Of a stretch of 64,000 nucleotides of DNA, positions 1 to 64,000 are shown piece after piece. The notes beneath the pieces are model-generated. The model had not been told where the DNA came from. It searched no databases and saw only the letters and a list, made by a program, of their open reading frames with translations. Positions within the stretch are counted from its first letter, which is position 1. Each line of letters starts with the position of its first letter. This DNA is from Acidobacteriota bacterium (GTDB lineage: Bacteria; Acidobacteriota; UBA890; WLXD01): contig CBDFKD010000002.1 of NCBI GenBank assembly GCA_965248695.1, positions 3,776,001-3,840,000 on the forward strand, read 5' to 3'. The position numbers were made by a program, and so were the translations under genes.

Positions 1-1
1 C

Positions 2-355
2 GAATATTTACAGACCCCACGCCAGCTGGTCGAGTACAAGCAGTACTCGATGTGCATCAACTGCATGCTGTGTTACGCGGCGTGCCCCGTCTACGCGCAC
101 GACACGACGTTCTTGGGCCCGGCGGCGATTGCCCTCGGCCAGCGCTACAACATGGATTCGCGCGATCAGGGAAGGGATCAGCGCCAGGAGGTGATCGCCA
201 GCCACGAAGGAATCTGGAAGTGCACCTTCGTCGGCGAGTGTAGCGCCGTGTGTCCCAAGGACGTCGATCCGGCCGCCGCAATCCAACGCGCCAAGCTCTC
301 CAGCACGCTCGATTACTTCACGGAAACGCTGTTGCCCTGGGGCAAGAAGAATTGA
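2..355 (+). CDS. frdB: Fumarate reductase/succinate dehydrogenase iron-sulfur subunit, 5'-partial
   Basis: Frame open from the window edge ([29 protein letters not shown] ... [12 protein letters not shown]); 4Fe-4S/3Fe-4S Cys motifs as in FrdB; followed by FrdC/FrdD-like anchors. Confidence 0.92.
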
Positions 356-732
356 GCTATCAGCGACGAGTGCCGAACACCTGGTGGCTCAAGCGGTGGC
401 CCTACTTTCTGTTCATGCTGCGGGAGCTGACCAGCGTCGGCGTCGCCGGTTACAGCGTGTTCCTCATGTTTCTGTTGTATCGACTCGGCCAAGGGCCCGA
501 GGCCTACGAGGCTGCGGTAGGCCTGATCATGTCGCCGACCAGCATCGCGTTGCACGTGCTGGCGCTGGTGCTGGCCGTGTACCACACGGTCACTTGGTTC
601 AACGTGACTCCCAAGGTCATCGTGATTCGCCTTGGCGAGGAGCGCGTCCCCGACTTCATGATTGCCGGCGCTCACTACGCCGGATGGCTCGCCGTGTCGA
701 TGATCGTCGCTTGGGCTGTATTGGGAGCGTAG
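352..732 (+). CDS. frdC: Fumarate reductase membrane anchor subunit C
   Basis: TTG start overlaps the frdB stop (TTGA); [12 protein letters not shown]...FMLRELTS and YHTVTWF motifs, three hydrophobic segments typical of FrdC. Confidence 0.88.
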
Positions 733-737
733 TCATC

Positions 738-1091
738 ATGGCCAAGTCCAACGAACCGATTCTCTGGTCACTTTTCTCGGCCGGCGGGATGTTGTCGGCG
801 ATGATGCTGCCCGTGCTCATCGTCATCACCGGAATCCTCGTCCCCCTCGGTTTCGCGCCGCTGGAGTCGCTCGGCTACGAAAAGGTGCACGCCGCCGTTT
901 CGGACAATCTCCTGGTCAAGCTGATTCTGTTTGGGCTGATCTTCCTGTCGTTGTTCCACTGGGCCCACCGCTTCAAATTTGCTGTCGTCGACATGGGCCT
1001 GCAGAAGATCAAAGGGCTGATAGGCTTTGCCTGCTACGGGGGCGCGCTTGCGGGCACCGTAATCACCGCCGTGCTTCTCTGGCGGATCTAG
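738..1091 (+). CDS. frdD: Fumarate reductase membrane anchor subunit D
   Basis: MAKSNEPILWSLFSAGGMLSA N-terminus and FHWAHR motif match FrdD; ATG at 738. Confidence 0.9.
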   Translation: MAKSNEPILWSLFSAGGMLSAMMLPVLIVITGILVPLGFAPLESLGYEKVHAAVSDNLLVKLILFGLIFLSLFHWAHRFKFAVVDMGLQKIKGLIGFACYGGALAGTVITAVLLWRI

Positions 1092-1181
1092 CAGAGATCT
1101 TCCGCCACGGCCTGCTAGGGCCGTAGCTTCGACGATGCCGTCGGCGGGGCCACGAGCAACGCCCAACGCTACGGAGGTCCG

Positions 1182-1790
1182 GTGAAAGGTCGCTTCCCGC
1201 GGTCAACAAAGCGGTGCGTGTGGCGGGTATTACCGCTGCTTCTAACCTTCGTGTGGCCGGCTCCGGCGCACGCCCAGGATCCCGATCGGTTGGCGCCCGG
1301 ACCGCCACACGAGACGAATCTCGAGCTCGGCCAGCCGCCGCCGTCGGCATTCGTGCTCGAATCCATCGACGGAGCCACCTACGACCTCGCGGCGGCGCGC
1401 GGCGAGCACGCCGTGCTGCTGCTCTTCTTCCGCGGCACCTGGTGACCTTACTGCCGCGAGCAGCTCGGGCAGCTGCACGAAGTGATCGACGAGATCCGCG
1501 CCACGGGCGCCGACTTCTGGGCCATCGCCAACGACGACCCGGAAAAGCTGCGAGCCTATCGTGACGAAGAGGGGTTCGAGTTTCCGTTCCTGCTCGATCC
1601 CGACGCCGAGATCATCAAGGCATGGAGGCTGTTCAACGACGCCGATAGCCGCGGCCGCCTCATCCCGCACCCGACGGTCGTCATCCTCGATGCCGGCGGT
1701 GTGGTTCGCTACCTGTATGTCGAGACCAACTATCGATTGCGACCGCCGGCTGCGGAGGTCGTCGAGCAGCTACAACGGGCGACCCGGTAG
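1182..1790 (+). CDS. Exported AhpC/TSA (peroxiredoxin-like) selenoprotein, UxxC motif (UGA at 1443-1445)
   Basis: ORFs 1182-1445 and 1482-1790 are in the same frame. Readthrough gives LLFFRGTW-U-PYCREQLGQL, with TGA at the first Cys position of the redoxin CxxC motif. Signal peptide ending AHA-Q. Confidence 0.85.
1451..1476 (+). promoter_or_regulatory. Putative SECIS hairpin
   Basis: GCAGCT-CGGGC-AGCTGC (1460-1476) just 3' of the in-frame UGA; alternative pairing CTGCC..GGCAG (1451-1472). Confidence 0.55.
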
Positions 1791-1808
1791 CGCCCGTCTG
1801 GCGGGCAC

Positions 1809-2369
1809 ATGAACAAGGCGTTTACCAAGGAGTCGGACTTCGACCCCGGTCTCGAAGTCTCGTTCCGCCCCCGTAATGTGCTGCCGGCCGGGGTCAGGAA
1901 CTACATCACGCCCTCCGGGGCTGCCCGTCTACGGCAGGAGTTGGCGACGCTCGTCAATATCGACCGGCCGCGGTTGGCAACCGAGCTGTCGCGCCGCGCC
2001 GAGGCCGGGCGACAGGACGAGGCGGAGCATCAGGCCGACCAGCATCGGCTGCGCGAGCTCGACAAGCAGATTCGCTGGCTGAGCGACCGCATCGCCGATC
2101 TCGAGGTCATTGATTCAGCCCAGCAGGAGCGCGACACGGTGCGCTTCGGCGCCACCGTCAGAGTTGTCGACGCAGACGGCGATGAGCGCGTCTACTCCAT
2201 CGTCGGCGTTGACGAGGCGGAGCCGTCCGAGGGACGCATCAGCTGGATCTCGCCCCTGGCCAGAGCGCTGCTTTCGGCCGGCGAAGGCGACGAGGTCGTG
2301 GCCCAACTGCCACGCGGAGCCCTGGCGTTGGAGATCCTGGACATCGACTACCCGCCGGCAGGGGACTAG
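1809..2369 (+). CDS. greB: Transcription elongation factor GreB (GreA/GreB family)
   Basis: NYITPSG...L..EL, VRFGATV, IVGVDEA, ISWISPLARALL motifs. Confidence 0.85.
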   Translation: MNKAFTKESDFDPGLEVSFRPRNVLPAGVRNYITPSGAARLRQELATLVNIDRPRLATELSRRAEAGRQDEAEHQADQHRLRELDKQIRWLSDRIADLEVIDSAQQERDTVRFGATVRVVDADGDERVYSIVGVDEAEPSEGRISWISPLARALLSAGEGDEVVAQLPRGALALEILDIDYPPAGD

Positions 2370-2568
2370 CAGACCGTGGTGGAAGTGTGATGGGTCTGGC
2401 GTAACCCTTCGGGCAAGTGGGAGTTACGGGCGACTGGCGGCGTCGCTCTTCCTCAACGATGGCTCCAGCATCGGGTCGTCGTCGATCCTCGCCCTCGCCC
2501 ACCCCGTCCGTGAGCAGACCTGGCCGGGAAATCCGCCGGTTGCCGCGGGGCGCTCCGGGCTGGATCGG

Positions 2569-3852
2569 TCACCGCCGGTAGGCAGAGATGACCCAGTTCC
2601 GGTCGCCGGCCGGTCGTTCTACGCTGCCGGCGACGGCCAGGTGGCGGCCGCTGGTGGCGACGGCAAGCCCGATTGCCTCTCCGATGCCGAGGTTGGCGAT
2701 GCCGCCCCAGTCAATGCGTCCGCTGTCGTCATAGCCGCGCAGCAACAGGCCGCCGTCGTCACGCGCGCGGCGCGCCGCCGTGCCGGTCGCAACGATGGTC
2801 CCATCCGCCACAGCCAGCGCAGCGATTCCGCCGCGCTGGAGGGGCCCGTCGGCGCCTACCCAGCGCAACGTGCCGGTGTCGGCATCGTAACTCCGTAGCA
2901 CCGGAAGCGAGCGCGCCCTGAAAACCGAGCCGGCGATCACCACGTTGCCGTTGATGTGCACCAGCGCGGTAGTGGTCGAGCCGGCGTCGAAGCTGCTGTA
3001 GGGGGTGTCCAGCCAGCGCACCTCGCCCGATGCCGGATCCAGGCCGCGCACCTCCATGCGACTCAGCCCGAGGCCGATCTCGTAGAGATCGCCGGCCACT
3101 ACGAGCGTATTGTCGATCAGCGCCAGGCCGTTGGCAGAGTTGATCTGGCTCCCGAAGGTGTTCTCCCACAGACGCTCCCCGGTGCGGGCATCGTAGGCGC
3201 GGACGACATACGGCGCCGACCGGCCGAGCACCGTGTCGCGGTCGCCGGCGACGTAGACGCGTTCGGCAGTTGCCGTGACCTGCGTGGCGCGCTCGAAGGC
3301 GAAGAAATCGGGCGACGCGTTGTCTTCCCACAGCGCCGTGCCGTTGCGAGCATCATAGGCGCGCACCAGGATCGCATCGTTGGCGGTACCGACGACGAAG
3401 AGGCGGCGTGCGGCGATTGTCGCGCGGCGGAGAAAATCGGTGGTGCCGGCCAACTCGTCGCTGGCGGACCATCGCATCGACCCGTCGGCCAGAGCGTAGG
3501 CGTGCACGAAGCTGCCGCGCGGCCGACGGCCGAAGGGAACCTCGGAGTTGCCGACGACGAACACGCTGTTACGCCAGGTGGCCATGTCGGCAATACGTTC
3601 CACACCGCCATCATCGAAGGGCTCGAGCCAGAGTTGCCCGCCGTCGCGGCGGTCGAGAGCAGCAACCACCGCGTCGGTGTCGTCGCCGCCCCGGCCCGCG
3701 ACAACGACCCGATTGCGAAGCAACGCCACGGCCGCCGGAACATCGTCGTTGCCGCCCAGATCGAGCTCCGTTTGCCAGATCTCGATGGGTGCGGCGTGAG
3801 ATGTCGTCCCCTCATGGCATCGAGTATGTGGCGCCGCCGGGCCGGGTGCCAC
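2569..3852 (-). CDS. PQQ-like beta-propeller repeat protein; start uncertain, possibly 5'-truncated
   Basis: Repeated (V)RAYDAxxGxxLW blades; no clear signal peptide or ATG; nearest in-frame GTG at 3852. Confidence 0.7.
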   Translation of the reverse strand: MAPGPAAPHTRCHEGTTSHAAPIEIWQTELDLGGNDDVPAAVALLRNRVVVAGRGGDDTDAVVAALDRRDGGQLWLEPFDDGGVERIADMATWRNSVFVVGNSEVPFGRRPRGSFVHAYALADGSMRWSASDELAGTTDFLRRATIAARRLFVVGTANDAILVRAYDARNGTALWEDNASPDFFAFERATQVTATAERVYVAGDRDTVLGRSAPYVVRAYDARTGERLWENTFGSQINSANGLALIDNTLVVAGDLYEIGLGLSRMEVRGLDPASGEVRWLDTPYSSFDAGSTTTALVHINGNVVIAGSVFRARSLPVLRSYDADTGTLRWVGADGPLQRGGIAALAVADGTIVATGTAARRARDDGGLLLRGYDDSGRIDWGGIANLGIGEAIGLAVATSGRHLAVAGSVERPAGDRNWVISAYRR

Positions 3853-3884
3853 TTCTGGCGCCAGGGCTTGTGTACACTCAATCG

Positions 3885-5768
3885 ATGATGAGCGGCCTCT
3901 CGAAGCGCGTGTGCGTTGCGACTCTGGCTGCTGCTGCGGCGGCAGGCGCACAAGAGACGCAACGGCTCGTGGTACCCGATCCGGATATCGGCGCAGGCAC
4001 CCTCGCCACGCGGCGCGCGGCGCAGTTGCGAGCCGCCGCCGAGATCGGCGTGTTCCATGACTTCGCGTTCGCCGACCGTATCGTTGACAGCGGCATCGAT
4101 TTCGTCCATCAGGCTGTTGACGACGGTGGCAAGACGTACAAGGCGGCCCACTACGACCACGGGAACGGCCTGGCGGTCGCCGACGTCGACGGTGATGGTC
4201 TGCTGGATCTGTATTTCGTCAACCAGCTCGGCGGAAACGGGCTGTTCCGCAACCTCGGTGGCGGACGCTTCGCCAACGTCACGGCGGCGGCCGGGGTGGG
4301 GCTGGACGACCGTATCTGCGTGTCGGCCTCGTTTGCCGACGTCGACAACGACGGCGACTCCGACCTGTTCGTCACTACTGTGCGCATGGGCAACGTTCTG
4401 TTCCAGAACGATGGCGCCGGCAACTTCGACGACGTGACAGACCGCTCCGGGCTGGGTTACACGGGCCATTCGTCCGGTGCGGTGTTCTTCGACTACGATC
4501 GCGATGGCCTCCTCGACCTCTACGTTGCCAACGTCGGTGAATACACCACCGACGAACGTGGACGGGGCGGCTTCTATGTCGCTCACGAGGACGCATTCTC
4601 GGGCCATCTGACCGCAGACCGGGCCGAGAGCAGCGTCCTGTACAGGAATCTCGGGAACAGCCGCTTCGCTGACGTGACGGTGGCTGCCGGCGTACTAGAC
4701 GACGCCTGGAGCGGTGACGCGATTGTCGTCGATCCGAACGCCGACGGCTTCCCGGACCTGTACGTGTTGAACATGCAGGGCAACGACCGCTACTACGAGA
4801 ACCGCCAGGGGACGGGGTTCGTCGAGCGCACCGCGGAGGTGTTCTCCAAGACCCCTTGGGGGACCATGGGCGTCAACTCGTTCGACTACGACAACGACGG
4901 CGACTTCGATCTGCTGCTCACTGACATGCACTCCGACATGAGCGCCGAGGTGGGTCCGGCAGCCGAACATCTCAAGCCCCGCATCGACAACCCGGAGCAG
5001 TTCTACGCCGAGCCCGATGACAACCTGCTGGGCAACGCGTTCTATCGCCGTAGCGATGGCTCATTCGACGAGATCTCGGACACCATCGGGCTGGAGAACT
5101 ACTGGCCGTGGGGTACCAGCGTCGGCGACATCAACGCCGACGGTTGGCAGGACGTGTTCATCGGCTCGAGCATGAACTACCCATTCCGCTACGGGATCAA
5201 CGCGCTGAAGCTCAACGATGCCGCCCGCCGGTTCGTGGATGCGGAGTTCGTGCTCGGGATCGAGCCCCGCCGCGATGGTCAGGCGCACACCGCCTGGTTC
5301 GACTTGGACTGCTCGGGGGCTGATAGCGCTCATCACCGTTGTGAGGGCCTCAGCGGCCCCGTCGCGGTGTTCGGTGCCCTCGGTACGCGGTCGGCGGCCA
5401 TTATCGACGTCGACGATGATGGCGATCTGGATATCGTCACCAACGAGTTCGGATCGCGGCCACAACTGCTGCTGAGCGATCTGAGCGAGCGACGCGAGGT
5501 TCACTGGCTGGCGTTGCGCCTGCAGAGCGAGAGCAGCAACCGCGACGGCATTGGTGCACGCCTCACGGTCCGCGCCGGTGACCGTACCTACACGCGCTTC
5601 ATCGACGGCAAGTCGGGATACATGACGCAGAGCTCGGTGCCGGCGTATTTCGGCCTCGACGACGCCACTAGTGTCGACGAGATCCGGGTCGTGTGGCCGA
5701 ACGGCAACGAGCAGGTCATCGACGGTCCGATCGATATCGACCGCTCCCTGGTCGTCACCGAGGAGTAG
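3885..5768 (+). CDS. CRTAC1/ASPIC-UnbV family FG-GAP repeat protein
   Basis: Many DxDGDGxxD Ca-binding repeats; C-terminal NRDGIGAR...SGYMTQSS..YFGL...VVWPNG; signal peptide. Confidence 0.88.
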   Translation: MMSGLSKRVCVATLAAAAAAGAQETQRLVVPDPDIGAGTLATRRAAQLRAAAEIGVFHDFAFADRIVDSGIDFVHQAVDDGGKTYKAAHYDHGNGLAVADVDGDGLLDLYFVNQLGGNGLFRNLGGGRFANVTAAAGVGLDDRICVSASFADVDNDGDSDLFVTTVRMGNVLFQNDGAGNFDDVTDRSGLGYTGHSSGAVFFDYDRDGLLDLYVANVGEYTTDERGRGGFYVAHEDAFSGHLTADRAESSVLYRNLGNSRFADVTVAAGVLDDAWSGDAIVVDPNADGFPDLYVLNMQGNDRYYENRQGTGFVERTAEVFSKTPWGTMGVNSFDYDNDGDFDLLLTDMHSDMSAEVGPAAEHLKPRIDNPEQFYAEPDDNLLGNAFYRRSDGSFDEISDTIGLENYWPWGTSVGDINADGWQDVFIGSSMNYPFRYGINALKLNDAARRFVDAEFVLGIEPRRDGQAHTAWFDLDCSGADSAHHRCEGLSGPVAVFGALGTRSAAIIDVDDDGDLDIVTNEFGSRPQLLLSDLSERREVHWLALRLQSESSNRDGIGARLTVRAGDRTYTRFIDGKSGYMTQSSVPAYFGLDDATSVDEIRVVWPNGNEQVIDGPIDIDRSLVVTEE

Positions 5769-5778
5769 CTACCTGCCG

Positions 5779-7494
5779 ATGCGAGCTACGCGCGCTCGCG
5801 AGCCCGTCCACCGGACAGTCGAGTGCCTTTGCTCCACGGTGATCGGCATTGGCTTGGTATTCGCCGGCGCGCACGGTGTACGTCCGGCGCACGCCGCATG
5901 GACGGCCCCGTCGACGACGCAGACGGAGGCGTTCGACGCCACGATGGCCGAGGGACGAGCTGCGCTGGGCCGAGGCGAAGCCGCCGCAGCGGTGGCCGCC
6001 TTCCGACGCGCCGTAGAGCTACGGCCACAGAGCGCCGCAGCGCTGACGCTGCTTGGTGTGAGCTGGCTGCGAGCTGGCGACGTCGAGGCGGCCGTCCGGA
6101 TGCTGGATGGCGCTGTGGCGGCGGATCCGGAAGATCTCGGTGCACGTCACACGCGGGTCCAGGTGCTGCTCGCCGCGGAACGGCCGCTAGATGCCGTCGA
6201 GGACGCTCGTGAGCTCGTTCGTCGGACGCCGGGCGAGTTCGGCGGTCTGGCGCTCCTGGGCCGGATTCAGCTCGAGCTCGGACGGTACGGCGAGGCTCTC
6301 GAGGTGCTTACCGGAGCCGCGGCGGTGCGTCCGGACGACCCGGGCGTGCTGTACGGGCGTTCCGTGGCACTGGTGGAGCTGGGGCGCGGCGAAGAGGCGC
6401 TGCCGTTGCTGAGCCGGCTGGTGAACGATGTGCCGGATAGCTTTGCTGGCTGGGCGCTGTTCGCCGGCGTCCTACGGCAGCGGTCCGACATCGAGTCCCT
6501 GGTAACCGCGGCCGAGTCGTACGAGCGTGCTCTCGACGTCCGCCCGGCGGACCCGGCGACGGTTCACTCGCTGGCTTCGTTATTCGGCGAGCTCGGGCTC
6601 TACCTCAGAGGGGCGGCGACGATCGATGCCGCAGGCGGGGCGATCGCTGCTGATCCGGTTGTCCAGCTGCTCCGGGGTCGCCTGCTGGCGCAGGCCGGGA
6701 GCTTTGCGGCCGCCGTACCGGCCTATCAGCGGGCGCTCGATCTCGAAGCGAGTGCCGAGGCGTGGACGCACCTCGGGGTGGCCTACGCGGCGCTGGCGGA
6801 TTCGGAAGGTGCCATCGACGCGTTCACGAATGCGGTGCGGGCAGACGCTCTCGACGCCGAGGCACAGCTCGGACTGGGGGAGCAACTGCTCGCCAATGGT
6901 CGCATCGCGGCGGCGATCGATAGCCTGACCCAGGCAGCTCTGCTGCTGCCGGACAGCAGTCGCGCCCAGCATCTGATGGGCAAGGCGCTTGACGCCTCGG
7001 GTGACGTCGCGGGAGCGGTTGCAACGCTACGATTTGCCGCTGATCTGGATCCGTCCAACGTCGACCCGTTGATGGATCTGGCCGCCGTTTTGGAGCGTCT
7101 CGACGACGTTGCCGGGGCCCGTACCGTGCGCGACGAGATCGATGCTGTAGCGCGCCCGCCGGGCAGCCCTGGCGCGGCATCGGTCACCGAGGTCGGGCAA
7201 TTACTTCGCGATGGCTACGTTCAACTCCGGCTCGGCGACGCTGCTCGGGCCGTCGAGCTTCTCGGCGACGTCGTTGGGCAAGAGCCCGACAACGAGGGGG
7301 CGCGTTTCTTCCTCGGCCGCGCGCTGGCCTCAGTAGGCGACGTGGAGCAAGCGATTGCCAGCCTGGAGGCGGCCCAGCAGCTCAACCCGTTCCGTGCCGA
7401 GACCTACGCCGCCCTGGCCGATCTGTACGAGCGAGTGGGTCGGTCGTCGGATGCACGGCGCGCACGGCAGGAGGCGGCGCGCCTGCGCCGTTGA
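5779..7494 (+). CDS. Tetratricopeptide repeat protein
   Basis: Ala/Leu-rich TPR repeats (AxxxxPxxxxA..LG); N-terminal export signal; follows the CRTAC1-family gene. Confidence 0.82.
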   Translation: MRATRAREPVHRTVECLCSTVIGIGLVFAGAHGVRPAHAAWTAPSTTQTEAFDATMAEGRAALGRGEAAAAVAAFRRAVELRPQSAAALTLLGVSWLRAGDVEAAVRMLDGAVAADPEDLGARHTRVQVLLAAERPLDAVEDARELVRRTPGEFGGLALLGRIQLELGRYGEALEVLTGAAAVRPDDPGVLYGRSVALVELGRGEEALPLLSRLVNDVPDSFAGWALFAGVLRQRSDIESLVTAAESYERALDVRPADPATVHSLASLFGELGLYLRGAATIDAAGGAIAADPVVQLLRGRLLAQAGSFAAAVPAYQRALDLEASAEAWTHLGVAYAALADSEGAIDAFTNAVRADALDAEAQLGLGEQLLANGRIAAAIDSLTQAALLLPDSSRAQHLMGKALDASGDVAGAVATLRFAADLDPSNVDPLMDLAAVLERLDDVAGARTVRDEIDAVARPPGSPGAASVTEVGQLLRDGYVQLRLGDAARAVELLGDVVGQEPDNEGARFFLGRALASVGDVEQAIASLEAAQQLNPFRAETYAALADLYERVGRSSDARRARQEAARLRR

Positions 7495-7587
7495 GGTTTG
7501 GCCTAAGCTTCCCTCGGAGCATCGGGGATGCTACAACCGTTGTGGACGTCACGGTCGGGTGATCCGGGACGAGATTGGAGAGCGTAG

Positions 7588-8607
7588 ATGGAGCCAGCCG
7601 CCGCTGCCGATGCCAAGACCTGGCTACGGTTGACGATGAAGTACCAGAAGCCTGAGCCACTGCGTAGCGCGTGGCAACTGGTGAACTCGCTCGTGCCATA
7701 CGTGGTGCTCTGGTACTTGATGGTTCGCAGCCTGGAAGTGTCGTATTGGCTGACGCTGCTACTGGCGCCGTTGGCGGCCGGATTCATGATCCGCCTATTC
7801 ATCATCTTCCACGACTGCGGTCACGGCGCGTTCTTCAGATCCAAGCGCCTCAACGATCTGGTCGGTTACGTCACCGGCGTGATGACGTTCACGCCCTACT
7901 ATCGCTGGCGCCACGATCACGCCAAGCACCATGCCACCTCGGGCGATCTGGATCGGCGCGACATGGGCGGCGAGATTTGGACGCTCACGGTGGATGAGTA
8001 CCTTGCGGCGCCGCTGCTGACCCGCTTCCGATACCGTGTCTATCGTCATCCGTTCGTGATGTTCATCGTCGGCCCTATGTTTCTGTTCGCGGTGGCGCAA
8101 CGACTCACGTCCCGAACCGAGCGCAAGCGCGAGCGCAACAGCGTCTGGTGGACGAATCTCGGTGTGCTGTTCCTCGTCAGTGGACTGGTGACCGCCATGG
8201 GCCTCAAGGCCTATCTGATGATCCAGCTGCCGATCAGCCTTATCGCGGGAGCGACCGGCGTCTGGTTGTTCTACGTCCAGCACCAGTTCGAGTCGGTCTA
8301 CTGGGAACGACACGAGAACTGGGACTACTATCCCGCAGCGCTCCACGGCAGCTCGTTTTACCGATTGCCTCGTATCCTGCAGTGGTTCTCCGGCAACATT
8401 GGCTACCACCACATCCATCACCTCTGCCCGCGGATCCCGAACTACTTCTTGCAGCGGTGCCACGAAGAAAACCCGACGCTGGCGGCGATTCCGTCGATCA
8501 CGTTGCTGACCAGCCTGCGCTCGCTGGGTTTTCGACTGTGGGACGAGGAGCGCCGAGAGATGGTCGGGTTCGGGTACCTCCGGGGGTACAAGCGAGCGCG
8601 GGCCTGA
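7588..8607 (+). CDS. Membrane fatty acid desaturase (Des-like)
   Basis: His boxes HDCGH, HAKHH and HHIHH; YVQHQF motif. Confidence 0.92.
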   Translation: MEPAAAADAKTWLRLTMKYQKPEPLRSAWQLVNSLVPYVVLWYLMVRSLEVSYWLTLLLAPLAAGFMIRLFIIFHDCGHGAFFRSKRLNDLVGYVTGVMTFTPYYRWRHDHAKHHATSGDLDRRDMGGEIWTLTVDEYLAAPLLTRFRYRVYRHPFVMFIVGPMFLFAVAQRLTSRTERKRERNSVWWTNLGVLFLVSGLVTAMGLKAYLMIQLPISLIAGATGVWLFYVQHQFESVYWERHENWDYYPAALHGSSFYRLPRILQWFSGNIGYHHIHHLCPRIPNYFLQRCHEENPTLAAIPSITLLTSLRSLGFRLWDEERREMVGFGYLRGYKRARA

Positions 8608-8723
8608 GGACGATCTCGAACCGTCCGGCCTGCTGAGCGCCTGGCGCCACCGGCCGCCGCCATCGGGCGGCCTCCTCACATCCGTGACATCATGCGTTCG
8701 ACGAACGCATTCTCGCCGCGGCG

Positions 8724-10322
8724 ATGTCACGCGCGGTTTCAAAGGAAGAAAAAGGAGGGAGCTTGGCAAGACAGAGACGTCCGGGCCCGCGACGTCTGTC
8801 GCGTCGACGCCGGGACGAGGCGCTGAAGGCACGGGCCGAGGATCCGGACAATTCCGACGCTGCAGTCGATCCCGCTGCAGCGGAAGCCGAGGACGTCGTC
8901 GAACCGGAGGACGCGCTTCCGGAGATCGGATTCGAGGAGCTGCCGGACCCTCTGCAGGCGGCCGCGGCGCGAGCTGGTTGGTCGACCCTGATGCCGGTCC
9001 AGGCCAAGGCGATCCCGTACATGCTCGCCGGACGCGATCTGATGATCCAGTCGCGCACCGGCAGCGGCAAGACGGGCGCATTCTTGTTGCCGATCATCGA
9101 TCGCCTGGATCCGGACGATCGCCAGTGCCAGGCGCTGATACTGGTACCCACTCGCGAGCTCGCCAAGCAGCTGGTTACCGCCGCCGAGGAGCTCAGCGCG
9201 GATACCGGCCTGCTCCCCACTGCGGTCTACGGTGGCGTCGCCTACGGACCGCAGCTCGAGGCCTTCGAGCGTGGCGCTCATCTCGTTGTCGGCACGCCGG
9301 GTCGGGTGCTGGATCACCTGCTCAAACGAAACCTGACGCTCGACGGGTTGAAGAACCTGGTCTTCGACGAAGCGGATCGCATGCTCTCGATGGGTTTCTA
9401 CCCCGACATGAAGCGGTTGCAGGAGTTCTTGCCGAAGAAGCGGATCAGCGGCTCGATGTTCTCTGCTACCTTCCCGCCGCACGTGCGCAACCTCGCCAGC
9501 GAGTTTCTCGAGACGCCGGAGTTCCTCAGCCTCAGTCGCGATCGCATTCATGTGGCGTCCACCGAGCATGTGTTCTACGACGTGCCGTCGATGGACAAAG
9601 ACCGCAACTTGATGCGCATCATCGAGATCGAGAACCCCGCCTCGGCGATCGTGTTTTGCAACACCAAGGCCGACGTCCACTACGTGGCGGTGGTGCTGAA
9701 ACGCTTCGGCTACGACGCCGATGAGCTCAGCTCGGATCTCGCGCAGGCGGCGCGCGAGAAGGTCCTCGACCGCGTGCGTCGGGGCAAGCTACGGTTTCTC
9801 GTGGCTACCGACGTTGCGGCACGAGGTATTGACATCCACGAGCTCTCACACGTGATTCAGTACGGTCCTCCGAAGGACGCGGAGAGCTATATCCATCGTG
9901 TCGGGCGCACGAGTCGCGCGGGCGCCACGGGAGAGGCGCTGACGCTGGTGTCTGGCCTGGAGGGGATTCATCTGCGACACATCGCGCGCACCTACAGCAT
10001 CGATCTTCAGGAGCGGCCAGCACCGACGAAGGCGGAGGTCGAACGGATCGTCGGGCAGCGCGTCGTCGCCCTGCTCGAGGCGCGGTTGCGCGATCGGAGC
10101 AGCCTGCAAACCGAGCGCATGCAGCGGTTCGTTCCCCTTGCGCGCAGCCTGGGGGAGAGCGAGGACGAGGTCTCCGTGGTCGCTATGCTGCTGGACGACT
10201 ACTATCAGGAGAGCCTGCATGCGCCGCTTGGCGAGCCGGTGGCAGCGGATCCGGAGCCAGCCGCTGAGGCACGGCCTCCGGCGCGTCGCAACCGGAAGCC
10301 TCGCCGGCGCGGCGGTCGCTGA
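8724..10322 (+). CDS. DEAD-box RNA helicase
   Basis: Q motif, TGSGKT, PTRELA, GTPGR, DEAD, SAT, HRVGRTSR; basic C-terminal tail. Start could be further downstream. Confidence 0.93.
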   Translation: MSRAVSKEEKGGSLARQRRPGPRRLSRRRRDEALKARAEDPDNSDAAVDPAAAEAEDVVEPEDALPEIGFEELPDPLQAAAARAGWSTLMPVQAKAIPYMLAGRDLMIQSRTGSGKTGAFLLPIIDRLDPDDRQCQALILVPTRELAKQLVTAAEELSADTGLLPTAVYGGVAYGPQLEAFERGAHLVVGTPGRVLDHLLKRNLTLDGLKNLVFDEADRMLSMGFYPDMKRLQEFLPKKRISGSMFSATFPPHVRNLASEFLETPEFLSLSRDRIHVASTEHVFYDVPSMDKDRNLMRIIEIENPASAIVFCNTKADVHYVAVVLKRFGYDADELSSDLAQAAREKVLDRVRRGKLRFLVATDVAARGIDIHELSHVIQYGPPKDAESYIHRVGRTSRAGATGEALTLVSGLEGIHLRHIARTYSIDLQERPAPTKAEVERIVGQRVVALLEARLRDRSSLQTERMQRFVPLARSLGESEDEVSVVAMLLDDYYQESLHAPLGEPVAADPEPAAEARPPARRNRKPRRRGGR

Positions 10323-10950
10323 CCGTCGGGTCGCCGGGCGCCAGCGCCTGCAGCGTGATCCTGGCGAAATATCCGAGCCAGCTGACGATACCGAGGAGCT
10401 TGGCGCCGTCCTCGTACACGTGCTGCATCCGAAGCGTGTCCGGCGCCAGCGCGTCGACTCCCAACGATATCGCGAAGAAGCCCAGGGCCAGTCCGAGCAG
10501 CAAGAAGTCACTAGCGAGAATAACGTCGCGAAAGCGCGTCAGGAACGTCGCCAGCAGGAGCCCATACGCGGCGAACAGCAGCTTCTCGTCCATGTGCAGC
10601 TCGTACACCACGAACCAGTCGTGCACCATGAACAGGTCGTCGACCAGCAAGATGCCGCTCAGCAGACCGGCGCTCAGGAGGAACGGCCGGACCGGAGAGC
10701 GCGAGCCCTGGCGGCGGAGGACCTCGGCGCCGAGGAGACAAGCGGCTGCTGCCGCGCACCAGCAGAGCACGCCGACGTTCGAGACCACTCCGAGCAAGGG
10801 GTGAGCACCGGTACTAGCAGCCGGATCGCGGGTGAACTCCGCCACCGTGGTGTCGGTAAGGCGGCTCATCAGCACCGCGCCGCCCAGCAATGCGGCGACC
10901 GGCACGTACATCATGATGAGTGCTGAGCGGAGGGTTCGTAGTTGATTCAT
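10183..10950 (-). CDS. Hypothetical multi-pass membrane protein
   Basis: About six hydrophobic segments, LLVDDLFMVHD and EDGAKLLGI motifs; ATG overlaps the ATP-grasp stop; 3' end overlaps the helicase gene convergently. Confidence 0.65.
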   Translation of the reverse strand: MNQLRTLRSALIMMYVPVAALLGGAVLMSRLTDTTVAEFTRDPAASTGAHPLLGVVSNVGVLCWCAAAAACLLGAEVLRRQGSRSPVRPFLLSAGLLSGILLVDDLFMVHDWFVVYELHMDEKLLFAAYGLLLATFLTRFRDVILASDFLLLGLALGFFAISLGVDALAPDTLRMQHVYEDGAKLLGIVSWLGYFARITLQALAPGDPTVSDRRAGEASGCDAPEAVPQRLAPDPLPPARQAAHAGSPDSSRPAA

Positions 10951-12221
10951 GGGCTCGGGGCGCCTCCGACGCATGCGTGGCGTCCGGCGGCTTCGGCGCG
11001 GCGGAAGCGACGGCCTATGGACGCGAGCATGCTTCGCAGATAGCGCGCCGCCGCGCGCCAGTAGAGCCCACGATCGCCCGGATACAGGAGGTCGGCGCGT
11101 ACTCTCGAGTTTAGCGTGAGGCCGATGAAACGCAGCACGCTCCATGCCTTGCTCGCGATTGCGATCGAGTCGTCGCGAAGAAGCGAGCCGACGTGCCGCG
11201 CCTCGGTCGGGAAGGTGTCACGGCAGCGAAGATCGGTCGCGAACTCGGGCTCCACGGGATCCACGTGTCCGTGCATCGAGTCGACCAGAATGCGCGGAAA
11301 GTCGACGCCGGCGTGCAGGGCCAGGTGCAGCGATCCCCAGAATCGGCAGTTCAGCTCGATGAGATGAAAGGCGTCGGTGCGCGGATCCCAGCGATACTCG
11401 AGCATCACCGGACCCTCCCATCGGAGGTGGTGAATCCGCGCGCAGGCGTCGGCATGGATGGCGTCGTGCCACCAGCTCCGTCGATACGAGGACACCCCAC
11501 CGGTGTGCGGAACCTCATGCAAGCGCCGGTGCATGAAGCGAGCCAGAACGCGGCCGTTACGCACCACGAAGAAGACGCCGACACCAACGCCCTCGACGTG
11601 CCCCTGTACGAGGAAGTGGTCGTAACTCGTCCTCAGGGTCGCCAGCAAATCGCTCACGGCGGCGTAGTCATGCAAACGATGCACCCGGCTGTGGGCGCCG
11701 ACTGGCGAGCTCAGAAAGTCCGTCTTGACGTAGAGCGGTAGCCGCAAGCCGCGTAGCTGCTCGTCCGTGGGTGCCGATCGGGTCGAATCGACCAACAGGC
11801 TCGGCGGGATGTGCTGTTGGAGCTCCGCCGGCGCTGCCGGGTCGAGAAACCCGCCGACGAGCCGGTATTTGCTGATCGCGCTATAGAGCACGTTGTGGTC
11901 GACGCCGTACGGCAGCAGATGAGCGTAGCTCGAATACCGTGGCTGGATTGCCGTGAGCAGACCCTCGGTAGCGATGATCGTGTCGATGCTTTGCGCTTCG
12001 ATCGTGCCGTCGAGCCAGCGGAGGAACTCTTGGCGCTGAAAGGGGCTCGGGCACACCTCGGCGCGGGTGGCGAAGCGGGACGAGAAACCCAGCGCATGCG
12101 GATCTGAAGAGCAGGCCGTGACCCGGTAGCCGGCACGGCCGAGCGACCGGATCACACCGATGCCTATGTTGTGCTCGGCTTCATCGACCAGGACGTGCTT
12201 GTCCTGACGCCAGCTATGCAT
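10947..12221 (-). CDS. ATP-grasp (carboxylate-amine ligase) protein
   Basis: VIRSLGRAG, LVQGHVEG, HRRLHEVPHTGGVSS, LIELNCRFWGSL, AGVDFP motifs. Confidence 0.82.
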   Translation of the reverse strand: MHSWRQDKHVLVDEAEHNIGIGVIRSLGRAGYRVTACSSDPHALGFSSRFATRAEVCPSPFQRQEFLRWLDGTIEAQSIDTIIATEGLLTAIQPRYSSYAHLLPYGVDHNVLYSAISKYRLVGGFLDPAAPAELQQHIPPSLLVDSTRSAPTDEQLRGLRLPLYVKTDFLSSPVGAHSRVHRLHDYAAVSDLLATLRTSYDHFLVQGHVEGVGVGVFFVVRNGRVLARFMHRRLHEVPHTGGVSSYRRSWWHDAIHADACARIHHLRWEGPVMLEYRWDPRTDAFHLIELNCRFWGSLHLALHAGVDFPRILVDSMHGHVDPVEPEFATDLRCRDTFPTEARHVGSLLRDDSIAIASKAWSVLRFIGLTLNSRVRADLLYPGDRGLYWRAAARYLRSMLASIGRRFRRAEAAGRHACVGGAPSP

Positions 12222-12364
12222 GTCGCTGTCCCCACCGGTTGAACCCTTCCAGCGCCCCTCAAGGGTTCATGCTGGCATGTGCGAGAAGCTCGACGCCAGC
12301 GGATAATTCGATGCCGGCGAAGTAGAGCTTCGTCGTCGGTGGCGGGCCGTCTACGCTAGTCGGG

Positions 12365-13513
12365 ATGGCTCACGAAACCGTCTACGTAGAAGAAGTGACA
12401 TCGCTAGCTGCCCTGACCGAGCATTGGCCGGCATGGCGTCAACTGCGCGATGATCGCCTCGAAGACAACATCTATAGCTCGCCGGAGTTCGTCCTTGCGG
12501 GGCTGCGGAGCTACGCCGCTCGGCCCTTCAACCTGGCGTTCATCTATCGGGGGCGTGGCGCCTGTCGGCAGATGATCGGTTGTGCGCCGTTCGAGGCCGC
12601 GGCATCGGATCGACAGCCACCACTGCGCACTCTCAGGTTCTGGTCCACACCGCACTCGTACCTGTCGCAGCCTCTCCTGCACCGCGACCATGCGACCGAG
12701 GCTGCCGCCGGGCTGTGGGACTGGCTGGCGGCAGCAGAACCGTCCAACAGCCTGGTGTCGCTTCCGCTGATGGGCATCGAGTCATCGACCTGGCAGGCGA
12801 TGAGCCAAGCTCTGGAACCGCGTGGCGTGGCCGCCACGATCCGACACCGGTTCGATCGGCCGGCGCTGCTTCGATGTCGGTCGTTCAACGACTACCTGGC
12901 GTCGTTGCCGGCAAAGCGCAGAAAGAACTACCGACGGTGCTGGCGCGCGCTGAACGCCGCTGGCGAGGTCGAGGTTCGGCACCGGCGGGATGCCACGGCG
13001 CGCTGCGACTGGACCTCGAGGTTCGTGCGTATGGAGGCGCTGGGATGGAAGGGGGAGCGCGGATCGGCGCTCGCTTGCAGCGCAGCCGACGTCGCTTTCT
13101 TCGAACAGATCACTCGCGCCTATGGCGATCGCGCCGACCTCTTCTACAGCGAGATCCGACTCGACGGCGTCGCCGTGGCGATGTCGGCGAGCTTCGTCGA
13201 GGGCACCACGTTGTTCGGCTTCAAGGTGGCGTTCGATCCTCGCTACCGGCGGTACTCACCGGGGGTTCTGAACGCCGTCCACGAAGCGCGGCTGTTCCTC
13301 GAGAGTGCCGATCTGCAGATCGGCGAGAGCGGTGCCAACGCCAGGTCGTTCATCGGCTCGTATTGGCGCGACAGCACGCCGATGGCCGAAGTTCTCCTGC
13401 CTGGCAACAGCACCGGTCGCCTGGCGGTGGCTGGCTTCGAGAAGGCGACGCGCGCCAAGCGCGGTGCCCGGGTCGTCCTCGAGGCCCTCCGCAAGCCCCG
13501 ACGGGTGGCCTGA
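12365..13513 (+). CDS. GNAT family acetyltransferase (CelD/BcsL-like, Acetyltransf_6)
   Basis: YLASL..KRRK.YRR, E..GWKG..GSA, RLDG..VA, FKVAFDP.Y.RYSPG motifs. Confidence 0.8.
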   Translation: MAHETVYVEEVTSLAALTEHWPAWRQLRDDRLEDNIYSSPEFVLAGLRSYAARPFNLAFIYRGRGACRQMIGCAPFEAAASDRQPPLRTLRFWSTPHSYLSQPLLHRDHATEAAAGLWDWLAAAEPSNSLVSLPLMGIESSTWQAMSQALEPRGVAATIRHRFDRPALLRCRSFNDYLASLPAKRRKNYRRCWRALNAAGEVEVRHRRDATARCDWTSRFVRMEALGWKGERGSALACSAADVAFFEQITRAYGDRADLFYSEIRLDGVAVAMSASFVEGTTLFGFKVAFDPRYRRYSPGVLNAVHEARLFLESADLQIGESGANARSFIGSYWRDSTPMAEVLLPGNSTGRLAVAGFEKATRAKRGARVVLEALRKPRRVA

Positions 13514-13567
13514 GCGACCGGCGTTTCTCGAGGCGGACTCTCGGCGACGGATCCTGGCCGGATGACG

Positions 13568-14794
13568 CTACTGAGCGAGGCGATTGAAACGTCGCAGCAC
13601 GTCTCGCAGACGGTCGTGCGGCAGGGCGTACGCCGTATTGCCGTCGCGGCCGACGACCGTCCTGGCAGCAACGAGCGCGTTCGTGATCGCTTCCTCCACC
13701 GAGTAGGCGGTCGCCTGGAACAACGGCGTCAACGATCCGTTGGGGAGCATCTGTGCCGTGCTCACGTCGTCGTTGCCGACAGCATCCGCGTTGGCCGTCG
13801 AGAAGGCGATGAAGATATCCCCCGAGCCGTTGCTGGCCATTCCACCCATGCGCGCGATCCCCAGCGGCACGCGCCTAGCGATGCGCTTGAGCTGATAGGG
13901 CAGCAGCGGCGCGTCGGTTGCGACGACCACGATGATCGAGCCGAAGTCGCGGTCGCCCGGGATGCCGAGCGTCTGCGCGTCGGCGCTGGACTGTCCGGCT
14001 CGGGGCCGCAGATCGGTGATCTCCCTGCCGACCGGCGCGCCGGCGATCATCAGATCATCGCGGCCACCGTAGTTGGCCTGTACGAGTGCCCCCAGCACGT
14101 AGGACCGTCCCTGGATGTCCACCGTCCTCGAGGCCGTTCCGATACCACACTTGAAGCCATGGCAGATCATTCCCGTCCCGCCACCAACGGCGCCCTCTGC
14201 GACAGCTCCGCCGCGAGCGCCGTCGAGCGCCTCGAACGCGTGTTCGGGTCGTACGTGGAATCCGTTGATATCGTTGAGGAAGCCGTCGTAGGTTTCGGCA
14301 ACCACAGGCAGCGCCCATGGCTGGCGGCCGTGACCGGCGCGCACCAGCCAGTCGATCACCGCGTCGCGAACGACGCCGACACTATGGGTGTTGGTGATCA
14401 TCACCGGCCCTTCCAGGGCGCCGGACTCCTCCACCCAGGTCGTGCCGGTCATCTCCCCGTTTCCGTTGAGCGAGTACCAACCCGCGAAGACCGGAGTGCT
14501 GTCCCGACCGCGCGGTCGGATCGCCGTGACGCCGGTGCGTACCGGGCCCTCGCCGACCGAGAGCGAACCGTCGCCACGGACTAACGTGACCTGCCCCACC
14601 TGGACATCACCGACGTCGGTAATGGCGTTGTCAGGGCCGGGCTGGCCCCGAAAGGGGATGCCGAGATCCCGAGCCCGGGGCCGTTGCTGACCTGACGCTG
14701 TGGCGACAGACATGTTCGCCGCCAAACCGATGGCGATCGCCATGATCACGGGTTGACGCCAGACCCTGCCTCCGCGCGCAGGCCGTGGGCTCAC
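13568..14794 (-). CDS. DmpA/P1 family (S58) D-/beta-aminopeptidase, exported
   Basis: RARDLG, NAITDV, GPVRTGVT, LNGNGEMTG, VGGGTGM, G|SIIVVVATDAP autocleavage site; signal peptide. Confidence 0.9.
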   Translation of the reverse strand: MSPRPARGGRVWRQPVIMAIAIGLAANMSVATASGQQRPRARDLGIPFRGQPGPDNAITDVGDVQVGQVTLVRGDGSLSVGEGPVRTGVTAIRPRGRDSTPVFAGWYSLNGNGEMTGTTWVEESGALEGPVMITNTHSVGVVRDAVIDWLVRAGHGRQPWALPVVAETYDGFLNDINGFHVRPEHAFEALDGARGGAVAEGAVGGGTGMICHGFKCGIGTASRTVDIQGRSYVLGALVQANYGGRDDLMIAGAPVGREITDLRPRAGQSSADAQTLGIPGDRDFGSIIVVVATDAPLLPYQLKRIARRVPLGIARMGGMASNGSGDIFIAFSTANADAVGNDDVSTAQMLPNGSLTPLFQATAYSVEEAITNALVAARTVVGRDGNTAYALPHDRLRDVLRRFNRLAQ

Positions 14795-16263
14795 TAGCTC
14801 AATTCCCGCCAGACCTCGTCAAATTCCTCTGCGGCTCCTTCAGGCGGCTCGGTGAGCAGGCTGACGACGATGGTGAGCGCGAAGCCCACGATGAATCCCG
14901 GAATCAGCTCGTAGAGATCGTATGTATAGGGCTTGAATGCCAGCACCCAAATGATCGCGGTAAGGAAACCGCCGAGCATGCCGGCGGTGGCACCGGCACG
15001 GGTCGTCCGTTTCCAGAACAACGAGCACAGCACCGGCGGAGCGAAGGCGCAGGCGAGCCCCGACCACGCGAACAGCACGAACCAGAAGATGACGCGTACC
15101 TCGCCGAGCGCGAGCAGCAGCGCGCCGACGCCGATGACCGCGGTTACGGCTTTTCCGTACAGCGCCAGTCGTTTGTCGCTTTCGTCCGGCCGGTAGATGC
15201 GCTGCACGATGTCGCGGACGACGGTGGCCGAGGCCATGATCAGCAGCGAGTCAGCGGTTGACATGATCGCCGCGAGCACAATCACCAGGTAAACACCGGT
15301 GAACACAGCGGGCATTAACGACGACGTCATCATCGGTAGGATGGTCTCGGGATCGTCGAGCACCGGGAAGATCACTCGGCCGGCCATGCCCCCGAACACT
15401 GCTCCGAGGTCGAAGAGGAGGATGCAAGGCACGGCGATCAGACCGCCGTCGAGGATGTCGCGCCGGCTGCGCGCAGCGATGAACCGACTGAGCAGCTGCG
15501 GCGCGCCGATGAAGGCGAGCCCGATACCGATGAAGCCGATCACCGAGACGAAACCCTCGGTGCTCATCCCGTAGCTGCCCATCGGCCGCAACAGTGCCGG
15601 ATCGGTGGCGTTGAGCTGCACCATCGTCGCGGTCCAGCCGCCGGCGGCCGACATCGCTACGAACGGTAGCGCGACGAGCCCGCCGAGCATCAATACGCCC
15701 TGCAGCAGGTCGCTGTAGGCGACCGCTTTGAAGCCGCCGACGGTCGTGTAGTAGAGGATGACCGCCGCTCCGATGAGCGCGCCGGCAACGTAGCTGATCT
15801 CGAGAAAGGAGGCGAACGCCTTGCCTGCCGCGGTGAGCTGCGCGGCGGTATAAGCGGTCACCATGCTCATGATGATCACCAGGCTGAGCCAGCGCATCAC
15901 GTGGCTGGAGTCGCGAAACCGCGCCTCAAGATAGTCGGGCACGGTGATCGAGTCGTAACGATCTGTGAAGGCCTTGAACGGCTGTGCCACCAGCGTCCAG
16001 ACGAGTGCCACCCCGAGGACCTCACCTAGAACGATCCACAGGGCGTGGATGCCGATGGTGTAGCCCATGCCGGTGAGGCCGAGCAGCAGCCAGGCGCTCT
16101 CGCCGGTGCTGTTGGAGCTGAAGGCGATGACCCACGAGGGCAACTGCTTGTTGGCGACGTAGTACCCAGCCACGCTGCTCGAGCCACGGCCGCCCCACCA
16201 GCCGAGCACGAGCAGGATGATCAGATAGACAACAAGGACCGCGACGATGGTGGCGAAGGCCAA
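14794..16263 (-). CDS. Sodium:solute symporter (PutP-like)
   Basis: SAWLLLGL.G, YTTVGGFKAVAYSDLLQG, AAIMSTADS motifs; about 13 TM segments; TTG start with GAGGAGG RBS. Confidence 0.9.
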   Translation of the reverse strand: MAFATIVAVLVVYLIILLVLGWWGGRGSSSVAGYYVANKQLPSWVIAFSSNSTGESAWLLLGLTGMGYTIGIHALWIVLGEVLGVALVWTLVAQPFKAFTDRYDSITVPDYLEARFRDSSHVMRWLSLVIIMSMVTAYTAAQLTAAGKAFASFLEISYVAGALIGAAVILYYTTVGGFKAVAYSDLLQGVLMLGGLVALPFVAMSAAGGWTATMVQLNATDPALLRPMGSYGMSTEGFVSVIGFIGIGLAFIGAPQLLSRFIAARSRRDILDGGLIAVPCILLFDLGAVFGGMAGRVIFPVLDDPETILPMMTSSLMPAVFTGVYLVIVLAAIMSTADSLLIMASATVVRDIVQRIYRPDESDKRLALYGKAVTAVIGVGALLLALGEVRVIFWFVLFAWSGLACAFAPPVLCSLFWKRTTRAGATAGMLGGFLTAIIWVLAFKPYTYDLYELIPGFIVGFALTIVVSLLTEPPEGAAEEFDEVWRELS

Positions 16264-16264
16264 C

Positions 16265-16393
16265 TCAGCGGCCCTCCTCTGTTCGGGCGTCTTGCCCTCG
16301 TTGGCGGCGCGCTTCGCGCCGGTAGTGCACCAGCTGAATCGTCAGGCCGATACTCACAGCTGCGATCAACAGCAACCAGGCGCTCCAAGGCAT
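16265..16393 (-). CDS. Small single-pass membrane protein (42 aa), putative symporter accessory protein
   Basis: MPWSAWLLLIAAVSIGLTIQLVHYRREARRQRGQDARTEEGR; fills the aminotransferase-symporter gap; stops 1 nt before the symporter start. Below the ORF-track cutoff. Confidence 0.62.
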   Translation of the reverse strand: MPWSAWLLLIAAVSIGLTIQLVHYRREARRQRGQDARTEEGR

Positions 16394-16408
16394 TCCGGCG
16401 AACAACGG

Positions 16409-17731
16409 CTAAGCCGCGTCGACGCGCTCGCAAGCGCGTTCGAGCCGTCGCAGTCCCTCGGCGTTCTCGTCCTCGGTGATGAGTAGCGAGGGGCCGAGAC
16501 GGATGACATGCCCGTGCTGGCCGCCGAGACCGATCAGCAGACCCTCCGCCTTGGCGGCCTCGAGCAGCGCCTTGCCCTTGTCGGGACTCGGGGTCTTGGA
16601 CACCGGGTCCTCGACCAGCTCGAGCGCTTGCATCAGGCCCATGCCGCGAACCTCGCCGATCCACGCGTGGCGTTCGGCCATCGCGTCAAGCCCGGCGCGC
16701 AGCTCCCGACCGCGCGCGCCAGCGTTGGCCGGCGCGTCCTCACGCCGGAGTACCCCGAGCGTCGCCGCCATCGCCGCCATGCTGACGGGGTTGCCGCCAA
16801 ACGTCGAGATGGTCTTGGAGGTCCAGGCGTCGGCGATCTCGTCGCGCGTGATCGTCGCTCCGACCGGCTGCCCGTTGGCGATGCCCTTGGCCATTACCAT
16901 GATGTCGGGCTCGACGTCCCAGTGCTCGATCGCGAACCACCTGTCGCCCGTCCGTCCGAACCCTGCCTGTACCTCGTCGCAGATGAACACGCCGCCGTGG
17001 GCTCGGATGATCTCGGCGGCTCGCTGGAAGTAGCCTGGCGGGGGCACGATGAAGCCGCCGAGGCCGAGGATGGTCTCGGCGACGAAGGCGGCCGGCTTGC
17101 CGCCGGTCGTTGTCACGATGGCCTCTTCGAGGTCGTTAGCAAACTTGTCGACGCAGCTGTCGTCGCACGGGGTCTTGAAGGGACATCGGTACGGATAGGG
17201 CGCCAGCGCGTGCTTGATCGGCAGGGTGCTCGATAGCGGTCGCCAGGCCGCGTGGCCGGTGATATTGGTCGCCAGGATGCTACGGCCCGAATATGCCAGG
17301 CGGAGCGCCATGATCTCGCTGCGACCGGTGTACATGCAGGCGAGCATGATCGCAGTCTCGATGGCCTCGGTGCCGCTGTTGGTGAAGAACGATTTGCGCA
17401 GCGCGCCCGGAGCGATTTCGGCCAGACTGCGCGCCGCGTCGATCTGCGGATCGCTGATATAGAGGCTCGACGTGTGGCCCAGCTTGTCGATCTGCGCCTT
17501 GGTGGCGGCGGTGACTTCGGGATGACAATGCCCTACCGAGGTCGTCAAGATGCCGGCGAACAGGTCGAGGTATTCGTTGCCGCCGACATCCTTCACCCAC
17601 ACGCCTTGCGCCTCTTCCATGACCAAGGGCGCGTCGTAAAGGGTGGAGACGCAGGGAAACAGGTACTCCTGCTGCGCTTCGCGTCGCTCCGTTGAAGCGC
17701 TTGCCATCACCGCCGATCCGGTCTCACTCAT
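16409..17731 (-). CDS. Class III PLP aminotransferase (AGXT2/4-aminobutyrate aminotransferase-like)
   Basis: GHCHP, FTNSGTEA, DEVQAGFGRTG, MAKGIANG, STFGGNP motifs. Confidence 0.92.
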   Translation of the reverse strand: MSETGSAVMASASTERREAQQEYLFPCVSTLYDAPLVMEEAQGVWVKDVGGNEYLDLFAGILTTSVGHCHPEVTAATKAQIDKLGHTSSLYISDPQIDAARSLAEIAPGALRKSFFTNSGTEAIETAIMLACMYTGRSEIMALRLAYSGRSILATNITGHAAWRPLSSTLPIKHALAPYPYRCPFKTPCDDSCVDKFANDLEEAIVTTTGGKPAAFVAETILGLGGFIVPPPGYFQRAAEIIRAHGGVFICDEVQAGFGRTGDRWFAIEHWDVEPDIMVMAKGIANGQPVGATITRDEIADAWTSKTISTFGGNPVSMAAMAATLGVLRREDAPANAGARGRELRAGLDAMAERHAWIGEVRGMGLMQALELVEDPVSKTPSPDKGKALLEAAKAEGLLIGLGGQHGHVIRLGPSLLITEDENAEGLRRLERACERVDAA

Positions 17732-17888
17732 CGAAGCTCCATCTCCTGGGTGCGCCGCTGGGGCGGCGGAACCGCACAGGTCTCGATCACCACTCGCAAC
17801 TCGACAATCGGTCTCTCGATACCACAGGTCAGCGCCGGGCTGCTCGACGCGTTCAGCGGCCGTACTTTGTCACATTCGCCCGGATTCG

Positions 17889-19319
17889 TCAGGTGACCAG
17901 CAGGATCCAAGGCGTGCCGATCACCAGATACACGATCAGGTTGAGCAGGGTTACCAGTCCGCCATAGCGGTAAATCTGGCGCTGCTCGAGGTAGCCGCTG
18001 CCGACGAAGATGGCGTTGGCGCTCGACCCTTGCGGCGTGATCGCGGCAAAGAAGTTGGTTGCGAAGAGCAACATGTAGGCCATCAACGCCGCCGGCACGC
18101 CCGCCTCCACGCCGACGCTCAGAAAAACCCCATAGAGTGCCAGCATGTGCGCCGTTTGCGATACGAACAAATAGTGGACTAGCACGTAGATGAGCACCAA
18201 CGCCACATATACCAGCGGCCAAGACAACCCCGTGAGTCGCGCCGCCATACCGCCGGCTGCGACCGCCATGAAACCGAGCGCGTTGAGCTGCGTCGACAGC
18301 GTGTACATGATCGCGAACCACGTGTAGATGCCCAGCGCGTCGCCGCGCTCCTTGAGATCGTCGAGCGTGAAGACGTTGGCAAGCATGAGCACGCCGAGTC
18401 CGAGAAACGCCACCGCGGCGGTGTTGACGCCATAGGTGGCCGACAAGGCCCAGGCGGTGATCATGCCGGCGAAGGTCGCAGCGGTGATCCACTCCTGACG
18501 CGACATCGGACCCATCTCGCGCAATCCGGCGGCCGCCGCCGCTGGAGCTTCCGGGGTTCGCTTCACCTCTGGTGGGAAGGCGCGGTAGAGGATGTACGGC
18601 ACGATCAGCAAGGCTGCCAGTGATGGCAGCGAGGCCGCCAGCGCCCACGAGCCGAAGGACACCTCGACGCCGGCCTGCACGGCCATCGCGGCACCGGCAG
18701 GATTGGCCGCCATCGCCGTGAGCCACATCGTCGACGAGATCGTCAGACCTGTCATGCCGGCCAGCATCAGAAAGCTGCCCATGCGGCGCTGGGTGCCGTC
18801 CTGAGGCCGCGACCCGCTCTGTCGCGCCAACGCATAGTGGATCGGGTAGAGCACGCCGGATCGCGCCGTGTTGGAGGGGAACACCGGTGCAATCAACATG
18901 TCGGTAATGATGACGCTGTAGGCGAGCCCGAGCGTCGACCCCCCCAGACGGACGATGATCACGTAAGCGATTCGTGCGCCGAGGCCCGAGTTGACGACCG
19001 CACGGGCGACCAGGAAAGCGATGAGGATGAGCAACAGGAAGCTCTGCGAAAAGCCCGCATAGGCTTCGGCCGGCGTCAGCGTCTTGCTGAGCACCGCAAT
19101 GGCCACCGCAAACAGCGACGCGGTGAGGATCGGCATCGCGTCGATGAGCACCGCGAAGATCGTGGCGATGAAGATGGCGAACAGGTGCCACGCTCGAGGG
19201 TCGATCGCATCGGGCGGCGGAGTCGCCCAGATGGCCATCCCGAGCGCGGCCACCGCCAGCAACCGCCAGCGCCCGCCGACCATGCCTTTCGGAGGCTTCA
19301 CCGGCTCGCTACTGGACAC
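17889..19319 (-). CDS. DASS family (2-oxoglutarate/malate, CitT-like) transporter
   Basis: AWHLFAIF, PSNTARSG, WLTAMAANP, HYLFVSQTAH motifs. Confidence 0.9.
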   Translation of the reverse strand: MSSSEPVKPPKGMVGGRWRLLAVAALGMAIWATPPPDAIDPRAWHLFAIFIATIFAVLIDAMPILTASLFAVAIAVLSKTLTPAEAYAGFSQSFLLLILIAFLVARAVVNSGLGARIAYVIIVRLGGSTLGLAYSVIITDMLIAPVFPSNTARSGVLYPIHYALARQSGSRPQDGTQRRMGSFLMLAGMTGLTISSTMWLTAMAANPAGAAMAVQAGVEVSFGSWALAASLPSLAALLIVPYILYRAFPPEVKRTPEAPAAAAAGLREMGPMSRQEWITAATFAGMITAWALSATYGVNTAAVAFLGLGVLMLANVFTLDDLKERGDALGIYTWFAIMYTLSTQLNALGFMAVAAGGMAARLTGLSWPLVYVALVLIYVLVHYLFVSQTAHMLALYGVFLSVGVEAGVPAALMAYMLLFATNFFAAITPQGSSANAIFVGSGYLEQRQIYRYGGLVTLLNLIVYLVIGTPWILLVT

Positions 19320-20715
19320 CGGCGAGAGCCACGGTCAACAGGAGGGCCCACTGGGATCCCCGGTAGCTATCGCGCGAATCGAACGTCTCGACGGAAGGGG
19401 AGTGGGCGCCGGTACCGTGGCCGCCACCGTCGATGGTGACCGCAGGTACCCCGAGGCTGATCGGGATGTTGGCGTCGGTGCTGGCGCTGCCGAGCTGCGC
19501 GTCGATGCCGGCGTGCCGCGCCGCCGCCAGCGCTGCCTGGACGATCGGCGCGCTTTCGGGCTGCATGCCCGCGGGTCGGATGCCGATGACGTCGATGTCG
19601 AAGGTCAGCTCGACGGCGCTGTCCCACCGACCGTTCTCCTCGTCGAGGGCATCCTGTAGCGCGGCGCGAAACTGCGAGTCGATCTCCTCCAGCGCGTTGA
19701 CGTCGAGCGATCGCATGTCGACCGCCATCGCGGCAGAGAACGGGATCGAGTTAACCGACGTGCCGCCTTCGAGGATGCCGACGTTGAACGTTACCTTGGG
19801 CTCCGTGGGTACCTGAAAGTCGGCGATCTTGGCGATTGCCCGGCCGAGCGCGTGCATCGGGTTGGGCATACCGAACGCCCCGAAGCTGTGGCCTCCCGGG
19901 CCCCTGTAGGTGACCTGGTAGCGATGGCTGCCGACGGCACCGTGGGTGATCGCGCTGCCAGCGCCGTCCACCGAGACGAACGCGTCGATGCTTTGCCCGA
20001 GATCGGACTCGAAGAGGTGGCGTACCCCCCGCAGATTGCCGGCGCCTTCCTCGCCGACCGTGGCGACGAACATCAGCCGCCCGCCCGGTCTCGCACCGCT
20101 TTCGACCCACGCTCGGGCCACGGCCAGCACTACCGCCAGTCCGCGGCAGTCGTCGACAATGCCGGGCCCTTTCAGGACCCCGCCATCGCGGGTCACGGTG
20201 ACGTCCGTGCCCGGCGGGAACACGGTGTCGAGGTGGGCGGACAACACCACCAATGGTCCGGGCGCTGTTCCGGACCACTCGCCGACGACGTTGCCGACCG
20301 CGTCGGTGCGCACGTTTTCGACGCCGATCTCGAGCAGCCGTCGAGCATAGTCGGCAGCGCGTTGTTGCTCGTTGAAGGGCGGTGCCGGGATCTCACACAC
20401 CGCGACTTGCTCGTCGATCGTGGTTGTCTCCCCCTGTTGCAGCCCGGCGAGCATGGCGCGTATCCGGGGGTCGGCTACCAGATCCTCGATCGAAGAGGGG
20501 TCGGACGCCAGTTGCCGCGTTGCCGAGCGCAGCACCGGGGCGCCCACAAGCGCGTCGCCGGAAGCCGGCCAAACACCCGCCAGTAGCACGGCCACCAGAA
20601 TCACGGGCAGGAAACGAAGCGCCGCCGGCGGCAGGTTGGGAAGCTTCGTCAACAACGCGCATACTACCGTGTGGGTGGGAGCTCGGTCGAGAGAGCGGCC
20701 GAGTCTAGCACGCAC
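19309..20715 (-). CDS. M20/M25/M40 family metallopeptidase, exported; start uncertain
   Basis: AHLDTVF, GIVDD, GEEG, GGHSFGAFG, GGTSVNSI, STDAN, AHS motifs. Confidence 0.88.
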   Translation of the reverse strand: MRARLGRSLDRAPTHTVVCALLTKLPNLPPAALRFLPVILVAVLLAGVWPASGDALVGAPVLRSATRQLASDPSSIEDLVADPRIRAMLAGLQQGETTTIDEQVAVCEIPAPPFNEQQRAADYARRLLEIGVENVRTDAVGNVVGEWSGTAPGPLVVLSAHLDTVFPPGTDVTVTRDGGVLKGPGIVDDCRGLAVVLAVARAWVESGARPGGRLMFVATVGEEGAGNLRGVRHLFESDLGQSIDAFVSVDGAGSAITHGAVGSHRYQVTYRGPGGHSFGAFGMPNPMHALGRAIAKIADFQVPTEPKVTFNVGILEGGTSVNSIPFSAAMAVDMRSLDVNALEEIDSQFRAALQDALDEENGRWDSAVELTFDIDVIGIRPAGMQPESAPIVQAALAAARHAGIDAQLGSASTDANIPISLGVPAVTIDGGGHGTGAHSPSVETFDSRDSYRGSQWALLLTVALAGVQ

Positions 20716-20738
20716 CTGATGACGATCAGGAGAGACGG

Positions 20739-22379
20739 ATGAGCGCAGGTCGTAGGATGATCACGCCAGGCAGCCGCCTGGCGGGTGTTCCCGTTGCCCT
20801 CATCGTGGTCGCTGTCGGTTGTGCGACTTCGGGATCCGAGGCGGGGCCGCAGGTCAGCGCAGACGGAGAGACCTATGCAGGTCGCTTCGGCGCTAACGAC
20901 GGCGAGGCGATCTTCCAGGGAATCCCGTACGCCGCCGCTCCGGTGGGCGATCTGCGATGGAGACCGCCAGCGCCGATCGTTCCGCGGCCGGGCGTTCAGG
21001 ACGCTACCGACTACGCGCCCGGATGTGTTCAGTCGGGCGGCAACGTCTCCTATTCGCGCGGTATCGCAGAGCTGTTCGGTGCTGACCGCGCGGTCATCCC
21101 GGAGCTCGGACCGATCAGCGAGGACTGTCTGCACCTGAACGTCTGGACCGCCAACTGGGGCAGCGACCAACGACTGCCGGTCATGGTCTGGGTGTACGGC
21201 GGTGGCAACAGCAACGGCACCACCAGGGAGATTCCCTACGACGGTGCGAACCTGGCGCGGCAGGGCGTCGTCGTGGTTACCATCGATTATCGACTCGGCG
21301 CGCTGGGCTGGATGGCGCATCCGGCGCTGTCGGCTGAGTCGCCTGAGGGATCATCCGGCAACTACGGCTTGCTGGACCAGATCGAGGCGTTGCGCTGGGT
21401 GCAGCGCAACATCGCGGAGTTCGGCGGCGACCGCGAACGCATCACCGCCTTCGGCGAGTCGGCCGGCGGGGCGGATATCATCTCGCTCCTGACATCGCCG
21501 CTCGCGACCGGGTTGGTGCAGCGTGCGATCTCCGAGAGCGGCGGATTCTACGGTTACCGAACGCTGGCGAACACCGAGACCGCCGGGGTTCGGTTTGCGC
21601 AGGCGCTCGGTGTTGCCGAGGGTGACCCGCAGGCGCTGCAGAAGCTGCGCTCCAGGAGCGCCGATGAGATCCTGGCCGCCGGCCGCGAGGCGCGCGCCCG
21701 GTTCGGGGGCCCGATCGTCGATGGCTGGGTGCTGCCGGACGTGACCGCGCGGGCTTTCGGCAACGGCGAGCAGCTCGACGTACCGTTGCTGGTGGGCATC
21801 AACGCCGATGAGTACACCGTCTTCCTGGGTGACGGCGACGTCAGCATCGAGCGCTATCAGCAGCGTATGGGGCGGATCTACGGCGATCTGGTGGCCGATG
21901 CGCTCGAGGTGTACCCGGTGGATAGTGCCGAGCAAGTGCGCCCGGCGTTGCTGCGCCAGGGAACGGACGATGACTATCTGTGTCCAACCAAGTTCCAGGC
22001 CCGATCGATGCAGCACGTATCCAGCGCCGCGTACCTCTACCATTTCTCCCGGGTGTTTCCGGGCCCCGGCGGCGAGCAACTGGGGGCCTTCCACGCGGCC
22101 GAGATCGCCTACGTCTTCGACAATCTGGAGTACGAGTCGTGGTTCCCACACAGCGCAGCCGACGCGGAGTTGGCGCGTGTCATGAGCGGCTACTGGGTGC
22201 GGTTTGCGACCAGCGGCGACCCCAACGGCGAAGGCCTGCCGCAGTGGCCGGCCTATGACGCGACGACCGATCAGCATCTGGAGCTCGGCGAGTCGGTTGT
22301 CGTGGGCTCGGCGCTGCGCGCACGCGCGTGCGAGCTGTTCGAGCGCCGCCTGGAGGCCCGCCTGAGCGCCACGCCCTGA
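20739..22379 (+). CDS. Type-B carboxylesterase/lipase, putative lipoprotein
   Basis: GIPYAA.P.G.LRW, SEDCL.LN, GNYGLLDQ, GESAGG catalytic motif, FHAAEI; lipobox VAVGC. Confidence 0.92.
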   Translation: MSAGRRMITPGSRLAGVPVALIVVAVGCATSGSEAGPQVSADGETYAGRFGANDGEAIFQGIPYAAAPVGDLRWRPPAPIVPRPGVQDATDYAPGCVQSGGNVSYSRGIAELFGADRAVIPELGPISEDCLHLNVWTANWGSDQRLPVMVWVYGGGNSNGTTREIPYDGANLARQGVVVVTIDYRLGALGWMAHPALSAESPEGSSGNYGLLDQIEALRWVQRNIAEFGGDRERITAFGESAGGADIISLLTSPLATGLVQRAISESGGFYGYRTLANTETAGVRFAQALGVAEGDPQALQKLRSRSADEILAAGREARARFGGPIVDGWVLPDVTARAFGNGEQLDVPLLVGINADEYTVFLGDGDVSIERYQQRMGRIYGDLVADALEVYPVDSAEQVRPALLRQGTDDDYLCPTKFQARSMQHVSSAAYLYHFSRVFPGPGGEQLGAFHAAEIAYVFDNLEYESWFPHSAADAELARVMSGYWVRFATSGDPNGEGLPQWPAYDATTDQHLELGESVVVGSALRARACELFERRLEARLSATP

Positions 22380-22473
22380 GTGGCTTACGTGGCGCTCCGC
22401 CCGGCCCTTGGCGTTGTGCCTCGTGTGTGGGATAGATAGGGCTCGTTCCGATCGATCCCCGCCTGCCCGGAGT

Positions 22474-23175
22474 ATGTCGATGCTGTGGAAGAGCCATACG
22501 ACTTCACGTTCACTGTCAGGCGCTCTGCTGGCGGTCGCCGTCGTTGCCGGCCTCGGCCTGGCGCAACATAGCGCCCTGGATGATCCGCTGCGAACCGATG
22601 CCGATCGTGAGCGCGACTCAGGCAGCAAGCCGTTGGAGCTCTACGAGTTCTTCGGTATTGAGCCGGACATGACGGTCGTCGATCTGATGCCCGGGAATGG
22701 CTACAACACGCACCTGCTGTCGTTGCTCGCGGAGCACGGACACGTGTTCGCTGGCCCCGACCGTCGTGGCCGTGTAGCGGAGCGCGTTGAGGCGGCTGGA
22801 CTGTCGAACGTCACGGTGTTCGCCGACATTGCCGAGGTGCGACCTGGCAGCGTCGACGTGATGATCACGGTGCGGAACATCCACGACCTCGAGAACCGCG
22901 GTAACACCGGCCCGGTGTATGCGTCGTACCTGGCAGCGCTCAAGCCGGGCGGCGTATTCGGCGTGGTCGACGCGCGCACGCCGAAGGAGGGCTTCGACGA
23001 GAGCACCCACCGTATCAACGAGCAGCTCGTAGTGGACGCGCTGACCGCGGCCGGCTTCGAGCTCGTGGAGCGCTCGGAGATGTACGCCAACGCGGATGAC
23101 GATTTCGATGAGAGCTTCCGCGGTAGCCGCTGGACCATCGATCGTTTCGCGCTCAAGTTCCGCCGGCCTAGCTGA
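22474..23175 (+). CDS. Exported class I SAM-dependent methyltransferase-like protein (COG4798-like)
   Basis: RD...KP.E...FFGI.P.MTV.D..PG.GY, RNIHD, LKPGG, HRI motifs; signal peptide. Confidence 0.8.
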   Translation: MSMLWKSHTTSRSLSGALLAVAVVAGLGLAQHSALDDPLRTDADRERDSGSKPLELYEFFGIEPDMTVVDLMPGNGYNTHLLSLLAEHGHVFAGPDRRGRVAERVEAAGLSNVTVFADIAEVRPGSVDVMITVRNIHDLENRGNTGPVYASYLAALKPGGVFGVVDARTPKEGFDESTHRINEQLVVDALTAAGFELVERSEMYANADDDFDESFRGSRWTIDRFALKFRRPS

Positions 23176-23247
23176 CGTTCCGAGGTTTAGCTGGAGTCTC
23201 GCAAGCGTGCGGGATAGACAAGGGGCACGAAACGCGTGCCGGTCGCG

Positions 23248-24519
23248 CTAGGGCCGACCGACCGTCAACGGCGGAAGCTCGACTGCGATGAGCTCGTGCG
23301 TGCTGCGGGCGAATAGCACGCCGTTGGCGAGCGCCGGGTAGGCGCGTACGACCCCGTCGAGGATGCGGCTCGTAGCGAGGGGCCGAAACGCCGACGGCGA
23401 GGCTTCGGCGAGCACCAGCTCGCCGCGTTCTCGGAGAATCAGCAGTCGGTCGCCTACGAGCATCAGCGTGCCGGCGCCGAACCGCTCGACCTCCCACGCC
23501 AGGCGCCCCGTTTGCAGCTCGACCGCGCGTAGCGACTGCCCGTATTCTTGCCGCCCGTGGAAGCCGTAGAGGTAGCCCCGGTGATGGACGCTAGTGGCGT
23601 AGTGGTTCGTCAGGACGTCGTCGGACGACCAGACCGGCTCGAAGCCGTCCGCACCGCGCTGCAGCAGCACGGCGCCGGTACCGTAGCTTGCCGACAGGTA
23701 GACGCGCTCGCCGATCACCAACGGTGTCGCTACGTTGACGGATGAACGTGAGCGCGATCGCCAGGGATAGTCGTCGCGCACGCTTCCGCTCACCGGGTCG
23801 ATCTCGACCAGACCGCTGCGGGTGAAGAAGAGCGCGCTGTGTTGCCCGCCGATCTCGGCGGTCACCGGAGCGGAGTAGCTGGCCTCGTCACTCGTCGCAG
23901 TCCACAGCACCTCGCCGCTGGCTGCGTCGAATGCGGCGATCCCGGCCTCGGTGCCGCCAACGTTCACCATGACACGATTGCCGTCGACCAGCGGCGCCGA
24001 GGCAGCACCGAAGAACCCCTTGCGAACGCCAAAGCGCGCGTGTGTGTCGACCGACCATAGTCTGGCGCCGGTGTTCAGATCGCTCGCCTGCAAGACGCCC
24101 TGGGCCCCGAAGGTGAACACTCGTCCCTGAGCCACTGTCGGGGTGGCCCGGGGCCCTTCGTCGAAGCCGAAGTCATCCCTGTATTCGGTCGGGGAAGAGG
24201 CCGACCAGGCCACTGCTCCGGTCGTCGGGTCGAGCGACTCCAGCACCTCCGTCCCGGCGACGCGGTGGAACAGAAGCACGCGGCCGCCCGCCACGGCCGG
24301 GCCGGCGAAGCCCTCTCCGACATCCCGTTTCCAGCGCACCGACAGACCGGTATCGGGCCAGGCAGCGATGTGAGTGGATGGGGCGGTACCATCCCGTCGC
24401 GGCCCGAGAATCTGTGGCCAGTCGTCGGTGCTTTGCGACCGGACCGGGCGCGGCGTCGTGGCGGCCAGGGCTGATGCGAGGACGAGCACCGCGATCAGCT
24501 TGGTGCGGATTCTGGACAC
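23248..24519 (-). CDS. PQQ-binding-like beta-propeller protein (BamB-like)
   Basis: DWPQILGP.RDG, GPRATP, ASYSAP, AYPALA.G.L..R motifs; signal peptide. Confidence 0.85.
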   Translation of the reverse strand: MSRIRTKLIAVLVLASALAATTPRPVRSQSTDDWPQILGPRRDGTAPSTHIAAWPDTGLSVRWKRDVGEGFAGPAVAGGRVLLFHRVAGTEVLESLDPTTGAVAWSASSPTEYRDDFGFDEGPRATPTVAQGRVFTFGAQGVLQASDLNTGARLWSVDTHARFGVRKGFFGAASAPLVDGNRVMVNVGGTEAGIAAFDAASGEVLWTATSDEASYSAPVTAEIGGQHSALFFTRSGLVEIDPVSGSVRDDYPWRSRSRSSVNVATPLVIGERVYLSASYGTGAVLLQRGADGFEPVWSSDDVLTNHYATSVHHRGYLYGFHGRQEYGQSLRAVELQTGRLAWEVERFGAGTLMLVGDRLLILRERGELVLAEASPSAFRPLATSRILDGVVRAYPALANGVLFARSTHELIAVELPPLTVGRP

Positions 24520-24651
24520 GGTCCTCGCAAGAATGAGCGGTAAAGGTCTCGAGGCCGGGGAAGCTTAGCAGAGGCCGCGTTGCCGTCTTGCGCGAGCGTC
24601 GATAGTCTTACCGACGGTCCAAGCTTGGGCCGCTGCCGCTGCGAGGAGTTC

Positions 24652-26184
24652 ATGCGTCCCACTCTCAACATTCTGAGCGACGATCTCATTGCGCAGATCC
24701 TCGATGAGGCCAAGCGATTCCTGGCCGAAACCGGAATGGAGATTCGCGGCGCGGAGATGCGACAAAGGCTGCTCGACCACGGGCTACCCCTCGACGCCAC
24801 CGGCGCCCGCGTGCTGTTCCCGGCGGACGTGGTCGAGGCGGCGATTGCCAGCACACCCAAGTCCTTCACGCTGTTCGATCGTGACGGCTCGCCGTACACC
24901 GAGATCGGCGGCAACAACGTTCACTACGTGCCGGGCTCGAGTGGGCTCAAGATGCTGGACCATCGCACCGGCGAGACTCGGCTGGCGGACTCCACCGATT
25001 TCACCGAGTACATCCGTCTTTGCGATGGGCTATCGAACATCGCCTATCCTGCGACCGCGTTCTCGACCAACGCCGATATCGAGGCGCAGGTGTCCGATGC
25101 GTGGCGGCTCTACATATGCCTGACGAACACCCGCAAGCCGGTGGTCTCGGGCGCGTTCACCGAACACGGTGTGTCGCGCATGGCGGACATGATGCAGCTG
25201 TTCCGCGACGATGCCGCCGACCTGATCGGTCGCCCGATGTCGATTTTCACGATCACCGCCACCGGTAACTTCCGCTACGGCGAGGACTCGTGCCAGAACA
25301 TCCTCGACTGCACGGCGCGGGGAATCCCGGTGGAGATCGTTCCGGTCACGTTGATGGGCTTGATTGCGCCGGTGACGCTGGTGGGAGCCACCGTCTTCCA
25401 CACCATCGATGTGCTCGCCGGGCTGACGATGGCCCAGATCGCGCGAGAAGGAACTCCGGTGATCTTCGGGGGTGCCCCGGCGACCTTTCACATGAAAGCC
25501 GCCAGCGCGCCGATGGCGGCGATCGAGGCCCTGCACCTGGACACCGCGTATGTGGCCGTGGCCAAGTCGCTCGACCTGCCGACGCAAGCGTATATGGCGC
25601 TGAGCGACGGCAAGTTGCTGGATGCGCAGGCAGGAGCTGAGACGTTCGGCTCGGCGTTGCTGGCAGCCCTTGCCGGCGTCAACTCGGTCTCGGGTCCGGG
25701 GATGCTCGACTTCCTGCTGGTCTTCAGTCTAGCGAAGCTCGTTTTCGACGATGAGATGTGCGGGCAGGCGCTCCACTTCGTGCGTGAGGCACGGCCCTTG
25801 GACGACCTGGCGGTAGGACCGCTCGCCGACGAGCTGATGTCGGAAAATCACCTGATCACCTCCGAGCACACGCTCGAGCACTGGCCGCAGGAGCTGTATC
25901 TCACCGGCCCGGTCGTCGATCGGGAGAATCGCGAGACCTGGATCCGGCGCGGCGGCACGGAGCTTCCGGAGCGCGCCAACATGGAGGTCGAGGAGCGTCT
26001 CGCCAAGTACGAGCCTTTGGACACCGACGCGGCCGTGGACGCGGAGCTGCGACGCTTGATCAGCTCGGGATTCGAGTCCCAGGAGGCTCTTCCGGTGGTT
26101 CCTGCCCCGGCGCCGCCGCGTGCCGCCGCCGCCGGTGTCGATGGGCCGAAGAAGCGCCGGCGCCGAAGGGCACCGCGCGACTGA
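24652..26184 (+). CDS. Trimethylamine methyltransferase (MttB) superfamily protein, non-pyrrolysine
   Basis: [32 protein letters not shown] motifs; no in-frame TAG; GAGGAG RBS before ATG 24652. Confidence 0.9.
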
Positions 26185-26191
26185 TCGACTA

Positions 26192-26476
26192 GTGGCCTGT
26201 AACAGGGGAATCGATAGCGCCGCAGATGGGATTTGCGGGCGAGATCAAGGCGCGGCGAGGATGGCGATGCCGCGGCGCATCATCGACGAGTCGCAACGCC
26301 GAGTTCGCCCGCCACTGCCTATCTGTCCGCAGGCCAACCAGAACAACAGTGGCGAAATGGGGCCGCCTGCTCTGTTGCTCCTCCTCGGAGATGCACCCAC
26401 ATCGACTCGTCGGAGCGCCTTGCATCCGACCCCATTTCGCCACCACGGCACTATCGATTCCCCTGTTACAGGCCAC
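26192..26476. mobile_element. MITE, 285 bp, 26-bp perfect terminal inverted repeats, TA duplication
   Basis: GTGGCCTGTAACAGGGGAATCGATAG at 26192 and its reverse complement ending at 26476; TA on both flanks (26190-91 and 26477-78); no transposase. Confidence 0.85.
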
Positions 26477-28500
26477 TAATCGCCCGGCGCGCCGCGCCGC
26501 CGCCGGCGTCCCCGCCGCGGGCGTCGATCATCGTCGGAAGCCGGTGCGCGGGCAGGCAGCTCCACGCTCTTGGCGAGCTCGTGGAACGGTTCCTCCTTGT
26601 TCGGAATCGCCATCGCATTGACGAAATGGTGCTGGAATCGTTCGGCGACCGCCGTCTCCACCTTCTCGATCCGGCCCACCCAGGTTTCGATCTCGCTGCG
26701 GGCGCTGGCGTCGAGCAGGGCGATGCGGGCGCCGGCGCCCGCGGCGTTGCCGGCCGATGACACCTGGCCCAGCTCGCAGTCGGGGATCATCCCCAGAACC
26801 ATGGCGTACTTCACGTCGATGTGGCTGCCGAAGGCGCCGGCCAGGCGGATGCGGTCGACCTTCTCCACTCCGAGCCGCTCCATCAACAGCCGCGCCCCGG
26901 CGTACAGCGCACCCTTGGCCAGTTGAATCGCCCGCACGTCGTTCTGCACGATTCGCAGCCGTGGCTCGCCGTCGTGCAGCAGGTACGCGTGCGTGCGACC
27001 GTCGGCGGTGACCCGCGGGCTGCGCTCGGCGACCCGTCCGTCGATGGCGCCGTCGGGGTCAATGATGCCAGTCAGGTACATCTCGGCGACCACCTCGATG
27101 ATGCCTGAGCCGCAGACCCCCGTGATGCCGGTGGCCTCGGTCAGGGCGCCGAACTCGGGCTCGTCTGACCAAAGGTCGCAGCCGATTACCTTGAAGCGTG
27201 GCTCCAGGGTTTCGCGGTCGATGCGCACCCTTTCGATTGCTCCTGGAGCGGCACGCTGGCCGCAACTGATCTGAGCCCCTTCGAAGGCGGGTCCGGTGGG
27301 GCTGGAGGCGGCAACCAGGCGGTCACGGTTTCCGAGCACGAGCTCGGCGTTGGTGCCAACGTCGACGAGCAGCGTGACCGCGTCGTCGCGGTAGGGGGCC
27401 TCAGACAGGACCATGGCGGCAGTGTCCGCGCCGACATGGCCGGCGATGCACGGCAGCAGGTACGCTCGTGCCCCCGGATGGCACCCGAAGTCGAGTTGCC
27501 TCGCCGGCAACGTCGTGGCGGCCGCCGTCGCGAGCGCAAAGGGGGCCGTACCGAGCGGCGTCGGATCGATACCCAGCAGCAGATGATGCATCACCGGATT
27601 GCCGACCAACGTGATCTCGAGAATATCGGCCGGCGACACGCCGGCCGCATCGGCTACCTCCACGGTCAGCGCGGCGACCGCCTCGCGCACGACGCGGGTG
27701 AGTTGCTCATCGCCGCCGGGGTTCATCATCACGTACGAGACCCGGCTCATCAGGTCTTCACCGAAGCGGATTTGCGGGTTCATGAGTCCGGCGCTGGCCA
27801 CCATGTCGCCGGTGGAGAGATCACACAGGTGGGCCGCGATGGTGGTCGAGCCCACATCCACGGCCAGGCCATAGACGGTTTCGATGAAGCCAGGCCAGAT
27901 GGCGACGAGATCCTTTCCTTCCCGGACGGCGACGGTGACCGACCATTTGCCGTTACGGAGCGCCGCTTGCATCTGGCGCAACGCGGTGGGATCGCAGCTC
28001 AGGTCAACCAGGCCCCATTCTCGCTCGAGCGCCGTGCAGAGCCGCTCGAGGTCGGCAGTCGGGTCGTCCATGTCGGGCTCCGCGACCTCGACGAAGTGCA
28101 ATCGAACCACCGGGTCGAGCTCGATATCGCGTGCTTCGAGCTCCTTGCGAACGACCTGACGGTGCACCTGGCTGCTCGCCGGTACGTCGATAACGACGTC
28201 ACCGCGCAGACGGGTGTGGCAACTCAGCCGGCGACCCTGCGCGAGGCCGCTCTTGCTGGCGTAGCGTTGCTCGGGCTCCGATAGCGGTGTGAGATGGTCG
28301 GCGGTCGAGGTGATCGCGTGCTTGGCGAACTCGCCTTCGCTCAGGGTCACCTGGCAGCGGCCACAGATGCCGCGCCCTCCGCAGACCGAATCCACGTCGA
28401 CGCCGAGCTGTCGGGCGGCGTCGAGAACGGGAGTGTCGAGGGGGAATCGGCCGCGCATCCCCGATGGGGTAAAGACGATCAGAGCGTCGCGCTCGGTCAC
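26476..28500 (-). CDS. ASKHA-domain corrinoid reductive activator (RamA/RACo, DUF4445) with N-terminal 2Fe-2S domain
   Basis: SVCGGRGICGRC...LSC ferredoxin; DVGSTT, NPQI.FGEDLMSR, HVGAD, DVGTNAE, GPAFEG, GVCGSG, LAGAFG. GTG 28500 taken as the start. Confidence 0.92.
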   Translation of the reverse strand: MTERDALIVFTPSGMRGRFPLDTPVLDAARQLGVDVDSVCGGRGICGRCQVTLSEGEFAKHAITSTADHLTPLSEPEQRYASKSGLAQGRRLSCHTRLRGDVVIDVPASSQVHRQVVRKELEARDIELDPVVRLHFVEVAEPDMDDPTADLERLCTALEREWGLVDLSCDPTALRQMQAALRNGKWSVTVAVREGKDLVAIWPGFIETVYGLAVDVGSTTIAAHLCDLSTGDMVASAGLMNPQIRFGEDLMSRVSYVMMNPGGDEQLTRVVREAVAALTVEVADAAGVSPADILEITLVGNPVMHHLLLGIDPTPLGTAPFALATAAATTLPARQLDFGCHPGARAYLLPCIAGHVGADTAAMVLSEAPYRDDAVTLLVDVGTNAELVLGNRDRLVAASSPTGPAFEGAQISCGQRAAPGAIERVRIDRETLEPRFKVIGCDLWSDEPEFGALTEATGITGVCGSGIIEVVAEMYLTGIIDPDGAIDGRVAERSPRVTADGRTHAYLLHDGEPRLRIVQNDVRAIQLAKGALYAGARLLMERLGVEKVDRIRLAGAFGSHIDVKYAMVLGMIPDCELGQVSSAGNAAGAGARIALLDASARSEIETWVGRIEKVETAVAERFQHHFVNAMAIPNKEEPFHELAKSVELPARAPASDDDRRPRRGRRRRRGAPGD

Positions 28501-28507
28501 CGGCCGG

Positions 28508-29407
28508 TCACGGACTCCGGCGCTGCCGCCGTCCGCGCCGCTGGCGCTCGGTGCCTGCGGCAGGTACCTCCCGGTAAGCGGCGAGCCAGCGCCCGCACTC
28601 CGGATCGTGACCGGCGATGACATCGGCACCACGCGCAGCCTGCATGATGCCGGCGTCGATCGGGTCGGTGATGGCTGACGTGAGCCCGGCCCCGATCGCG
28701 CTGGCGATGAACGCCGAATTCAACCCGTGCCGATTCGGCAGGCCGAAGCTGAAGTTGGATGCACCGCACGTGGTGTTCACCTTGAGCTCGGAGCGCAATC
28801 GGCGCACCAGCTCGAGCACCTGGCGCCCGGCATCGTTGATTGCGCCGACCGGCATGACCAGTGGGTCAACGACGATATCGCTCGCCGGAATTCCATGGTC
28901 AGCGGCACGTTCGACGATCGTCTTGGCCACCGCGTAGCGTACGTTGATATCCTGAGAGATTCCGGTGTCATCGTTGGAGATCGCCACGACGGCAGCGCCG
29001 TACTTCTTTACCAGCGGCAGTACGGTCTCCATGCGCTCTTCCTCGCCGGTAACCGAGTTCAGCAACGGCTTCCCCTGATACACCGCGAGCCCCGCTTCCA
29101 GCGCCGCGACGATCGAGGAGTCGATCGACAACGGCACGTCGGTAACCGACTGCACGAGCTCGATGCATCGTGCCAGGATCGCTGGCTCGTCGGCCAGCGG
29201 GATGCCGGCGTTGACGTCGAGCATGGTGGCGCCGGCGGCGACCTGAGCCACTGCGTCAGCCTCTACCCGACTGTAGTCACCCTCCTTCATCTCGGCGGCG
29301 AGGAGCTTGCGGCCGGTCGGGTTGATGCGTTCGCCAATGACCACGAACGGGCGATCGAACCCGATCGTGACCTCGCGCGTTGCCGAGCTGATTACGGTGT
29401 CCGTCAT
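28508..29407 (-). CDS. Pterin-binding methyltetrahydrofolate:corrinoid methyltransferase (stand-alone MetH-type domain)
   Basis: IGERINPTGRK, LDVNAG, PLSIDSS, DPLV, GASN.SFGLP motifs. Confidence 0.92.
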   Translation of the reverse strand: MTDTVISSATREVTIGFDRPFVVIGERINPTGRKLLAAEMKEGDYSRVEADAVAQVAAGATMLDVNAGIPLADEPAILARCIELVQSVTDVPLSIDSSIVAALEAGLAVYQGKPLLNSVTGEEERMETVLPLVKKYGAAVVAISNDDTGISQDINVRYAVAKTIVERAADHGIPASDIVVDPLVMPVGAINDAGRQVLELVRRLRSELKVNTTCGASNFSFGLPNRHGLNSAFIASAIGAGLTSAITDPIDAGIMQAARGADVIAGHDPECGRWLAAYREVPAAGTERQRRGRRQRRSP

Positions 29408-29718
29408 GGGGTTGCCTCACCCGGTTCAGCCAGGCCGTTGGCCCGGACCATGGCGCGCAGCACGGTTTCGGAAAACTCGCCTTCGAGTCGCGCGACCTCC
29501 GAGGCCACGATTGCTTCGAGATCGCCCGAACAGGGCCGCCGATCACGGCGCCAGTCGGCGAGGTACTCGTCGCTGCTACCGCGCCCCGCGCGCATGGCGG
29601 CGGAGTCGATCGCGTCGGCGAATCGCGGCGACAGCACTACTTTGACACTGGTGCGTCCGCTGCGGCCAATTACCTGGGCCGGAATATCCCGCCAGTAGAT
29701 AGTGATCAGCTGTGCCAC
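29404..29718 (-). CDS. 'Virulence factor' family small protein associated with split cobalamin methyltransferases
   Basis: YWRDIPAQV, RF..AID.AAM, Y...WR motifs; stop overlaps the next gene's start. Confidence 0.8.
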   Translation of the reverse strand: MAQLITIYWRDIPAQVIGRSGRTSVKVVLSPRFADAIDSAAMRAGRGSSDEYLADWRRDRRPCSGDLEAIVASEVARLEGEFSETVLRAMVRANGLAEPGEATP

Positions 29719-29730
29719 GACGTCCGTCGC

Positions 29731-30429
29731 TCAGGAGGCGCGCCGCTCGGCTACGAGTCGCTTGGCGATCTCGACCGCGGTCGCGGCGTCGCGGCAGTAG
29801 GCGTCGGCACCGATTGCTTGTCCGAACTCCTCGTTGAGCGGTGCACCGCCCACCATGACGATGAACTGGTCGCGCAGGCCCTGCTCCTTGAGGGTGTCGA
29901 TGACGACCTTCATGTACGGCATCGTGGTGGTGAGCAGTGCAGACATGCCGAGGATGTCCGGACGGTGCTCCTTCAGCGCGCCGATGTAGGAGTCGGCGTC
30001 GGTATTGATGCCCAGATCGATAACCTCGAACCCGGCACCCTCCATCATCATGCCCACGAGGTTCTTGCCGATGTCGTGGATGTCGCCTTTCACCGTGCCG
30101 ATGACCATCTTGCCGACGGGCTGGGCGCCTGTTTTGGTGAGGATCGGCTGCAGGATGGCCATGCCGGCCTTCATAGCATTGGCTGCCATCAAGACCTCGG
30201 GCACGAAGAGAATTCCGTCACGGAAGTCCTCGCCGACGACGTTCATGGCGCTTACCAGCGCGTCGTCGAGCACCTTCTTCGCTTCCCACCCGCGGTCCAG
30301 CAGGATGGTGGTGCCCTCGTCGATCTCTTCCGCGAGCCCGTCGTAGAGATCGTCGTGCATCTGGTCGACAAGCTCGTCCGTTTCGAGCTCGCTCAGAACC
30401 AGGTCTTTGTCATCTTGTTCGGTCGACAT
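29731..30429 (-). CDS. Corrinoid (B12-binding) protein
   Basis: FVPEVL cap domain, GTVKGDIHDIGKN (DxHxxG), SALLTTT, GGAP motifs. Confidence 0.93.
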   Translation of the reverse strand: MSTEQDDKDLVLSELETDELVDQMHDDLYDGLAEEIDEGTTILLDRGWEAKKVLDDALVSAMNVVGEDFRDGILFVPEVLMAANAMKAGMAILQPILTKTGAQPVGKMVIGTVKGDIHDIGKNLVGMMMEGAGFEVIDLGINTDADSYIGALKEHRPDILGMSALLTTTMPYMKVVIDTLKEQGLRDQFIVMVGGAPLNEEFGQAIGADAYCRDAATAVEIAKRLVAERRAS

Positions 30430-30536
30430 CTCGGACTCCAAGGGACCGGGCACAATTTTCGGAGCGAATTCTAGCACCGCGACGCCAGGCGCGCGGCGCG
30501 TCTCCGTCGTCCCTTAGGTGGCCGGCAGACGCCGGT

Positions 30537-32102
30537 TCAGGTCCGGTCGCTGTCGCTGGGAAGCCCCCGATCGAGTCGCGCTGCTCGCGCTGCCTCGAGC
30601 AGCGCGTCCTCCGCCTCGCGGTACAGCGTCTCGGCGTCTTCGGCCGAGTCGCCGACGGCGGTCAAGCCAAAGCGGCCGCAATCCCCGAGGCACGCCAGCA
30701 TGTGCAGCACGACCCCGCGCTGCCGCGAGTGGTCGAAGTGGAGACGGTTCGCGACCATGGCGTCGAACAGGTCATCGATCTCGAGCACACGGTAATCTTC
30801 CGACTCCATATGGTCGCTGGCCACGAGACACTTGGGCTGACCGCCCCGAGTTCGAAAGACGTTGGTCTTCCAGTCGTACTCGCCATCGGTGAGGAACTGC
30901 AGCGTCAGGAACGGATGCGTGGTACCTCCCTTACGGAGGTTCACCTCGATGGCCCACGCGTGCCAATCGCCGTCCTGCTTGGCGGTGAGAAAGTCCACCG
31001 CGAAACGGCCGATGACGCCGGCCCGCGCCACCAGCGTGCCGATCTTCAGCGCCTCCTGGGAGATCATCGATGCGTAGGCGTCGTCGGCCGGGAACCGTGC
31101 GCCGAGGAAGCTCAGCCCGGTCGGGCCCCCGAGGAGCTGGTCGTGTGTCGAGAGCAGTTGCACCTCGCCGAGCGGTGTTATGCGGAGCTGCACGCTGGGG
31201 CTGAGAACCCCGTCGGCCACGATACGCTCCTCGACGATCCCGCCGATGCGGGCGAACTTCGCCAGATAGTCGTCGGCAGACAAGCCCACCATCTCGGTGG
31301 TCATCTCCATCACTCTTTGCTCGATTGCTGCCGGCTCGGGCGACGCTCCGGTGAGGTCGACCTGCGCGTTGCCCTCGCCGGATACCGAGGCGTCGAGCTT
31401 GACGATGGCCGCCGGGCACTGCGGCCGAGACTTCTTGAGCTCGACGATCCCGCTGACGATGTCGTCGAGCGATCCCAGGTCCTCGAAGCCGGCGGGACAG
31501 GGAACCCCCGCCTCCTTGAAGAGCCGTCGGCTACCGCTCTTGGATCCAAGATGCTCGTGGCGCGGATCGTTGCCGTACATCGGAATGCCGAGCCGCAATG
31601 CCAGGTCGCGCTCCGCCCACGTGGTGTTGAACGGCACCAGATGAGCGCGCCCCGGATCGGCCACCAGGCCCCGGATGCGTTCGATCAACCGCGGGCGCTG
31701 CAGAACCTTGTGCGTCAGCGGGATCGGATCGCCATCGCCGACGGCCAGCATGAACAAACGGGCCCGTGCGTGGCTCGGAACCAACCCGGGTAGCAGCGCA
31801 AGGTAGTAGTCGATGACCGATTCCGGCACCGGTTGACCGGTGACGTACACCATGCGCGCTCGCGGCTGTCGCAGCAGCAGCAAGAGGAACAGCAGGCGCT
31901 CCTCATAGGCCTGCATCTCGGACGGTCGTAGGGCGAAGTCGAGCGAGACGGACGGCACGACGACGATCGTCTGGTCTTCCTGATTCAGGTGTGAGATCGA
32001 TTTCCAGAGGGGCACCAACGCTTCCTGGAGGCGATCGAAGCGCTCCTGTAGCGCCTCTTCCGGCAGCTCCAGCCGCGGTACCGGCAACTCCGCATGCGCC
32101 AT
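30537..32102 (-). CDS. PGM1-related ATP-grasp peptide ligase
   Basis: YEERLLFLL, GSKSGSR, SGEGNA, SPSVQ, STHDQ, EVNLRKGGTTHP motifs. Confidence 0.82.
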   Translation of the reverse strand: MAHAELPVPRLELPEEALQERFDRLQEALVPLWKSISHLNQEDQTIVVVPSVSLDFALRPSEMQAYEERLLFLLLLLRQPRARMVYVTGQPVPESVIDYYLALLPGLVPSHARARLFMLAVGDGDPIPLTHKVLQRPRLIERIRGLVADPGRAHLVPFNTTWAERDLALRLGIPMYGNDPRHEHLGSKSGSRRLFKEAGVPCPAGFEDLGSLDDIVSGIVELKKSRPQCPAAIVKLDASVSGEGNAQVDLTGASPEPAAIEQRVMEMTTEMVGLSADDYLAKFARIGGIVEERIVADGVLSPSVQLRITPLGEVQLLSTHDQLLGGPTGLSFLGARFPADDAYASMISQEALKIGTLVARAGVIGRFAVDFLTAKQDGDWHAWAIEVNLRKGGTTHPFLTLQFLTDGEYDWKTNVFRTRGGQPKCLVASDHMESEDYRVLEIDDLFDAMVANRLHFDHSRQRGVVLHMLACLGDCGRFGLTAVGDSAEDAETLYREAEDALLEAARAARLDRGLPSDSDRT

Positions 32103-32115
32103 GGGTCTGAACCTG

Positions 32116-32508
32116 CTATTGCGCGCTCAGCTTCAGCAACTCATCGAGCAGAAACAAGTCGGTGAGCAGAGCGCGCAAGTGGATCGACGCGTTGAGGTTG
32201 TCGACCAGTTGCGAGCTGATCGACGGCTGCGACAACACCAGCTGGATTGCGGCCCGCCCGCTCCGCGCGTCACGTTCGAGCACTGCCATGAAATCGGCAT
32301 AGGCCGCGATTGCGTCGTCGTCACCGGCCGCATAGGTCGCGGCAGTCGCTGGTAGCTCGGTGAGCGCGGTAACAGACCGTTGCAGGAACTCGCGCAGCTG
32401 CCCCCCTGACTTGCTCCCCGCATCGCCCTCGAGCCCCTGTGCGGCGTAGGCGAGCATGAACTCGTAGCTTTCTTCGAGCGTGTCGATGTGTCGCTGCAGA
32501 TCGTTCAT
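32116..32508 (-). CDS. Hypothetical helical protein
   Basis: EESYEFMLAYAAQG and SSQLVDNLNASIHLRALLTDLFL read as coding; co-oriented downstream of the molybdoenzyme operon. Confidence 0.7.
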   Translation of the reverse strand: MNDLQRHIDTLEESYEFMLAYAAQGLEGDAGSKSGGQLREFLQRSVTALTELPATAATYAAGDDDAIAAYADFMAVLERDARSGRAAIQLVLSQPSISSQLVDNLNASIHLRALLTDLFLLDELLKLSAQ

Positions 32509-32613
32509 TGGTCGAGCTCGACGCTGGTGTTCAGGCGATGCGGCGACAGACGGCACCGGTACGCAGAACGAGCCTGTCGAAGTGGCACGTCGGTGCCCGG
32601 CCCGCGGGCAGGG

Positions 32614-33471
32614 TCACGCAGCGTCGGAATCGCTGCCGGAGTCTGCACCGGCTACGCTCCAGCGCGCCGGATCGTGATGCTCGAGGTACTCATCGCGATG
32701 GATCCACCCGAAGATCATCGACTTCGTGATCCAGCGTTTCTCGGGCAACACGGCAAAATAAACATGGGTGATGACCAGCGTTACCAGACCGATCGCCCCG
32801 AGCCCGTGCAGCACGTACACCCAGCCCCACGTCTGATCGGTGAACAGGTACGGGTTGCGGGCCCAGAACGGTGTTTCCACCCGCACCATCATCGCCACTC
32901 CGGTGCCGATCGCCATGATCGATGTGACCACCACGGCGTGGTGGTAGAGGCGGTTGGGTAACGGGTACTTCGGATCCTTGCCCGGCTGCTGCGTCGGACG
33001 TCCCATCGCCCGGCGGAGGCGCCGCCGCATGTCCTCCAGGTCCGTGCTCTCGAACCAGACCGATCGCCAGTTGCCGCGCATGGTCGCGTGCACGATATGG
33101 AAGAGCACGCAGCCGATCAGAACGAGGCCGGCGATCCAGTGGATCGTCACCCAGGCGAACTGGATACCGACCACCGGGGCGAAACCGGTGATCAGCAGAA
33201 CGAACATCGAGATCGCCATCAACCAGTGGAAGCTCCGCGATACCGAGGAATGGCGCGCCACCTGTTCCGGCACTCCGGCCGGCGCGCTGGCCCCTTGGTC
33301 TCCCGCCGCCGCTGCCGAGGCGGCGATCTTGGGAACCAGTGTTCGGCGGAAGATCAGGTGTGCGACGACGAATAGCACGCCGGCGACGAGCGCGATCCAG
33401 AACAGATTCCAGGAGATACGAACGAGAATCTCCTGACCCCACGGATTCTGGTCCCACTGGAGGAAATCCAT
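32614..33471 (-). CDS. Cytochrome b (FdnI/formate dehydrogenase gamma-like) membrane subunit
   Basis: RH...R.FHW, HWIAG, KY....LYH, LHGL, HVY His-bearing TM helices; W...SMIFG. Confidence 0.82.
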   Translation of the reverse strand: MDFLQWDQNPWGQEILVRISWNLFWIALVAGVLFVVAHLIFRRTLVPKIAASAAAAGDQGASAPAGVPEQVARHSSVSRSFHWLMAISMFVLLITGFAPVVGIQFAWVTIHWIAGLVLIGCVLFHIVHATMRGNWRSVWFESTDLEDMRRRLRRAMGRPTQQPGKDPKYPLPNRLYHHAVVVTSIMAIGTGVAMMVRVETPFWARNPYLFTDQTWGWVYVLHGLGAIGLVTLVITHVYFAVLPEKRWITKSMIFGWIHRDEYLEHHDPARWSVAGADSGSDSDAA

Positions 33472-33483
33472 CGGCGCGCGCCC

Positions 33484-34485
33484 TCAGGCCTGCGCGTCGC
33501 GGATGGCGCGCTTCACGAGGTTCTTCATCAACGGGATCTTGTAGCGGTTGTGCACCAGCGGACGAGCCCCCTGGACGGCAACCTCGCCTGCGGCTTCGGC
33601 GAGCTCTTCGCTGGCACGCTCGCCGCGGATCTGCTGCTCGACGCTGGTCAGCCGCATGGGCACGCACGACACCGCGTTGACGACAATGCGCGCGCGCTGG
33701 ATGACGCCGCCACTGACCTCCATCGCGGAAGCGATGTTCACCAGCGGGAAGTCCCACGCCTGCCGATCACGCGCCTTCTCGAAATAGAAGCGCGTGCCCG
33801 CCCAGGCCGCCGGGATGCGGATGCTGGTGAGCAGATCGTTGGGCTCGAGGATCGTCATCCGCTCGATGTCGCTGCCGGGACCGATGAAGAAGTCCTCGGC
33901 GTCGACGACGCGTTCGCCGCTCGCGTTGTTGATGACCATCTTGGCATCGAGCGCCACTAGCGCCGGCGCCGTGTCGGACGGGTTGACGGCGACGCATCGA
34001 TCCGCCCCGAACAACGCGTGCTCGCGGTTGATCGACGTCGGCGTGTCGGCGTAGCAGATGTTGCCGCCGGCGCGGTAACAGGGCCAGCCGCCGCGGTAGT
34101 ACCAGCACCGAGCATCCTGCGCCACGTTGCCGCCGAGGGTTCCCTGGTTGCGAATCTGCGGCGTCGCAACCACCTCGGCCGCCGTTGCCAGCAGCTCGAA
34201 ACCCGAGTTGACCAGATCGTCTCGAATGACGTCGGTGAGAGTCGTCATCGCGCCGATCTCGATTCCGTCGTCGGCCACGCGCACGCCGCGAAGCTCGCTG
34301 ACCGATCCGAGGTCCACCACTACGCTCGGGCGCCGAATGCGTTCCTTGAGCCACTCGAAACTGTCGAGGCCTCCGCCAATGGTCCAGGCGTTGGACCCAT
34401 AACGATCCAGTAGCGCGACCGCGTCGCCCACGGAACCCGGCTGAAAGAGGTCGAAAGTCGGCATCATGTCGCGAATAGTCGCCAT
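33484..34485 (-). CDS. Xanthine dehydrogenase family FAD-binding subunit (PaoB/YagS-like)
   Basis: ATPQIRNQGTLGGN; RCWYYR..C......C...C 4Fe-4S insert; PSDTAPAL; R.AWDF. Confidence 0.92.
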   Translation of the reverse strand: MATIRDMMPTFDLFQPGSVGDAVALLDRYGSNAWTIGGGLDSFEWLKERIRRPSVVVDLGSVSELRGVRVADDGIEIGAMTTLTDVIRDDLVNSGFELLATAAEVVATPQIRNQGTLGGNVAQDARCWYYRGGWPCYRAGGNICYADTPTSINREHALFGADRCVAVNPSDTAPALVALDAKMVINNASGERVVDAEDFFIGPGSDIERMTILEPNDLLTSIRIPAAWAGTRFYFEKARDRQAWDFPLVNIASAMEVSGGVIQRARIVVNAVSCVPMRLTSVEQQIRGERASEELAEAAGEVAVQGARPLVHNRYKIPLMKNLVKRAIRDAQA

Positions 34486-34501
34486 CGTCTCTTCCTCCTT
34501 C

Positions 34502-36919
34502 CTACAGGTGGGCCGTGGGGCGTCGGAACGGTGCGGCGGGAATGCTCTCGAGCTCTGCCATGATCATCTCGGTCGTAATCGGCGTTCGGTTGAAGGCGGC
34601 CGCACCGAGTGCGTCCTGGATAGCGCAGGCGACAGCGCCAGCGCCGGCACCTACCGGCGGCTCTCCGATCCCCTTGACGCCCACTGGGGTCTGGGGATCA
34701 GGCTGATCGACAGCCCCCCATTGGACGTCGAGCGGGATGTCCAACATCGTCGGCGGCTTCGCCATGTGGAAGCCCTTCGTAAACGGCACGCCCCACTGCG
34801 GGTCGTACACCCATTTCTGGCTCACGGCGACGCCGAATCCCTGGATGCTCCCACCGTAGATCTGTGACCCCAGGCTGCGCGGATGCAGGATGGTTCCGCA
34901 GTCGGTCGTACCGACGTACTCGACGATGTCCATCTGCCCGGTCTCGACGTCGATCTCGACGCGCGCGAAGCCGATGACCCAAGAGAACGTCGAGCCCTCG
35001 CGACCGAAGTCGTCCTTGGCCACTCCCATGAGGCCTTGTCCCGCGAGCCCCGCGGCCGCTACGGCGGTCGCGGCGTTGATATCCTCCGGCGTCTCGTGGC
35101 CGTCGTACGTCCCCCCGAGCGCCACTGCGCGGCGTGCCGCCGCCGCGAAGCTCATCGAGCGAGAACGGTTCGAACGGCTGGTTACCCGACCTCCGCCGAC
35201 GTCGTAGTCGCTTGCCGAACCGCCGAGGTCGCGTGCCGCGATCTCCTGCAGCTTGCGCTTGGCATCCAGGCCGGCTGCGTAGTTGGCACGCGTGTGGGCG
35301 TGGGCGGTCTGACTCCCGGCCTGTACGGCGCTGTATGGCAAATGACGCGCCGAGCTCCCCCAGACGATCTCGACCTGCTCCCAGGGCATGTCGAGGACTT
35401 CCGCCGCGGCTCGGGCCGTATCGGCGACCGAATGCGTGCCGAGGTTGCCGATGCCCTGATGGACGCGCAGCTTGCCGTCTTCCTTCAGGACGACCAAGCC
35501 GTCGTAGCCGATGCTGCCGCCAACGAACGGGCTCACCGCTACGCCGACGCCGGTCACCTTGGTGCCGTCGCGCTGGCCGCTCATCTGGCTCTTGGATTCC
35601 CAATCGAAGAGCTCGGCGCCCATATCGATCGCCTCGCGAACGAAGGCGCTGGTCAGCGTCGCCTGGCCCGGTCCGAACCGGCTGTCCTTGTCGGCGGCGT
35701 TGATTCGCCGCATCTCGACGCGATCGACGTCGAGTTGTCGCGCCGCCCGATCCATCAACGGCTCGAGCATGGCCACTACCTGTACGCCGCCCGGCCCGCG
35801 CTGGGCGGATCGCGGCGGCGTGTTGGTGAGCACCGTGACACCGCGGAAGCGCATCGTCAGGGGCGTATACGCCAGCGAGCCGATGGTGCCGGCGGTGAAC
35901 ATGTCACCCTGGCGTCCGTACGGCCCGTTGTCCTGCACGATGAACAGATCGAGAGCGGTCAGACGGCCATCGGCGCGCCAACCCATCTTCACTTGTGCCT
36001 GAAAACCGCAGCGGGCCCGACCGATGTAGTTCTCCTCGGCACGGGTGACGCGGTACATGACCGGCTTGCCGGTCTTGCGTGCCAGCAGCGCCGGGATCGG
36101 CATGTTGACGGTGCCGGCGATCTTGCTGCCGAAGCCGCCACCGCAGTACTCGGCAATGAATACGACGTCGGCTTCGTCGATGCCTACGCCGCGCGCCACG
36201 GAACCAGCGGTGCGCTGGGTGCTCTGCGTCGACCCATGCAAGTACAGCTTGCCGTTCTGCCAGTACGCCATGCAGCTGCGGGGCTCGAGCGGATGGTGCG
36301 TCAGTGACTGATGCACGATGGTCTCGTCGAGCACGAAGTCGGCTTCCGCGAAGCCCTCTTCGAGGTCGCCCACCTCCCACTCGGCGTTCACCTCGCCAAT
36401 GGGGAGCCCGTCGCCGGCGTTGTCGAACGCCTCGGCGGGCCACTTGATCGACTGCAGGTTCGTCTCACCTTCCTCGCGCACGAAGCTATTGCCGCCCACC
36501 CGGGCGTCCGGCCCGTCGGGACGCAGGCTGTCGAGCGGGTCCACCACGAACGGCAATGGCTCGAAATCGATCTCGATGCGCTCAATGGCCTCTGCAGCCG
36601 TGGTTTCGTCGACCGCGGCGACCGCCAGGATCGCCTCGCCCTCGTACAGCGGCTCCATCGTGAGCGCGCGCTCGGCGTATGGGTTGTCGTTCGGCGGCAG
36701 ATCTTCGGCGGTGATCACGCCTTCGACGCCGGGCATTCGCAGCGCGGCGCTGGCGTCGATGCGGGTGACGCGTGCGTGTGGCATCGGGCTCGACAGGACC
36801 TTGGCGAACAGCATGCCTTCGGCACGGAAGTCCTCGGCGTACTTCGCCTTGCCGGTGATCTTCGCCACCAGGTCGGGCGGCACGATGTCCTCGCCGATGA
36901 GCTTCCAGGGCCCGGCCAT
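34502..36919 (-). CDS. Xanthine dehydrogenase family molybdopterin-binding subunit
   Basis: KITGKAKYA, SPMPHARV, GGGFGSK, QRGPG, AGSQT, KGIGEPP (catalytic Glu). Confidence 0.93.
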   Translation of the reverse strand: MAGPWKLIGEDIVPPDLVAKITGKAKYAEDFRAEGMLFAKVLSSPMPHARVTRIDASAALRMPGVEGVITAEDLPPNDNPYAERALTMEPLYEGEAILAVAAVDETTAAEAIERIEIDFEPLPFVVDPLDSLRPDGPDARVGGNSFVREEGETNLQSIKWPAEAFDNAGDGLPIGEVNAEWEVGDLEEGFAEADFVLDETIVHQSLTHHPLEPRSCMAYWQNGKLYLHGSTQSTQRTAGSVARGVGIDEADVVFIAEYCGGGFGSKIAGTVNMPIPALLARKTGKPVMYRVTRAEENYIGRARCGFQAQVKMGWRADGRLTALDLFIVQDNGPYGRQGDMFTAGTIGSLAYTPLTMRFRGVTVLTNTPPRSAQRGPGGVQVVAMLEPLMDRAARQLDVDRVEMRRINAADKDSRFGPGQATLTSAFVREAIDMGAELFDWESKSQMSGQRDGTKVTGVGVAVSPFVGGSIGYDGLVVLKEDGKLRVHQGIGNLGTHSVADTARAAAEVLDMPWEQVEIVWGSSARHLPYSAVQAGSQTAHAHTRANYAAGLDAKRKLQEIAARDLGGSASDYDVGGGRVTSRSNRSRSMSFAAAARRAVALGGTYDGHETPEDINAATAVAAAGLAGQGLMGVAKDDFGREGSTFSWVIGFARVEIDVETGQMDIVEYVGTTDCGTILHPRSLGSQIYGGSIQGFGVAVSQKWVYDPQWGVPFTKGFHMAKPPTMLDIPLDVQWGAVDQPDPQTPVGVKGIGEPPVGAGAGAVACAIQDALGAAAFNRTPITTEMIMAELESIPAAPFRRPTAHL

Positions 36920-37566
36920 CAGTCTGCCTCCGCCGGCACGCCTTCACGGGTGTAGCGAGCGGCTTCCATGGCGCAGTCGAGGATCTTGTGATAATCGCAA
37001 CACCGACAGAGGTTGCCGGACAGCGCGTGCGCGGCCTCCTCGCGTGTCGGATCGGGATTGTCGGCCACCATCGCCGTCATGCTCATGATGAACCCCGGGG
37101 CGCAGAAGGCGCACTGGAAGCCGCCGCCGTCGACCACCGCTTGCTGCACCGGGTGCAGCTCGCCGGTGGGGCTGGCGAGACCCTCGATCGACGTCACCTC
37201 ACGTCCTCGGACACTGTGCGTCAGCACCGAGCAGGAGTAATGGTTGACGCCATTGATCAACAGGGTGCAGGCGCCGCATTCGGCGCGGTCGCAGCCCAGC
37301 TTGGTGCCCGTGAGCCCGAGCTTGTAGCGCAGGGTCATGGCGAGCGTTTCTTGCGGCAGAATGTCCACCCGGCGTTGCTGGCCGTTGATGTTCAACGTGA
37401 CGAGGCGCTCCACAGCGCCGGCCGCGCTTTGTGCCGTCGCAGTTCCCGCACCGCGGAAGAGATACGCTGCGGATGACACGGCGGCGCCGCTGGCGATCAC
37501 TCCCTTGATGAAGTTCCTCCGGGAAACGGCTGGATCGACGTCGGTGATGATCTCCACCTCAGACAT
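36919..37566 (-). CDS. (2Fe-2S) subunit with Tat signal (PaoA/YagT-like)
   Basis: SRRNFIK twin-arginine leader; GTKLGCDRAECGACT, QCAFC, GNLCRC. Confidence 0.92.
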   Translation of the reverse strand: MSEVEIITDVDPAVSRRNFIKGVIASGAAVSSAAYLFRGAGTATAQSAAGAVERLVTLNINGQQRRVDILPQETLAMTLRYKLGLTGTKLGCDRAECGACTLLINGVNHYSCSVLTHSVRGREVTSIEGLASPTGELHPVQQAVVDGGGFQCAFCAPGFIMSMTAMVADNPDPTREEAAHALSGNLCRCCDYHKILDCAMEAARYTREGVPAEAD

Positions 37567-37778
37567 AGAAAGTCACCTCTTGGCAGCCAAACGCGTCCGC
37601 ATCACCGACGCGACGAGCCGTCGCGCAACGGCGGGTTCGCATGTGGTTGGTTCGCAGCCGTATCTTCATGGTGTCGGCCCGTATGATCTAACAGGATCAA
37701 GGACGAAACGCCAGAGGACCGTAGCAGATTTCGACGGTAAGGCGGGTCCCCGGAGTCCCTCAAAGACTCATTAAAGAC

Positions 37779-38306
37779 TCATTCCTCGGGCGCCAGCGAC
37801 ACGCTTTCCAGGTACGCCCGGTAGTCTTCGGCCCGTTCCGGCGTCAAGTTGGCGCTGCGATCGTTGAAGCTGAGCACGAGCACTTCCTGGCCCATGCCGA
37901 CGATGAGCCGCACCGCGCGCAGGTCGCCCAGCAGGCTGGTCCAGGACACATCGGCGAACAGCGCTGGGCGTCCCGAGACGCGCAACTCCTCTACTGCGTT
38001 GACCGTGGGCGCTGACAGCAGTGCCGTCCAGGCGTCGAACACCGCCTGCGGCCCGGCTCCGTCATGGTTCTCACGCGTCATGCTGAAGCCCGGGTACAAC
38101 CCCGAGCCTTGTACGTAGGAGGCAAGGACAGCTTCGCCGGAGAAGCCACCCTCCTGCCACTCGGCTGGAATGTGCATCGTCAGCCCGACGGCTGGAATGC
38201 GCAGCTGCTGACCTTCGCCCTCCTGCGCCATAGCGGCCGAGGCGGTGGAAAGAACGATCAGCAGCGCCGCTGGCGCCAAGAATCGGGCGGGAAGTTTCTG
38301 GGTCAT
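37779..38306 (-). CDS. Hypothetical exported protein
   Basis: Signal peptide ending AMA-Q; GAGG RBS. Confidence 0.6.
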   Translation of the reverse strand: MTQKLPARFLAPAALLIVLSTASAAMAQEGEGQQLRIPAVGLTMHIPAEWQEGGFSGEAVLASYVQGSGLYPGFSMTRENHDGAGPQAVFDAWTALLSAPTVNAVEELRVSGRPALFADVSWTSLLGDLRAVRLIVGMGQEVLVLSFNDRSANLTPERAEDYRAYLESVSLAPEE

Positions 38307-38344
38307 CGTGGGACCTCGGGTGCAGGAAGGCCGGGGCGTGGAGG

Positions 38345-38730
38345 CTAACGATGGACGATCTTCCGGAAGCGCCACAACAGCAACCCCAGCGCCAGCGAGT
38401 TGATCACCAATCCGATCATCAGAGGCAGCGCGTACGGTCGGCCCTCGGCGGCCAACCAGACGATCTTCATCGGCCAGTAGGTTGGCCAGAACCCCATCAG
38501 ATACTGCCTGGGCTCGGGGACGAAGTAGGCCACCAGCGGCAGGATCTGCACCGCGTTGAGCACCTTCATGGTGGCGAAACCGGTGACCTTGTTGTCGGCG
38601 AACACGGCCAGCGCCAGCGCCATGAACGGGGCTCCGAACGCACCGACAAACGCTGCCGCGGCGAGGTCAGGCAGAGCCAGCGGTGCGAGACCGGCGATCG
38701 GGTAGGTGATCAGCGTCATCACCGGGATCG
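38345..38730 (-). pseudogene. 3' fragment of ABC-2 permease (fluoroquinolone exporter Rv2686c-like)
   Basis: A.NKV.GFA..K and PTYWPMK motifs; 5' part missing, abuts the integrase remnant. Confidence 0.7.
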
Positions 38731-38736
38731 CTTGCT

Positions 38737-38904
38737 CTACTTGGGATTTTCTGAATGTGGTACCGATTTTGTACCATTTCGGGCTTCATCGCTATGCAAA
38801 ACAGCTCCCCATTGCGCCGACGATTCCCGGATCAGGCGGTCGTCATCGTGCACGTACAGCATCGTCGTCTTGATGTCCGAGTGGGTGGCGACCAGCGTCG
38901 CTGT
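38737..38904 (-). pseudogene. C-terminal remnant of tyrosine recombinase/integrase
   Basis: Hand translation: TATLVATHSDIKTTMLYVH...NGTKSVPHSENPK*, matching the box II H-x-x-I-x-T-T-x-x-Y-x-H motif; not in the ORF track. Confidence 0.7.
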
Positions 38905-39041
38905 CTAGCAGGTAACGGTAGCGCCGAAATTCAAACTGAGACACTACCGGGCGGTTCGGCGGGTTGATCGCGACGCCGCGACATGCTATGCAGCATGCTG
39001 CGATGCGGTAGCGTTAGGCACCCTCTCGGATCATCTCGCCA

Positions 39042-41384
39042 GTGGCCACCGTGTTCTGCACACCTGAAACAGTCCCTCGGCACGCGCCCGCCAGGCGCGT
39101 CGTCATCGCCTGGTTGGCCGCCGCGCTGATCGTGCCCGCCGCGTCGGAGGCTCAGTCGAAGCCACCGGCGCAGACGGACGGGGCCGGCAACAGCTCTCGG
39201 GTCGCGCCCGCCGGGAGCGACGAGTGGAACGACCTCGCGGTCACCGAGGCGGACCGTCTGTATCAGGTCGTCGCGGTGCGGGCATCCGTACCGCCGGACG
39301 TCGACGGCCTGCTCGATGACACGGTGTGGGATGAAGCCGAGCCGCTGGCGCGCTTCGTCCAGGCTCAGCCGGACGAAGGCGCGGATGCGAGCGAGCGCAT
39401 GGAAGTTCGTGTGCTGTACGACGACGAGGCGATCTACATCGGCGCTCGATTGTGGGACTCGTCGCCGCGCGACGTGGTCGCCTCGGTGCTGCGGCGCGAT
39501 GAGGACCACAGAGACAACGACGCGTTCGCGGTAACCCTCGATACCTACCACGACCATCGCAACGGCTACTTCTTCGAGACCAACGCGTTGGGCGCGCGGT
39601 TCGATGCGCAGATCATCGGCGAGGGCGGCACCGCACTTTGGGGGGGGGTCAGCGCCACCTTCAACAGAGACTGGGATGCGATCTGGTCGGCGGCTGGACA
39701 TCGCGACGACGAGGGCTGGTCGGTCGAGCTCGCCATCCCGTTTTGGGTGCTGCGCTTCGATCGCGACAACATGCGGGCGTGGGGCATCAACTTCCGGCGC
39801 ACGCTCAAGCGCAACTCGGAGCAGGCCTTCTGGGCGCCGGTGCCACGGCAATACGATGCCACACGGCTGTCGATGTCGGGGATGTTGGTCGGCATGCAGG
39901 CGGTTGACCGGCCGCGGAACCTCCAGGTCAAGCCGTTCGCGCTCGGCGATGTCGGACAGATCGGCAACGGACCGATAACGAGCCCGTTCTCATCGCACTT
40001 CACCGACTCTTCCGCGGATGCGGGCGTCGATATCAAGTGGATCGCCACACCGAACCTGACCGTCGACGCGACGCTCAACACCGACTTCGCGCAGGTCGAG
40101 GCCGACGACGTGCAGGTCAACCTCACGCGCTTTCCGCTGTTCTTCCCGGAGAAACGCGAGTTCTTCCTCGAGAACGCCGGCCTCTTCCAGTTCGGCAGCA
40201 GCGGTGTCCGCGACGGTGCCAGGGTGATCGGGTTTCACTCGCGCACAATCGGGATCTTTCAGGGTGGCGAGGTGCCGATCCTCGGCGGGGTACGCTTGAC
40301 CGGCAAGGCCGGCGGCTGGAACATCGGCGCGTTGACCATGCAGACCGACGCCGTGGATAGCTTGCAGCTGGGATCCGAGAACCACGGCGTGTTGCGAGTG
40401 CGCCGCGAGCTCGGCAGCCGCTCCAGCATCGGCATGCTGTTCACCAACCGGCACGAGAGCGGCACGAGCTACAACCGCTCCCTGGGCTTCGACGGGCGCT
40501 GGGCGATCGGCTCGGGGGCAACCGTCGATGGGTGGTGGATGAAGACCGAGACGCCGGGCGTCGAGTCCGGCACCGATTCGGCCGGTGCGGTGAAGTTCGA
40601 GTGGGCCAACTCGCGATTCACCGTCAACGGATCGGCGATGGACGTCGGCGACGCTTTCAACCCCGGTTTGGGCTTCGTCAACCGCGTCGGGCTGCGCTCG
40701 TACAGCACCACGGCGACCTGGTCGCCCTACTACCCGGAATCCCCGTGGGTACGCAACCTGGCCCCACACGTGGGGCTGTCTTATGTGACTGATCGTGCCA
40801 ACCGGCTGATCACACGGCGCGAGCACTACGACTTCGACCTGTTCCTGCGCCGCGGCGACAAGCTCAGCATCGAGAACAACCGGCGCTTCGAGCAGCTCGA
40901 CCTGCCCTTCGAGATCGTCCCGGGTGTGGTCATACCGCCGGGCGCCTACCACTTCAACGAGATCCACCTGGAGGCGCAATCGGACAAGAGCCGCCCAGTT
41001 TGGGGAACGGTGAACTACACGTTCGGCGACTTCTGGGACGGAACCCGGGATGTCTGGAAGCTCGAGGCCGGTGCGCGCATCGGTGCTCGCTTCGCGGCGC
41101 GAGTGTCGCTGGATCGCAACGACGTACAGCTCCCGGGCGGCGACTTCGTCGCCGACATTTGGCGCGCTCGAATCGGCTATGACTTCAACACCCGCCTGTT
41201 TCTGTCCGGGCTGTTCCAGTACGACAACATCACCGATCGGTTCCTCAGCAACGTCCGCGTGAATTTCATCCACACGCCGGGGGCGGACCTGTTTCTCGTG
41301 TACAACGAGCGCCGGTTGATCGAAGATCCGACGCTAATCGACCGCTCGATCATCCTCAAGGTGACCCAGCTATTCCGCCTCTAG
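39042..41384 (+). CDS. DUF5916/CBM9-like outer-membrane protein
   Basis: DG.LDD..W, LDTYHD, GWSVELAIPF, NTDFAQVEAD, FFPEKREFFLE motifs; beta-strand-rich C-terminus. Confidence 0.85.
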   Translation: MATVFCTPETVPRHAPARRVVIAWLAAALIVPAASEAQSKPPAQTDGAGNSSRVAPAGSDEWNDLAVTEADRLYQVVAVRASVPPDVDGLLDDTVWDEAEPLARFVQAQPDEGADASERMEVRVLYDDEAIYIGARLWDSSPRDVVASVLRRDEDHRDNDAFAVTLDTYHDHRNGYFFETNALGARFDAQIIGEGGTALWGGVSATFNRDWDAIWSAAGHRDDEGWSVELAIPFWVLRFDRDNMRAWGINFRRTLKRNSEQAFWAPVPRQYDATRLSMSGMLVGMQAVDRPRNLQVKPFALGDVGQIGNGPITSPFSSHFTDSSADAGVDIKWIATPNLTVDATLNTDFAQVEADDVQVNLTRFPLFFPEKREFFLENAGLFQFGSSGVRDGARVIGFHSRTIGIFQGGEVPILGGVRLTGKAGGWNIGALTMQTDAVDSLQLGSENHGVLRVRRELGSRSSIGMLFTNRHESGTSYNRSLGFDGRWAIGSGATVDGWWMKTETPGVESGTDSAGAVKFEWANSRFTVNGSAMDVGDAFNPGLGFVNRVGLRSYSTTATWSPYYPESPWVRNLAPHVGLSYVTDRANRLITRREHYDFDLFLRRGDKLSIENNRRFEQLDLPFEIVPGVVIPPGAYHFNEIHLEAQSDKSRPVWGTVNYTFGDFWDGTRDVWKLEAGARIGARFAARVSLDRNDVQLPGGDFVADIWRARIGYDFNTRLFLSGLFQYDNITDRFLSNVRVNFIHTPGADLFLVYNERRLIEDPTLIDRSIILKVTQLFRL

Positions 41385-41411
41385 GGCCTCCCGACCGTTC
41401 AGGAACCGGGG

Positions 41412-42250
41412 TTATGCACCACTGGGTTCTCGAGCCGCAGGCCGGCGTCCTGCTCCGCGGCGTAGCCCTGCAGGTCTTGGAACTCCGGCGGCGGTCTGGA
41501 GATAAAGCGACAGCCGCACGCGACCGGGGGCGCTCAGTTGGATCGGTACCTCGACTCGCTCTCCCGGCGCCGCAAGCACGACGGTCTCCGATCGGCCTTC
41601 TGCATCGGTGCGCACGTGTAGCGTCCCGGAGCTCGGCAGCGGTCGTCCATAAGGGTCGACGCGGCGCAGGGACAGCATTGCCCCGGGGTTCAAGTCGAGC
41701 TCGAAGTCGGCCCCTGACAGGTAGGGGAGGATCAGACCCCGTCCACCCCCGGGGGTTCCAGGCGTGGCAGGGCGGTCACGGTGGGGTCGAAGAAACGGAT
41801 GCTGTCGACGGCGAATCGTAACGAGGTGCCGGTGGAGCGCTCGTCGTCGGGAGGTCGGTCGAACTCCAGGGAGAGCTCGTTGGCACCCACGCTCAGGAAA
41901 CGGGTCGGCAACGGCACCACGTAGTCTTGCCAACCCGCCAGCACGTCCACGGACGTGGGCAGCGTCACGCCGTTGTGCCGCAAGAAAAGGGTCGAGACTA
42001 CCGGCGTTTCACCGACCACGTGTGGCCGCGCACGGATCCGCAGGCGATGCGGTTGGGATTCGATCTGAAAGAACCGAATCGAGGCCTGCGACCCGCGCGC
42101 CCACACGAACGTCTCGTCCTCGCGCTGGGCCCAGCGCTCGTCGATGGGCGACCAGCCATCAACGAGGTGGCGGCGCGCCGCTGGACTCCCGAGGTCGATT
42201 GTCTCGGTCTCGACGAAGATATCGGCCGTTTGATCGGCCAATCCGAGGAA
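41412..42250 (-). pseudogene. Frameshifted fragment resembling N-terminal accessory domains of large sulfatase-like proteins
   Basis: IDLGS...HL..GWS..E...FVW.. segment (41732-42241) continues in another frame (LILPYLSGADFELDL) after a G/C run near 41745; no start or catalytic domain. Confidence 0.45.
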
Positions 42251-42266
42251 ACGGACTCCACGCCGG

Positions 42267-42687
42267 TCACGCGTTTACAGCGTCATCTAAGGCGTCGGCG
42301 ACGGCTTCGAGTTGCTGGCGAGAGATACCAGCGGTTTCCATCGCGCGGAATAGCGCAGGTCGAAGCCGGGCTTCCATCGCACGCACGACCTCGCCCGTCT
42401 TCATGTCGCGCCACTGGTCCGGCGAGCGGTTCTTCAAAAAGAAGATCATCGCCGTTACGTTGCCACCCAACGCTTTGGCGTGCAGAGCGTTCTCAACCGC
42501 ACCGACAGCACCCCGCTGGGCATCCCCAACCTGTTCTCTGAACTCGGGGTGTTTCTGCTCATGGTCGTATAGCGTCTGGCGATGACACCCCGACGACGGT
42601 CGCAGCTTCAGCCTTCCCCATGCCGGCTTTGATCGCTTTGACGACATCGTTCTTTTTAATGTCGTCAAGTTTGACGCATCTCCGCAC
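42267..42687 (-). pseudogene. Phage terminase small subunit-like HTH gene, frameshifted
   Basis: KAIKAGMGKAEAATVVG / CHRQTLYDH...VENALHAKALGGNVTAMIFFLKNR.P..WRD; frameshift at the C4 run near 42588. Confidence 0.65.
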
Positions 42688-42939
42688 CGGTGTGGTCTGG
42701 CCGTGGTCTTTGCAATGGTTGCTACCGAGCACAGCCGGTTTCTTACACCGGCCGCCCCGTGCTGTGATCCCTTACATCGCACGGCGTCTATCCCACTCGA
42801 TCCTACTGACTGGGTCATCGCTGTCCTGCCCATCGTGACCGCAGGGGAGATGGATCCCGCCATCGCCGCGCTGAACAAAGGCCTGGCCCTGACGCTGACG
42901 GCGCGACTGGCGCGGCTCTCCCGCAAGTACGGCCCTACA

Positions 42940-43055
42940 GCACCGACGGCTTTCGCGACCTCGCTGTCCGTTTTTCCTGCCAACAGCAGATCGATGGCGT
43001 TCGCTTGGCGGACTGACAATTCCTTCTGTCGGGATGGGTCGGGTTTCGTCGGCAT
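42940..43055 (-). pseudogene. Truncated phage-type helix-turn-helix protein
   Basis: LSVRQANAIDLLLAGKTDSEVAKAVG, then an abrupt change to unrelated sequence. Confidence 0.5.
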
Positions 43056-43156
43056 CGTCAACTTGTTGGACTGTCCGGCTCTATCGCTCGCCGGGGTTGG
43101 GCATCGTGACACCTCGGACAGATTGTGACACGAGTAACGTGGCCTGATCTATCCCG

Positions 43157-43357
43157 ATCGAGAAAGGCGACTACGCCGACCTCGTCTTGTTCGACCCGGC
43201 GACGGTGATCGATCGCTCCACGGTCGAGGAGCCGCACCTTTCGTCGGCCGGAATTGATACTGTCTGGGTCAACGGGCAGATCGTGTACCAAAACGGAGAG
43301 ACCACTGGGAACCGGCCCGGGATGCCGATTCGCCGGGTTTCCGAAGGAGGAGGATGA
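43157..43357 (+). pseudogene. 3' fragment of N-acyl-D-amino-acid deacylase (amidohydrolase)
   Basis: Hand translation: IEKGDYADLVLFDPATVIDRST.EEP....GIDTVWVNGQIV...G.RPG; stop overlaps the next ATG. Confidence 0.78.
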
Positions 43358-44517
43358 TGTCTGAGCGCATGACGCGCCGCGCCGCGACGAAGGCCGGTGC
43401 GATCGTCGCCGGATCGATGGTGGTCGGTGTGCCGAATTGGGCGCTGGCCGCGATGTCGCAAGACGAAACGGTTCCGTTCACCGACATGCCGGACGGGTTC
43501 GAAACCAACCCGACGCCAATCGTTCGGTTCGTAGATATCCGCGAGATCGACGAATTCTTTACGCCGGCCGACCAGTTCTTCACCGTTCAGCACTACGGGC
43601 ATCCTGAAGTGGACGCCGCGACCCACGAGCTCGAGATCAGCGGGCAAGTGTCGCGGCCTCAGAAGCTGTCTATGGCGGACATCCGTCGACGCCCGCGCAC
43701 GGAGCTGGCCTGCGCGTTCGAGTGCTCCGGCAACAGCCGCCGCCGCTTCCACGGGCTGGTCAGCAACGGCCGCTGGGGCGGTACGAGTCTGCGCGCGTTG
43801 CTCGACGAGGTGGGCGTCGAGCCGGCCGGCAAGGAAGTGGTCTTCTTCGGTGCCGATGTGGGAACCGAGACGATCGAGAAGCGGGGTAGTAGCTGGCTGG
43901 TCGATCAGCAATACGCCCGCAGCATGTCGCTCGAAGACGCCATGCGCGAGGACACCGTGCTGGTGTACGAGCTCAACGGCGAGCCGCTGAGCATCCATCA
44001 GGGAGCGCCGCTGCGGCTGATCATCCCGGGCTGGTACGGCGTTGCCCAGGTCAAATGGCTCAAGCAGATCCACGTGCAGGAAGGCCGATTCATGGGCAAG
44101 TTCATGGCCAACCACTACGTCACGCTGACGGCCAAGCAGGTGGGAGGCAGCCTCAAGTACATGGAGACCTCGGTCACCCGCATCCAGCTGAAGTCGGCCA
44201 TCGCCCGGGTCACGCGCGCTGCCGACCATCACACCGTGCACGGGTTCGCCTTGACCGACGGGACGCCGCTGGCTCGGGTGGAGGTGAAGATCGACGACGG
44301 GCCCTGGGAGCAAGTGACGCTGGATCCGCGCAATACGAAGTACTCCTGGAAGCTCTTTGCCTACCGTTGGGAAGGTGCCACGGCAGGGGAGCACACCGTC
44401 GTGTCGCGCGCCATCGATGCGAATGGCAGGGTACAGCCGGTGCTGGAGGACCTGGCCGAGAAGAGGACCAGCTGGGAGAACAACGCCCAGTTCGCGCGCA
44501 CGGTAATGATCTCGTGA
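43354..44517 (+). CDS. Sulfite oxidase family molybdopterin oxidoreductase
   Basis: FECSGN Mo-Cys motif, YARS, HQGAPLRLIIPGWYG..VKWL, SRA.D..G..QP; TRR-containing leader (Tat-like, non-canonical). Confidence 0.9.
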   Translation: MMSERMTRRAATKAGAIVAGSMVVGVPNWALAAMSQDETVPFTDMPDGFETNPTPIVRFVDIREIDEFFTPADQFFTVQHYGHPEVDAATHELEISGQVSRPQKLSMADIRRRPRTELACAFECSGNSRRRFHGLVSNGRWGGTSLRALLDEVGVEPAGKEVVFFGADVGTETIEKRGSSWLVDQQYARSMSLEDAMREDTVLVYELNGEPLSIHQGAPLRLIIPGWYGVAQVKWLKQIHVQEGRFMGKFMANHYVTLTAKQVGGSLKYMETSVTRIQLKSAIARVTRAADHHTVHGFALTDGTPLARVEVKIDDGPWEQVTLDPRNTKYSWKLFAYRWEGATAGEHTVVSRAIDANGRVQPVLEDLAEKRTSWENNAQFARTVMIS

Positions 44518-44589
44518 CACGCGGCGCTCGCGGCGCGCTCGCGGCCACGCTAGCCGCGTTGTTCGTGACCGGCTCGGCCGCCCGGTTCC

Positions 44590-45190
44590 AGGTGGACACG
44601 GAGCCGCTGGCGCTCCCTTCGAGGAGCCGACGGGTCGTGCAGCAGGCCGGACAGGGACGCTACGTACCTACGGGGCATCTCGTGTATCACGAGCGGGAAC
44701 CCTGTTTGCCGTCGCGTTTGATCTGGGAGAGCTGGAAGTGAAGGGCTCGGCGGTATCCCATCGTGCAGGGGCTTGCCACCTTTGGGCGATTGGATATCGG
44801 ACAGCTCAGCTTCTCAAGTACAGGAACACTGGCCTATCTGAGCGAGGCCGTTGCTCAGGGGTATCCCGTCGTATGGGTAAACCGGCAGGGCAACACGACA
44901 CCGCTGTGGGATGAGCCTGGCTTCTACTTTTCTCCTCGGTTGTCGCCGGACGGCACACGGCTGGCCGTGGCAAAAACCTCGCGCAACGCAAACGCTGACG
45001 TGTGGATCTATGACATCCAGCGGGGTGTGCCGACAAGGCTGACGTTTGATGAAGCGGTCGACAGCTAACCTGTTTGGTCGCCCGACGGGCAGTTTCTCGC
45101 ATTCCTGTCGAACTGCGACGGAACACAGAACATCTAACGGACTCGTGCCGACGGCTCGGGAACTGTCGAGCGGCTGATAGAGAGCGACAT
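44590..45190 (+). pseudogene. Degraded PD40/TolB-like propeller (C-terminus of a Ser/Thr kinase-type protein)
   Basis: YVPTGHLVY, PRLSPDG.RLAV, DVWIYD..RG..TRLTF, PVWSPDG fragments broken by frameshifts and TAA stops. Confidence 0.72.
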
Positions 45191-45384
45191 GGTACCCTTC
45201 CCGAATTGGGGGCCAGGCCGGTTGACGCTGGGGAGGCTCCTGACGGTGCCTCCGTTGGATCTCGCACGCTCCGGCGATACGCTTCAGGCGACACTATATC
45301 TGGGAGGATTCTCGCAGGGCGGCGCCGCGTCCCGCCCACGGAAAGCGTCCCGCACCGCCCGGTCGATCGCCGCGACCCCTGACG

Positions 45385-47820
45385 ATGGAGGCGAGTAGGA
45401 TGCCGAGCTTCGAGCGCGGTCGGCGTGCGCCGCGACGTAGCAGGGTGCTGGCAGCGCTCGCCGCTGTCGCGTCCGTGTGGGCGATCGTCCTGCTGACGAT
45501 CGGCTGTGGCCCGGGAGCGTCCCCGGGGGCGCGCCTCGAGCAGCTCCGCGGCGACCGCAAGCTCAACGTCCTGCTGGTGACGCTCGACACGACGCGCGCC
45601 GATCGTCTCGGCGTGTACGGCTTCGACGAGGTCGACACACCTGTTATCGATGGTCTTGCCGCCCGCGGCGTCACCTTCATGCGCGCCTACGCCTCGACGC
45701 CGCTGACGCTGCCCTCGCACACGTCGCTGTTCACCGGGACCCACCCGCCCTACCACGGGGTGCGCGACAACGGCGTGCACGTCGCGCCGGAAGGTCTGCA
45801 AACCCTGGCCGAGAGCTTCCAGCAGGCCGGCTACCGCACCGGCGCCTTCGTCGGGGCCTTCGTCCTAGACTCTCGCTGGGGCCTGGCCCAGGGGTTCGAC
45901 CGCTACTTCGACGAGTTCGAGTTGCCCAAACAGCAAGAGATCTTTCTGGGCCGCGTGCAGCGTCCCGGATCGGAGGTCATCGATACCGCCCTGGCGTGGG
46001 CCCGCGAGGACGACACGACCCCGTTCCTCATGTGGGTGCACCTGTACGATCCGCACAGCCCGTACGAGCCGCCCGAGCCCTTCAGGTCGCGATACGCCGA
46101 CCGGCCCTACGTCGGTGAGATCGCCTGGACCGACTCCTTGGTCGGCAGGCTGACCTCGTGGCTGGACGACTCCGGCCAATCCGACGAGACCTACGTCGTG
46201 GTGGCAGCCGATCACGGCGAGGCTCTCGGTGAGCACGGGGAGAGCGAGCACGGGTTGCTGCTGTACGAGTCCGCCATCCGGGTACCGCTGATCATCGCCA
46301 CCCCGTTTGACGAGCCGCAGGGAATCCAGCGCCACGAGCTGGTCTCGTTGATCGACGTCATGCCGACCGTGCTGGAGTTGACCGGGCTGGAGACCCCCGA
46401 GGAAGTACACGGCAGCAGCCTGGTTCCTCTGTTTACCGAGGCGGCCGAGGTCGAGGGCAGGCCCGACGAGCGCGTCTATGCCGAGACCTTCTACCCGCGC
46501 CTGCATTTCGGCTGGAGCGAGCTCCAGGCGATCCTCGAGCCCACCCACAAGCTCATCATCTCGCCGGACCCCGAGCTCTACGATCTTCTGCAGGACCCCG
46601 AGGAACAGCAGAACCTCGCATCACAGCGCGCCGCCACGGCAGAGGCGCTGCGCCGGGAGGCCGAGGAGCTGGTGGCGCGGCTCGAGGAGAACGCCAACCC
46701 GGCGGACACTGTTACGCTCGACCAGGAGACTCTCCAGCGGCTCGCCGCACTAGGCTACATCGGCGGCTACAGCGCTGACGCGGACGACCCGGACGTCGAG
46801 CGCGCCAACCCGAAGGACAAAGTCGAGATCTACAACGACCTGCTCCTGGCCCGCGGTCTGACCGTCAATAACGAACTGGCCGAGGCCGAGGTGCTCCTGC
46901 GGGGGGTCATCGCCGAGGATGCCGGAGTGGTCGACGCGCACCAGTCGCTCGGCAACCTGCTCTTCGAGCAGCTCCGCTACGACGAAGCGATCGAGGCCTT
47001 CGAGACCGCACTCTCGATGCGGCCCGAAGATGCGGCCCTGGTGCTCTTTCTCACCAGCACGCAGATGCAGGCCGGCCGGATGAACGAGGCCGAGAAGGTG
47101 TTGCTGGACTTCATTGACGTAGTCGAGCCGCCGGATGCCCGGCTGTACATCAGCCTCGGGCGCATCAAGCAGACCAGGCGCTCATACGACGAGGCGGCGA
47201 CCTATTTCAACGAGGCGTTGCGCCTCAGCGAGGATGCTCCGGCGAACAACATCATGGCCGCCGCGCACGTCGGGCTTGGGGCCGTGCACCTGGCCGCCGG
47301 CCGCCCGCGCCTGGCGGAGGAACACCTGAACCTGGCGCGCGGCTTAAACGATACCCTCGCCGATCTGCACTACCAGCGCGGGTTGCTGTTCCAGACCCGG
47401 GGACAGCCGGACGAGGCGATCGCCGCCTACCGCCGCGAGCTCGAGAACGCGCCGGGCAACGTCGATGCCGCCTTCAAACTCGGCGTCATCTACCGCAACC
47501 GCGGCAACCTCGTCGAGGAGGAGCGCTACCTGCGTATGGCCCTCGAAATCGACCCGCAGTTCGCCAGTGGGCGCCTGTTCCTCGCCCGCATCTACCTGTT
47601 GAAGAACGAGCGTCTCGACGAGGCCGTGTCGCTCGTCGAGGGGGCGCTTGAGCGACTCGAGTCGTCGACTGCGCGTGGGGTGCCGCAAGAGATCATCAGG
47701 CAGGACCAGGCGCTGGGCCATCTCTTGCTCGCCGACATCTACAATCGACTCGGAAGAAACGAGCTGTCCAACCAGCACGCGCGTCTTGGGATGCAGCTGC
47801 GTACCGGGACACCGCGCTGA
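45385..47820 (+). CDS. Sulfatase-like hydrolase with C-terminal TPRs
   Basis: NVLLVTLDTTRAD, TLPSHTSLFTG, HLYDPH.PY, ADHGE.LGEHGE, L.ALGY, then TPRs. Confidence 0.9.
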   Translation: MEASRMPSFERGRRAPRRSRVLAALAAVASVWAIVLLTIGCGPGASPGARLEQLRGDRKLNVLLVTLDTTRADRLGVYGFDEVDTPVIDGLAARGVTFMRAYASTPLTLPSHTSLFTGTHPPYHGVRDNGVHVAPEGLQTLAESFQQAGYRTGAFVGAFVLDSRWGLAQGFDRYFDEFELPKQQEIFLGRVQRPGSEVIDTALAWAREDDTTPFLMWVHLYDPHSPYEPPEPFRSRYADRPYVGEIAWTDSLVGRLTSWLDDSGQSDETYVVVAADHGEALGEHGESEHGLLLYESAIRVPLIIATPFDEPQGIQRHELVSLIDVMPTVLELTGLETPEEVHGSSLVPLFTEAAEVEGRPDERVYAETFYPRLHFGWSELQAILEPTHKLIISPDPELYDLLQDPEEQQNLASQRAATAEALRREAEELVARLEENANPADTVTLDQETLQRLAALGYIGGYSADADDPDVERANPKDKVEIYNDLLLARGLTVNNELAEAEVLLRGVIAEDAGVVDAHQSLGNLLFEQLRYDEAIEAFETALSMRPEDAALVLFLTSTQMQAGRMNEAEKVLLDFIDVVEPPDARLYISLGRIKQTRRSYDEAATYFNEALRLSEDAPANNIMAAAHVGLGAVHLAAGRPRLAEEHLNLARGLNDTLADLHYQRGLLFQTRGQPDEAIAAYRRELENAPGNVDAAFKLGVIYRNRGNLVEEERYLRMALEIDPQFASGRLFLARIYLLKNERLDEAVSLVEGALERLESSTARGVPQEIIRQDQALGHLLLADIYNRLGRNELSNQHARLGMQLRTGTPR

Positions 47821-47822
47821 CG

Positions 47823-49055
47823 ATGCACGCGACGGTAGTGCGAATCAGCTTGCACGTCGTCGTCTGCTCTTTCCTGGCCGCTCCGATCCTCCGCGGCTCG
47901 AGTCCGGAGGCGTCGGCCTGGCCGGGTGGGTTGGATGCGCGCCCGGTAACCGGACAGGAAACGGAGACCGCGCAGACGCCAGCGGAGGAGTTCGACGAGG
48001 CGATGCAGGCCGGTGCGGCGGCGCTGCAGAACGGCGACTTCGAGTCGGTTCTCAGGGCGACGACGGCGTTCGAGCGAGCCCACGAGCTGCGTCCGGAGAA
48101 CGTCGAGACCTGCCTGGCGCTGGGTCGCGCCTACCGCCGTCTCACCCTCCATAACAAGACGATCGCGCTCGTCGACGAGTGTCAGGCCGCCGGTGGCCGT
48201 GACCCGAACCTCGAGCTGTTGAGGGGTCGGACGCTGCGGCAAATGGGCATGGGGTCGGAGGCGCGAGCCGCCTTCGAGGCGGCCACGATGGTCGGCGCCG
48301 TGGAAGCGCGCTTCGATCTCGGCATGCTGGCGTGGGCAGAGGGCGATCTCGACGTCGCGGTGGAGCAGCTCGAGGCGATGATCCGGCTGCGCCCGCGCCA
48401 AGCGCTGGCATACGTGCGCCTTGCCGAGGTGTACATCGATCGCCAGGAGCTCTCGGCCGCCGAGGAGCTGCTCCGACGTGTCCTCGGGATGCATGCCTGC
48501 TGCGCCGCGCAGGCGCACCAGCTGCTCGGTTCCGTTCTGTACAAGGCCGGGGACCTGGAGGGTGCGGTGACGCACGGGCGCGAGGCAAGCAAGCTCGACG
48601 CCGGGCTGAAACTGGCCCACTACAACCTGGCGCTAGCCCTTCGCGACAGCGGTCAGCGGGAGCAGGCCCGACAGATGATGCAGCGCTTCCAGGAGATGAC
48701 CAGGGCCGAGCGCCAGCGCGAGCTCCAGCAGAATCGCGCCATGCAGATCGGCGTGCTGAACGCGCAGGGGCTCTACTACTTCCGCCGAGACCATCCGGCC
48801 GAGGCGCTGGAGCTCTTCGAGACCGCGGTCTTGGTGGCGCCCGACGACGCATTGATCCACTTCAACATCGGCCTGTGCATGGCAGCACTCGGCCAGCACG
48901 AAGGTGCGATCACGGCACTGGAGCGGGCGCGCCAGCTCCAGCCGGAGCGTGCGGAGACGTACGAGGTTCTCGCCGCCGCCTACCGTGCGCTGGGCCGGGC
49001 GCGGGATGCACAGCGCATCGACGAGCTGCGCCAGCGGATCGAGAGACAGCACTGA
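47823..49055 (+). CDS. Tetratricopeptide repeat protein
   Basis: TPR repeats (AHYNLA, IHFNIG); signal peptide; starts 2 nt after the sulfatase stop. Confidence 0.82.
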   Translation: MHATVVRISLHVVVCSFLAAPILRGSSPEASAWPGGLDARPVTGQETETAQTPAEEFDEAMQAGAAALQNGDFESVLRATTAFERAHELRPENVETCLALGRAYRRLTLHNKTIALVDECQAAGGRDPNLELLRGRTLRQMGMGSEARAAFEAATMVGAVEARFDLGMLAWAEGDLDVAVEQLEAMIRLRPRQALAYVRLAEVYIDRQELSAAEELLRRVLGMHACCAAQAHQLLGSVLYKAGDLEGAVTHGREASKLDAGLKLAHYNLALALRDSGQREQARQMMQRFQEMTRAERQRELQQNRAMQIGVLNAQGLYYFRRDHPAEALELFETAVLVAPDDALIHFNIGLCMAALGQHEGAITALERARQLQPERAETYEVLAAAYRALGRARDAQRIDELRQRIERQH

Positions 49056-49133
49056 CGAGCTGCGTCAGCAGATCGAGGGACAGCATCGAGGGACAGCACT
49101 GACGAGCTGCGCCAGCAGATCGAACGACAGCAC
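49020..49133 (+). repeat. Imperfect tandem repeat, 3 x ~34 bp
   Basis: GACGAGCTGCG(C/T)CAGC(G/A)GATCGA..GACAGCAC at 49020, 49054 and 49101; the middle copy has an extra 13-bp ATCGAGGGACAGC. Confidence 0.85.
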
Positions 49134-49243
49134 CAGCAGGGTGCGGCTCAGTCAGCGATGGCCCTCGAGGTCATCGTCGATCCGCAGGGCCGGCTCCCGG
49201 CCCTGGATCACCGCACCCCACTTTGTCGTTGCGTGTCAGCGAA

Positions 49244-52123
49244 TCAGAAGGAAAGTCGTGCCCCGAGCCGAAACTGCCGCCCGGGCAGCAGACGTGTAGA
49301 GTCGCGGGGCAGCCCGACGCTGGAGAGTCTGTTGCCTTCGGCGTCGCGCTCAAGGCTGAACGTTCGGTCGATTCGATCTCTGACGCTGGTCGGGGAGAAG
49401 TCGTTGAGCATGTTGAACCCGTCGACCATCAACTCGAACCGGCCATTCCCAAAATTAAAGGACTTCGAGAGCCGCAGATCGAGCTGCCTATGCGAATCCC
49501 ACCGCCTGCTGCGAACCTTCTCGATGTTTGTGCTGCCGTAGGCGGCGTTGAGCAATTGGGGAATCCCCCTGGATCCGTGCCTGACCTTGAGGTTCCACGG
49601 CCGACCCGACGCCAAGTTCCAGTACATACCCAAGAGGATGTCTCCGGGCAGCCTGTAGTTGCCCAGTATCTTCCAGCTCCACGTCCTGCTGAAGCGCAAC
49701 GGACCCGACTCGGAGAAAGGGTGGCCGTTGAAGTTCGGGTTGTCTTCTTCGTCGAAGCCCCTACCCCAGATGGTCTGGCCGTCGCCATTCTCTATCCTTC
49801 CCTCGTTGTTCTGGTAGGTGAGCGAGGTGCTGAAGTTGAGGCCGGAACCCGTTCGCCGTCGGTCCAGCGACAGCGTCACGATGTTGTGCCACCGCACATA
49901 GTAGTCGCTGTTATCGAAGACGTTCTCGATAGCGCCGCTGGGTTTCGAGTAGAGCGTCTGCGTCGTCGGCGTATCGAGGAATCCGGGCACCACCGGGCTG
50001 GTGTATTCGAAGGGCGTAAACACATGGTCAATGATGTCGTTGTAGATGAACATGTTGCTGTCATCTTTGCGGATGTAGTCGAGACCCACGATCCAGTCCC
50101 TGACTAATTCATACTCGAATCCGAAATTGAAGACATCCGTGTGCGTCGACTTCAAGCCGGGGGTGATCGGAAAGATATCGGCGTCGAACGAAGTCCGGTT
50201 CGCGAGTTGGAAGACAGCGTCTTGCAGCGCTAACGCTTGCGCGTCGGTCGGGTTGAACGGGTCGTAGTCGGCAGGGAACATACCGTCAGGTATTGCGAAG
50301 AAGAACCTCTGGTTGGGTTCGTATGGGTCCGTGAACGCGCCGCCGGTGGCTCTCGAGACGTGTCCGATGGAGATCTTCTCGAAGTAGCGCCCCCAGCTGC
50401 CATGGAACACGGCACGGCCATCACCGCTCACATCCAAGGTTGCACCAAGGCGTGGCGCCAAGTTGTCGTACCTGTCTACCTGAGCCCCAACCACCCCACC
50501 CTTCATGTCGTAACCGGTCGTCCGGTCAAAGCGCAGCCCGAGGTTGAGGGTGAGCTTGTCGCTAGCGGTAGCGTTATCCTGGATAAAGGCCGACTGGCGT
50601 AGCATTCGGGCCTCGAGGCCACGGTTGGAGATACGCCCATATACGTTGGAGCCATAGGTATACATGGCCCCTCTACCGGTAATCTTAGCAATCCAGGTGG
50701 ACCAAAGGTCGTTGTAGTCGAGACCGACCTTGAGGTCATGCGCGGCGCCCAGGAAGTCGTCGACGTACTGGGTCACCGTTGCCGTGACATTTTTCGAGGC
50801 GTTGTCCTCGTCCTCCACGAAGCCACGGGTGAGCCTCCGCGACCCGCTGAACCAATAATCCGGTATGTCGCAGCACACGAGCGGGATGCGCAAGAAGTCC
50901 GCCCTATTGTATGCGAGGCGGAGATCGGTGAAGGTGTTGTCGCCCAGTTGGGATTGCCAGGTGAACAACGCGGTCGTGCTGCTGTACTCGGTATCCATGG
51001 CGACGTCGAGCGGCGAACCTGGTCGCAGGTCGATGTTCGACTGGCCGCCCGGATCCTGGTTGATCATGAACCCGAACGTGTTGGTGTCGTTGAGCAAGAA
51101 ATCCAGCTTGCCGTGCAGTGCCCACCTATCGTTACCCTGCTGGGCATCATCGACGGCGATTCCACCGTTCTCCCAGAACGAGTCGGCGGCAATCGAATCG
51201 AGCTTTTCTTGACGGGAGACACCGGCAAAGAACAGCAGCTTGTTCCGCGCAATCGGGCCACCGACAGAGGCGGCAACCTCGCGGTCGTAGGAGAACTTTC
51301 CGCGCTCGAGATCCACGATGCCGCGCGAGTTGTCGGTTCTCAGAGAGCCGTTCTGCCAGTAGTAAGAGCCCGAGCCATGAAACGCGTTGGTGCCCCCCTT
51401 GGTCACAATATTGACCATCGCGCCAGTGAAGTGGCTGTACTCGGCGCTGGCGCCGATACCGACAATCTGGATCTCGGCGATCGTCTCCACGTTCGGGTTG
51501 ACAAAGGTGAGACCCCAGTCCAGCTCGTTGATGTCAACGCCGTTGAGCCGGTAGCCGTTGGTTGCGGCACCTTGCCGATGCACGCTAGTGCCCTCGGAGT
51601 GGTTGCCGCCGGCGCCATAGGCTCCCTTGTCGGCGAAACCAGCGGCGAAGTCGGTCATGTTGGCGAACTCACGCGCCACCGGAACGTTTTCCAGCAGATC
51701 CGCGCCGTATGACGTCGTAAGCGATGCCGACTCTATGTCGATCAACGGCGTCTCGGAGACGACTGTGACCGTCTCTGCGACCCCCGCCAGCTCCAGTTCC
51801 GCAATCACGGTTGACGCCGTGCCGACGTTCACCGGGACGTTGTAGGCTATCGTTTGGAACCCGGTGAGCGAGACCGTGACGATGTACATTCCCGGCCTGA
51901 GATTACGAAACCGGAAGTTGCCCGAGACGTCGCTTACCTCCGAGACAGATACCTGGATGAGGTTGTCTCCCTCGAGGGTGACGGTGGCGCCGGGCAGCCC
52001 CGCACCATCCACGTCCCGAACCACTCCGGCGATATCCCCCTGCGTCCGCTCACCCTGCGCCATCGCCTGCGCGGGGAGTATCAGGAGCATGGCAACAGTC
52101 AAGACGGCAAGCTTGGCGCGCAT
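49244..52123 (-). CDS. TonB-dependent receptor with carboxypeptidase-regulatory-like N-terminal domain (Oar-like)
   Basis: AGGAGG RBS, signal peptide, LPGATVT, VNIVTKGGTN.FHG, LNLGLRFD, APRLG, terminal GARLSF. Confidence 0.92.
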   Translation of the reverse strand: MRAKLAVLTVAMLLILPAQAMAQGERTQGDIAGVVRDVDGAGLPGATVTLEGDNLIQVSVSEVSDVSGNFRFRNLRPGMYIVTVSLTGFQTIAYNVPVNVGTASTVIAELELAGVAETVTVVSETPLIDIESASLTTSYGADLLENVPVAREFANMTDFAAGFADKGAYGAGGNHSEGTSVHRQGAATNGYRLNGVDINELDWGLTFVNPNVETIAEIQIVGIGASAEYSHFTGAMVNIVTKGGTNAFHGSGSYYWQNGSLRTDNSRGIVDLERGKFSYDREVAASVGGPIARNKLLFFAGVSRQEKLDSIAADSFWENGGIAVDDAQQGNDRWALHGKLDFLLNDTNTFGFMINQDPGGQSNIDLRPGSPLDVAMDTEYSSTTALFTWQSQLGDNTFTDLRLAYNRADFLRIPLVCCDIPDYWFSGSRRLTRGFVEDEDNASKNVTATVTQYVDDFLGAAHDLKVGLDYNDLWSTWIAKITGRGAMYTYGSNVYGRISNRGLEARMLRQSAFIQDNATASDKLTLNLGLRFDRTTGYDMKGGVVGAQVDRYDNLAPRLGATLDVSGDGRAVFHGSWGRYFEKISIGHVSRATGGAFTDPYEPNQRFFFAIPDGMFPADYDPFNPTDAQALALQDAVFQLANRTSFDADIFPITPGLKSTHTDVFNFGFEYELVRDWIVGLDYIRKDDSNMFIYNDIIDHVFTPFEYTSPVVPGFLDTPTTQTLYSKPSGAIENVFDNSDYYVRWHNIVTLSLDRRRTGSGLNFSTSLTYQNNEGRIENGDGQTIWGRGFDEEDNPNFNGHPFSESGPLRFSRTWSWKILGNYRLPGDILLGMYWNLASGRPWNLKVRHGSRGIPQLLNAAYGSTNIEKVRSRRWDSHRQLDLRLSKSFNFGNGRFELMVDGFNMLNDFSPTSVRDRIDRTFSLERDAEGNRLSSVGLPRDSTRLLPGRQFRLGARLSF

Positions 52124-52367
52124 TCCACACCTCCTGGGCAACTCGTCACCCGGGGCAACGGCGTCGCCCGACATTGAATTGACTAATGCTTCAGAAGGTG
52201 GTATTAGCATCGTACAGTAACCTCTGTCAACGGCCTGACCCGAATTGACCCAAACCCCGAAAACCTCTGCCAGAAGACGTCGTTGACTTTTGACAGACCC
52301 CATGGTAATAGCGCTTCATCTATGCTTGCATACAGGTATCTGAACGTCTTGGCCGCCGGAGGATGGT

Positions 52368-53900
52368 ATGAGCAAGAACAAAAAGGAGAACAAGCGAAAG
52401 AAGGTCAGCCGTCGCGACTTCGCCAAGACTTCGGTTGCGGCAGGAGCAGCTGCGGTGGCGCTTCCCAAGGCGCTGCGTGGTGAAACGCTGGCTACGAAGG
52501 GAACGTCGGAAGCAGCAAAAGCCGCGGCAGCCGCACCTCGGGGCCCGATCACGATGCCGCCCGAAGTGACGTATGGCGGCGAGGATTTTGACGGTCGCGA
52601 TGTGCTGCTGGAGGACATCATGTCGCCACCCGGCGAGGCCCCCAGCTATCCGGGCGGGTGGCAAGAAGGAACCACGATTCCGGCCGAATACTACCTCGAC
52701 GAGAAGCACTGGCTGAACGAAGAGCGCTTCCTGCAAGATCATTTCTGGTTCATGGCCGACCATGAGAGCCGCATTCCCAATCCGGGCGACTACTTCGTCT
52801 TCGAGTTCGGCCGTGGCGGCAGCCTCATCATCACGCGCGCCAACGACGGTGCCGTGAAGGCCTACCACAACGTCTGCCGACACCGCGGATCGCGGCTCTG
52901 CCTGCACGGTTTCGACAAGGACCTGCCGGGCGAGGCGACGCTCGACGGCAAGCCGGTGGACTCGCGGCTGTCGGTAGCCCAACAAGGACCGAGCGGTAAC
53001 ACAGCGGTCTTTCGTTGCCCGTATCACGCCTGGACCTACGATCTCGACGGCAAGCTGATCTCGGCGCCGACCGGGATGCCAGAGGGGTTCGAACAAGACC
53101 AGCACGGCCTGCACCCGGCCCACGTGCAGATGGTCGAAGGCTTCATCTTCGTCAACCTGGCCGACGAAGAACCAGCGGGCTTCGACGACTTCGTGACCAG
53201 GTGGCGAGGGGTCTGCGAGTTCTATGGAACCGCGAATCTGAAAGTAGTAGCTCGCAAGCAGTACCCGACGAAGGCGAACTGGAAGCTGGCGGTCGAGAAC
53301 TTCCAGGAGTGCTATCACTGCGAGCCGGCGCACAAGTCGTTGGTGATGGTCCAGTGGTGGCAGCAAGCGCACGTGATGACCCCCGAGCAACGCGCCAACC
53401 TCGAGCAGGAACTGGTGAGCCACGAGCACTTGGAGCGGCAACAGGACAACGCGAACCAGAGCAGCTACACGATGAACCGCCACCTCTCACCCGGCTTCGT
53501 CACCGGCAGCCTCGATGGCAAGCCGGTGGCGCCGCTCATCCTCGACGAGTGGACGCATCAGCGGCGCGGCGCAACGACCGGTTTCTCGACGTCGTTCTTC
53601 GCCGCCTACGACGACCACATCGCGGTCGCCCGCTTCACCCCACGAGACATACAGTCGACCGATGTCGAGATCTTCTGGCTGGTCAAGGGCGACGCCAAGG
53701 ATGCAGAGGTGGACGTGGAGCGCATGATGGAGCTCTGGGACGTCACCTACCGAGAGGATCTATGGATCGTCGAGAACAACCAGCACGGCATCCAGAACAG
53801 TCGCTACAACTACGGCGGCGGGCAACCGTACGCCACGCGAGAAGGGGGACCGGCCGGATTCATCAAGTGGTACATGACCGAGATCGCACCGCACGCGTAA
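52368..53900 (+). CDS. Rieske non-haem iron oxygenase alpha subunit (GbcA/CntA-like group) with twin-arginine leader
   Basis: CRH...CPYH Rieske ligands; NWKL..ENFQECYHC...H and ED...E mononuclear Fe site; N-terminal SRRDFAK plus an Ala-rich h-region. Confidence 0.9.
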   Translation: MSKNKKENKRKKVSRRDFAKTSVAAGAAAVALPKALRGETLATKGTSEAAKAAAAAPRGPITMPPEVTYGGEDFDGRDVLLEDIMSPPGEAPSYPGGWQEGTTIPAEYYLDEKHWLNEERFLQDHFWFMADHESRIPNPGDYFVFEFGRGGSLIITRANDGAVKAYHNVCRHRGSRLCLHGFDKDLPGEATLDGKPVDSRLSVAQQGPSGNTAVFRCPYHAWTYDLDGKLISAPTGMPEGFEQDQHGLHPAHVQMVEGFIFVNLADEEPAGFDDFVTRWRGVCEFYGTANLKVVARKQYPTKANWKLAVENFQECYHCEPAHKSLVMVQWWQQAHVMTPEQRANLEQELVSHEHLERQQDNANQSSYTMNRHLSPGFVTGSLDGKPVAPLILDEWTHQRRGATTGFSTSFFAAYDDHIAVARFTPRDIQSTDVEIFWLVKGDAKDAEVDVERMMELWDVTYREDLWIVENNQHGIQNSRYNYGGGQPYATREGGPAGFIKWYMTEIAPHA

Positions 53901-53984
53901 GCCGGCCTCCGTTCGCTTGGTCCATCACCGCAGGCGTGCTCTGAAGCTCACAACCGAAGGGGCGCCCTGACTCGAGGAATAGGT

Positions 53985-55949
53985 ATGCGCGATCGTGGAC
54001 TCGGAATGGACCGCAATATCACCCGGCGCGACTTAGTCAACGGCGTGAGCGTCGCTGTCGGCGGTGCGATGGCCTTGCCGGCCAGGCTTCGCGCCGCAGG
54101 CGTCAGCCAGGCCCACGCCCCCGAGAAGGCAACCGACTATTACCCGCCGGCCCGTACCGGTATGCGGGGATCGCACCCCGGTTCGTTCGAGGCGGCCCAC
54201 GCCGCCCGCGACGGCGTCACGTGGGATGACGCCGAGGACACCGGCGAGACCTACGACCTGATCGTCGTCGGCGCCGGCCTCAGCGGTCTGGCGGCGGCGT
54301 ACTTCTTCCGCAAGGCGACGAGCCCCGACGCCCGCGTGCTGATCCTCGAGAACCACGACGACTTTGGCGGCCACGCCAGGCGCAACGAGTTCGAGCACGA
54401 CGGCCAAGTGCTGCTGGTGACCGGCGGCACGTCTTACATGGTGACGCCGGAGCGCTACCCGCTGGCGGCGCGGGAGATGCTCCAGGATATCGGTGTCGAG
54501 CTGGATCATCCTACCAACAACGTCCATCGAGGGATGTTCAGGGAGTTGGGGCTGGAGCCAGCCGTTTTCTTTGGCAAGGAGAGCTTCGGGAAGGACGTCC
54601 TGGTCAACGGCAGCGTCCGGCGACCCACGGAGGAGTTCCTCGCCAAGACGCCGCTCACTGAGCCGATACGCCGGGACCTGCTGCGGCTCTGGAACGACCG
54701 GCGCGACTATCTGCCGGGGCTGTCCAGGGCGGAGAAGATCCAGCGGCTTCAACGCATCAGCTACCGCGACTACCTGCTGGATGTCGTCCAAGTGCATCCG
54801 GACGTGCTGCCGCTGGTTGGTGGGGTCTGGTGTCTGGGCGCCGATACCTCGAGCGCGTGGTTCGCCCTCTATCGCGGCCTGCCGGGCTTCCAGGGGCTCG
54901 GCTTCGAGGTTCCGCCGGAGTCACCGGCCCACCCGGACCACGACACCACCGACGTCTACTTCCCGGCCGGCAACTCCGACATCGCGCGGATGATCGTGCG
55001 CTCGTTGATCCCGGCGGCCCTACCAGCGGGATCGATGGCGAGCGTCGAGCTCCGGCGAACCAACTACTCGAAGCTTGACGAGCCGCACCAGCCCGTGCGT
55101 CTGCGGCTCAACAGCGCCGCCGTCCGCGCGCAGCATGTCGGCGATCCACCGCAGGTCTTGAGCTCGGACTCCCGCGAGACCGAGATCACCTACGTCCGCG
55201 GTGGCAAGGCCTACCGGGTGCGCGGCAAGGGCTGTGTGTTGGCCTGCTACCACACCATGATCCCGCACCTGTGTCCCGAGCTTCCATCCGAGCAGAAGGA
55301 AGCGCTGAGCCTCGCCGCACGCGCCGTGAATATGTCCACCAACGTCCTGGTGCGCGACTGGCGGGCACTCGAGGAGCTCGGCGTCTCCAGCGTTTCGTGT
55401 CCGGGCTCGTTCTACAGCGCCATCCGCCCTCGCGCACCGATCACGCTCGGGACTTACGATCCACCGCGCACGCCCGCCGACCCGATCGTCGTCTCGCTGG
55501 GGGCTGGCGGAGGGGTGCTCTCCTGGGAACCGATGGTTCGCGGCCTACGCCGCGGCGAGCCGATCCCCCCGGACACACCGGTTCGGGATCAGATGCGAGC
55601 GGTGCGACAAGCGCTCCTGGAGACATCCTTCGAGGACTTCGAACGACGGATCCGCGACCAGATGGCGCGGGTGCTGTCGCCGGCGGGCTTCGACCCGGCG
55701 CGCGACATCGAGGCGATCACCGTGAACCGCTGGCCGCACGGCTACGCCCTGGCGACCAACACGCTGTTCGATCCGGAGTCGCCTCCCGGCGAGGAGCCCT
55801 GGAAGGTCGCCAGTCAGCCCTTCGGGCGGATCACGATCGCCAACACCGATGCCTCGGGGATCGATCTCACCCAGACCGCCTTCGACGAGGCGCACCGCGC
55901 GGTCGGAGAGCTCATGCAGATGCGCCACGGCTGGTTCCCGCGGATCTAA
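53985..55949 (+). CDS. Spermidine dehydrogenase (SpdH)-like FAD oxidoreductase with Tat leader
   Basis: ITRRDLVNG, YYPP..TGMRGSHPGS, VGAGLSG, ENHDDFGGHA.RNEF, ITVNRWPHGYA. Confidence 0.85.
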   Translation: MRDRGLGMDRNITRRDLVNGVSVAVGGAMALPARLRAAGVSQAHAPEKATDYYPPARTGMRGSHPGSFEAAHAARDGVTWDDAEDTGETYDLIVVGAGLSGLAAAYFFRKATSPDARVLILENHDDFGGHARRNEFEHDGQVLLVTGGTSYMVTPERYPLAAREMLQDIGVELDHPTNNVHRGMFRELGLEPAVFFGKESFGKDVLVNGSVRRPTEEFLAKTPLTEPIRRDLLRLWNDRRDYLPGLSRAEKIQRLQRISYRDYLLDVVQVHPDVLPLVGGVWCLGADTSSAWFALYRGLPGFQGLGFEVPPESPAHPDHDTTDVYFPAGNSDIARMIVRSLIPAALPAGSMASVELRRTNYSKLDEPHQPVRLRLNSAAVRAQHVGDPPQVLSSDSRETEITYVRGGKAYRVRGKGCVLACYHTMIPHLCPELPSEQKEALSLAARAVNMSTNVLVRDWRALEELGVSSVSCPGSFYSAIRPRAPITLGTYDPPRTPADPIVVSLGAGGGVLSWEPMVRGLRRGEPIPPDTPVRDQMRAVRQALLETSFEDFERRIRDQMARVLSPAGFDPARDIEAITVNRWPHGYALATNTLFDPESPPGEEPWKVASQPFGRITIANTDASGIDLTQTAFDEAHRAVGELMQMRHGWFPRI

Positions 55950-55951
55950 GT

Positions 55952-56331
55952 GGCGTTGGTGCATGGCTCGGAGCTAAGGGGAGCTTCCCCGTCCTCCGAG
56001 AGGGGTTCACGCCACTCGGTAGCTGTCGGGCATCCCGAGACGAGCCATCGTATTGAGGATCCTGCACGCAGGTCGCACTTCCACGCGTTGGCCCACCAAC
56101 GTGCGACTCCGCATGTCTCGGGCGATGATCGTCTTGTATCGATAGATCGCGTTCTCGACCATGGCGCGCTTGCTATAGCCGGCCCGACTCGTACTCAGGC
56201 CAATTGCGAATCCGATATCGAGACTTCGCGTACTTGTACTGGCTCCGTTTCGGGTACTTCATGGGTGGCAACTCCAGATCGGGGACCTTGCCACGATGAT
56301 GCACTGAGATCAGGAGCCATGCACCAACGCC
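55952..56331 (-). mobile_element. Internally deleted IS5-family (IS903 group) element, 380 bp
   Basis: Perfect 18-bp TIRs GGCGTTGGTGCATGGCTC; transposase N-terminus (YRIRNWPEY) joined to its C-terminus (GYSKRAMVENAIYRYK...LN.M..LGMP.S). Confidence 0.85.
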
Positions 56332-56433
56332 CCGACGAGCGTCGCGAGCGCCGGTCGTGATGGGAGTGTCGCTACAGCCCAAGGGCCAATATGATGTCGC
56401 TATCCGGTCTCGAAAAATCGTCGTGAGGAAATT

Positions 56434-56649
56434 ATGTTCGGCTCGATCGGGGGCACTGAGCTGCTCATCATCCTGGTGATCGCGCTCGTGGTGTTCGGCC
56501 CGAAGCGTCTGCCGGAGCTGGGACGCACGATTGGCAAGGGTCTGAGTGAGTTCCGACGAGCCTCGAACGACCTGAAACGCTCGCTTGAAGATGAGATCAC
56601 GCTCGATGAGCACCGCAGCGAGCGGACGGGATCTCGCGATACTGACTGA
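56434..56649 (+). CDS. tatA: Twin-arginine translocase TatA/TatE subunit
   Basis: IGGTELLIILVIALVVFGPKRLPELGRTIGKGL.EF; GAGG RBS. Confidence 0.92.
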   Translation: MFGSIGGTELLIILVIALVVFGPKRLPELGRTIGKGLSEFRRASNDLKRSLEDEITLDEHRSERTGSRDTD

Positions 56650-56747
56650 GCGGGTGGACCGACTGAGCGAGTGGTCGGAGTAACCGCGCGGTGAGCGAGT
56701 CTGAAGGCGCGACGATGGCCGCCGACCAGTCGGGAGCTGGCCGGAGC

Positions 56748-56777
56748 GAGACACTACCAGCTTTTCGGTAGTGTCCC
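56748..56777. other. 11-8-11 inverted repeat, possible recombination core site or abutted IS ends
   Basis: GAGACACTACC-AGCTTTTC-GGTAGTGTCCC; the same GAGACACTACC occurs at 38938-38948. Confidence 0.45.
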
Positions 56778-57048
56778 ATTATGAAAGTCACTGAAAGTCA
56801 GTTTGGCACCGATTTTGCGGACGTTTCGGGTGGCACTTGTGGCCTGCTAGCCTTTGTAGCGGGGTCGAAAGCGTGCAGGGGTAGGAGTGAGCGCGGGAGA
56901 TGATCACCGACTACGAGGCGGGCCGAATTTCGGCGTATGCCGAGTGGGTAGCCTGGGGCACCTCTTCGGTTACAGCACCGACGCTGAGCGTAGACTCCAT
57001 CACCATCAGAGCGACGGCGACACGGGTCACCGCGATTACTGGTGTTGA

Positions 57049-58320
57049 TGACCTGCCCCCCAATAATCGGGCCAGTCTGAGAGTTTAGGATTTGAGGCTC
57101 TCAGGATGGCGCGGGAAGGGGGAAGAATGGCGCGGAAGCGGTACACTGTAGAGCAGATCATCGCCAAGCTCAGGGAGGCAGAGATCGAGCTAGCGAAAGG
57201 GGCCAAGACACCGGAGGCATGCCGCAAGCTGGGAATCAGCGAGAACACGTACTACCGGTGGCGTAAGGAGTACGGCGGCCTGAGGGTGGATCAGGCGAGG
57301 CGACTCAAGGAGCTGGAGCGCGAGAACGGCCGGCTCAAGAAGCTGCTGGCGGAGACGATGCTCGACAACGCCATCCTCAAAGAGGTGTCGTCGGGAAACT
57401 TCTGAGCCCGACACGTCGACGTCGGGCGGTGCAGAAGGCGCAGCAATCGCTGGGTGTGTCTGAGAGGCGAGCCTGCAGAGTGCTGGGCCAGGTGCGCTCG
57501 ACGCAGCAGTATCGAGCCAAGGTGCCGCAACAGGAGACGGCGCTGGTGGAGCGGATGACCCAGTTGGCGATGCAGTACGGGCGCTACGGATACCGGCGGA
57601 TCACGGCTCTGATGGTGCGGGAAGGGTGGCGAGTGAATCACAAGAGGATCGAGCGGTTATGGCGTCGTGAGAGGCTGAAGGTACCGAGAAAGCAGCCCAA
57701 GCGCCGACGCTTGTGGCTCAACGATGGATCGTGCGTGCGACTGAGGCCGGAAAGGAAAGATCACGTCTGGGCCTACGACTTCGTGCACGAACGAACTCAC
57801 GACGGGCGAGCGCTTCGTCTGCTGACGATCGTGGATGAATACACCAGGGAGTGCTTGGCCATCGATGTGGCGCGCAGACTCAACTCCGAGGATGTGTTGG
57901 AGCGACTCGCTGAGCTGTTCGTGAACCGTGGAGTTCCGGATCACATCCGCTCCGACAACGGACCGGAGTTCACTTCTCGGGCAGTGCGTGAGTGGCTCGA
58001 GCGGATCGGCGTGGGGACGCTGTTCATCGAGCCCGGTTCGCCATGGGAGAACGGCTACGTGGAGAGCTTCAACGGCAAGCTCCGCGACGAGCTGCTGAAC
58101 GGCGAGATCTTCTACACGCTCAAGGAGGCGCAGTGCTTGGTGCACCGCTGGCGCCGCCAGTACAACCAGGTGCGGCCCCATAGCTCGTTGGGCTATCGAC
58201 CGCCTGCACCCGAAGCGACGTTGTTGCAGCCGGCTACGCTCCGCTTCGCCAGCTCCAACAATCTCTTGCCAGTACCGATTCTATGAGTTACGAAGTGGCC
58301 CAAACACTTGGGGCAGGTCA
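57049..58320 (+). mobile_element. IS3-family insertion sequence, 1272 bp
   Basis: TIRs TGACCTGCCCC...GGGGCAGGTCA (TG..CA ends); orfA/orfB arrangement; no target duplication visible. Confidence 0.92.
57127..58286 (+). CDS. IS3 transposase OrfAB (programmed -1 frameshift)
   Basis: orfA 57127-57405 (HTH); slippery G_GGA_AAC at 57393-57399; orfB in the -1 frame with YGYRR, WAYDF, SDNGPEF, ESFNG DDE motifs. Confidence 0.9.
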
Positions 58321-58539
58321 GCGAGATCTTCTACACGCTCAAGGAGGCGCAGTGCTTGGTGCACCGCTGGCGCCGCCAGTACAACCAGGTGCGGCCCCAT
58401 AGCTCGTTGGGCTATCGACCGCCTGCACCCGAAGCGACGTTGTTGCAGCCGGCTACGCTCCGCTTCGCCAGCTCCAACAATCTCTTGCCAGTACCGATTC
58501 TATGAGTTACGAAGTGGCCCAAACACTTGGGGCAGGTCA
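58321..58539 (+). repeat. 219-bp tandem duplication of the IS3 right end
   Basis: Copy of 58102-58320 including the right TIR; identical as far as can be read by eye. Confidence 0.9.
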
Positions 58540-58694
58540 ACGTGATGCCGTTTGGCTGGTAATCTATAGGTACACGTCGAAGCTGTGATGTACGGCGAGT
58601 GATTCTGTGCTCGCTTGCTCGAGTTGAGCAGTGCCGATGGTCGGCGCCACACCCCGTATCCAGCAGCATTCGCAATTGTAAGGAAGAGCAGCAA

Positions 58695-58895
58695 ATGGCT
58701 GAAGGCACTGTCAAGTGGTTCAACGACACCAAGGGCTTCGGGTTTATCGCGCAGGAAGGTGGTGAAGACGTCTTCGTCCACCAGACCGCGATCTCCATGG
58801 AAGGCCACCGCACGCTGATGGAGAACCAGAAGGTCCAGTTCGACATCCAGCAAGGCCCCAAGGGTCTCCAGGCAGCGAACGTCCGCGTTCTCTAG
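58695..58895 (+). CDS. Cold-shock protein (CspA family)
   Basis: [15 protein letters not shown] (RNP1), DVFVH (RNP2), [10 protein letters not shown]. Confidence 0.95.
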
Positions 58896-58941
58896 CCTGA
58901 GCGCTATTTCGAGTCGATCTGGCTCGAACTAGCACGAATCT

Positions 58942-58978
58942 GGCGCCGTCCCGCTTCTGCGTGGGACGGCGCCTTTTT
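58942..58978 (+). terminator. Rho-independent terminator after the csp gene
   Basis: GGCGCCGTCCC-N10-GGGACGGCGCC followed by TTTTT. Confidence 0.85.
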
Positions 58979-59018
58979 CTTTGTCAGCGTCGCAGAAGCA
59001 ACGAGCTGATCAGGCGCC

Positions 59019-59570
59019 CTAGCCGAGGTTGTCTTGCACCCCCGGGCTGGCCTTCGAGTAATCCTGCATTCCCTTCACCAACAAGTATGCACCCACGGCT
59101 AGCGGCAGTACCGGCCACCAGCTCTCGATCCATTCGAGCGAGTAGCCGAACAGCGTGTGCGACAAGGCCAGCGCGCCGAACGTCACCAGGATTCCACCGC
59201 CGACGATCGAGCCGCCCATCGCCGGCATCTGGAAATCTTCCGGTAGCTCGATTTTCTCGGTTCCGGTCGCAGCGTGGTTATAAAGCGCCGCCAGGCGGCC
59301 GGCGTCGATGACGTTGAACAGCCAGAAGAAGAACGTCGCGAACCCGGGCATCGGTTCGAGGCTATTGGGCGCGTTGTTCGCGACGGTGAGGAGCATCAAG
59401 AACACACCTCCCAACACGAAGCCACGCGTGTAGTAGCCGATGTAGATTTGACCGAGCCCCGGGGCGACGGACAGGAGCGCCGCCATGCGGGGTGACTTGC
59501 GTCGCGGATCGAAAAGTTGCCGTGCAGCGTACTGCTGCGGCTGCTCAAGCTGAGGCGTCGATGGTTCCAT
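59019..59570 (-). CDS. Membrane protein of the ECF cluster (TM2/LiaF-like segments)
   Basis: KSP.MAALLS..PGLGQIY.G; C-terminal WWPV....G..L; co-oriented with the anti-sigma gene. Confidence 0.7.
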   Translation of the reverse strand: MEPSTPQLEQPQQYAARQLFDPRRKSPRMAALLSVAPGLGQIYIGYYTRGFVLGGVFLMLLTVANNAPNSLEPMPGFATFFFWLFNVIDAGRLAALYNHAATGTEKIELPEDFQMPAMGGSIVGGGILVTFGALALSHTLFGYSLEWIESWWPVLPLAVGAYLLVKGMQDYSKASPGVQDNLG

Positions 59571-60495
59571 CGTTCTGCTCTCTTGTCTGCTCACCGGGAT
59601 CGGCCAACCCCAGCACCCGTAGGCGCAGGCGCTGCATCGACTCGATGATCGGGTTCACATGATCTCGCCAGGTCGTGGCGATTCGGTCTTCGCTGGCGCG
59701 TCGCCAGCATCGGGCAAAGTCAGACAGGGTCGAGGCAGTGCCGCGCCCTGAGTCACAAACGTCGACATAGTCGACAAGCCGCTGCGCAGACTCCGTCCAC
59801 CTGCGCCCGCCGACAGCGGTCAACTGGTACGCCCCCGCAGCTACCGTCTGCCGCATCTCGACGCCCTGCTGCTCGAGCTCGGTCAGCAGGCGCGGCGGCA
59901 GCTCGGCCAGAGGAGCACCGGGGAAGCCGACGAACAGAAACAACGCGAAGGTCCCCGCGTAGGCGCCCTCCAACGCTAACCGGGGCCGTCGCGCGAACGC
60001 CTCCCACACCGATCCGCGCGCCGATGCCCCTGACCCCGACCACCAGCGAGACCATGCGCGCCCGAGCCCGGAACTCGTGGTCTTCGTCACAGTTGCGGTC
60101 ATCACCTCGGTGACGAAATCACCGTCCGGCTGTAGATCAGCCAGCTGCGGCAACTCGAGCCTCAGGCGCTCGAGCGCACGCGACAGTCCGCGACAGTCGA
60201 GACAGTTCGCCAGGTGCGTCTCCAGGGCGTCGTCTGCCTCGAACAGGGCGGCGCCGGCTCGTTCGGAGCACAGCTGCTGCGCGCGGCCACAGGGACTTCC
60301 CGAAGTTGCCGCCAGGATCGCCGCTGCCAGGTCGGCCGGCGCGACCGCGGAGGCATGCCCTTCGAGCACCGCCGCCTGCAGCGCTCGACACTCACGGCAG
60401 TCCGAGGCATGGGCTCGCATCGGCTCTCGCTCGGCACCGTCAAGGGTCCCCTCGAGCTGCTCGAACAACGCCTCTTCGAAGCGTGCGCAGTCCAT
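59545..60495 (-). CDS. Zinc-finger (zf-HC2) anti-sigma factor
   Basis: C...HASDCREC and a second C...HLANCLDC motif, then a TM segment; directly downstream of the ECF sigma gene. Confidence 0.8.
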   Translation of the reverse strand: MDCARFEEALFEQLEGTLDGAEREPMRAHASDCRECRALQAAVLEGHASAVAPADLAAAILAATSGSPCGRAQQLCSERAGAALFEADDALETHLANCLDCRGLSRALERLRLELPQLADLQPDGDFVTEVMTATVTKTTSSGLGRAWSRWWSGSGASARGSVWEAFARRPRLALEGAYAGTFALFLFVGFPGAPLAELPPRLLTELEQQGVEMRQTVAAGAYQLTAVGGRRWTESAQRLVDYVDVCDSGRGTASTLSDFARCWRRASEDRIATTWRDHVNPIIESMQRLRLRVLGLADPGEQTREQNDGTIDASA

Positions 60496-60498
60496 CGG

Positions 60499-61059
60499 TC
60501 AGATCCCGAACGACGGGTCGAGCTCGAGCATGCGGCGGGCGAGCTCGAGTCGGGCCCGGTTGGCTCTCGCCTTGACGGTGCCGAGCGGAATCGAAAGCAG
60601 GTCGGATATCTCGCGTTGCTTGAGGCCCTGGATCTCCTTCAGAAGGATCATCTCTCGATTGATCGGGCTCATCTGGTCGATCGCCCGGCGCATGGTTTCG
60701 TGTCGCTCGCCGGTGATGCTGGCGGCTTCGGGGCCGGGCGCGTGGTCCGGGCCGGCCGGCCGGTCGTCGATCGGCGTACCGTCGAGCGCCGGTCGCGCCT
60801 TGAGGTGACGCAGCCGGTCGATGCTTGCGTTGCGGGCGATGCGGACGGCCCAGGCGAGGAAGCTGCCGCCTCGATCGAAACTCGCGAGGCCCTTGTAGAT
60901 GTGGACGAAGGTCTCCTGGGCGACATCGCGCGCCTCTTCGCGATCGTGAAGGTAGTGGTAGGCCACGGCAAACACCCGCCCCTGAAAGCGACGCACCAGC
61001 GCCTCCCAGGCGAGCTCGTCGCCTCCCCGGCAGCGCGCGATCAGCGTCTCGAGTTCCAA
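60499..61059 (-). CDS. ECF RNA polymerase sigma factor
   Basis: GD..AW..LV, A.DVAQETF, F.AW..RIARN..ID, EI...L.IP.GTVK.R..RAR. Confidence 0.93.
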   Translation of the reverse strand: MELETLIARCRGGDELAWEALVRRFQGRVFAVAYHYLHDREEARDVAQETFVHIYKGLASFDRGGSFLAWAVRIARNASIDRLRHLKARPALDGTPIDDRPAGPDHAPGPEAASITGERHETMRRAIDQMSPINREMILLKEIQGLKQREISDLLSIPLGTVKARANRARLELARRMLELDPSFGI

Positions 61060-61133
61060 GCAGTCCCTTTCGCGTTGGTCGAGCGCGGCCGCCTCGAGCC
61101 CCTGCCGCCGTCACTCGTGTTTCTCAGCAGCAC

Positions 61134-61158
61134 TAACGAAACATCGCCGAAAAGGTTC
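61134..61158 (-). promoter_or_regulatory. Putative ECF-type autoregulatory promoter
   Basis: GAACC-N15-CGTTA, i.e. AAC-N16-CGT, about 75 nt upstream of the sigma start. Confidence 0.5.
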
Positions 61159-61329
61159 GGTCGACGGCGACTCGCCATGGCGAGTCGCCCCTTGACCGGC
61201 GGTCACCCGCCAGGCGTCGCCACTGCGGGGTTTCTGTTTGGCGGCTGGGACGCTAGCGTAGCAACCGGGTACTACGGAGACGAAACCGCGACAGGATCCA
61301 GACTGAGCGTCGCTCAATCGGAGGGCACA

Positions 61330-62562
61330 ATGCGTCGAGCCAATCTAGCGTTGCTGCTGCTCCTCGTCCTGGCGCTCAGCGCGGCGGCGCTCGCGGTGCT
61401 GCCGTCAGCGGCGAACAATCCCTTCGAGGAGCAGACGGCCGCGGGCATCGAGCGCCTGTTCCTGCTGAGATCCTGGGCGCCTGCCATAACGCTGGCGCTG
61501 GCGGCAGGGGCTCTGTTGCTTACCAGCGGCGTCTGGGCGCTCTCGACCTCCTGGGCGGCGCGCGGCACCTCGGCGATCGCCCTGGTGCTCACGGTGGCAG
61601 CGGCATTCTTCGCCCGGGAGCACATGATCGAGTGGATGTTCGCGCCGATCGAGACGGTCGACTTCGTCGGCAGGTCCGAGGCAACGCATGTGGCGGACGA
61701 CGACATGGTCCTGGGTGTCGCGGTCGGCGGCGAGGCGCGAGCCTATCCCGTCTTGATGACCGCCTACTACCACATCGTCAACGACGAGCTCGGCGAAGAG
61801 CCTTACGTCGTCACCTACTGAACCCTCTGCCACACCGGTCTGGTGTGGCGTTCTCGGCTCAACGGTCGCACCCTCCGTTTCCGGCTGGTGGGCATCAACA
61901 ACCAGAACTTCATCATGGAGGACGAGGAAACCGGCACCTGGTGGCAGCAAATCACCGGCGAAGCGTTGCACGGTCCGCTGGCGGGTGAGCGTCTCGAGCC
62001 CATGCCCTTCGAGATGGTGAGCATGGCGATCTGGCGCACAGAGCATCCCGACAGTGGCGTGCTCGCCATCGAGCAAGACCATCTCGACGATTACGCACCG
62101 GAGGACTGGGTCGCCGAGATGCAGGCCGATACCCCCGTCCCCGACGGTTTGACGCCGGACGGCCAGCTGGCGCCACGCGCGCTGGTGGTCGGCGTCGAGA
62201 TCGACGGCCGTGCCATGGCCTATCCGCTCGACATGGTCGCCGCACAGACACCGGTCCTGGACCAGGTCGGCGACGTGCCGCTGCTGGTAGCGGTGGCCGA
62301 GGACGGCCGGTCGGTGCGCGTGTTCGATCGTCGTCTCGATGAGACCGTGCTCGAGCTGTATGCCCGTACAGACGCGGTCGCACCGTCTCTGATCGACGCC
62401 GCCACCGGTTCAGAATTCGATTTCACCGGATTGGGGCGCTCCGGCCCCCATGCAGGCCGCCGGCTGGATCGGATCGACGCGATCACGGAATTCTGGTTCG
62501 ACTGGCACAACTATCATCCCGAGACCTGGGTGTACCAGGCAGGCGAGCTCCCCAGCAGGTGA
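61330..62562 (+). CDS. DUF3179-domain selenoprotein, UxxC motif (UGA at 61819-61821), with N-terminal TM region
   Basis: The two flanking ORFs are in frame. ARAYP...YHIVND.....YVVTY-U-TLCHTG matches the family's VTYCxxC motif; continues D.ETGTWWQQ.TG....GPL.G and FWFDW...HPET. Confidence 0.9.
61829..61849 (+). promoter_or_regulatory. Putative SECIS hairpin
   Basis: Perfect 8-bp stem GCCACACC/GGTGTGGC with GGTCT loop, 7 nt after the UGA; the loop resembles the E. coli fdhF SECIS apex. Confidence 0.7.
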
Positions 62563-62663
62563 GGATCTGACCGTCCACCGGTTACCGCTAGTGTCGCGTA
62601 CTGCTGTACTCTCACGACCGGCGGAAGCTGTACTGGTGGATCGAACTTTCAGGAGGCTAGGAG

Positions 62664-63158
62664 ATGTTCTCGACGACGAGTGGTTCTCGGCGCGGCGGGC
62701 GAGCTGCGGGTGCGGCGATCATGCCGCTGCTGATTCTGGGGTTAGCAGCTTGTGGCGGCGCGGGCGACAGCACACCGGAGGCTGCGGAACCACCTGCGGC
62801 CGAAGAACCCAGCCCGGCGCCACAGGTCTTCTTTGCCGCACCGGCTGAGGGCAGCACGGTTCAGGCGCCGGTGCGCATGGAGTTCGGCGCCGAGCACTTC
62901 ACCATCGAGCCGGTCGGCGATGGCGACATTCATGCCGGCGCCGGTCACATGCACATCGGCATCGACACGGAGTGCCTGCCCGCCGGCACGGTGATTCCGA
63001 CCGCCAGCCCCTGGGTCCACTTCGGCGACGGATCGATGCAGATCGATGTCGATCTGACGCCAGGAGAGCACACCATCGTGCTGCAGATCGGCGACGGCGA
63101 GCACCGGACCATCGATGAGCCCGGGCTCTGCAACTCGGTTACTTTCAACGTCGAATAA
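62664..63158 (+). CDS. DUF4399-domain lipoprotein
   Basis: Lipobox LAAC; VFF..P..G.TV, GHMHI, HFGDG, LTPGEHT..LQ.GD..H. Start may be 62721. Confidence 0.8.
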   Translation: MFSTTSGSRRGGRAAGAAIMPLLILGLAACGGAGDSTPEAAEPPAAEEPSPAPQVFFAAPAEGSTVQAPVRMEFGAEHFTIEPVGDGDIHAGAGHMHIGIDTECLPAGTVIPTASPWVHFGDGSMQIDVDLTPGEHTIVLQIGDGEHRTIDEPGLCNSVTFNVE

Positions 63159-63200
63159 CGTCTCGGCGGGAGGCTCGTTCGGCGTGGCCGAACGTCCTGG

Positions 63201-63290
63201 ATGATCGCGGTCAGCGGACTTGGCTACACGTACGCCGGGACCACGGAACCGGCTGTATCGGGCGCCGATTTCCGGATCGCCGACGGCGAT
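63201..63290 (+). pseudogene. 5' stub of ABC transporter ATP-binding gene interrupted by IS3
   Basis: MIAVSGLGYTYAGTTEPAVSGADFRIADGD ends exactly at the IS TIR, before the Walker A motif. Confidence 0.65.
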
Positions 63291-64000
63291 TGACCTGACC
63301 CCGCGGTTAGTACCATGTCTTATCTCAGTAACTCGGTGCTGACAAGAGGTTGTTGAGGCCGGCGAAGCGGAGCGCAGCCGGCTTCAACAACGTCGCTTCG
63401 GGTGCGGGCGGCCGATAGCTCAGCGAGCTGTGCGGTCGCATGCGGTTGTAGTGCTGACGCCATCTCTCGATCAGAACCTTTGCCTCCTTGAGCGTGTAGA
63501 AGATCTCTCCATCCAGCAGCTCGTCGCGTAGCTTGCCGTTGAAGCTCTCCACGTAACCGTTCTCCCACGGCGAGCCCGGCTCGATGAACAGCGTCCCCAC
63601 GCCCAACCGGCCCAGCCAGTCGCGAACCGCCTCGGCGGTGAACTCTGGTCCGTTATCCGACCGGATGTGCTCAGGTATGCCCCGGTGTACGAACAACCTC
63701 CCGAGCTGCTCCAGCACGTCCTCAGAGTTGAGCTTCCGTGCTACATGGATCGCCAGGCTTTCTCGTGTGTACTCATCGACGATCGTCAGCAGCCTCATAG
63801 CCCGACCGTCGTGCGTCCGGTGGTGCAGGAAGTCATACGCCCAGACATGATCCCGGTGCTGTGGGCGCAGCCGGATGCAGGAGCCATCGCTCAGCCACAG
63901 CCGTGCTCGTTTGGGCTGTTTTCTCGGTACTTTCAGCCCTTCGCGCCGCCAGATACGCTGCACTCGTTTGTGGTTCACGGACCAGCCCTCCATGCGCAGC
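63291..64000 (-). mobile_element. Second IS3-family element, partial (orfB 3' part 63325-64000)
   Basis: TIR TGACCTGACCCC at 63291; orfB is similar to but diverged from the 57-58 kb copy. Confidence 0.9.

Follow-up and report, generated by a model that had tools for sequence, protein, structure and literature searches.

A twin-arginine leader on a Rieske monooxygenase encoded beside an SpdH-type dehydrogenase in an Acidobacteriota bacterium: a candidate exported oxygenase-dehydrogenase pair

Closest described systems and the oxygenase locus

The group V Rieske monooxygenases of solved structure, which act on quaternary and N-methyl amines by demethylation or cleavage, were represented in our comparisons by Stc2 (stachydrine demethylase; 3vca, 4qup), CntA (carnitine monooxygenase; 6y8j) and 3n0q (unknown substrate), and GbcA, the glycine betaine monooxygenase, served as a further comparator. 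A second point of reference is SpdH of Pseudomonas aeruginosa (PaSpDH, PA3713; 7d9f-7d9j), in which haem b is axially ligated by His54 and His562, and for which it has been demonstrated that FAD passes electrons to haem b and that the surface haem transfers electrons directly (PMC12564564). The leader of PA3713 is on the list of experimentally validated Tat substrates.

Movement of Rieske proteins by the Tat system has precedents. The small subunit of arsenite oxidase is one such protein, and the Rieske subunit of cytochrome bc1 is another (PMC6085387). Like these two, the oxygenase described here would be a Rieske [2Fe-2S] protein assembled in the cytoplasm and then moved by Tat; they, however, are small, high-potential carriers that pass electrons on to cytochromes, with no mononuclear iron domain, whereas the protein exported here would be an entire oxygenase alpha subunit and would have to receive electrons. 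For a haem b protein as direct donor to a Rieske centre, a precedent is CMP-N-acetylneuraminate hydroxylase, a eukaryotic Rieske monooxygenase fed by cytochrome b5, although such cytochrome b5-fed systems draw NADH via b5 reductase on the cytosolic side of the membrane, and both family and compartment are unrelated to those considered here.

The source of the DNA is an uncultured, soil-type Acidobacteriota bacterium. In the window, by which we mean the whole 64,000-nucleotide stretch analysed, the ORF list contained the receptor, oxygenase, SpdH-like and tatA genes at the positions given for them in the first-pass annotation. The features, in window coordinates, are:

49244-52303, minus strand: TonB-type receptor-like ORF, 1019 aa; likely start M61, giving 49244..52123
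52124..52367, no strand: divergent intergenic region, 244 bp
52368..53900, plus strand: putative Tat-leader Rieske non-haem-iron monooxygenase, alpha-only, group V type, 510 aa
52368..52484, plus strand: twin-arginine leader of the oxygenase, residues 1-39, from motif and profile matches
52539..52667, plus strand: N-terminal extension of the oxygenase family, residues 58-100, from the alignment consensus
52875..53027, plus strand: oxygenase Rieske [2Fe-2S] ligand motifs, C170-x-H172 and C217-x-x-H220
52902-52988, plus strand: oxygenase Rieske-loop insertion, about residues 179-207, relative to solved relatives
53307..53333, plus strand: oxygenase mononuclear-iron motif, E314-C315-Y-H317-C318-x3-H322
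53985..55949, plus strand: putative Tat-leader SpdH-type FAD/haem b amine dehydrogenase, 654-aa ORF; likely start M8 at 54006
54198..54200, plus strand: His72 codon of the SpdH-like gene, equivalent of the PaSpDH haem b axial ligand His54
55737..55739, plus strand: His585 codon of the SpdH-like gene, equivalent of the PaSpDH haem b axial ligand His562
about 56173-56260, minus strand: transposase fragment between the SpdH-like gene and tatA
56434..56649, plus strand: tatA/E-family gene, 71 aa; TatA_B_E 8.9e-20
57106-58286: IS3 element beyond tatA

The oxygenase differs from its studied relatives in carrying an export signal and in adjoining the gene for an apparently exported flavin-haem amine dehydrogenase, suggesting that it probably acts beyond the cytoplasm and dispenses with the NAD(P)H-driven helper on which such enzymes usually rely. 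As in the first-pass annotation, which knew of no described example, our literature searches turned up no account of a Rieske oxygenase that is exported.

The oxygenase and its leader

The oxygenase matched the Pfam models Rieske (5.4e-13) and Ring_hydroxyl_A (PF00848; 5.6e-27), and its closest relatives in sequence and fold were Stc2, CntA and GbcA. Its phmmer matches to solved group V members ranged from 2e-45 to 1e-28, and a fold model (pLDDT 82.6), with the same alpha-only Rieske and catalytic domain fold, gave its best matches to 3n0q, Stc2 and CntA (E 1e-32 to 1e-24; Foldseek 2.3e-32, about 1e-30 and about 1e-24, respectively). Among 46 sequences, the Rieske ligands C170, H172, C217 and H220 were invariant, as were E314, C315, H317, C318 and H322, which comprise the bridging glutamate, the group V Cys pair (Cys-x-x-Cys next to the iron) and the two iron His ligands; the CntA counterparts of the glutamate and Cys pair are E205, C206 and C209 (PMC10952381). 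Judged by these residues, the cluster and iron ligands are all intact, with the invariant D464, assigned by position only, as the putative carboxylate ligand of the iron site. On sequence and predicted fold, we classify the protein as a group V (Stc2/CntA/GbcA-like) Rieske monooxygenase. Unlike the studied members, however, it is only 22-28% identical to those with solved structures, scores 228.3 bits against the GbcA equivalog model NF058607 (NCBIfam; cut-off 670), and has a twin-arginine leader with roughly 60 residues of linker and extension.

A start at 52368 is well supported by the GGAGGA lying 4-5 nt upstream of this ATG. The resulting N-terminus, MSKNKKENKRKKVSRRDFAKTSVAAGAAAVALPKALRGE, consists of a Lys-rich n-region, the motif SRRDFAK, the h-region TSVAAGAAAVALP and a basic c-region, KALRGE, and thus shows the features of Tat substrates (S/T-R-R-x-F-L-K motif, moderately hydrophobic h-region and basic c-region). 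It scored 17.2 bits against TIGR01409 (NCBIfam), above the cut-off of 16.7, and 20.5 bits against PF10518 (Pfam), just under the cut-off of 22.7. R15, R16 and F18 were invariant in 46 family sequences, down to 52% identity, and the leader was found in 114 of the 120 closest database homologues, the remaining six starting further along the sequence. The Tat leader noted in the first reading is therefore real and is kept in both near and distant homologues. In the structure model, residues 1-57 had pLDDT below 50, with the leader residues predicted to be disordered and outside the fold. Residues 58-100 (consensus PPEVxYGG ... YPGGWxEGTTIP; pLDDT 74-91) form an extension that is present in the long one of two paralogue subtypes and mostly missing from the short one.

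The genome has 18 Tat-type oxygenase genes, with the leader in 17 and the eighteenth interrupted by an integrase gene. A pattern search found ECYHCxPxH in 16 of the 18; the two exceptions were an N-terminal pseudogene fragment ending before the motif and a gene in which the search picked an earlier match. The leader was always accompanied by an insertion of 17-27 residues between the two Rieske ligand motifs, so that the CxH-CxxH spacer was 34-44 residues long in 20/20 leader-bearing ORFs, as against 16-18 in 66/68 leaderless ORFs. In the oxygenase of the window this spacer is 44 residues, the alignment to 3n0q breaks off at residue 178 and resumes at 208, and the insertion was modelled with pLDDT 87-94. 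Leader and insertion have a single origin: together they mark one clade (38 rows; SH-aLRT 100), almost confined to Acidobacteriota. Tat-type paralogues, in this and other genomes, adjoin amidohydrolases, peptidases and SpdH-like genes, and the leaderless relatives lie among dimethylglycine/sarcosine-dehydrogenase-type (DAO/GCV_T) and aminotransferase genes. That the neighbours of this oxygenase appear to be exported enzymes is a further difference from the group V systems.

The SpdH-like dehydrogenase, gene pairing and electron supply

Sequence comparison identifies the product of 53985-55949 as a homologue of SpdH over its full length; it has a leader of its own and retains the two haem b histidines. 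It matched SpdH in PDB (7d9f/7d9j; E 4.9e-120, query 11-643 to chain 2-619) and, in Pfam, NAD_binding_8 (4.7e-13; the FAD-binding motif) and Amino_oxidase, and its H72 and H585, invariant in 16/16 sequences, align to His54 and His562 of PaSpDH. Like PA3713 it has an N-terminal RR leader, with ITRRDLVNG close to the start of the ORF. The 'LGM' ahead of M8, conserved in 16/16 aligned homologues, may represent a Shine-Dalgarno site and start, and M8 (54006) is thus the most likely first residue. The leader, which runs to about 54119 and ends SQAHA|PEK, keeps its RR in the aligned homologues, although TRRDLVN scored 13.6 bits against TIGR01409, under the cut-off of 16.7. The flavo-haem enzyme with a twin-arginine leader proposed at first reading is a true SpdH homologue, and its relative PA3713 is a listed Tat substrate. 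Unlike SpdH, it belongs to a set of about 27 paralogues in its genome, which are 41-82% identical to each other and whose substrates therefore surely differ; seven of them adjoin a Rieske oxygenase gene, for which we found no parallel report on SpdH in the literature. PMC12564564 describes the substrates of SpdH homologues as unidentified.

Pairing of the two genes was far more frequent than expected by chance. Seven of the 18 oxygenase genes lay within 500 bp of an SpdH-like gene, against 0.34 expected (mean of 2000 random placements), and 12/18 within 8 kb, against a mean of 1.5 in the 2000 placements, leaving six paralogues with none in that distance. In other genomes the pair was found in 9/18 Tat-type loci and an SpdH-like gene within the flank in four more, with none in the flanks of the other five, whereas such a gene occurred at only 1/70 leaderless loci. 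In addition, another family of the phylum has an SpdH-RO-RO operon, and two pairs of oxygenase-SpdH modules have been duplicated as whole units; a search for proteins fusing the oxygenase to its partner found none, which is weak evidence. The gene comparisons thus bear out the SpdH neighbourhood and mark the oxygenase-SpdH pair as the conserved core of the putative module.

The region 49244..56649 contains neither a ferredoxin nor an NAD(P)H reductase gene, as first noted; the window's two Fer2 matches, both outside this region, belong to a RACo corrinoid activator and a PaoA-like Mo-hydroxylase subunit. PF00175, PF00970, PF00111 and PF07992 were likewise absent from 106 neighbour ORFs in this genome and from 121 neighbour ORFs in others. 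A missing adjacent reductase is, however, weak evidence, because 23 of 27 loci of leaderless relatives also had no reductase-type gene within 2.5 kb, and native redox partners of Rieske oxygenases are often not colocalised (2025 Perspective). The sole PF00175 protein of the 96%-complete genome is PyrK-like and lies beside pyrimidine genes, none of the 14 Fer2-domain matches in the genome falls at this ORF, and no CntB/GbcB-type reductase (FNR-like plus [2Fe-2S]), the kind serving group V members, was found in a genome-wide survey for PF00175 and Fer2, Pyr_redox_2 (PF07992) having been covered in the neighbour ORFs.

The periplasm offers no NAD(P)H, and with no FNR/GbcB-type reductase found, an exported oxygenase would have to draw the two electrons of each turnover from a periplasmic donor; we consider such a supply, independent of NAD(P)H, probable. 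In the mechanism that we propose, a two-gene operon would yield two Tat-exported redox enzymes acting in the periplasm, a group V-type Rieske monooxygenase and an SpdH-type FAD/haem b dehydrogenase, the latter oxidising a C-N bond and delivering the electrons to its surface haem b. The most likely donor would be this co-encoded dehydrogenase, although its role as direct donor is put forward tentatively. Electrons would then pass from substrate to FAD, haem b, Rieske cluster and mononuclear iron, and the pair would oxidise a nitrogen compound with O2 and without external reductant. The supply from the dehydrogenase or the respiratory chain that the first-pass annotation suggested and an amine as the oxygenase substrate are both inferences. 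We somewhat favour the complete proposal, in which oxygenase and dehydrogenase form an exported pair that draws its power from the periplasm. The Rieske clusters of oxygenases usually have potentials of roughly -150 mV vs SHE. Since the onset potential of PaSpDH (-0.14 V vs Ag/AgCl; PMC12564564) is well above these values, moving electrons from haem b to the oxygenase would run uphill unless its cluster were tuned. The Rieske-loop insertion may be an adaptation to the new donor.

Some of the data would fit an exported oxygenase that takes electrons from a general periplasmic pool (c-type cytochromes, PQQ or other dehydrogenases, or an unrecognised carrier), with the SpdH-like enzyme acting one step before or after the oxygenase in a shared catabolic route and passing its electrons to the respiratory chain. 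For example, at loci L023 and L024 a small cytochrome c gene (PF13442) directly follows the oxygenase, a PQQ dehydrogenase gene precedes it and no SpdH-like gene is present, and PQQ dehydrogenases and CxxCH proteins recur near the paralogues in this genome. About 17 SpdH-like genes of the genome stand without an oxygenase, so the dehydrogenase does not need one, and the partners are not strictly co-evolving, because the oxygenase at 2904139 is 82% identical to another paralogue while their neighbouring SpdH-like proteins share 48%. We nevertheless regard a general pool as rather unlikely: no cytochrome c gene lies beside the pair in the window or at any of its orthologous loci L001-L006, of all recurring signals adjacency to an SpdH-like gene is the strongest, and typical cytochromes c have potentials even higher than that of SpdH haem b, so that transfer to the cluster of a Rieske oxygenase would be no easier.

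A donor would be dispensable if the exported oxygenase used the peroxide shunt, with H2O2 from the neighbouring flavoprotein or other periplasmic oxidases replacing O2 and two electrons. SpdH does lie within the flavin amine oxidase fold (Pfam Amino_oxidase), but retention of both haem b ligands indicates a dehydrogenase rather than an H2O2-forming oxidase, the Rieske ligands and bridging Glu would be needless in a shunt-only enzyme yet are invariant, and shunt turnover is slow in known enzymes, making this explanation very improbable. Hardly better placed is a cytoplasmic oxygenase, in which the RR would belong to a non-functional or differently used extension and electrons would come from an unlinked generic reductase and ferredoxin. 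The frequency of unlinked partners, the 14 Fer2 matches and the scope of the reductase survey would allow for it, but leader motif, h-region and basic c-region are conserved although the linker behind them varies, the leader passes the curated TIGR01409 cut-off and is predicted to lie outside the fold, the neighbouring genes too encode Tat or Sec proteins, the single origin of the leader coincided with a change in the domain where electrons enter, and the only FNR-family protein is PyrK-like. We therefore think it improbable that the oxygenase stays in the cytoplasm; its export is, on these signals, highly probable, and that of the SpdH-like protein is likewise predicted.

Receptor, tatA and RNA-library contigs

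TonB-dependent receptors are 22-strand barrels with an N-terminal plug and a TonB box. The receptor ORF matched CarboxypepD_reg (3.3e-15) and OMP_b-brl_4 (1.6e-30), and reached 28 bits against TonB_dep_Rec_b-barrel (PF00593; cut-off 27); the Pfam search gave no match to the Plug domain (PF07715) at E <= 0.01, and matches to the FepA model were weak (residues 272-318). Its most likely start is M61, at about 52123, because the orthologue in L002 begins at the methionine of MRAKL, MRAKLVILTVAMLLILPAQAMA; this start yields a Sec-type leader, MRAKLAVLTVAMLLILPAQAMA. The receptor is divergent from the oxygenase, as the first-pass annotation had it, but orthologues in the same position were found only in the two closest orthologous loci, L001 (98%) and L002 (93%), and none in L003-L006. 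In the window and these two loci, this putative outer-membrane receptor probably imports the substrate. The 244-bp divergent region had no match to a sigma-70-like promoter, which is uninformative.

The inclusion of tatA in the system was not upheld. The gene begins 485 bp past the SpdH-like gene, among transposase remnants and the IS3 element, and had no match in any related locus searched, including L001-L006; we rejected it as a module member, and it is probably adjacent to the module without being part of it. The Tat set of the genome comprises three tatA/B-family genes, the window copy among them, and two tatC genes, with the tatA/B copy at C2:4930246 adjoining tatC. Finally, with DNA carry-over possible in each case, four RNA libraries of two studies gave contigs over the oxygenase; a contig of run X19 extends over 52225-52385, and one of 837 nt runs from the oxygenase into the SpdH-like gene.

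Genes of the locus

All four genes that the first-pass annotation had claimed at 49244..56649 were located at the positions described, with mobile-element debris (56173-58505) lying right behind the oxygenase and the dehydrogenase gene:

49244-52303, minus strand: TonB-type receptor ORF, 1019 aa; Pfam CarboxypepD_reg, OMP_b-brl_4 and TonB_dep_Rec_b-barrel (marginal)
52368-53900, plus strand: oxygenase, 510 aa; Pfam Rieske and Ring_hydroxyl_A; N-terminus MSKNKKENKRKKVSRRDFAKTSVAAGAAAVALPKALRGE
53985-55949, plus strand: SpdH-like flavoprotein, 654 aa
about 56173-56260, minus strand: transposase-like fragment
56434-56649, plus strand: TatA/E-family gene, 71 aa
57106-57405 and 57429-58286: orfA and orfB of an IS3-type element
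58308-58505: 65-aa ORF, a repeat of the C-terminal part of orfB

Pfam showed no Plug domain in the receptor ORF, and the closest receptor orthologue begins at an internal MRAKL methionine, giving a Sec-type leader, so that the receptor gene probably spans 49244-52123. The oxygenase ATG at 52368 is preceded by GGAGGA with a gap of 4-5 nt; a promoter/terminator scan over 51900-57200 gave no signal exceeding shuffles. The receptor and tatA had been proposed as further parts of the system, and neither is generally conserved with the pair: L001 and L002 alone have the receptor in this divergent arrangement, and tatA is absent from the six orthologous loci in other genomes (L001-L006). The window's own genome has three TatA/B-family genes, this tatA included, and another copy adjoins tatC, while the tatA of the window is flanked by a transposase fragment and the IS3 element. 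Based on the pattern of locus conservation and the IS surroundings, we regard the module as consisting of the oxygenase and dehydrogenase genes, with the receptor added locally and tatA present by chance. In L001 (6001-13530), from the closest relative genome, a second tandem oxygenase-SpdH pair comes after the first, 91-92% identical to the window's proteins; the equivalent position in the window holds tatA and IS remnants.

Leaders, catalytic residues and the Rieske insertion

The near-consensus Tat leader ascribed to the oxygenase proved to be conserved, with R15, R16 and F18 invariant in a 46-sequence family alignment; it passes TIGR01409 (17.2 bits vs a cut-off of 16.7) and falls slightly below the cut-off of Pfam TAT_signal (20.5 vs 22.7 bits). 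Homologues had been suggested as a check on the leader, and of the 120 closest homologues in the database (47-98% identity), 114 have the twin-arginine motif in their first ~30 residues. The six records without it all begin later in the sequence, three in or right behind the hydrophobic region and the other three beyond that point; two of the six were pattern-flagged solely through a second, internal RRRR stretch. Tat-type oxygenases are encoded by 18 genes in the window's genome. The leader is present in 17; the remaining gene shares the long Rieske spacer of this type, but an integrase gene cuts its 5' end. In the structural model of the oxygenase (mean pLDDT 82.6), residues 1-57 are disordered and the subsequent 40 residues form a family-specific extension with a PPEVxYGG motif (model confidence 74-91). 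A 1469-aa open frame around the oxygenase of another genome (G038) was an overlap artefact, the gene having its own leader, KSVNRRDFARTT. By a simple pattern, ~120 of 4613 crude ORF predictions of the window's genome have a Tat-like N-terminus, which would make an unusually large predicted Tat secretome, the two expanded families of oxygenases and SpdH-like proteins included.

The nearest curated model for the oxygenase is the GbcA equivalog, which it matches below the cut-off (228 bits vs 670). The nearest solved relatives by sequence, 3n0q, the stachydrine demethylase Stc2 and the carnitine monooxygenase CntA, were again at the top of a fold search with the model. The Rieske ligands C170, H172, C217 and H220, the iron histidines H317 and H322, and the stretch E314-C315-Y-H317-C318 are all invariant in the family alignment. 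PMC10952381 describes a bridging glutamate and a Cys-x-x-Cys pair as typical of the quaternary-ammonium Rieske monooxygenases (group V); the E314-C315-Y-H317-C318 stretch agrees with both, so the oxygenase looks like a functional group V enzyme and, as such, would require two electrons per turnover. A 153-aa Rieske ORF at C2:4092316, considered as a periplasmic Rieske ferredoxin, is actually a truncated leaderless oxygenase fragment.

The assignment of the next gene as an SpdH-like flavo-haem enzyme stood, since its product matches the spermidine dehydrogenase SpdH (PA3713) of Pseudomonas aeruginosa over the full length (E about 1e-120). H72 and H585, invariant in 16 of 16 aligned homologues, align with His54 and His562, the axial ligands of haem b in SpdH (PMC12564564). 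That article also reports FAD to haem b electron transfer, describes direct electron transfer to an electrode by way of the surface haem (onset near -0.14 V vs Ag/AgCl), and refers to the substrates of SpdH homologues as unknown. The twin-arginine leader claimed for this protein is present (MDRNITRRDLVNG...SQAHA|PEK if the start is M8), with a TIGR01409 score below the cut-off. The PA3713 leader appears in a table of experimentally validated P. aeruginosa Tat substrates (PMC6085387).

The CxH-CxxH spacer of the window oxygenase comprises 44 residues. Among 88 oxygenase ORFs from related loci, the spacer was 34-44 residues long in all 20 leader-bearing ORFs and of canonical length (16-18 residues) in 66 of the 68 leaderless ones, the two exceptions having spacers of 34 and 55 residues. 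FastTree analysis of 103 core sequences placed all 38 long-spacer rows in one exclusive group. A quick IQ-TREE search on an alignment without the insertion columns, comprising these 38 rows and half of the leaderless ones (every second row, 32 of 64; 70 rows in total), set the long-spacer group on one side of a branch with an SH-aLRT of 100. The co-occurrence of spacer and leader, together with the trees, thus indicates that the two had a joint single origin, the insertion being at the electron-entry domain.

Gene association, distribution and reductases

Conservation of the SpdH neighbourhood, a second check that had been suggested, was observed both in the window's genome, where it exceeds random placement, and in others. 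In the former (5.89 Mb, 96% complete), which holds 26 full-length SpdH-like genes (one with an in-frame TAG) and one split in two, 7 of the 18 oxygenase genes are <500 bp from an SpdH-like gene and 12 are <8 kb from one, against random means of 0.34 and 1.5, respectively (2000 placements). An SpdH-like gene lies directly downstream in 9 of 18 Tat-type loci of other genomes (L001, where it does so twice, L002-L006, L011, L027 and L029) and elsewhere in the flank in four, with five having none; at leaderless loci it was found in 1 of 70, at a distance. A genome from another family of the Acidobacteriota phylum has an SpdH-RO-RO operon. Two module pairs of the window's genome have been duplicated as units (79/82% and 84/81% identity), and one oxygenase there is 82% identical to another although their neighbouring dehydrogenases share just 48%; the Mantel r between oxygenases and dehydrogenases was 0.65, with 11 of 720 permutations equally high. 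Among longer proteins we found no fusion of the oxygenase to a redox partner, an absence that is weak evidence; the sole fused protein, of 910 aa and 33% identity, carries a sodium:solute symporter domain.

The densest paralogue cluster is L021 (G000:C2:5607001-5627000, in the window's genome), with the following gene order:

DAO flavoprotein with an RR motif
two CxxCH proteins of 423-428 aa
oxygenase
SpdH-like protein
three tandem oxygenase genes
another SpdH-like gene

The 420-490-aa CxxCH proteins and 700-aa proteins near paralogues gave only sub-threshold Pfam matches. In L003-L006 and L022, which represent the paralogous locus type, a conserved ~700-aa gene without a Pfam match is followed by an Amidohydro_3 gene and then the oxygenase-SpdH pair; isochorismatase-type and M28 peptidase genes lie downstream in this locus type. 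Genes recurring around paralogues encode amidohydrolases, peptidases (M28, S15, M19, M24), isochorismatase-type hydrolases, PQQ dehydrogenases, a DAO flavoprotein with an RR motif, an aminomethyltransferase and a POT transporter, and leaderless relatives are surrounded by DAO-GCV_T fusion and class III aminotransferase genes. As judged from gene content, both settings point to organic nitrogen compounds, with no single compound named.

A profile search placed the Tat type in MAGs of Acidobacteriota and on a single Binatia contig; the remaining loci (30-38% identity), from Proteobacteria, Bacteroidota, Actinomycetota, Chloroflexota and others, were all leaderless. Matches at E <= 1e-60 occurred in 8 of 401 evenly sampled Acidobacteriota genomes, namely all five of the window's genus (its own included) and three from two other genera. 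The profile matched 912 proteins at E <= 1e-30 among 1.84 billion 50%-identity representatives, and in the best 150 of these 912, 17 had a long spacer and 112 a short spacer and no leader. This narrow distribution indicates a compact Tat-type clade, for which a cluster look-up gave neither a cultured source nor an informative public name. Metatranscriptome contigs from four libraries of two studies cover 52898-53980 at 95-100% identity, and one 837-nt RNA contig (53297-54135) runs from the 3' part of the oxygenase gene into the 5' part of the dehydrogenase gene; being contigs, which do not resolve strand, ends or DNA carry-over, these give weak support for expression.

Searches for FNR-type, plant-type ferredoxin and Pyr_redox_2 domains found none in 106 neighbour ORFs of 11 paralogue loci of the window's genome and none in 121 neighbour ORFs of the 18 Tat-type loci of other genomes. 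At L023, a molybdopterin enzyme with NuoF-like and Fer2_4 subunits is encoded 1-5 kb off. The reported lack of an adjacent ferredoxin or NAD(P)H reductase was therefore correct, but it failed as a distinguishing mark and says little, since control leaderless loci are alike: in 27 of these, with 110 ORFs in the surrounding 2.5 kb, FNR-type genes were absent and only four loci had any flavin or pyridine-nucleotide reductase. A cognate GbcB-type reductase elsewhere, which would have spoken against the proposal, was not found in the window's genome by searches for NAD_binding_1 and Fer2 domains. The one NAD_binding_1 match adjoins genes that we take, from their N-termini, to encode dihydroorotase, aspartate carbamoyltransferase and PyrR; given these pyrimidine genes and a terminal Cys cluster, we consider the protein PyrK-like. 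None of the 14 Fer2 matches in this genome falls on that ORF, and the two in the window belong to RACo and to a PaoA-like subunit. In each of five further genomes that encode Tat-type oxygenases there are 1-2 NAD_binding_1 matches.

Electron supply, and other genes of the window

To our knowledge, every characterised Rieske oxygenase is described as dependent on a reductase/ferredoxin chain started by NAD(P)H. The first-pass annotation had proposed an exported amine-catabolic module, and the likeliest mechanism would run as follows. Both enzymes would be exported folded via Tat, and the receptor would bring in a nitrogen compound; the dehydrogenase would oxidise a C-N bond, reducing its own haem b, which would pass electrons to the Rieske cluster of the oxygenase, and the latter would hydroxylate or demethylate the same compound or a pathway neighbour. 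What has been observed is that both proteins have leaders and intact sites, that their genes co-occur, that leader and insertion have a single origin, and that an FNR-type reductase is absent. We consider it possible, although short of an even chance, that the pair is a self-sufficient periplasmic system in which a flavohaem dehydrogenase, reduced by substrate or product, supplies the two electrons through its surface haem b to the Rieske cluster. At the same tentative level, O2-dependent C-N cleavage or demethylation of imported compounds might proceed outside the cytoplasm with neither a reductase nor ferredoxin or NAD(P)H, the Rieske-loop insertion that marks the clade might be a docking or potential-tuning adaptation to the haem donor, and the ~18 oxygenase and 27 dehydrogenase genes of the genus might form a combinatorial toolkit of modules.

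Cytochrome b5-dependent CMP-sialic acid hydroxylase provides a eukaryotic precedent for haem b as the electron source of a Rieske monooxygenase. The potentials of oxygenase Rieske clusters, however, are far below the reported onset potential of SpdH, so that the cluster must be tuned if the haem is to serve as donor; thermodynamics is the weak point of this proposal, and the inserted loop is a candidate means of such tuning. Electrons might instead come from periplasmic cytochromes or other dehydrogenases, as is suggested by two loci at which a small cytochrome c (PF13442) replaces SpdH directly behind a Tat-type oxygenase:

L023, 9746-10357, minus strand: small cytochrome c
L024, 9603-10109, minus strand: small cytochrome c

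These cytochromes are possible alternative electron partners. A peroxide shunt, shown for CntA (PMC10952381), could take the place of an electron donor altogether, and the oxygenase might also stay unexported. The oxygenases of L023 and L024 have no SpdH-like neighbour and have a PQQ dehydrogenase upstream.

The enzyme kinds themselves are known; the novelty lies in the predicted export, together with the Rieske insertion and the lack of a reductase. Nothing relevant to an exported or Tat-dependent Rieske oxygenase was found in Creative-Commons PMC or bioRxiv full texts, and a word search of the text of a 2025 Perspective on Rieske oxygenases found none of the words periplasm, signal peptide and twin-arginine. 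If the oxygenase is exported fully assembled and runs without the NAD(P)H-started chain, it would represent a new way to power Rieske oxygenase chemistry and would extend the range of Tat cargo to a large trimeric iron-sulfur, non-haem-iron enzyme. The many SpdH homologues of unknown substrate would gain a first functional setting, and one Acidobacteriota lineage would seem to specialise in breaking down organic nitrogen oxidatively in the periplasm. Reductase-free or dehydrogenase-coupled oxygenases would then be on offer for biocatalysis and electrode-driven catalysis; the haem b of SpdH exchanges electrons with electrodes (PMC12564564).

The window also holds a corrinoid-dependent methyl-transfer set (24580-30477):

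24580-26184: MttB-family methyltransferase
26476-28632, minus strand: RACo reductive activator
28508-29407, minus strand: pterin-binding methyltransferase
29731-30477, minus strand: B12-binding corrinoid protein

Such sets, with non-pyrrolysine MttB relatives, demethylate quaternary amines of the glycine betaine type; if betaine-demethylating, this one would be a second, cytoplasmic route for quaternary amines. A PaoABC-like periplasmic molybdenum hydroxylase is encoded at 32614-37566 (minus strand), with Fer2_2 (twin-arginine leader VSRRNFIKG), MoCoBD and FAD_binding_5 subunits followed by a cytochrome b561-type membrane protein. The gene at 43354-44517 (plus strand) encodes a SorA/SoxC-like molybdopterin oxidoreductase whose N-terminus contains RR (MTRRAATKAGAIVAG) and which NCBIfam sulfite dehydrogenase models match below their cut-offs; L002 has an orthologue within a few kb of its oxygenase pair. 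Genes for an ECF sigma factor (60499-61059) and a zf-HC2 anti-sigma factor (59545-60495), both on the minus strand, are located 3 kb downstream of the module.
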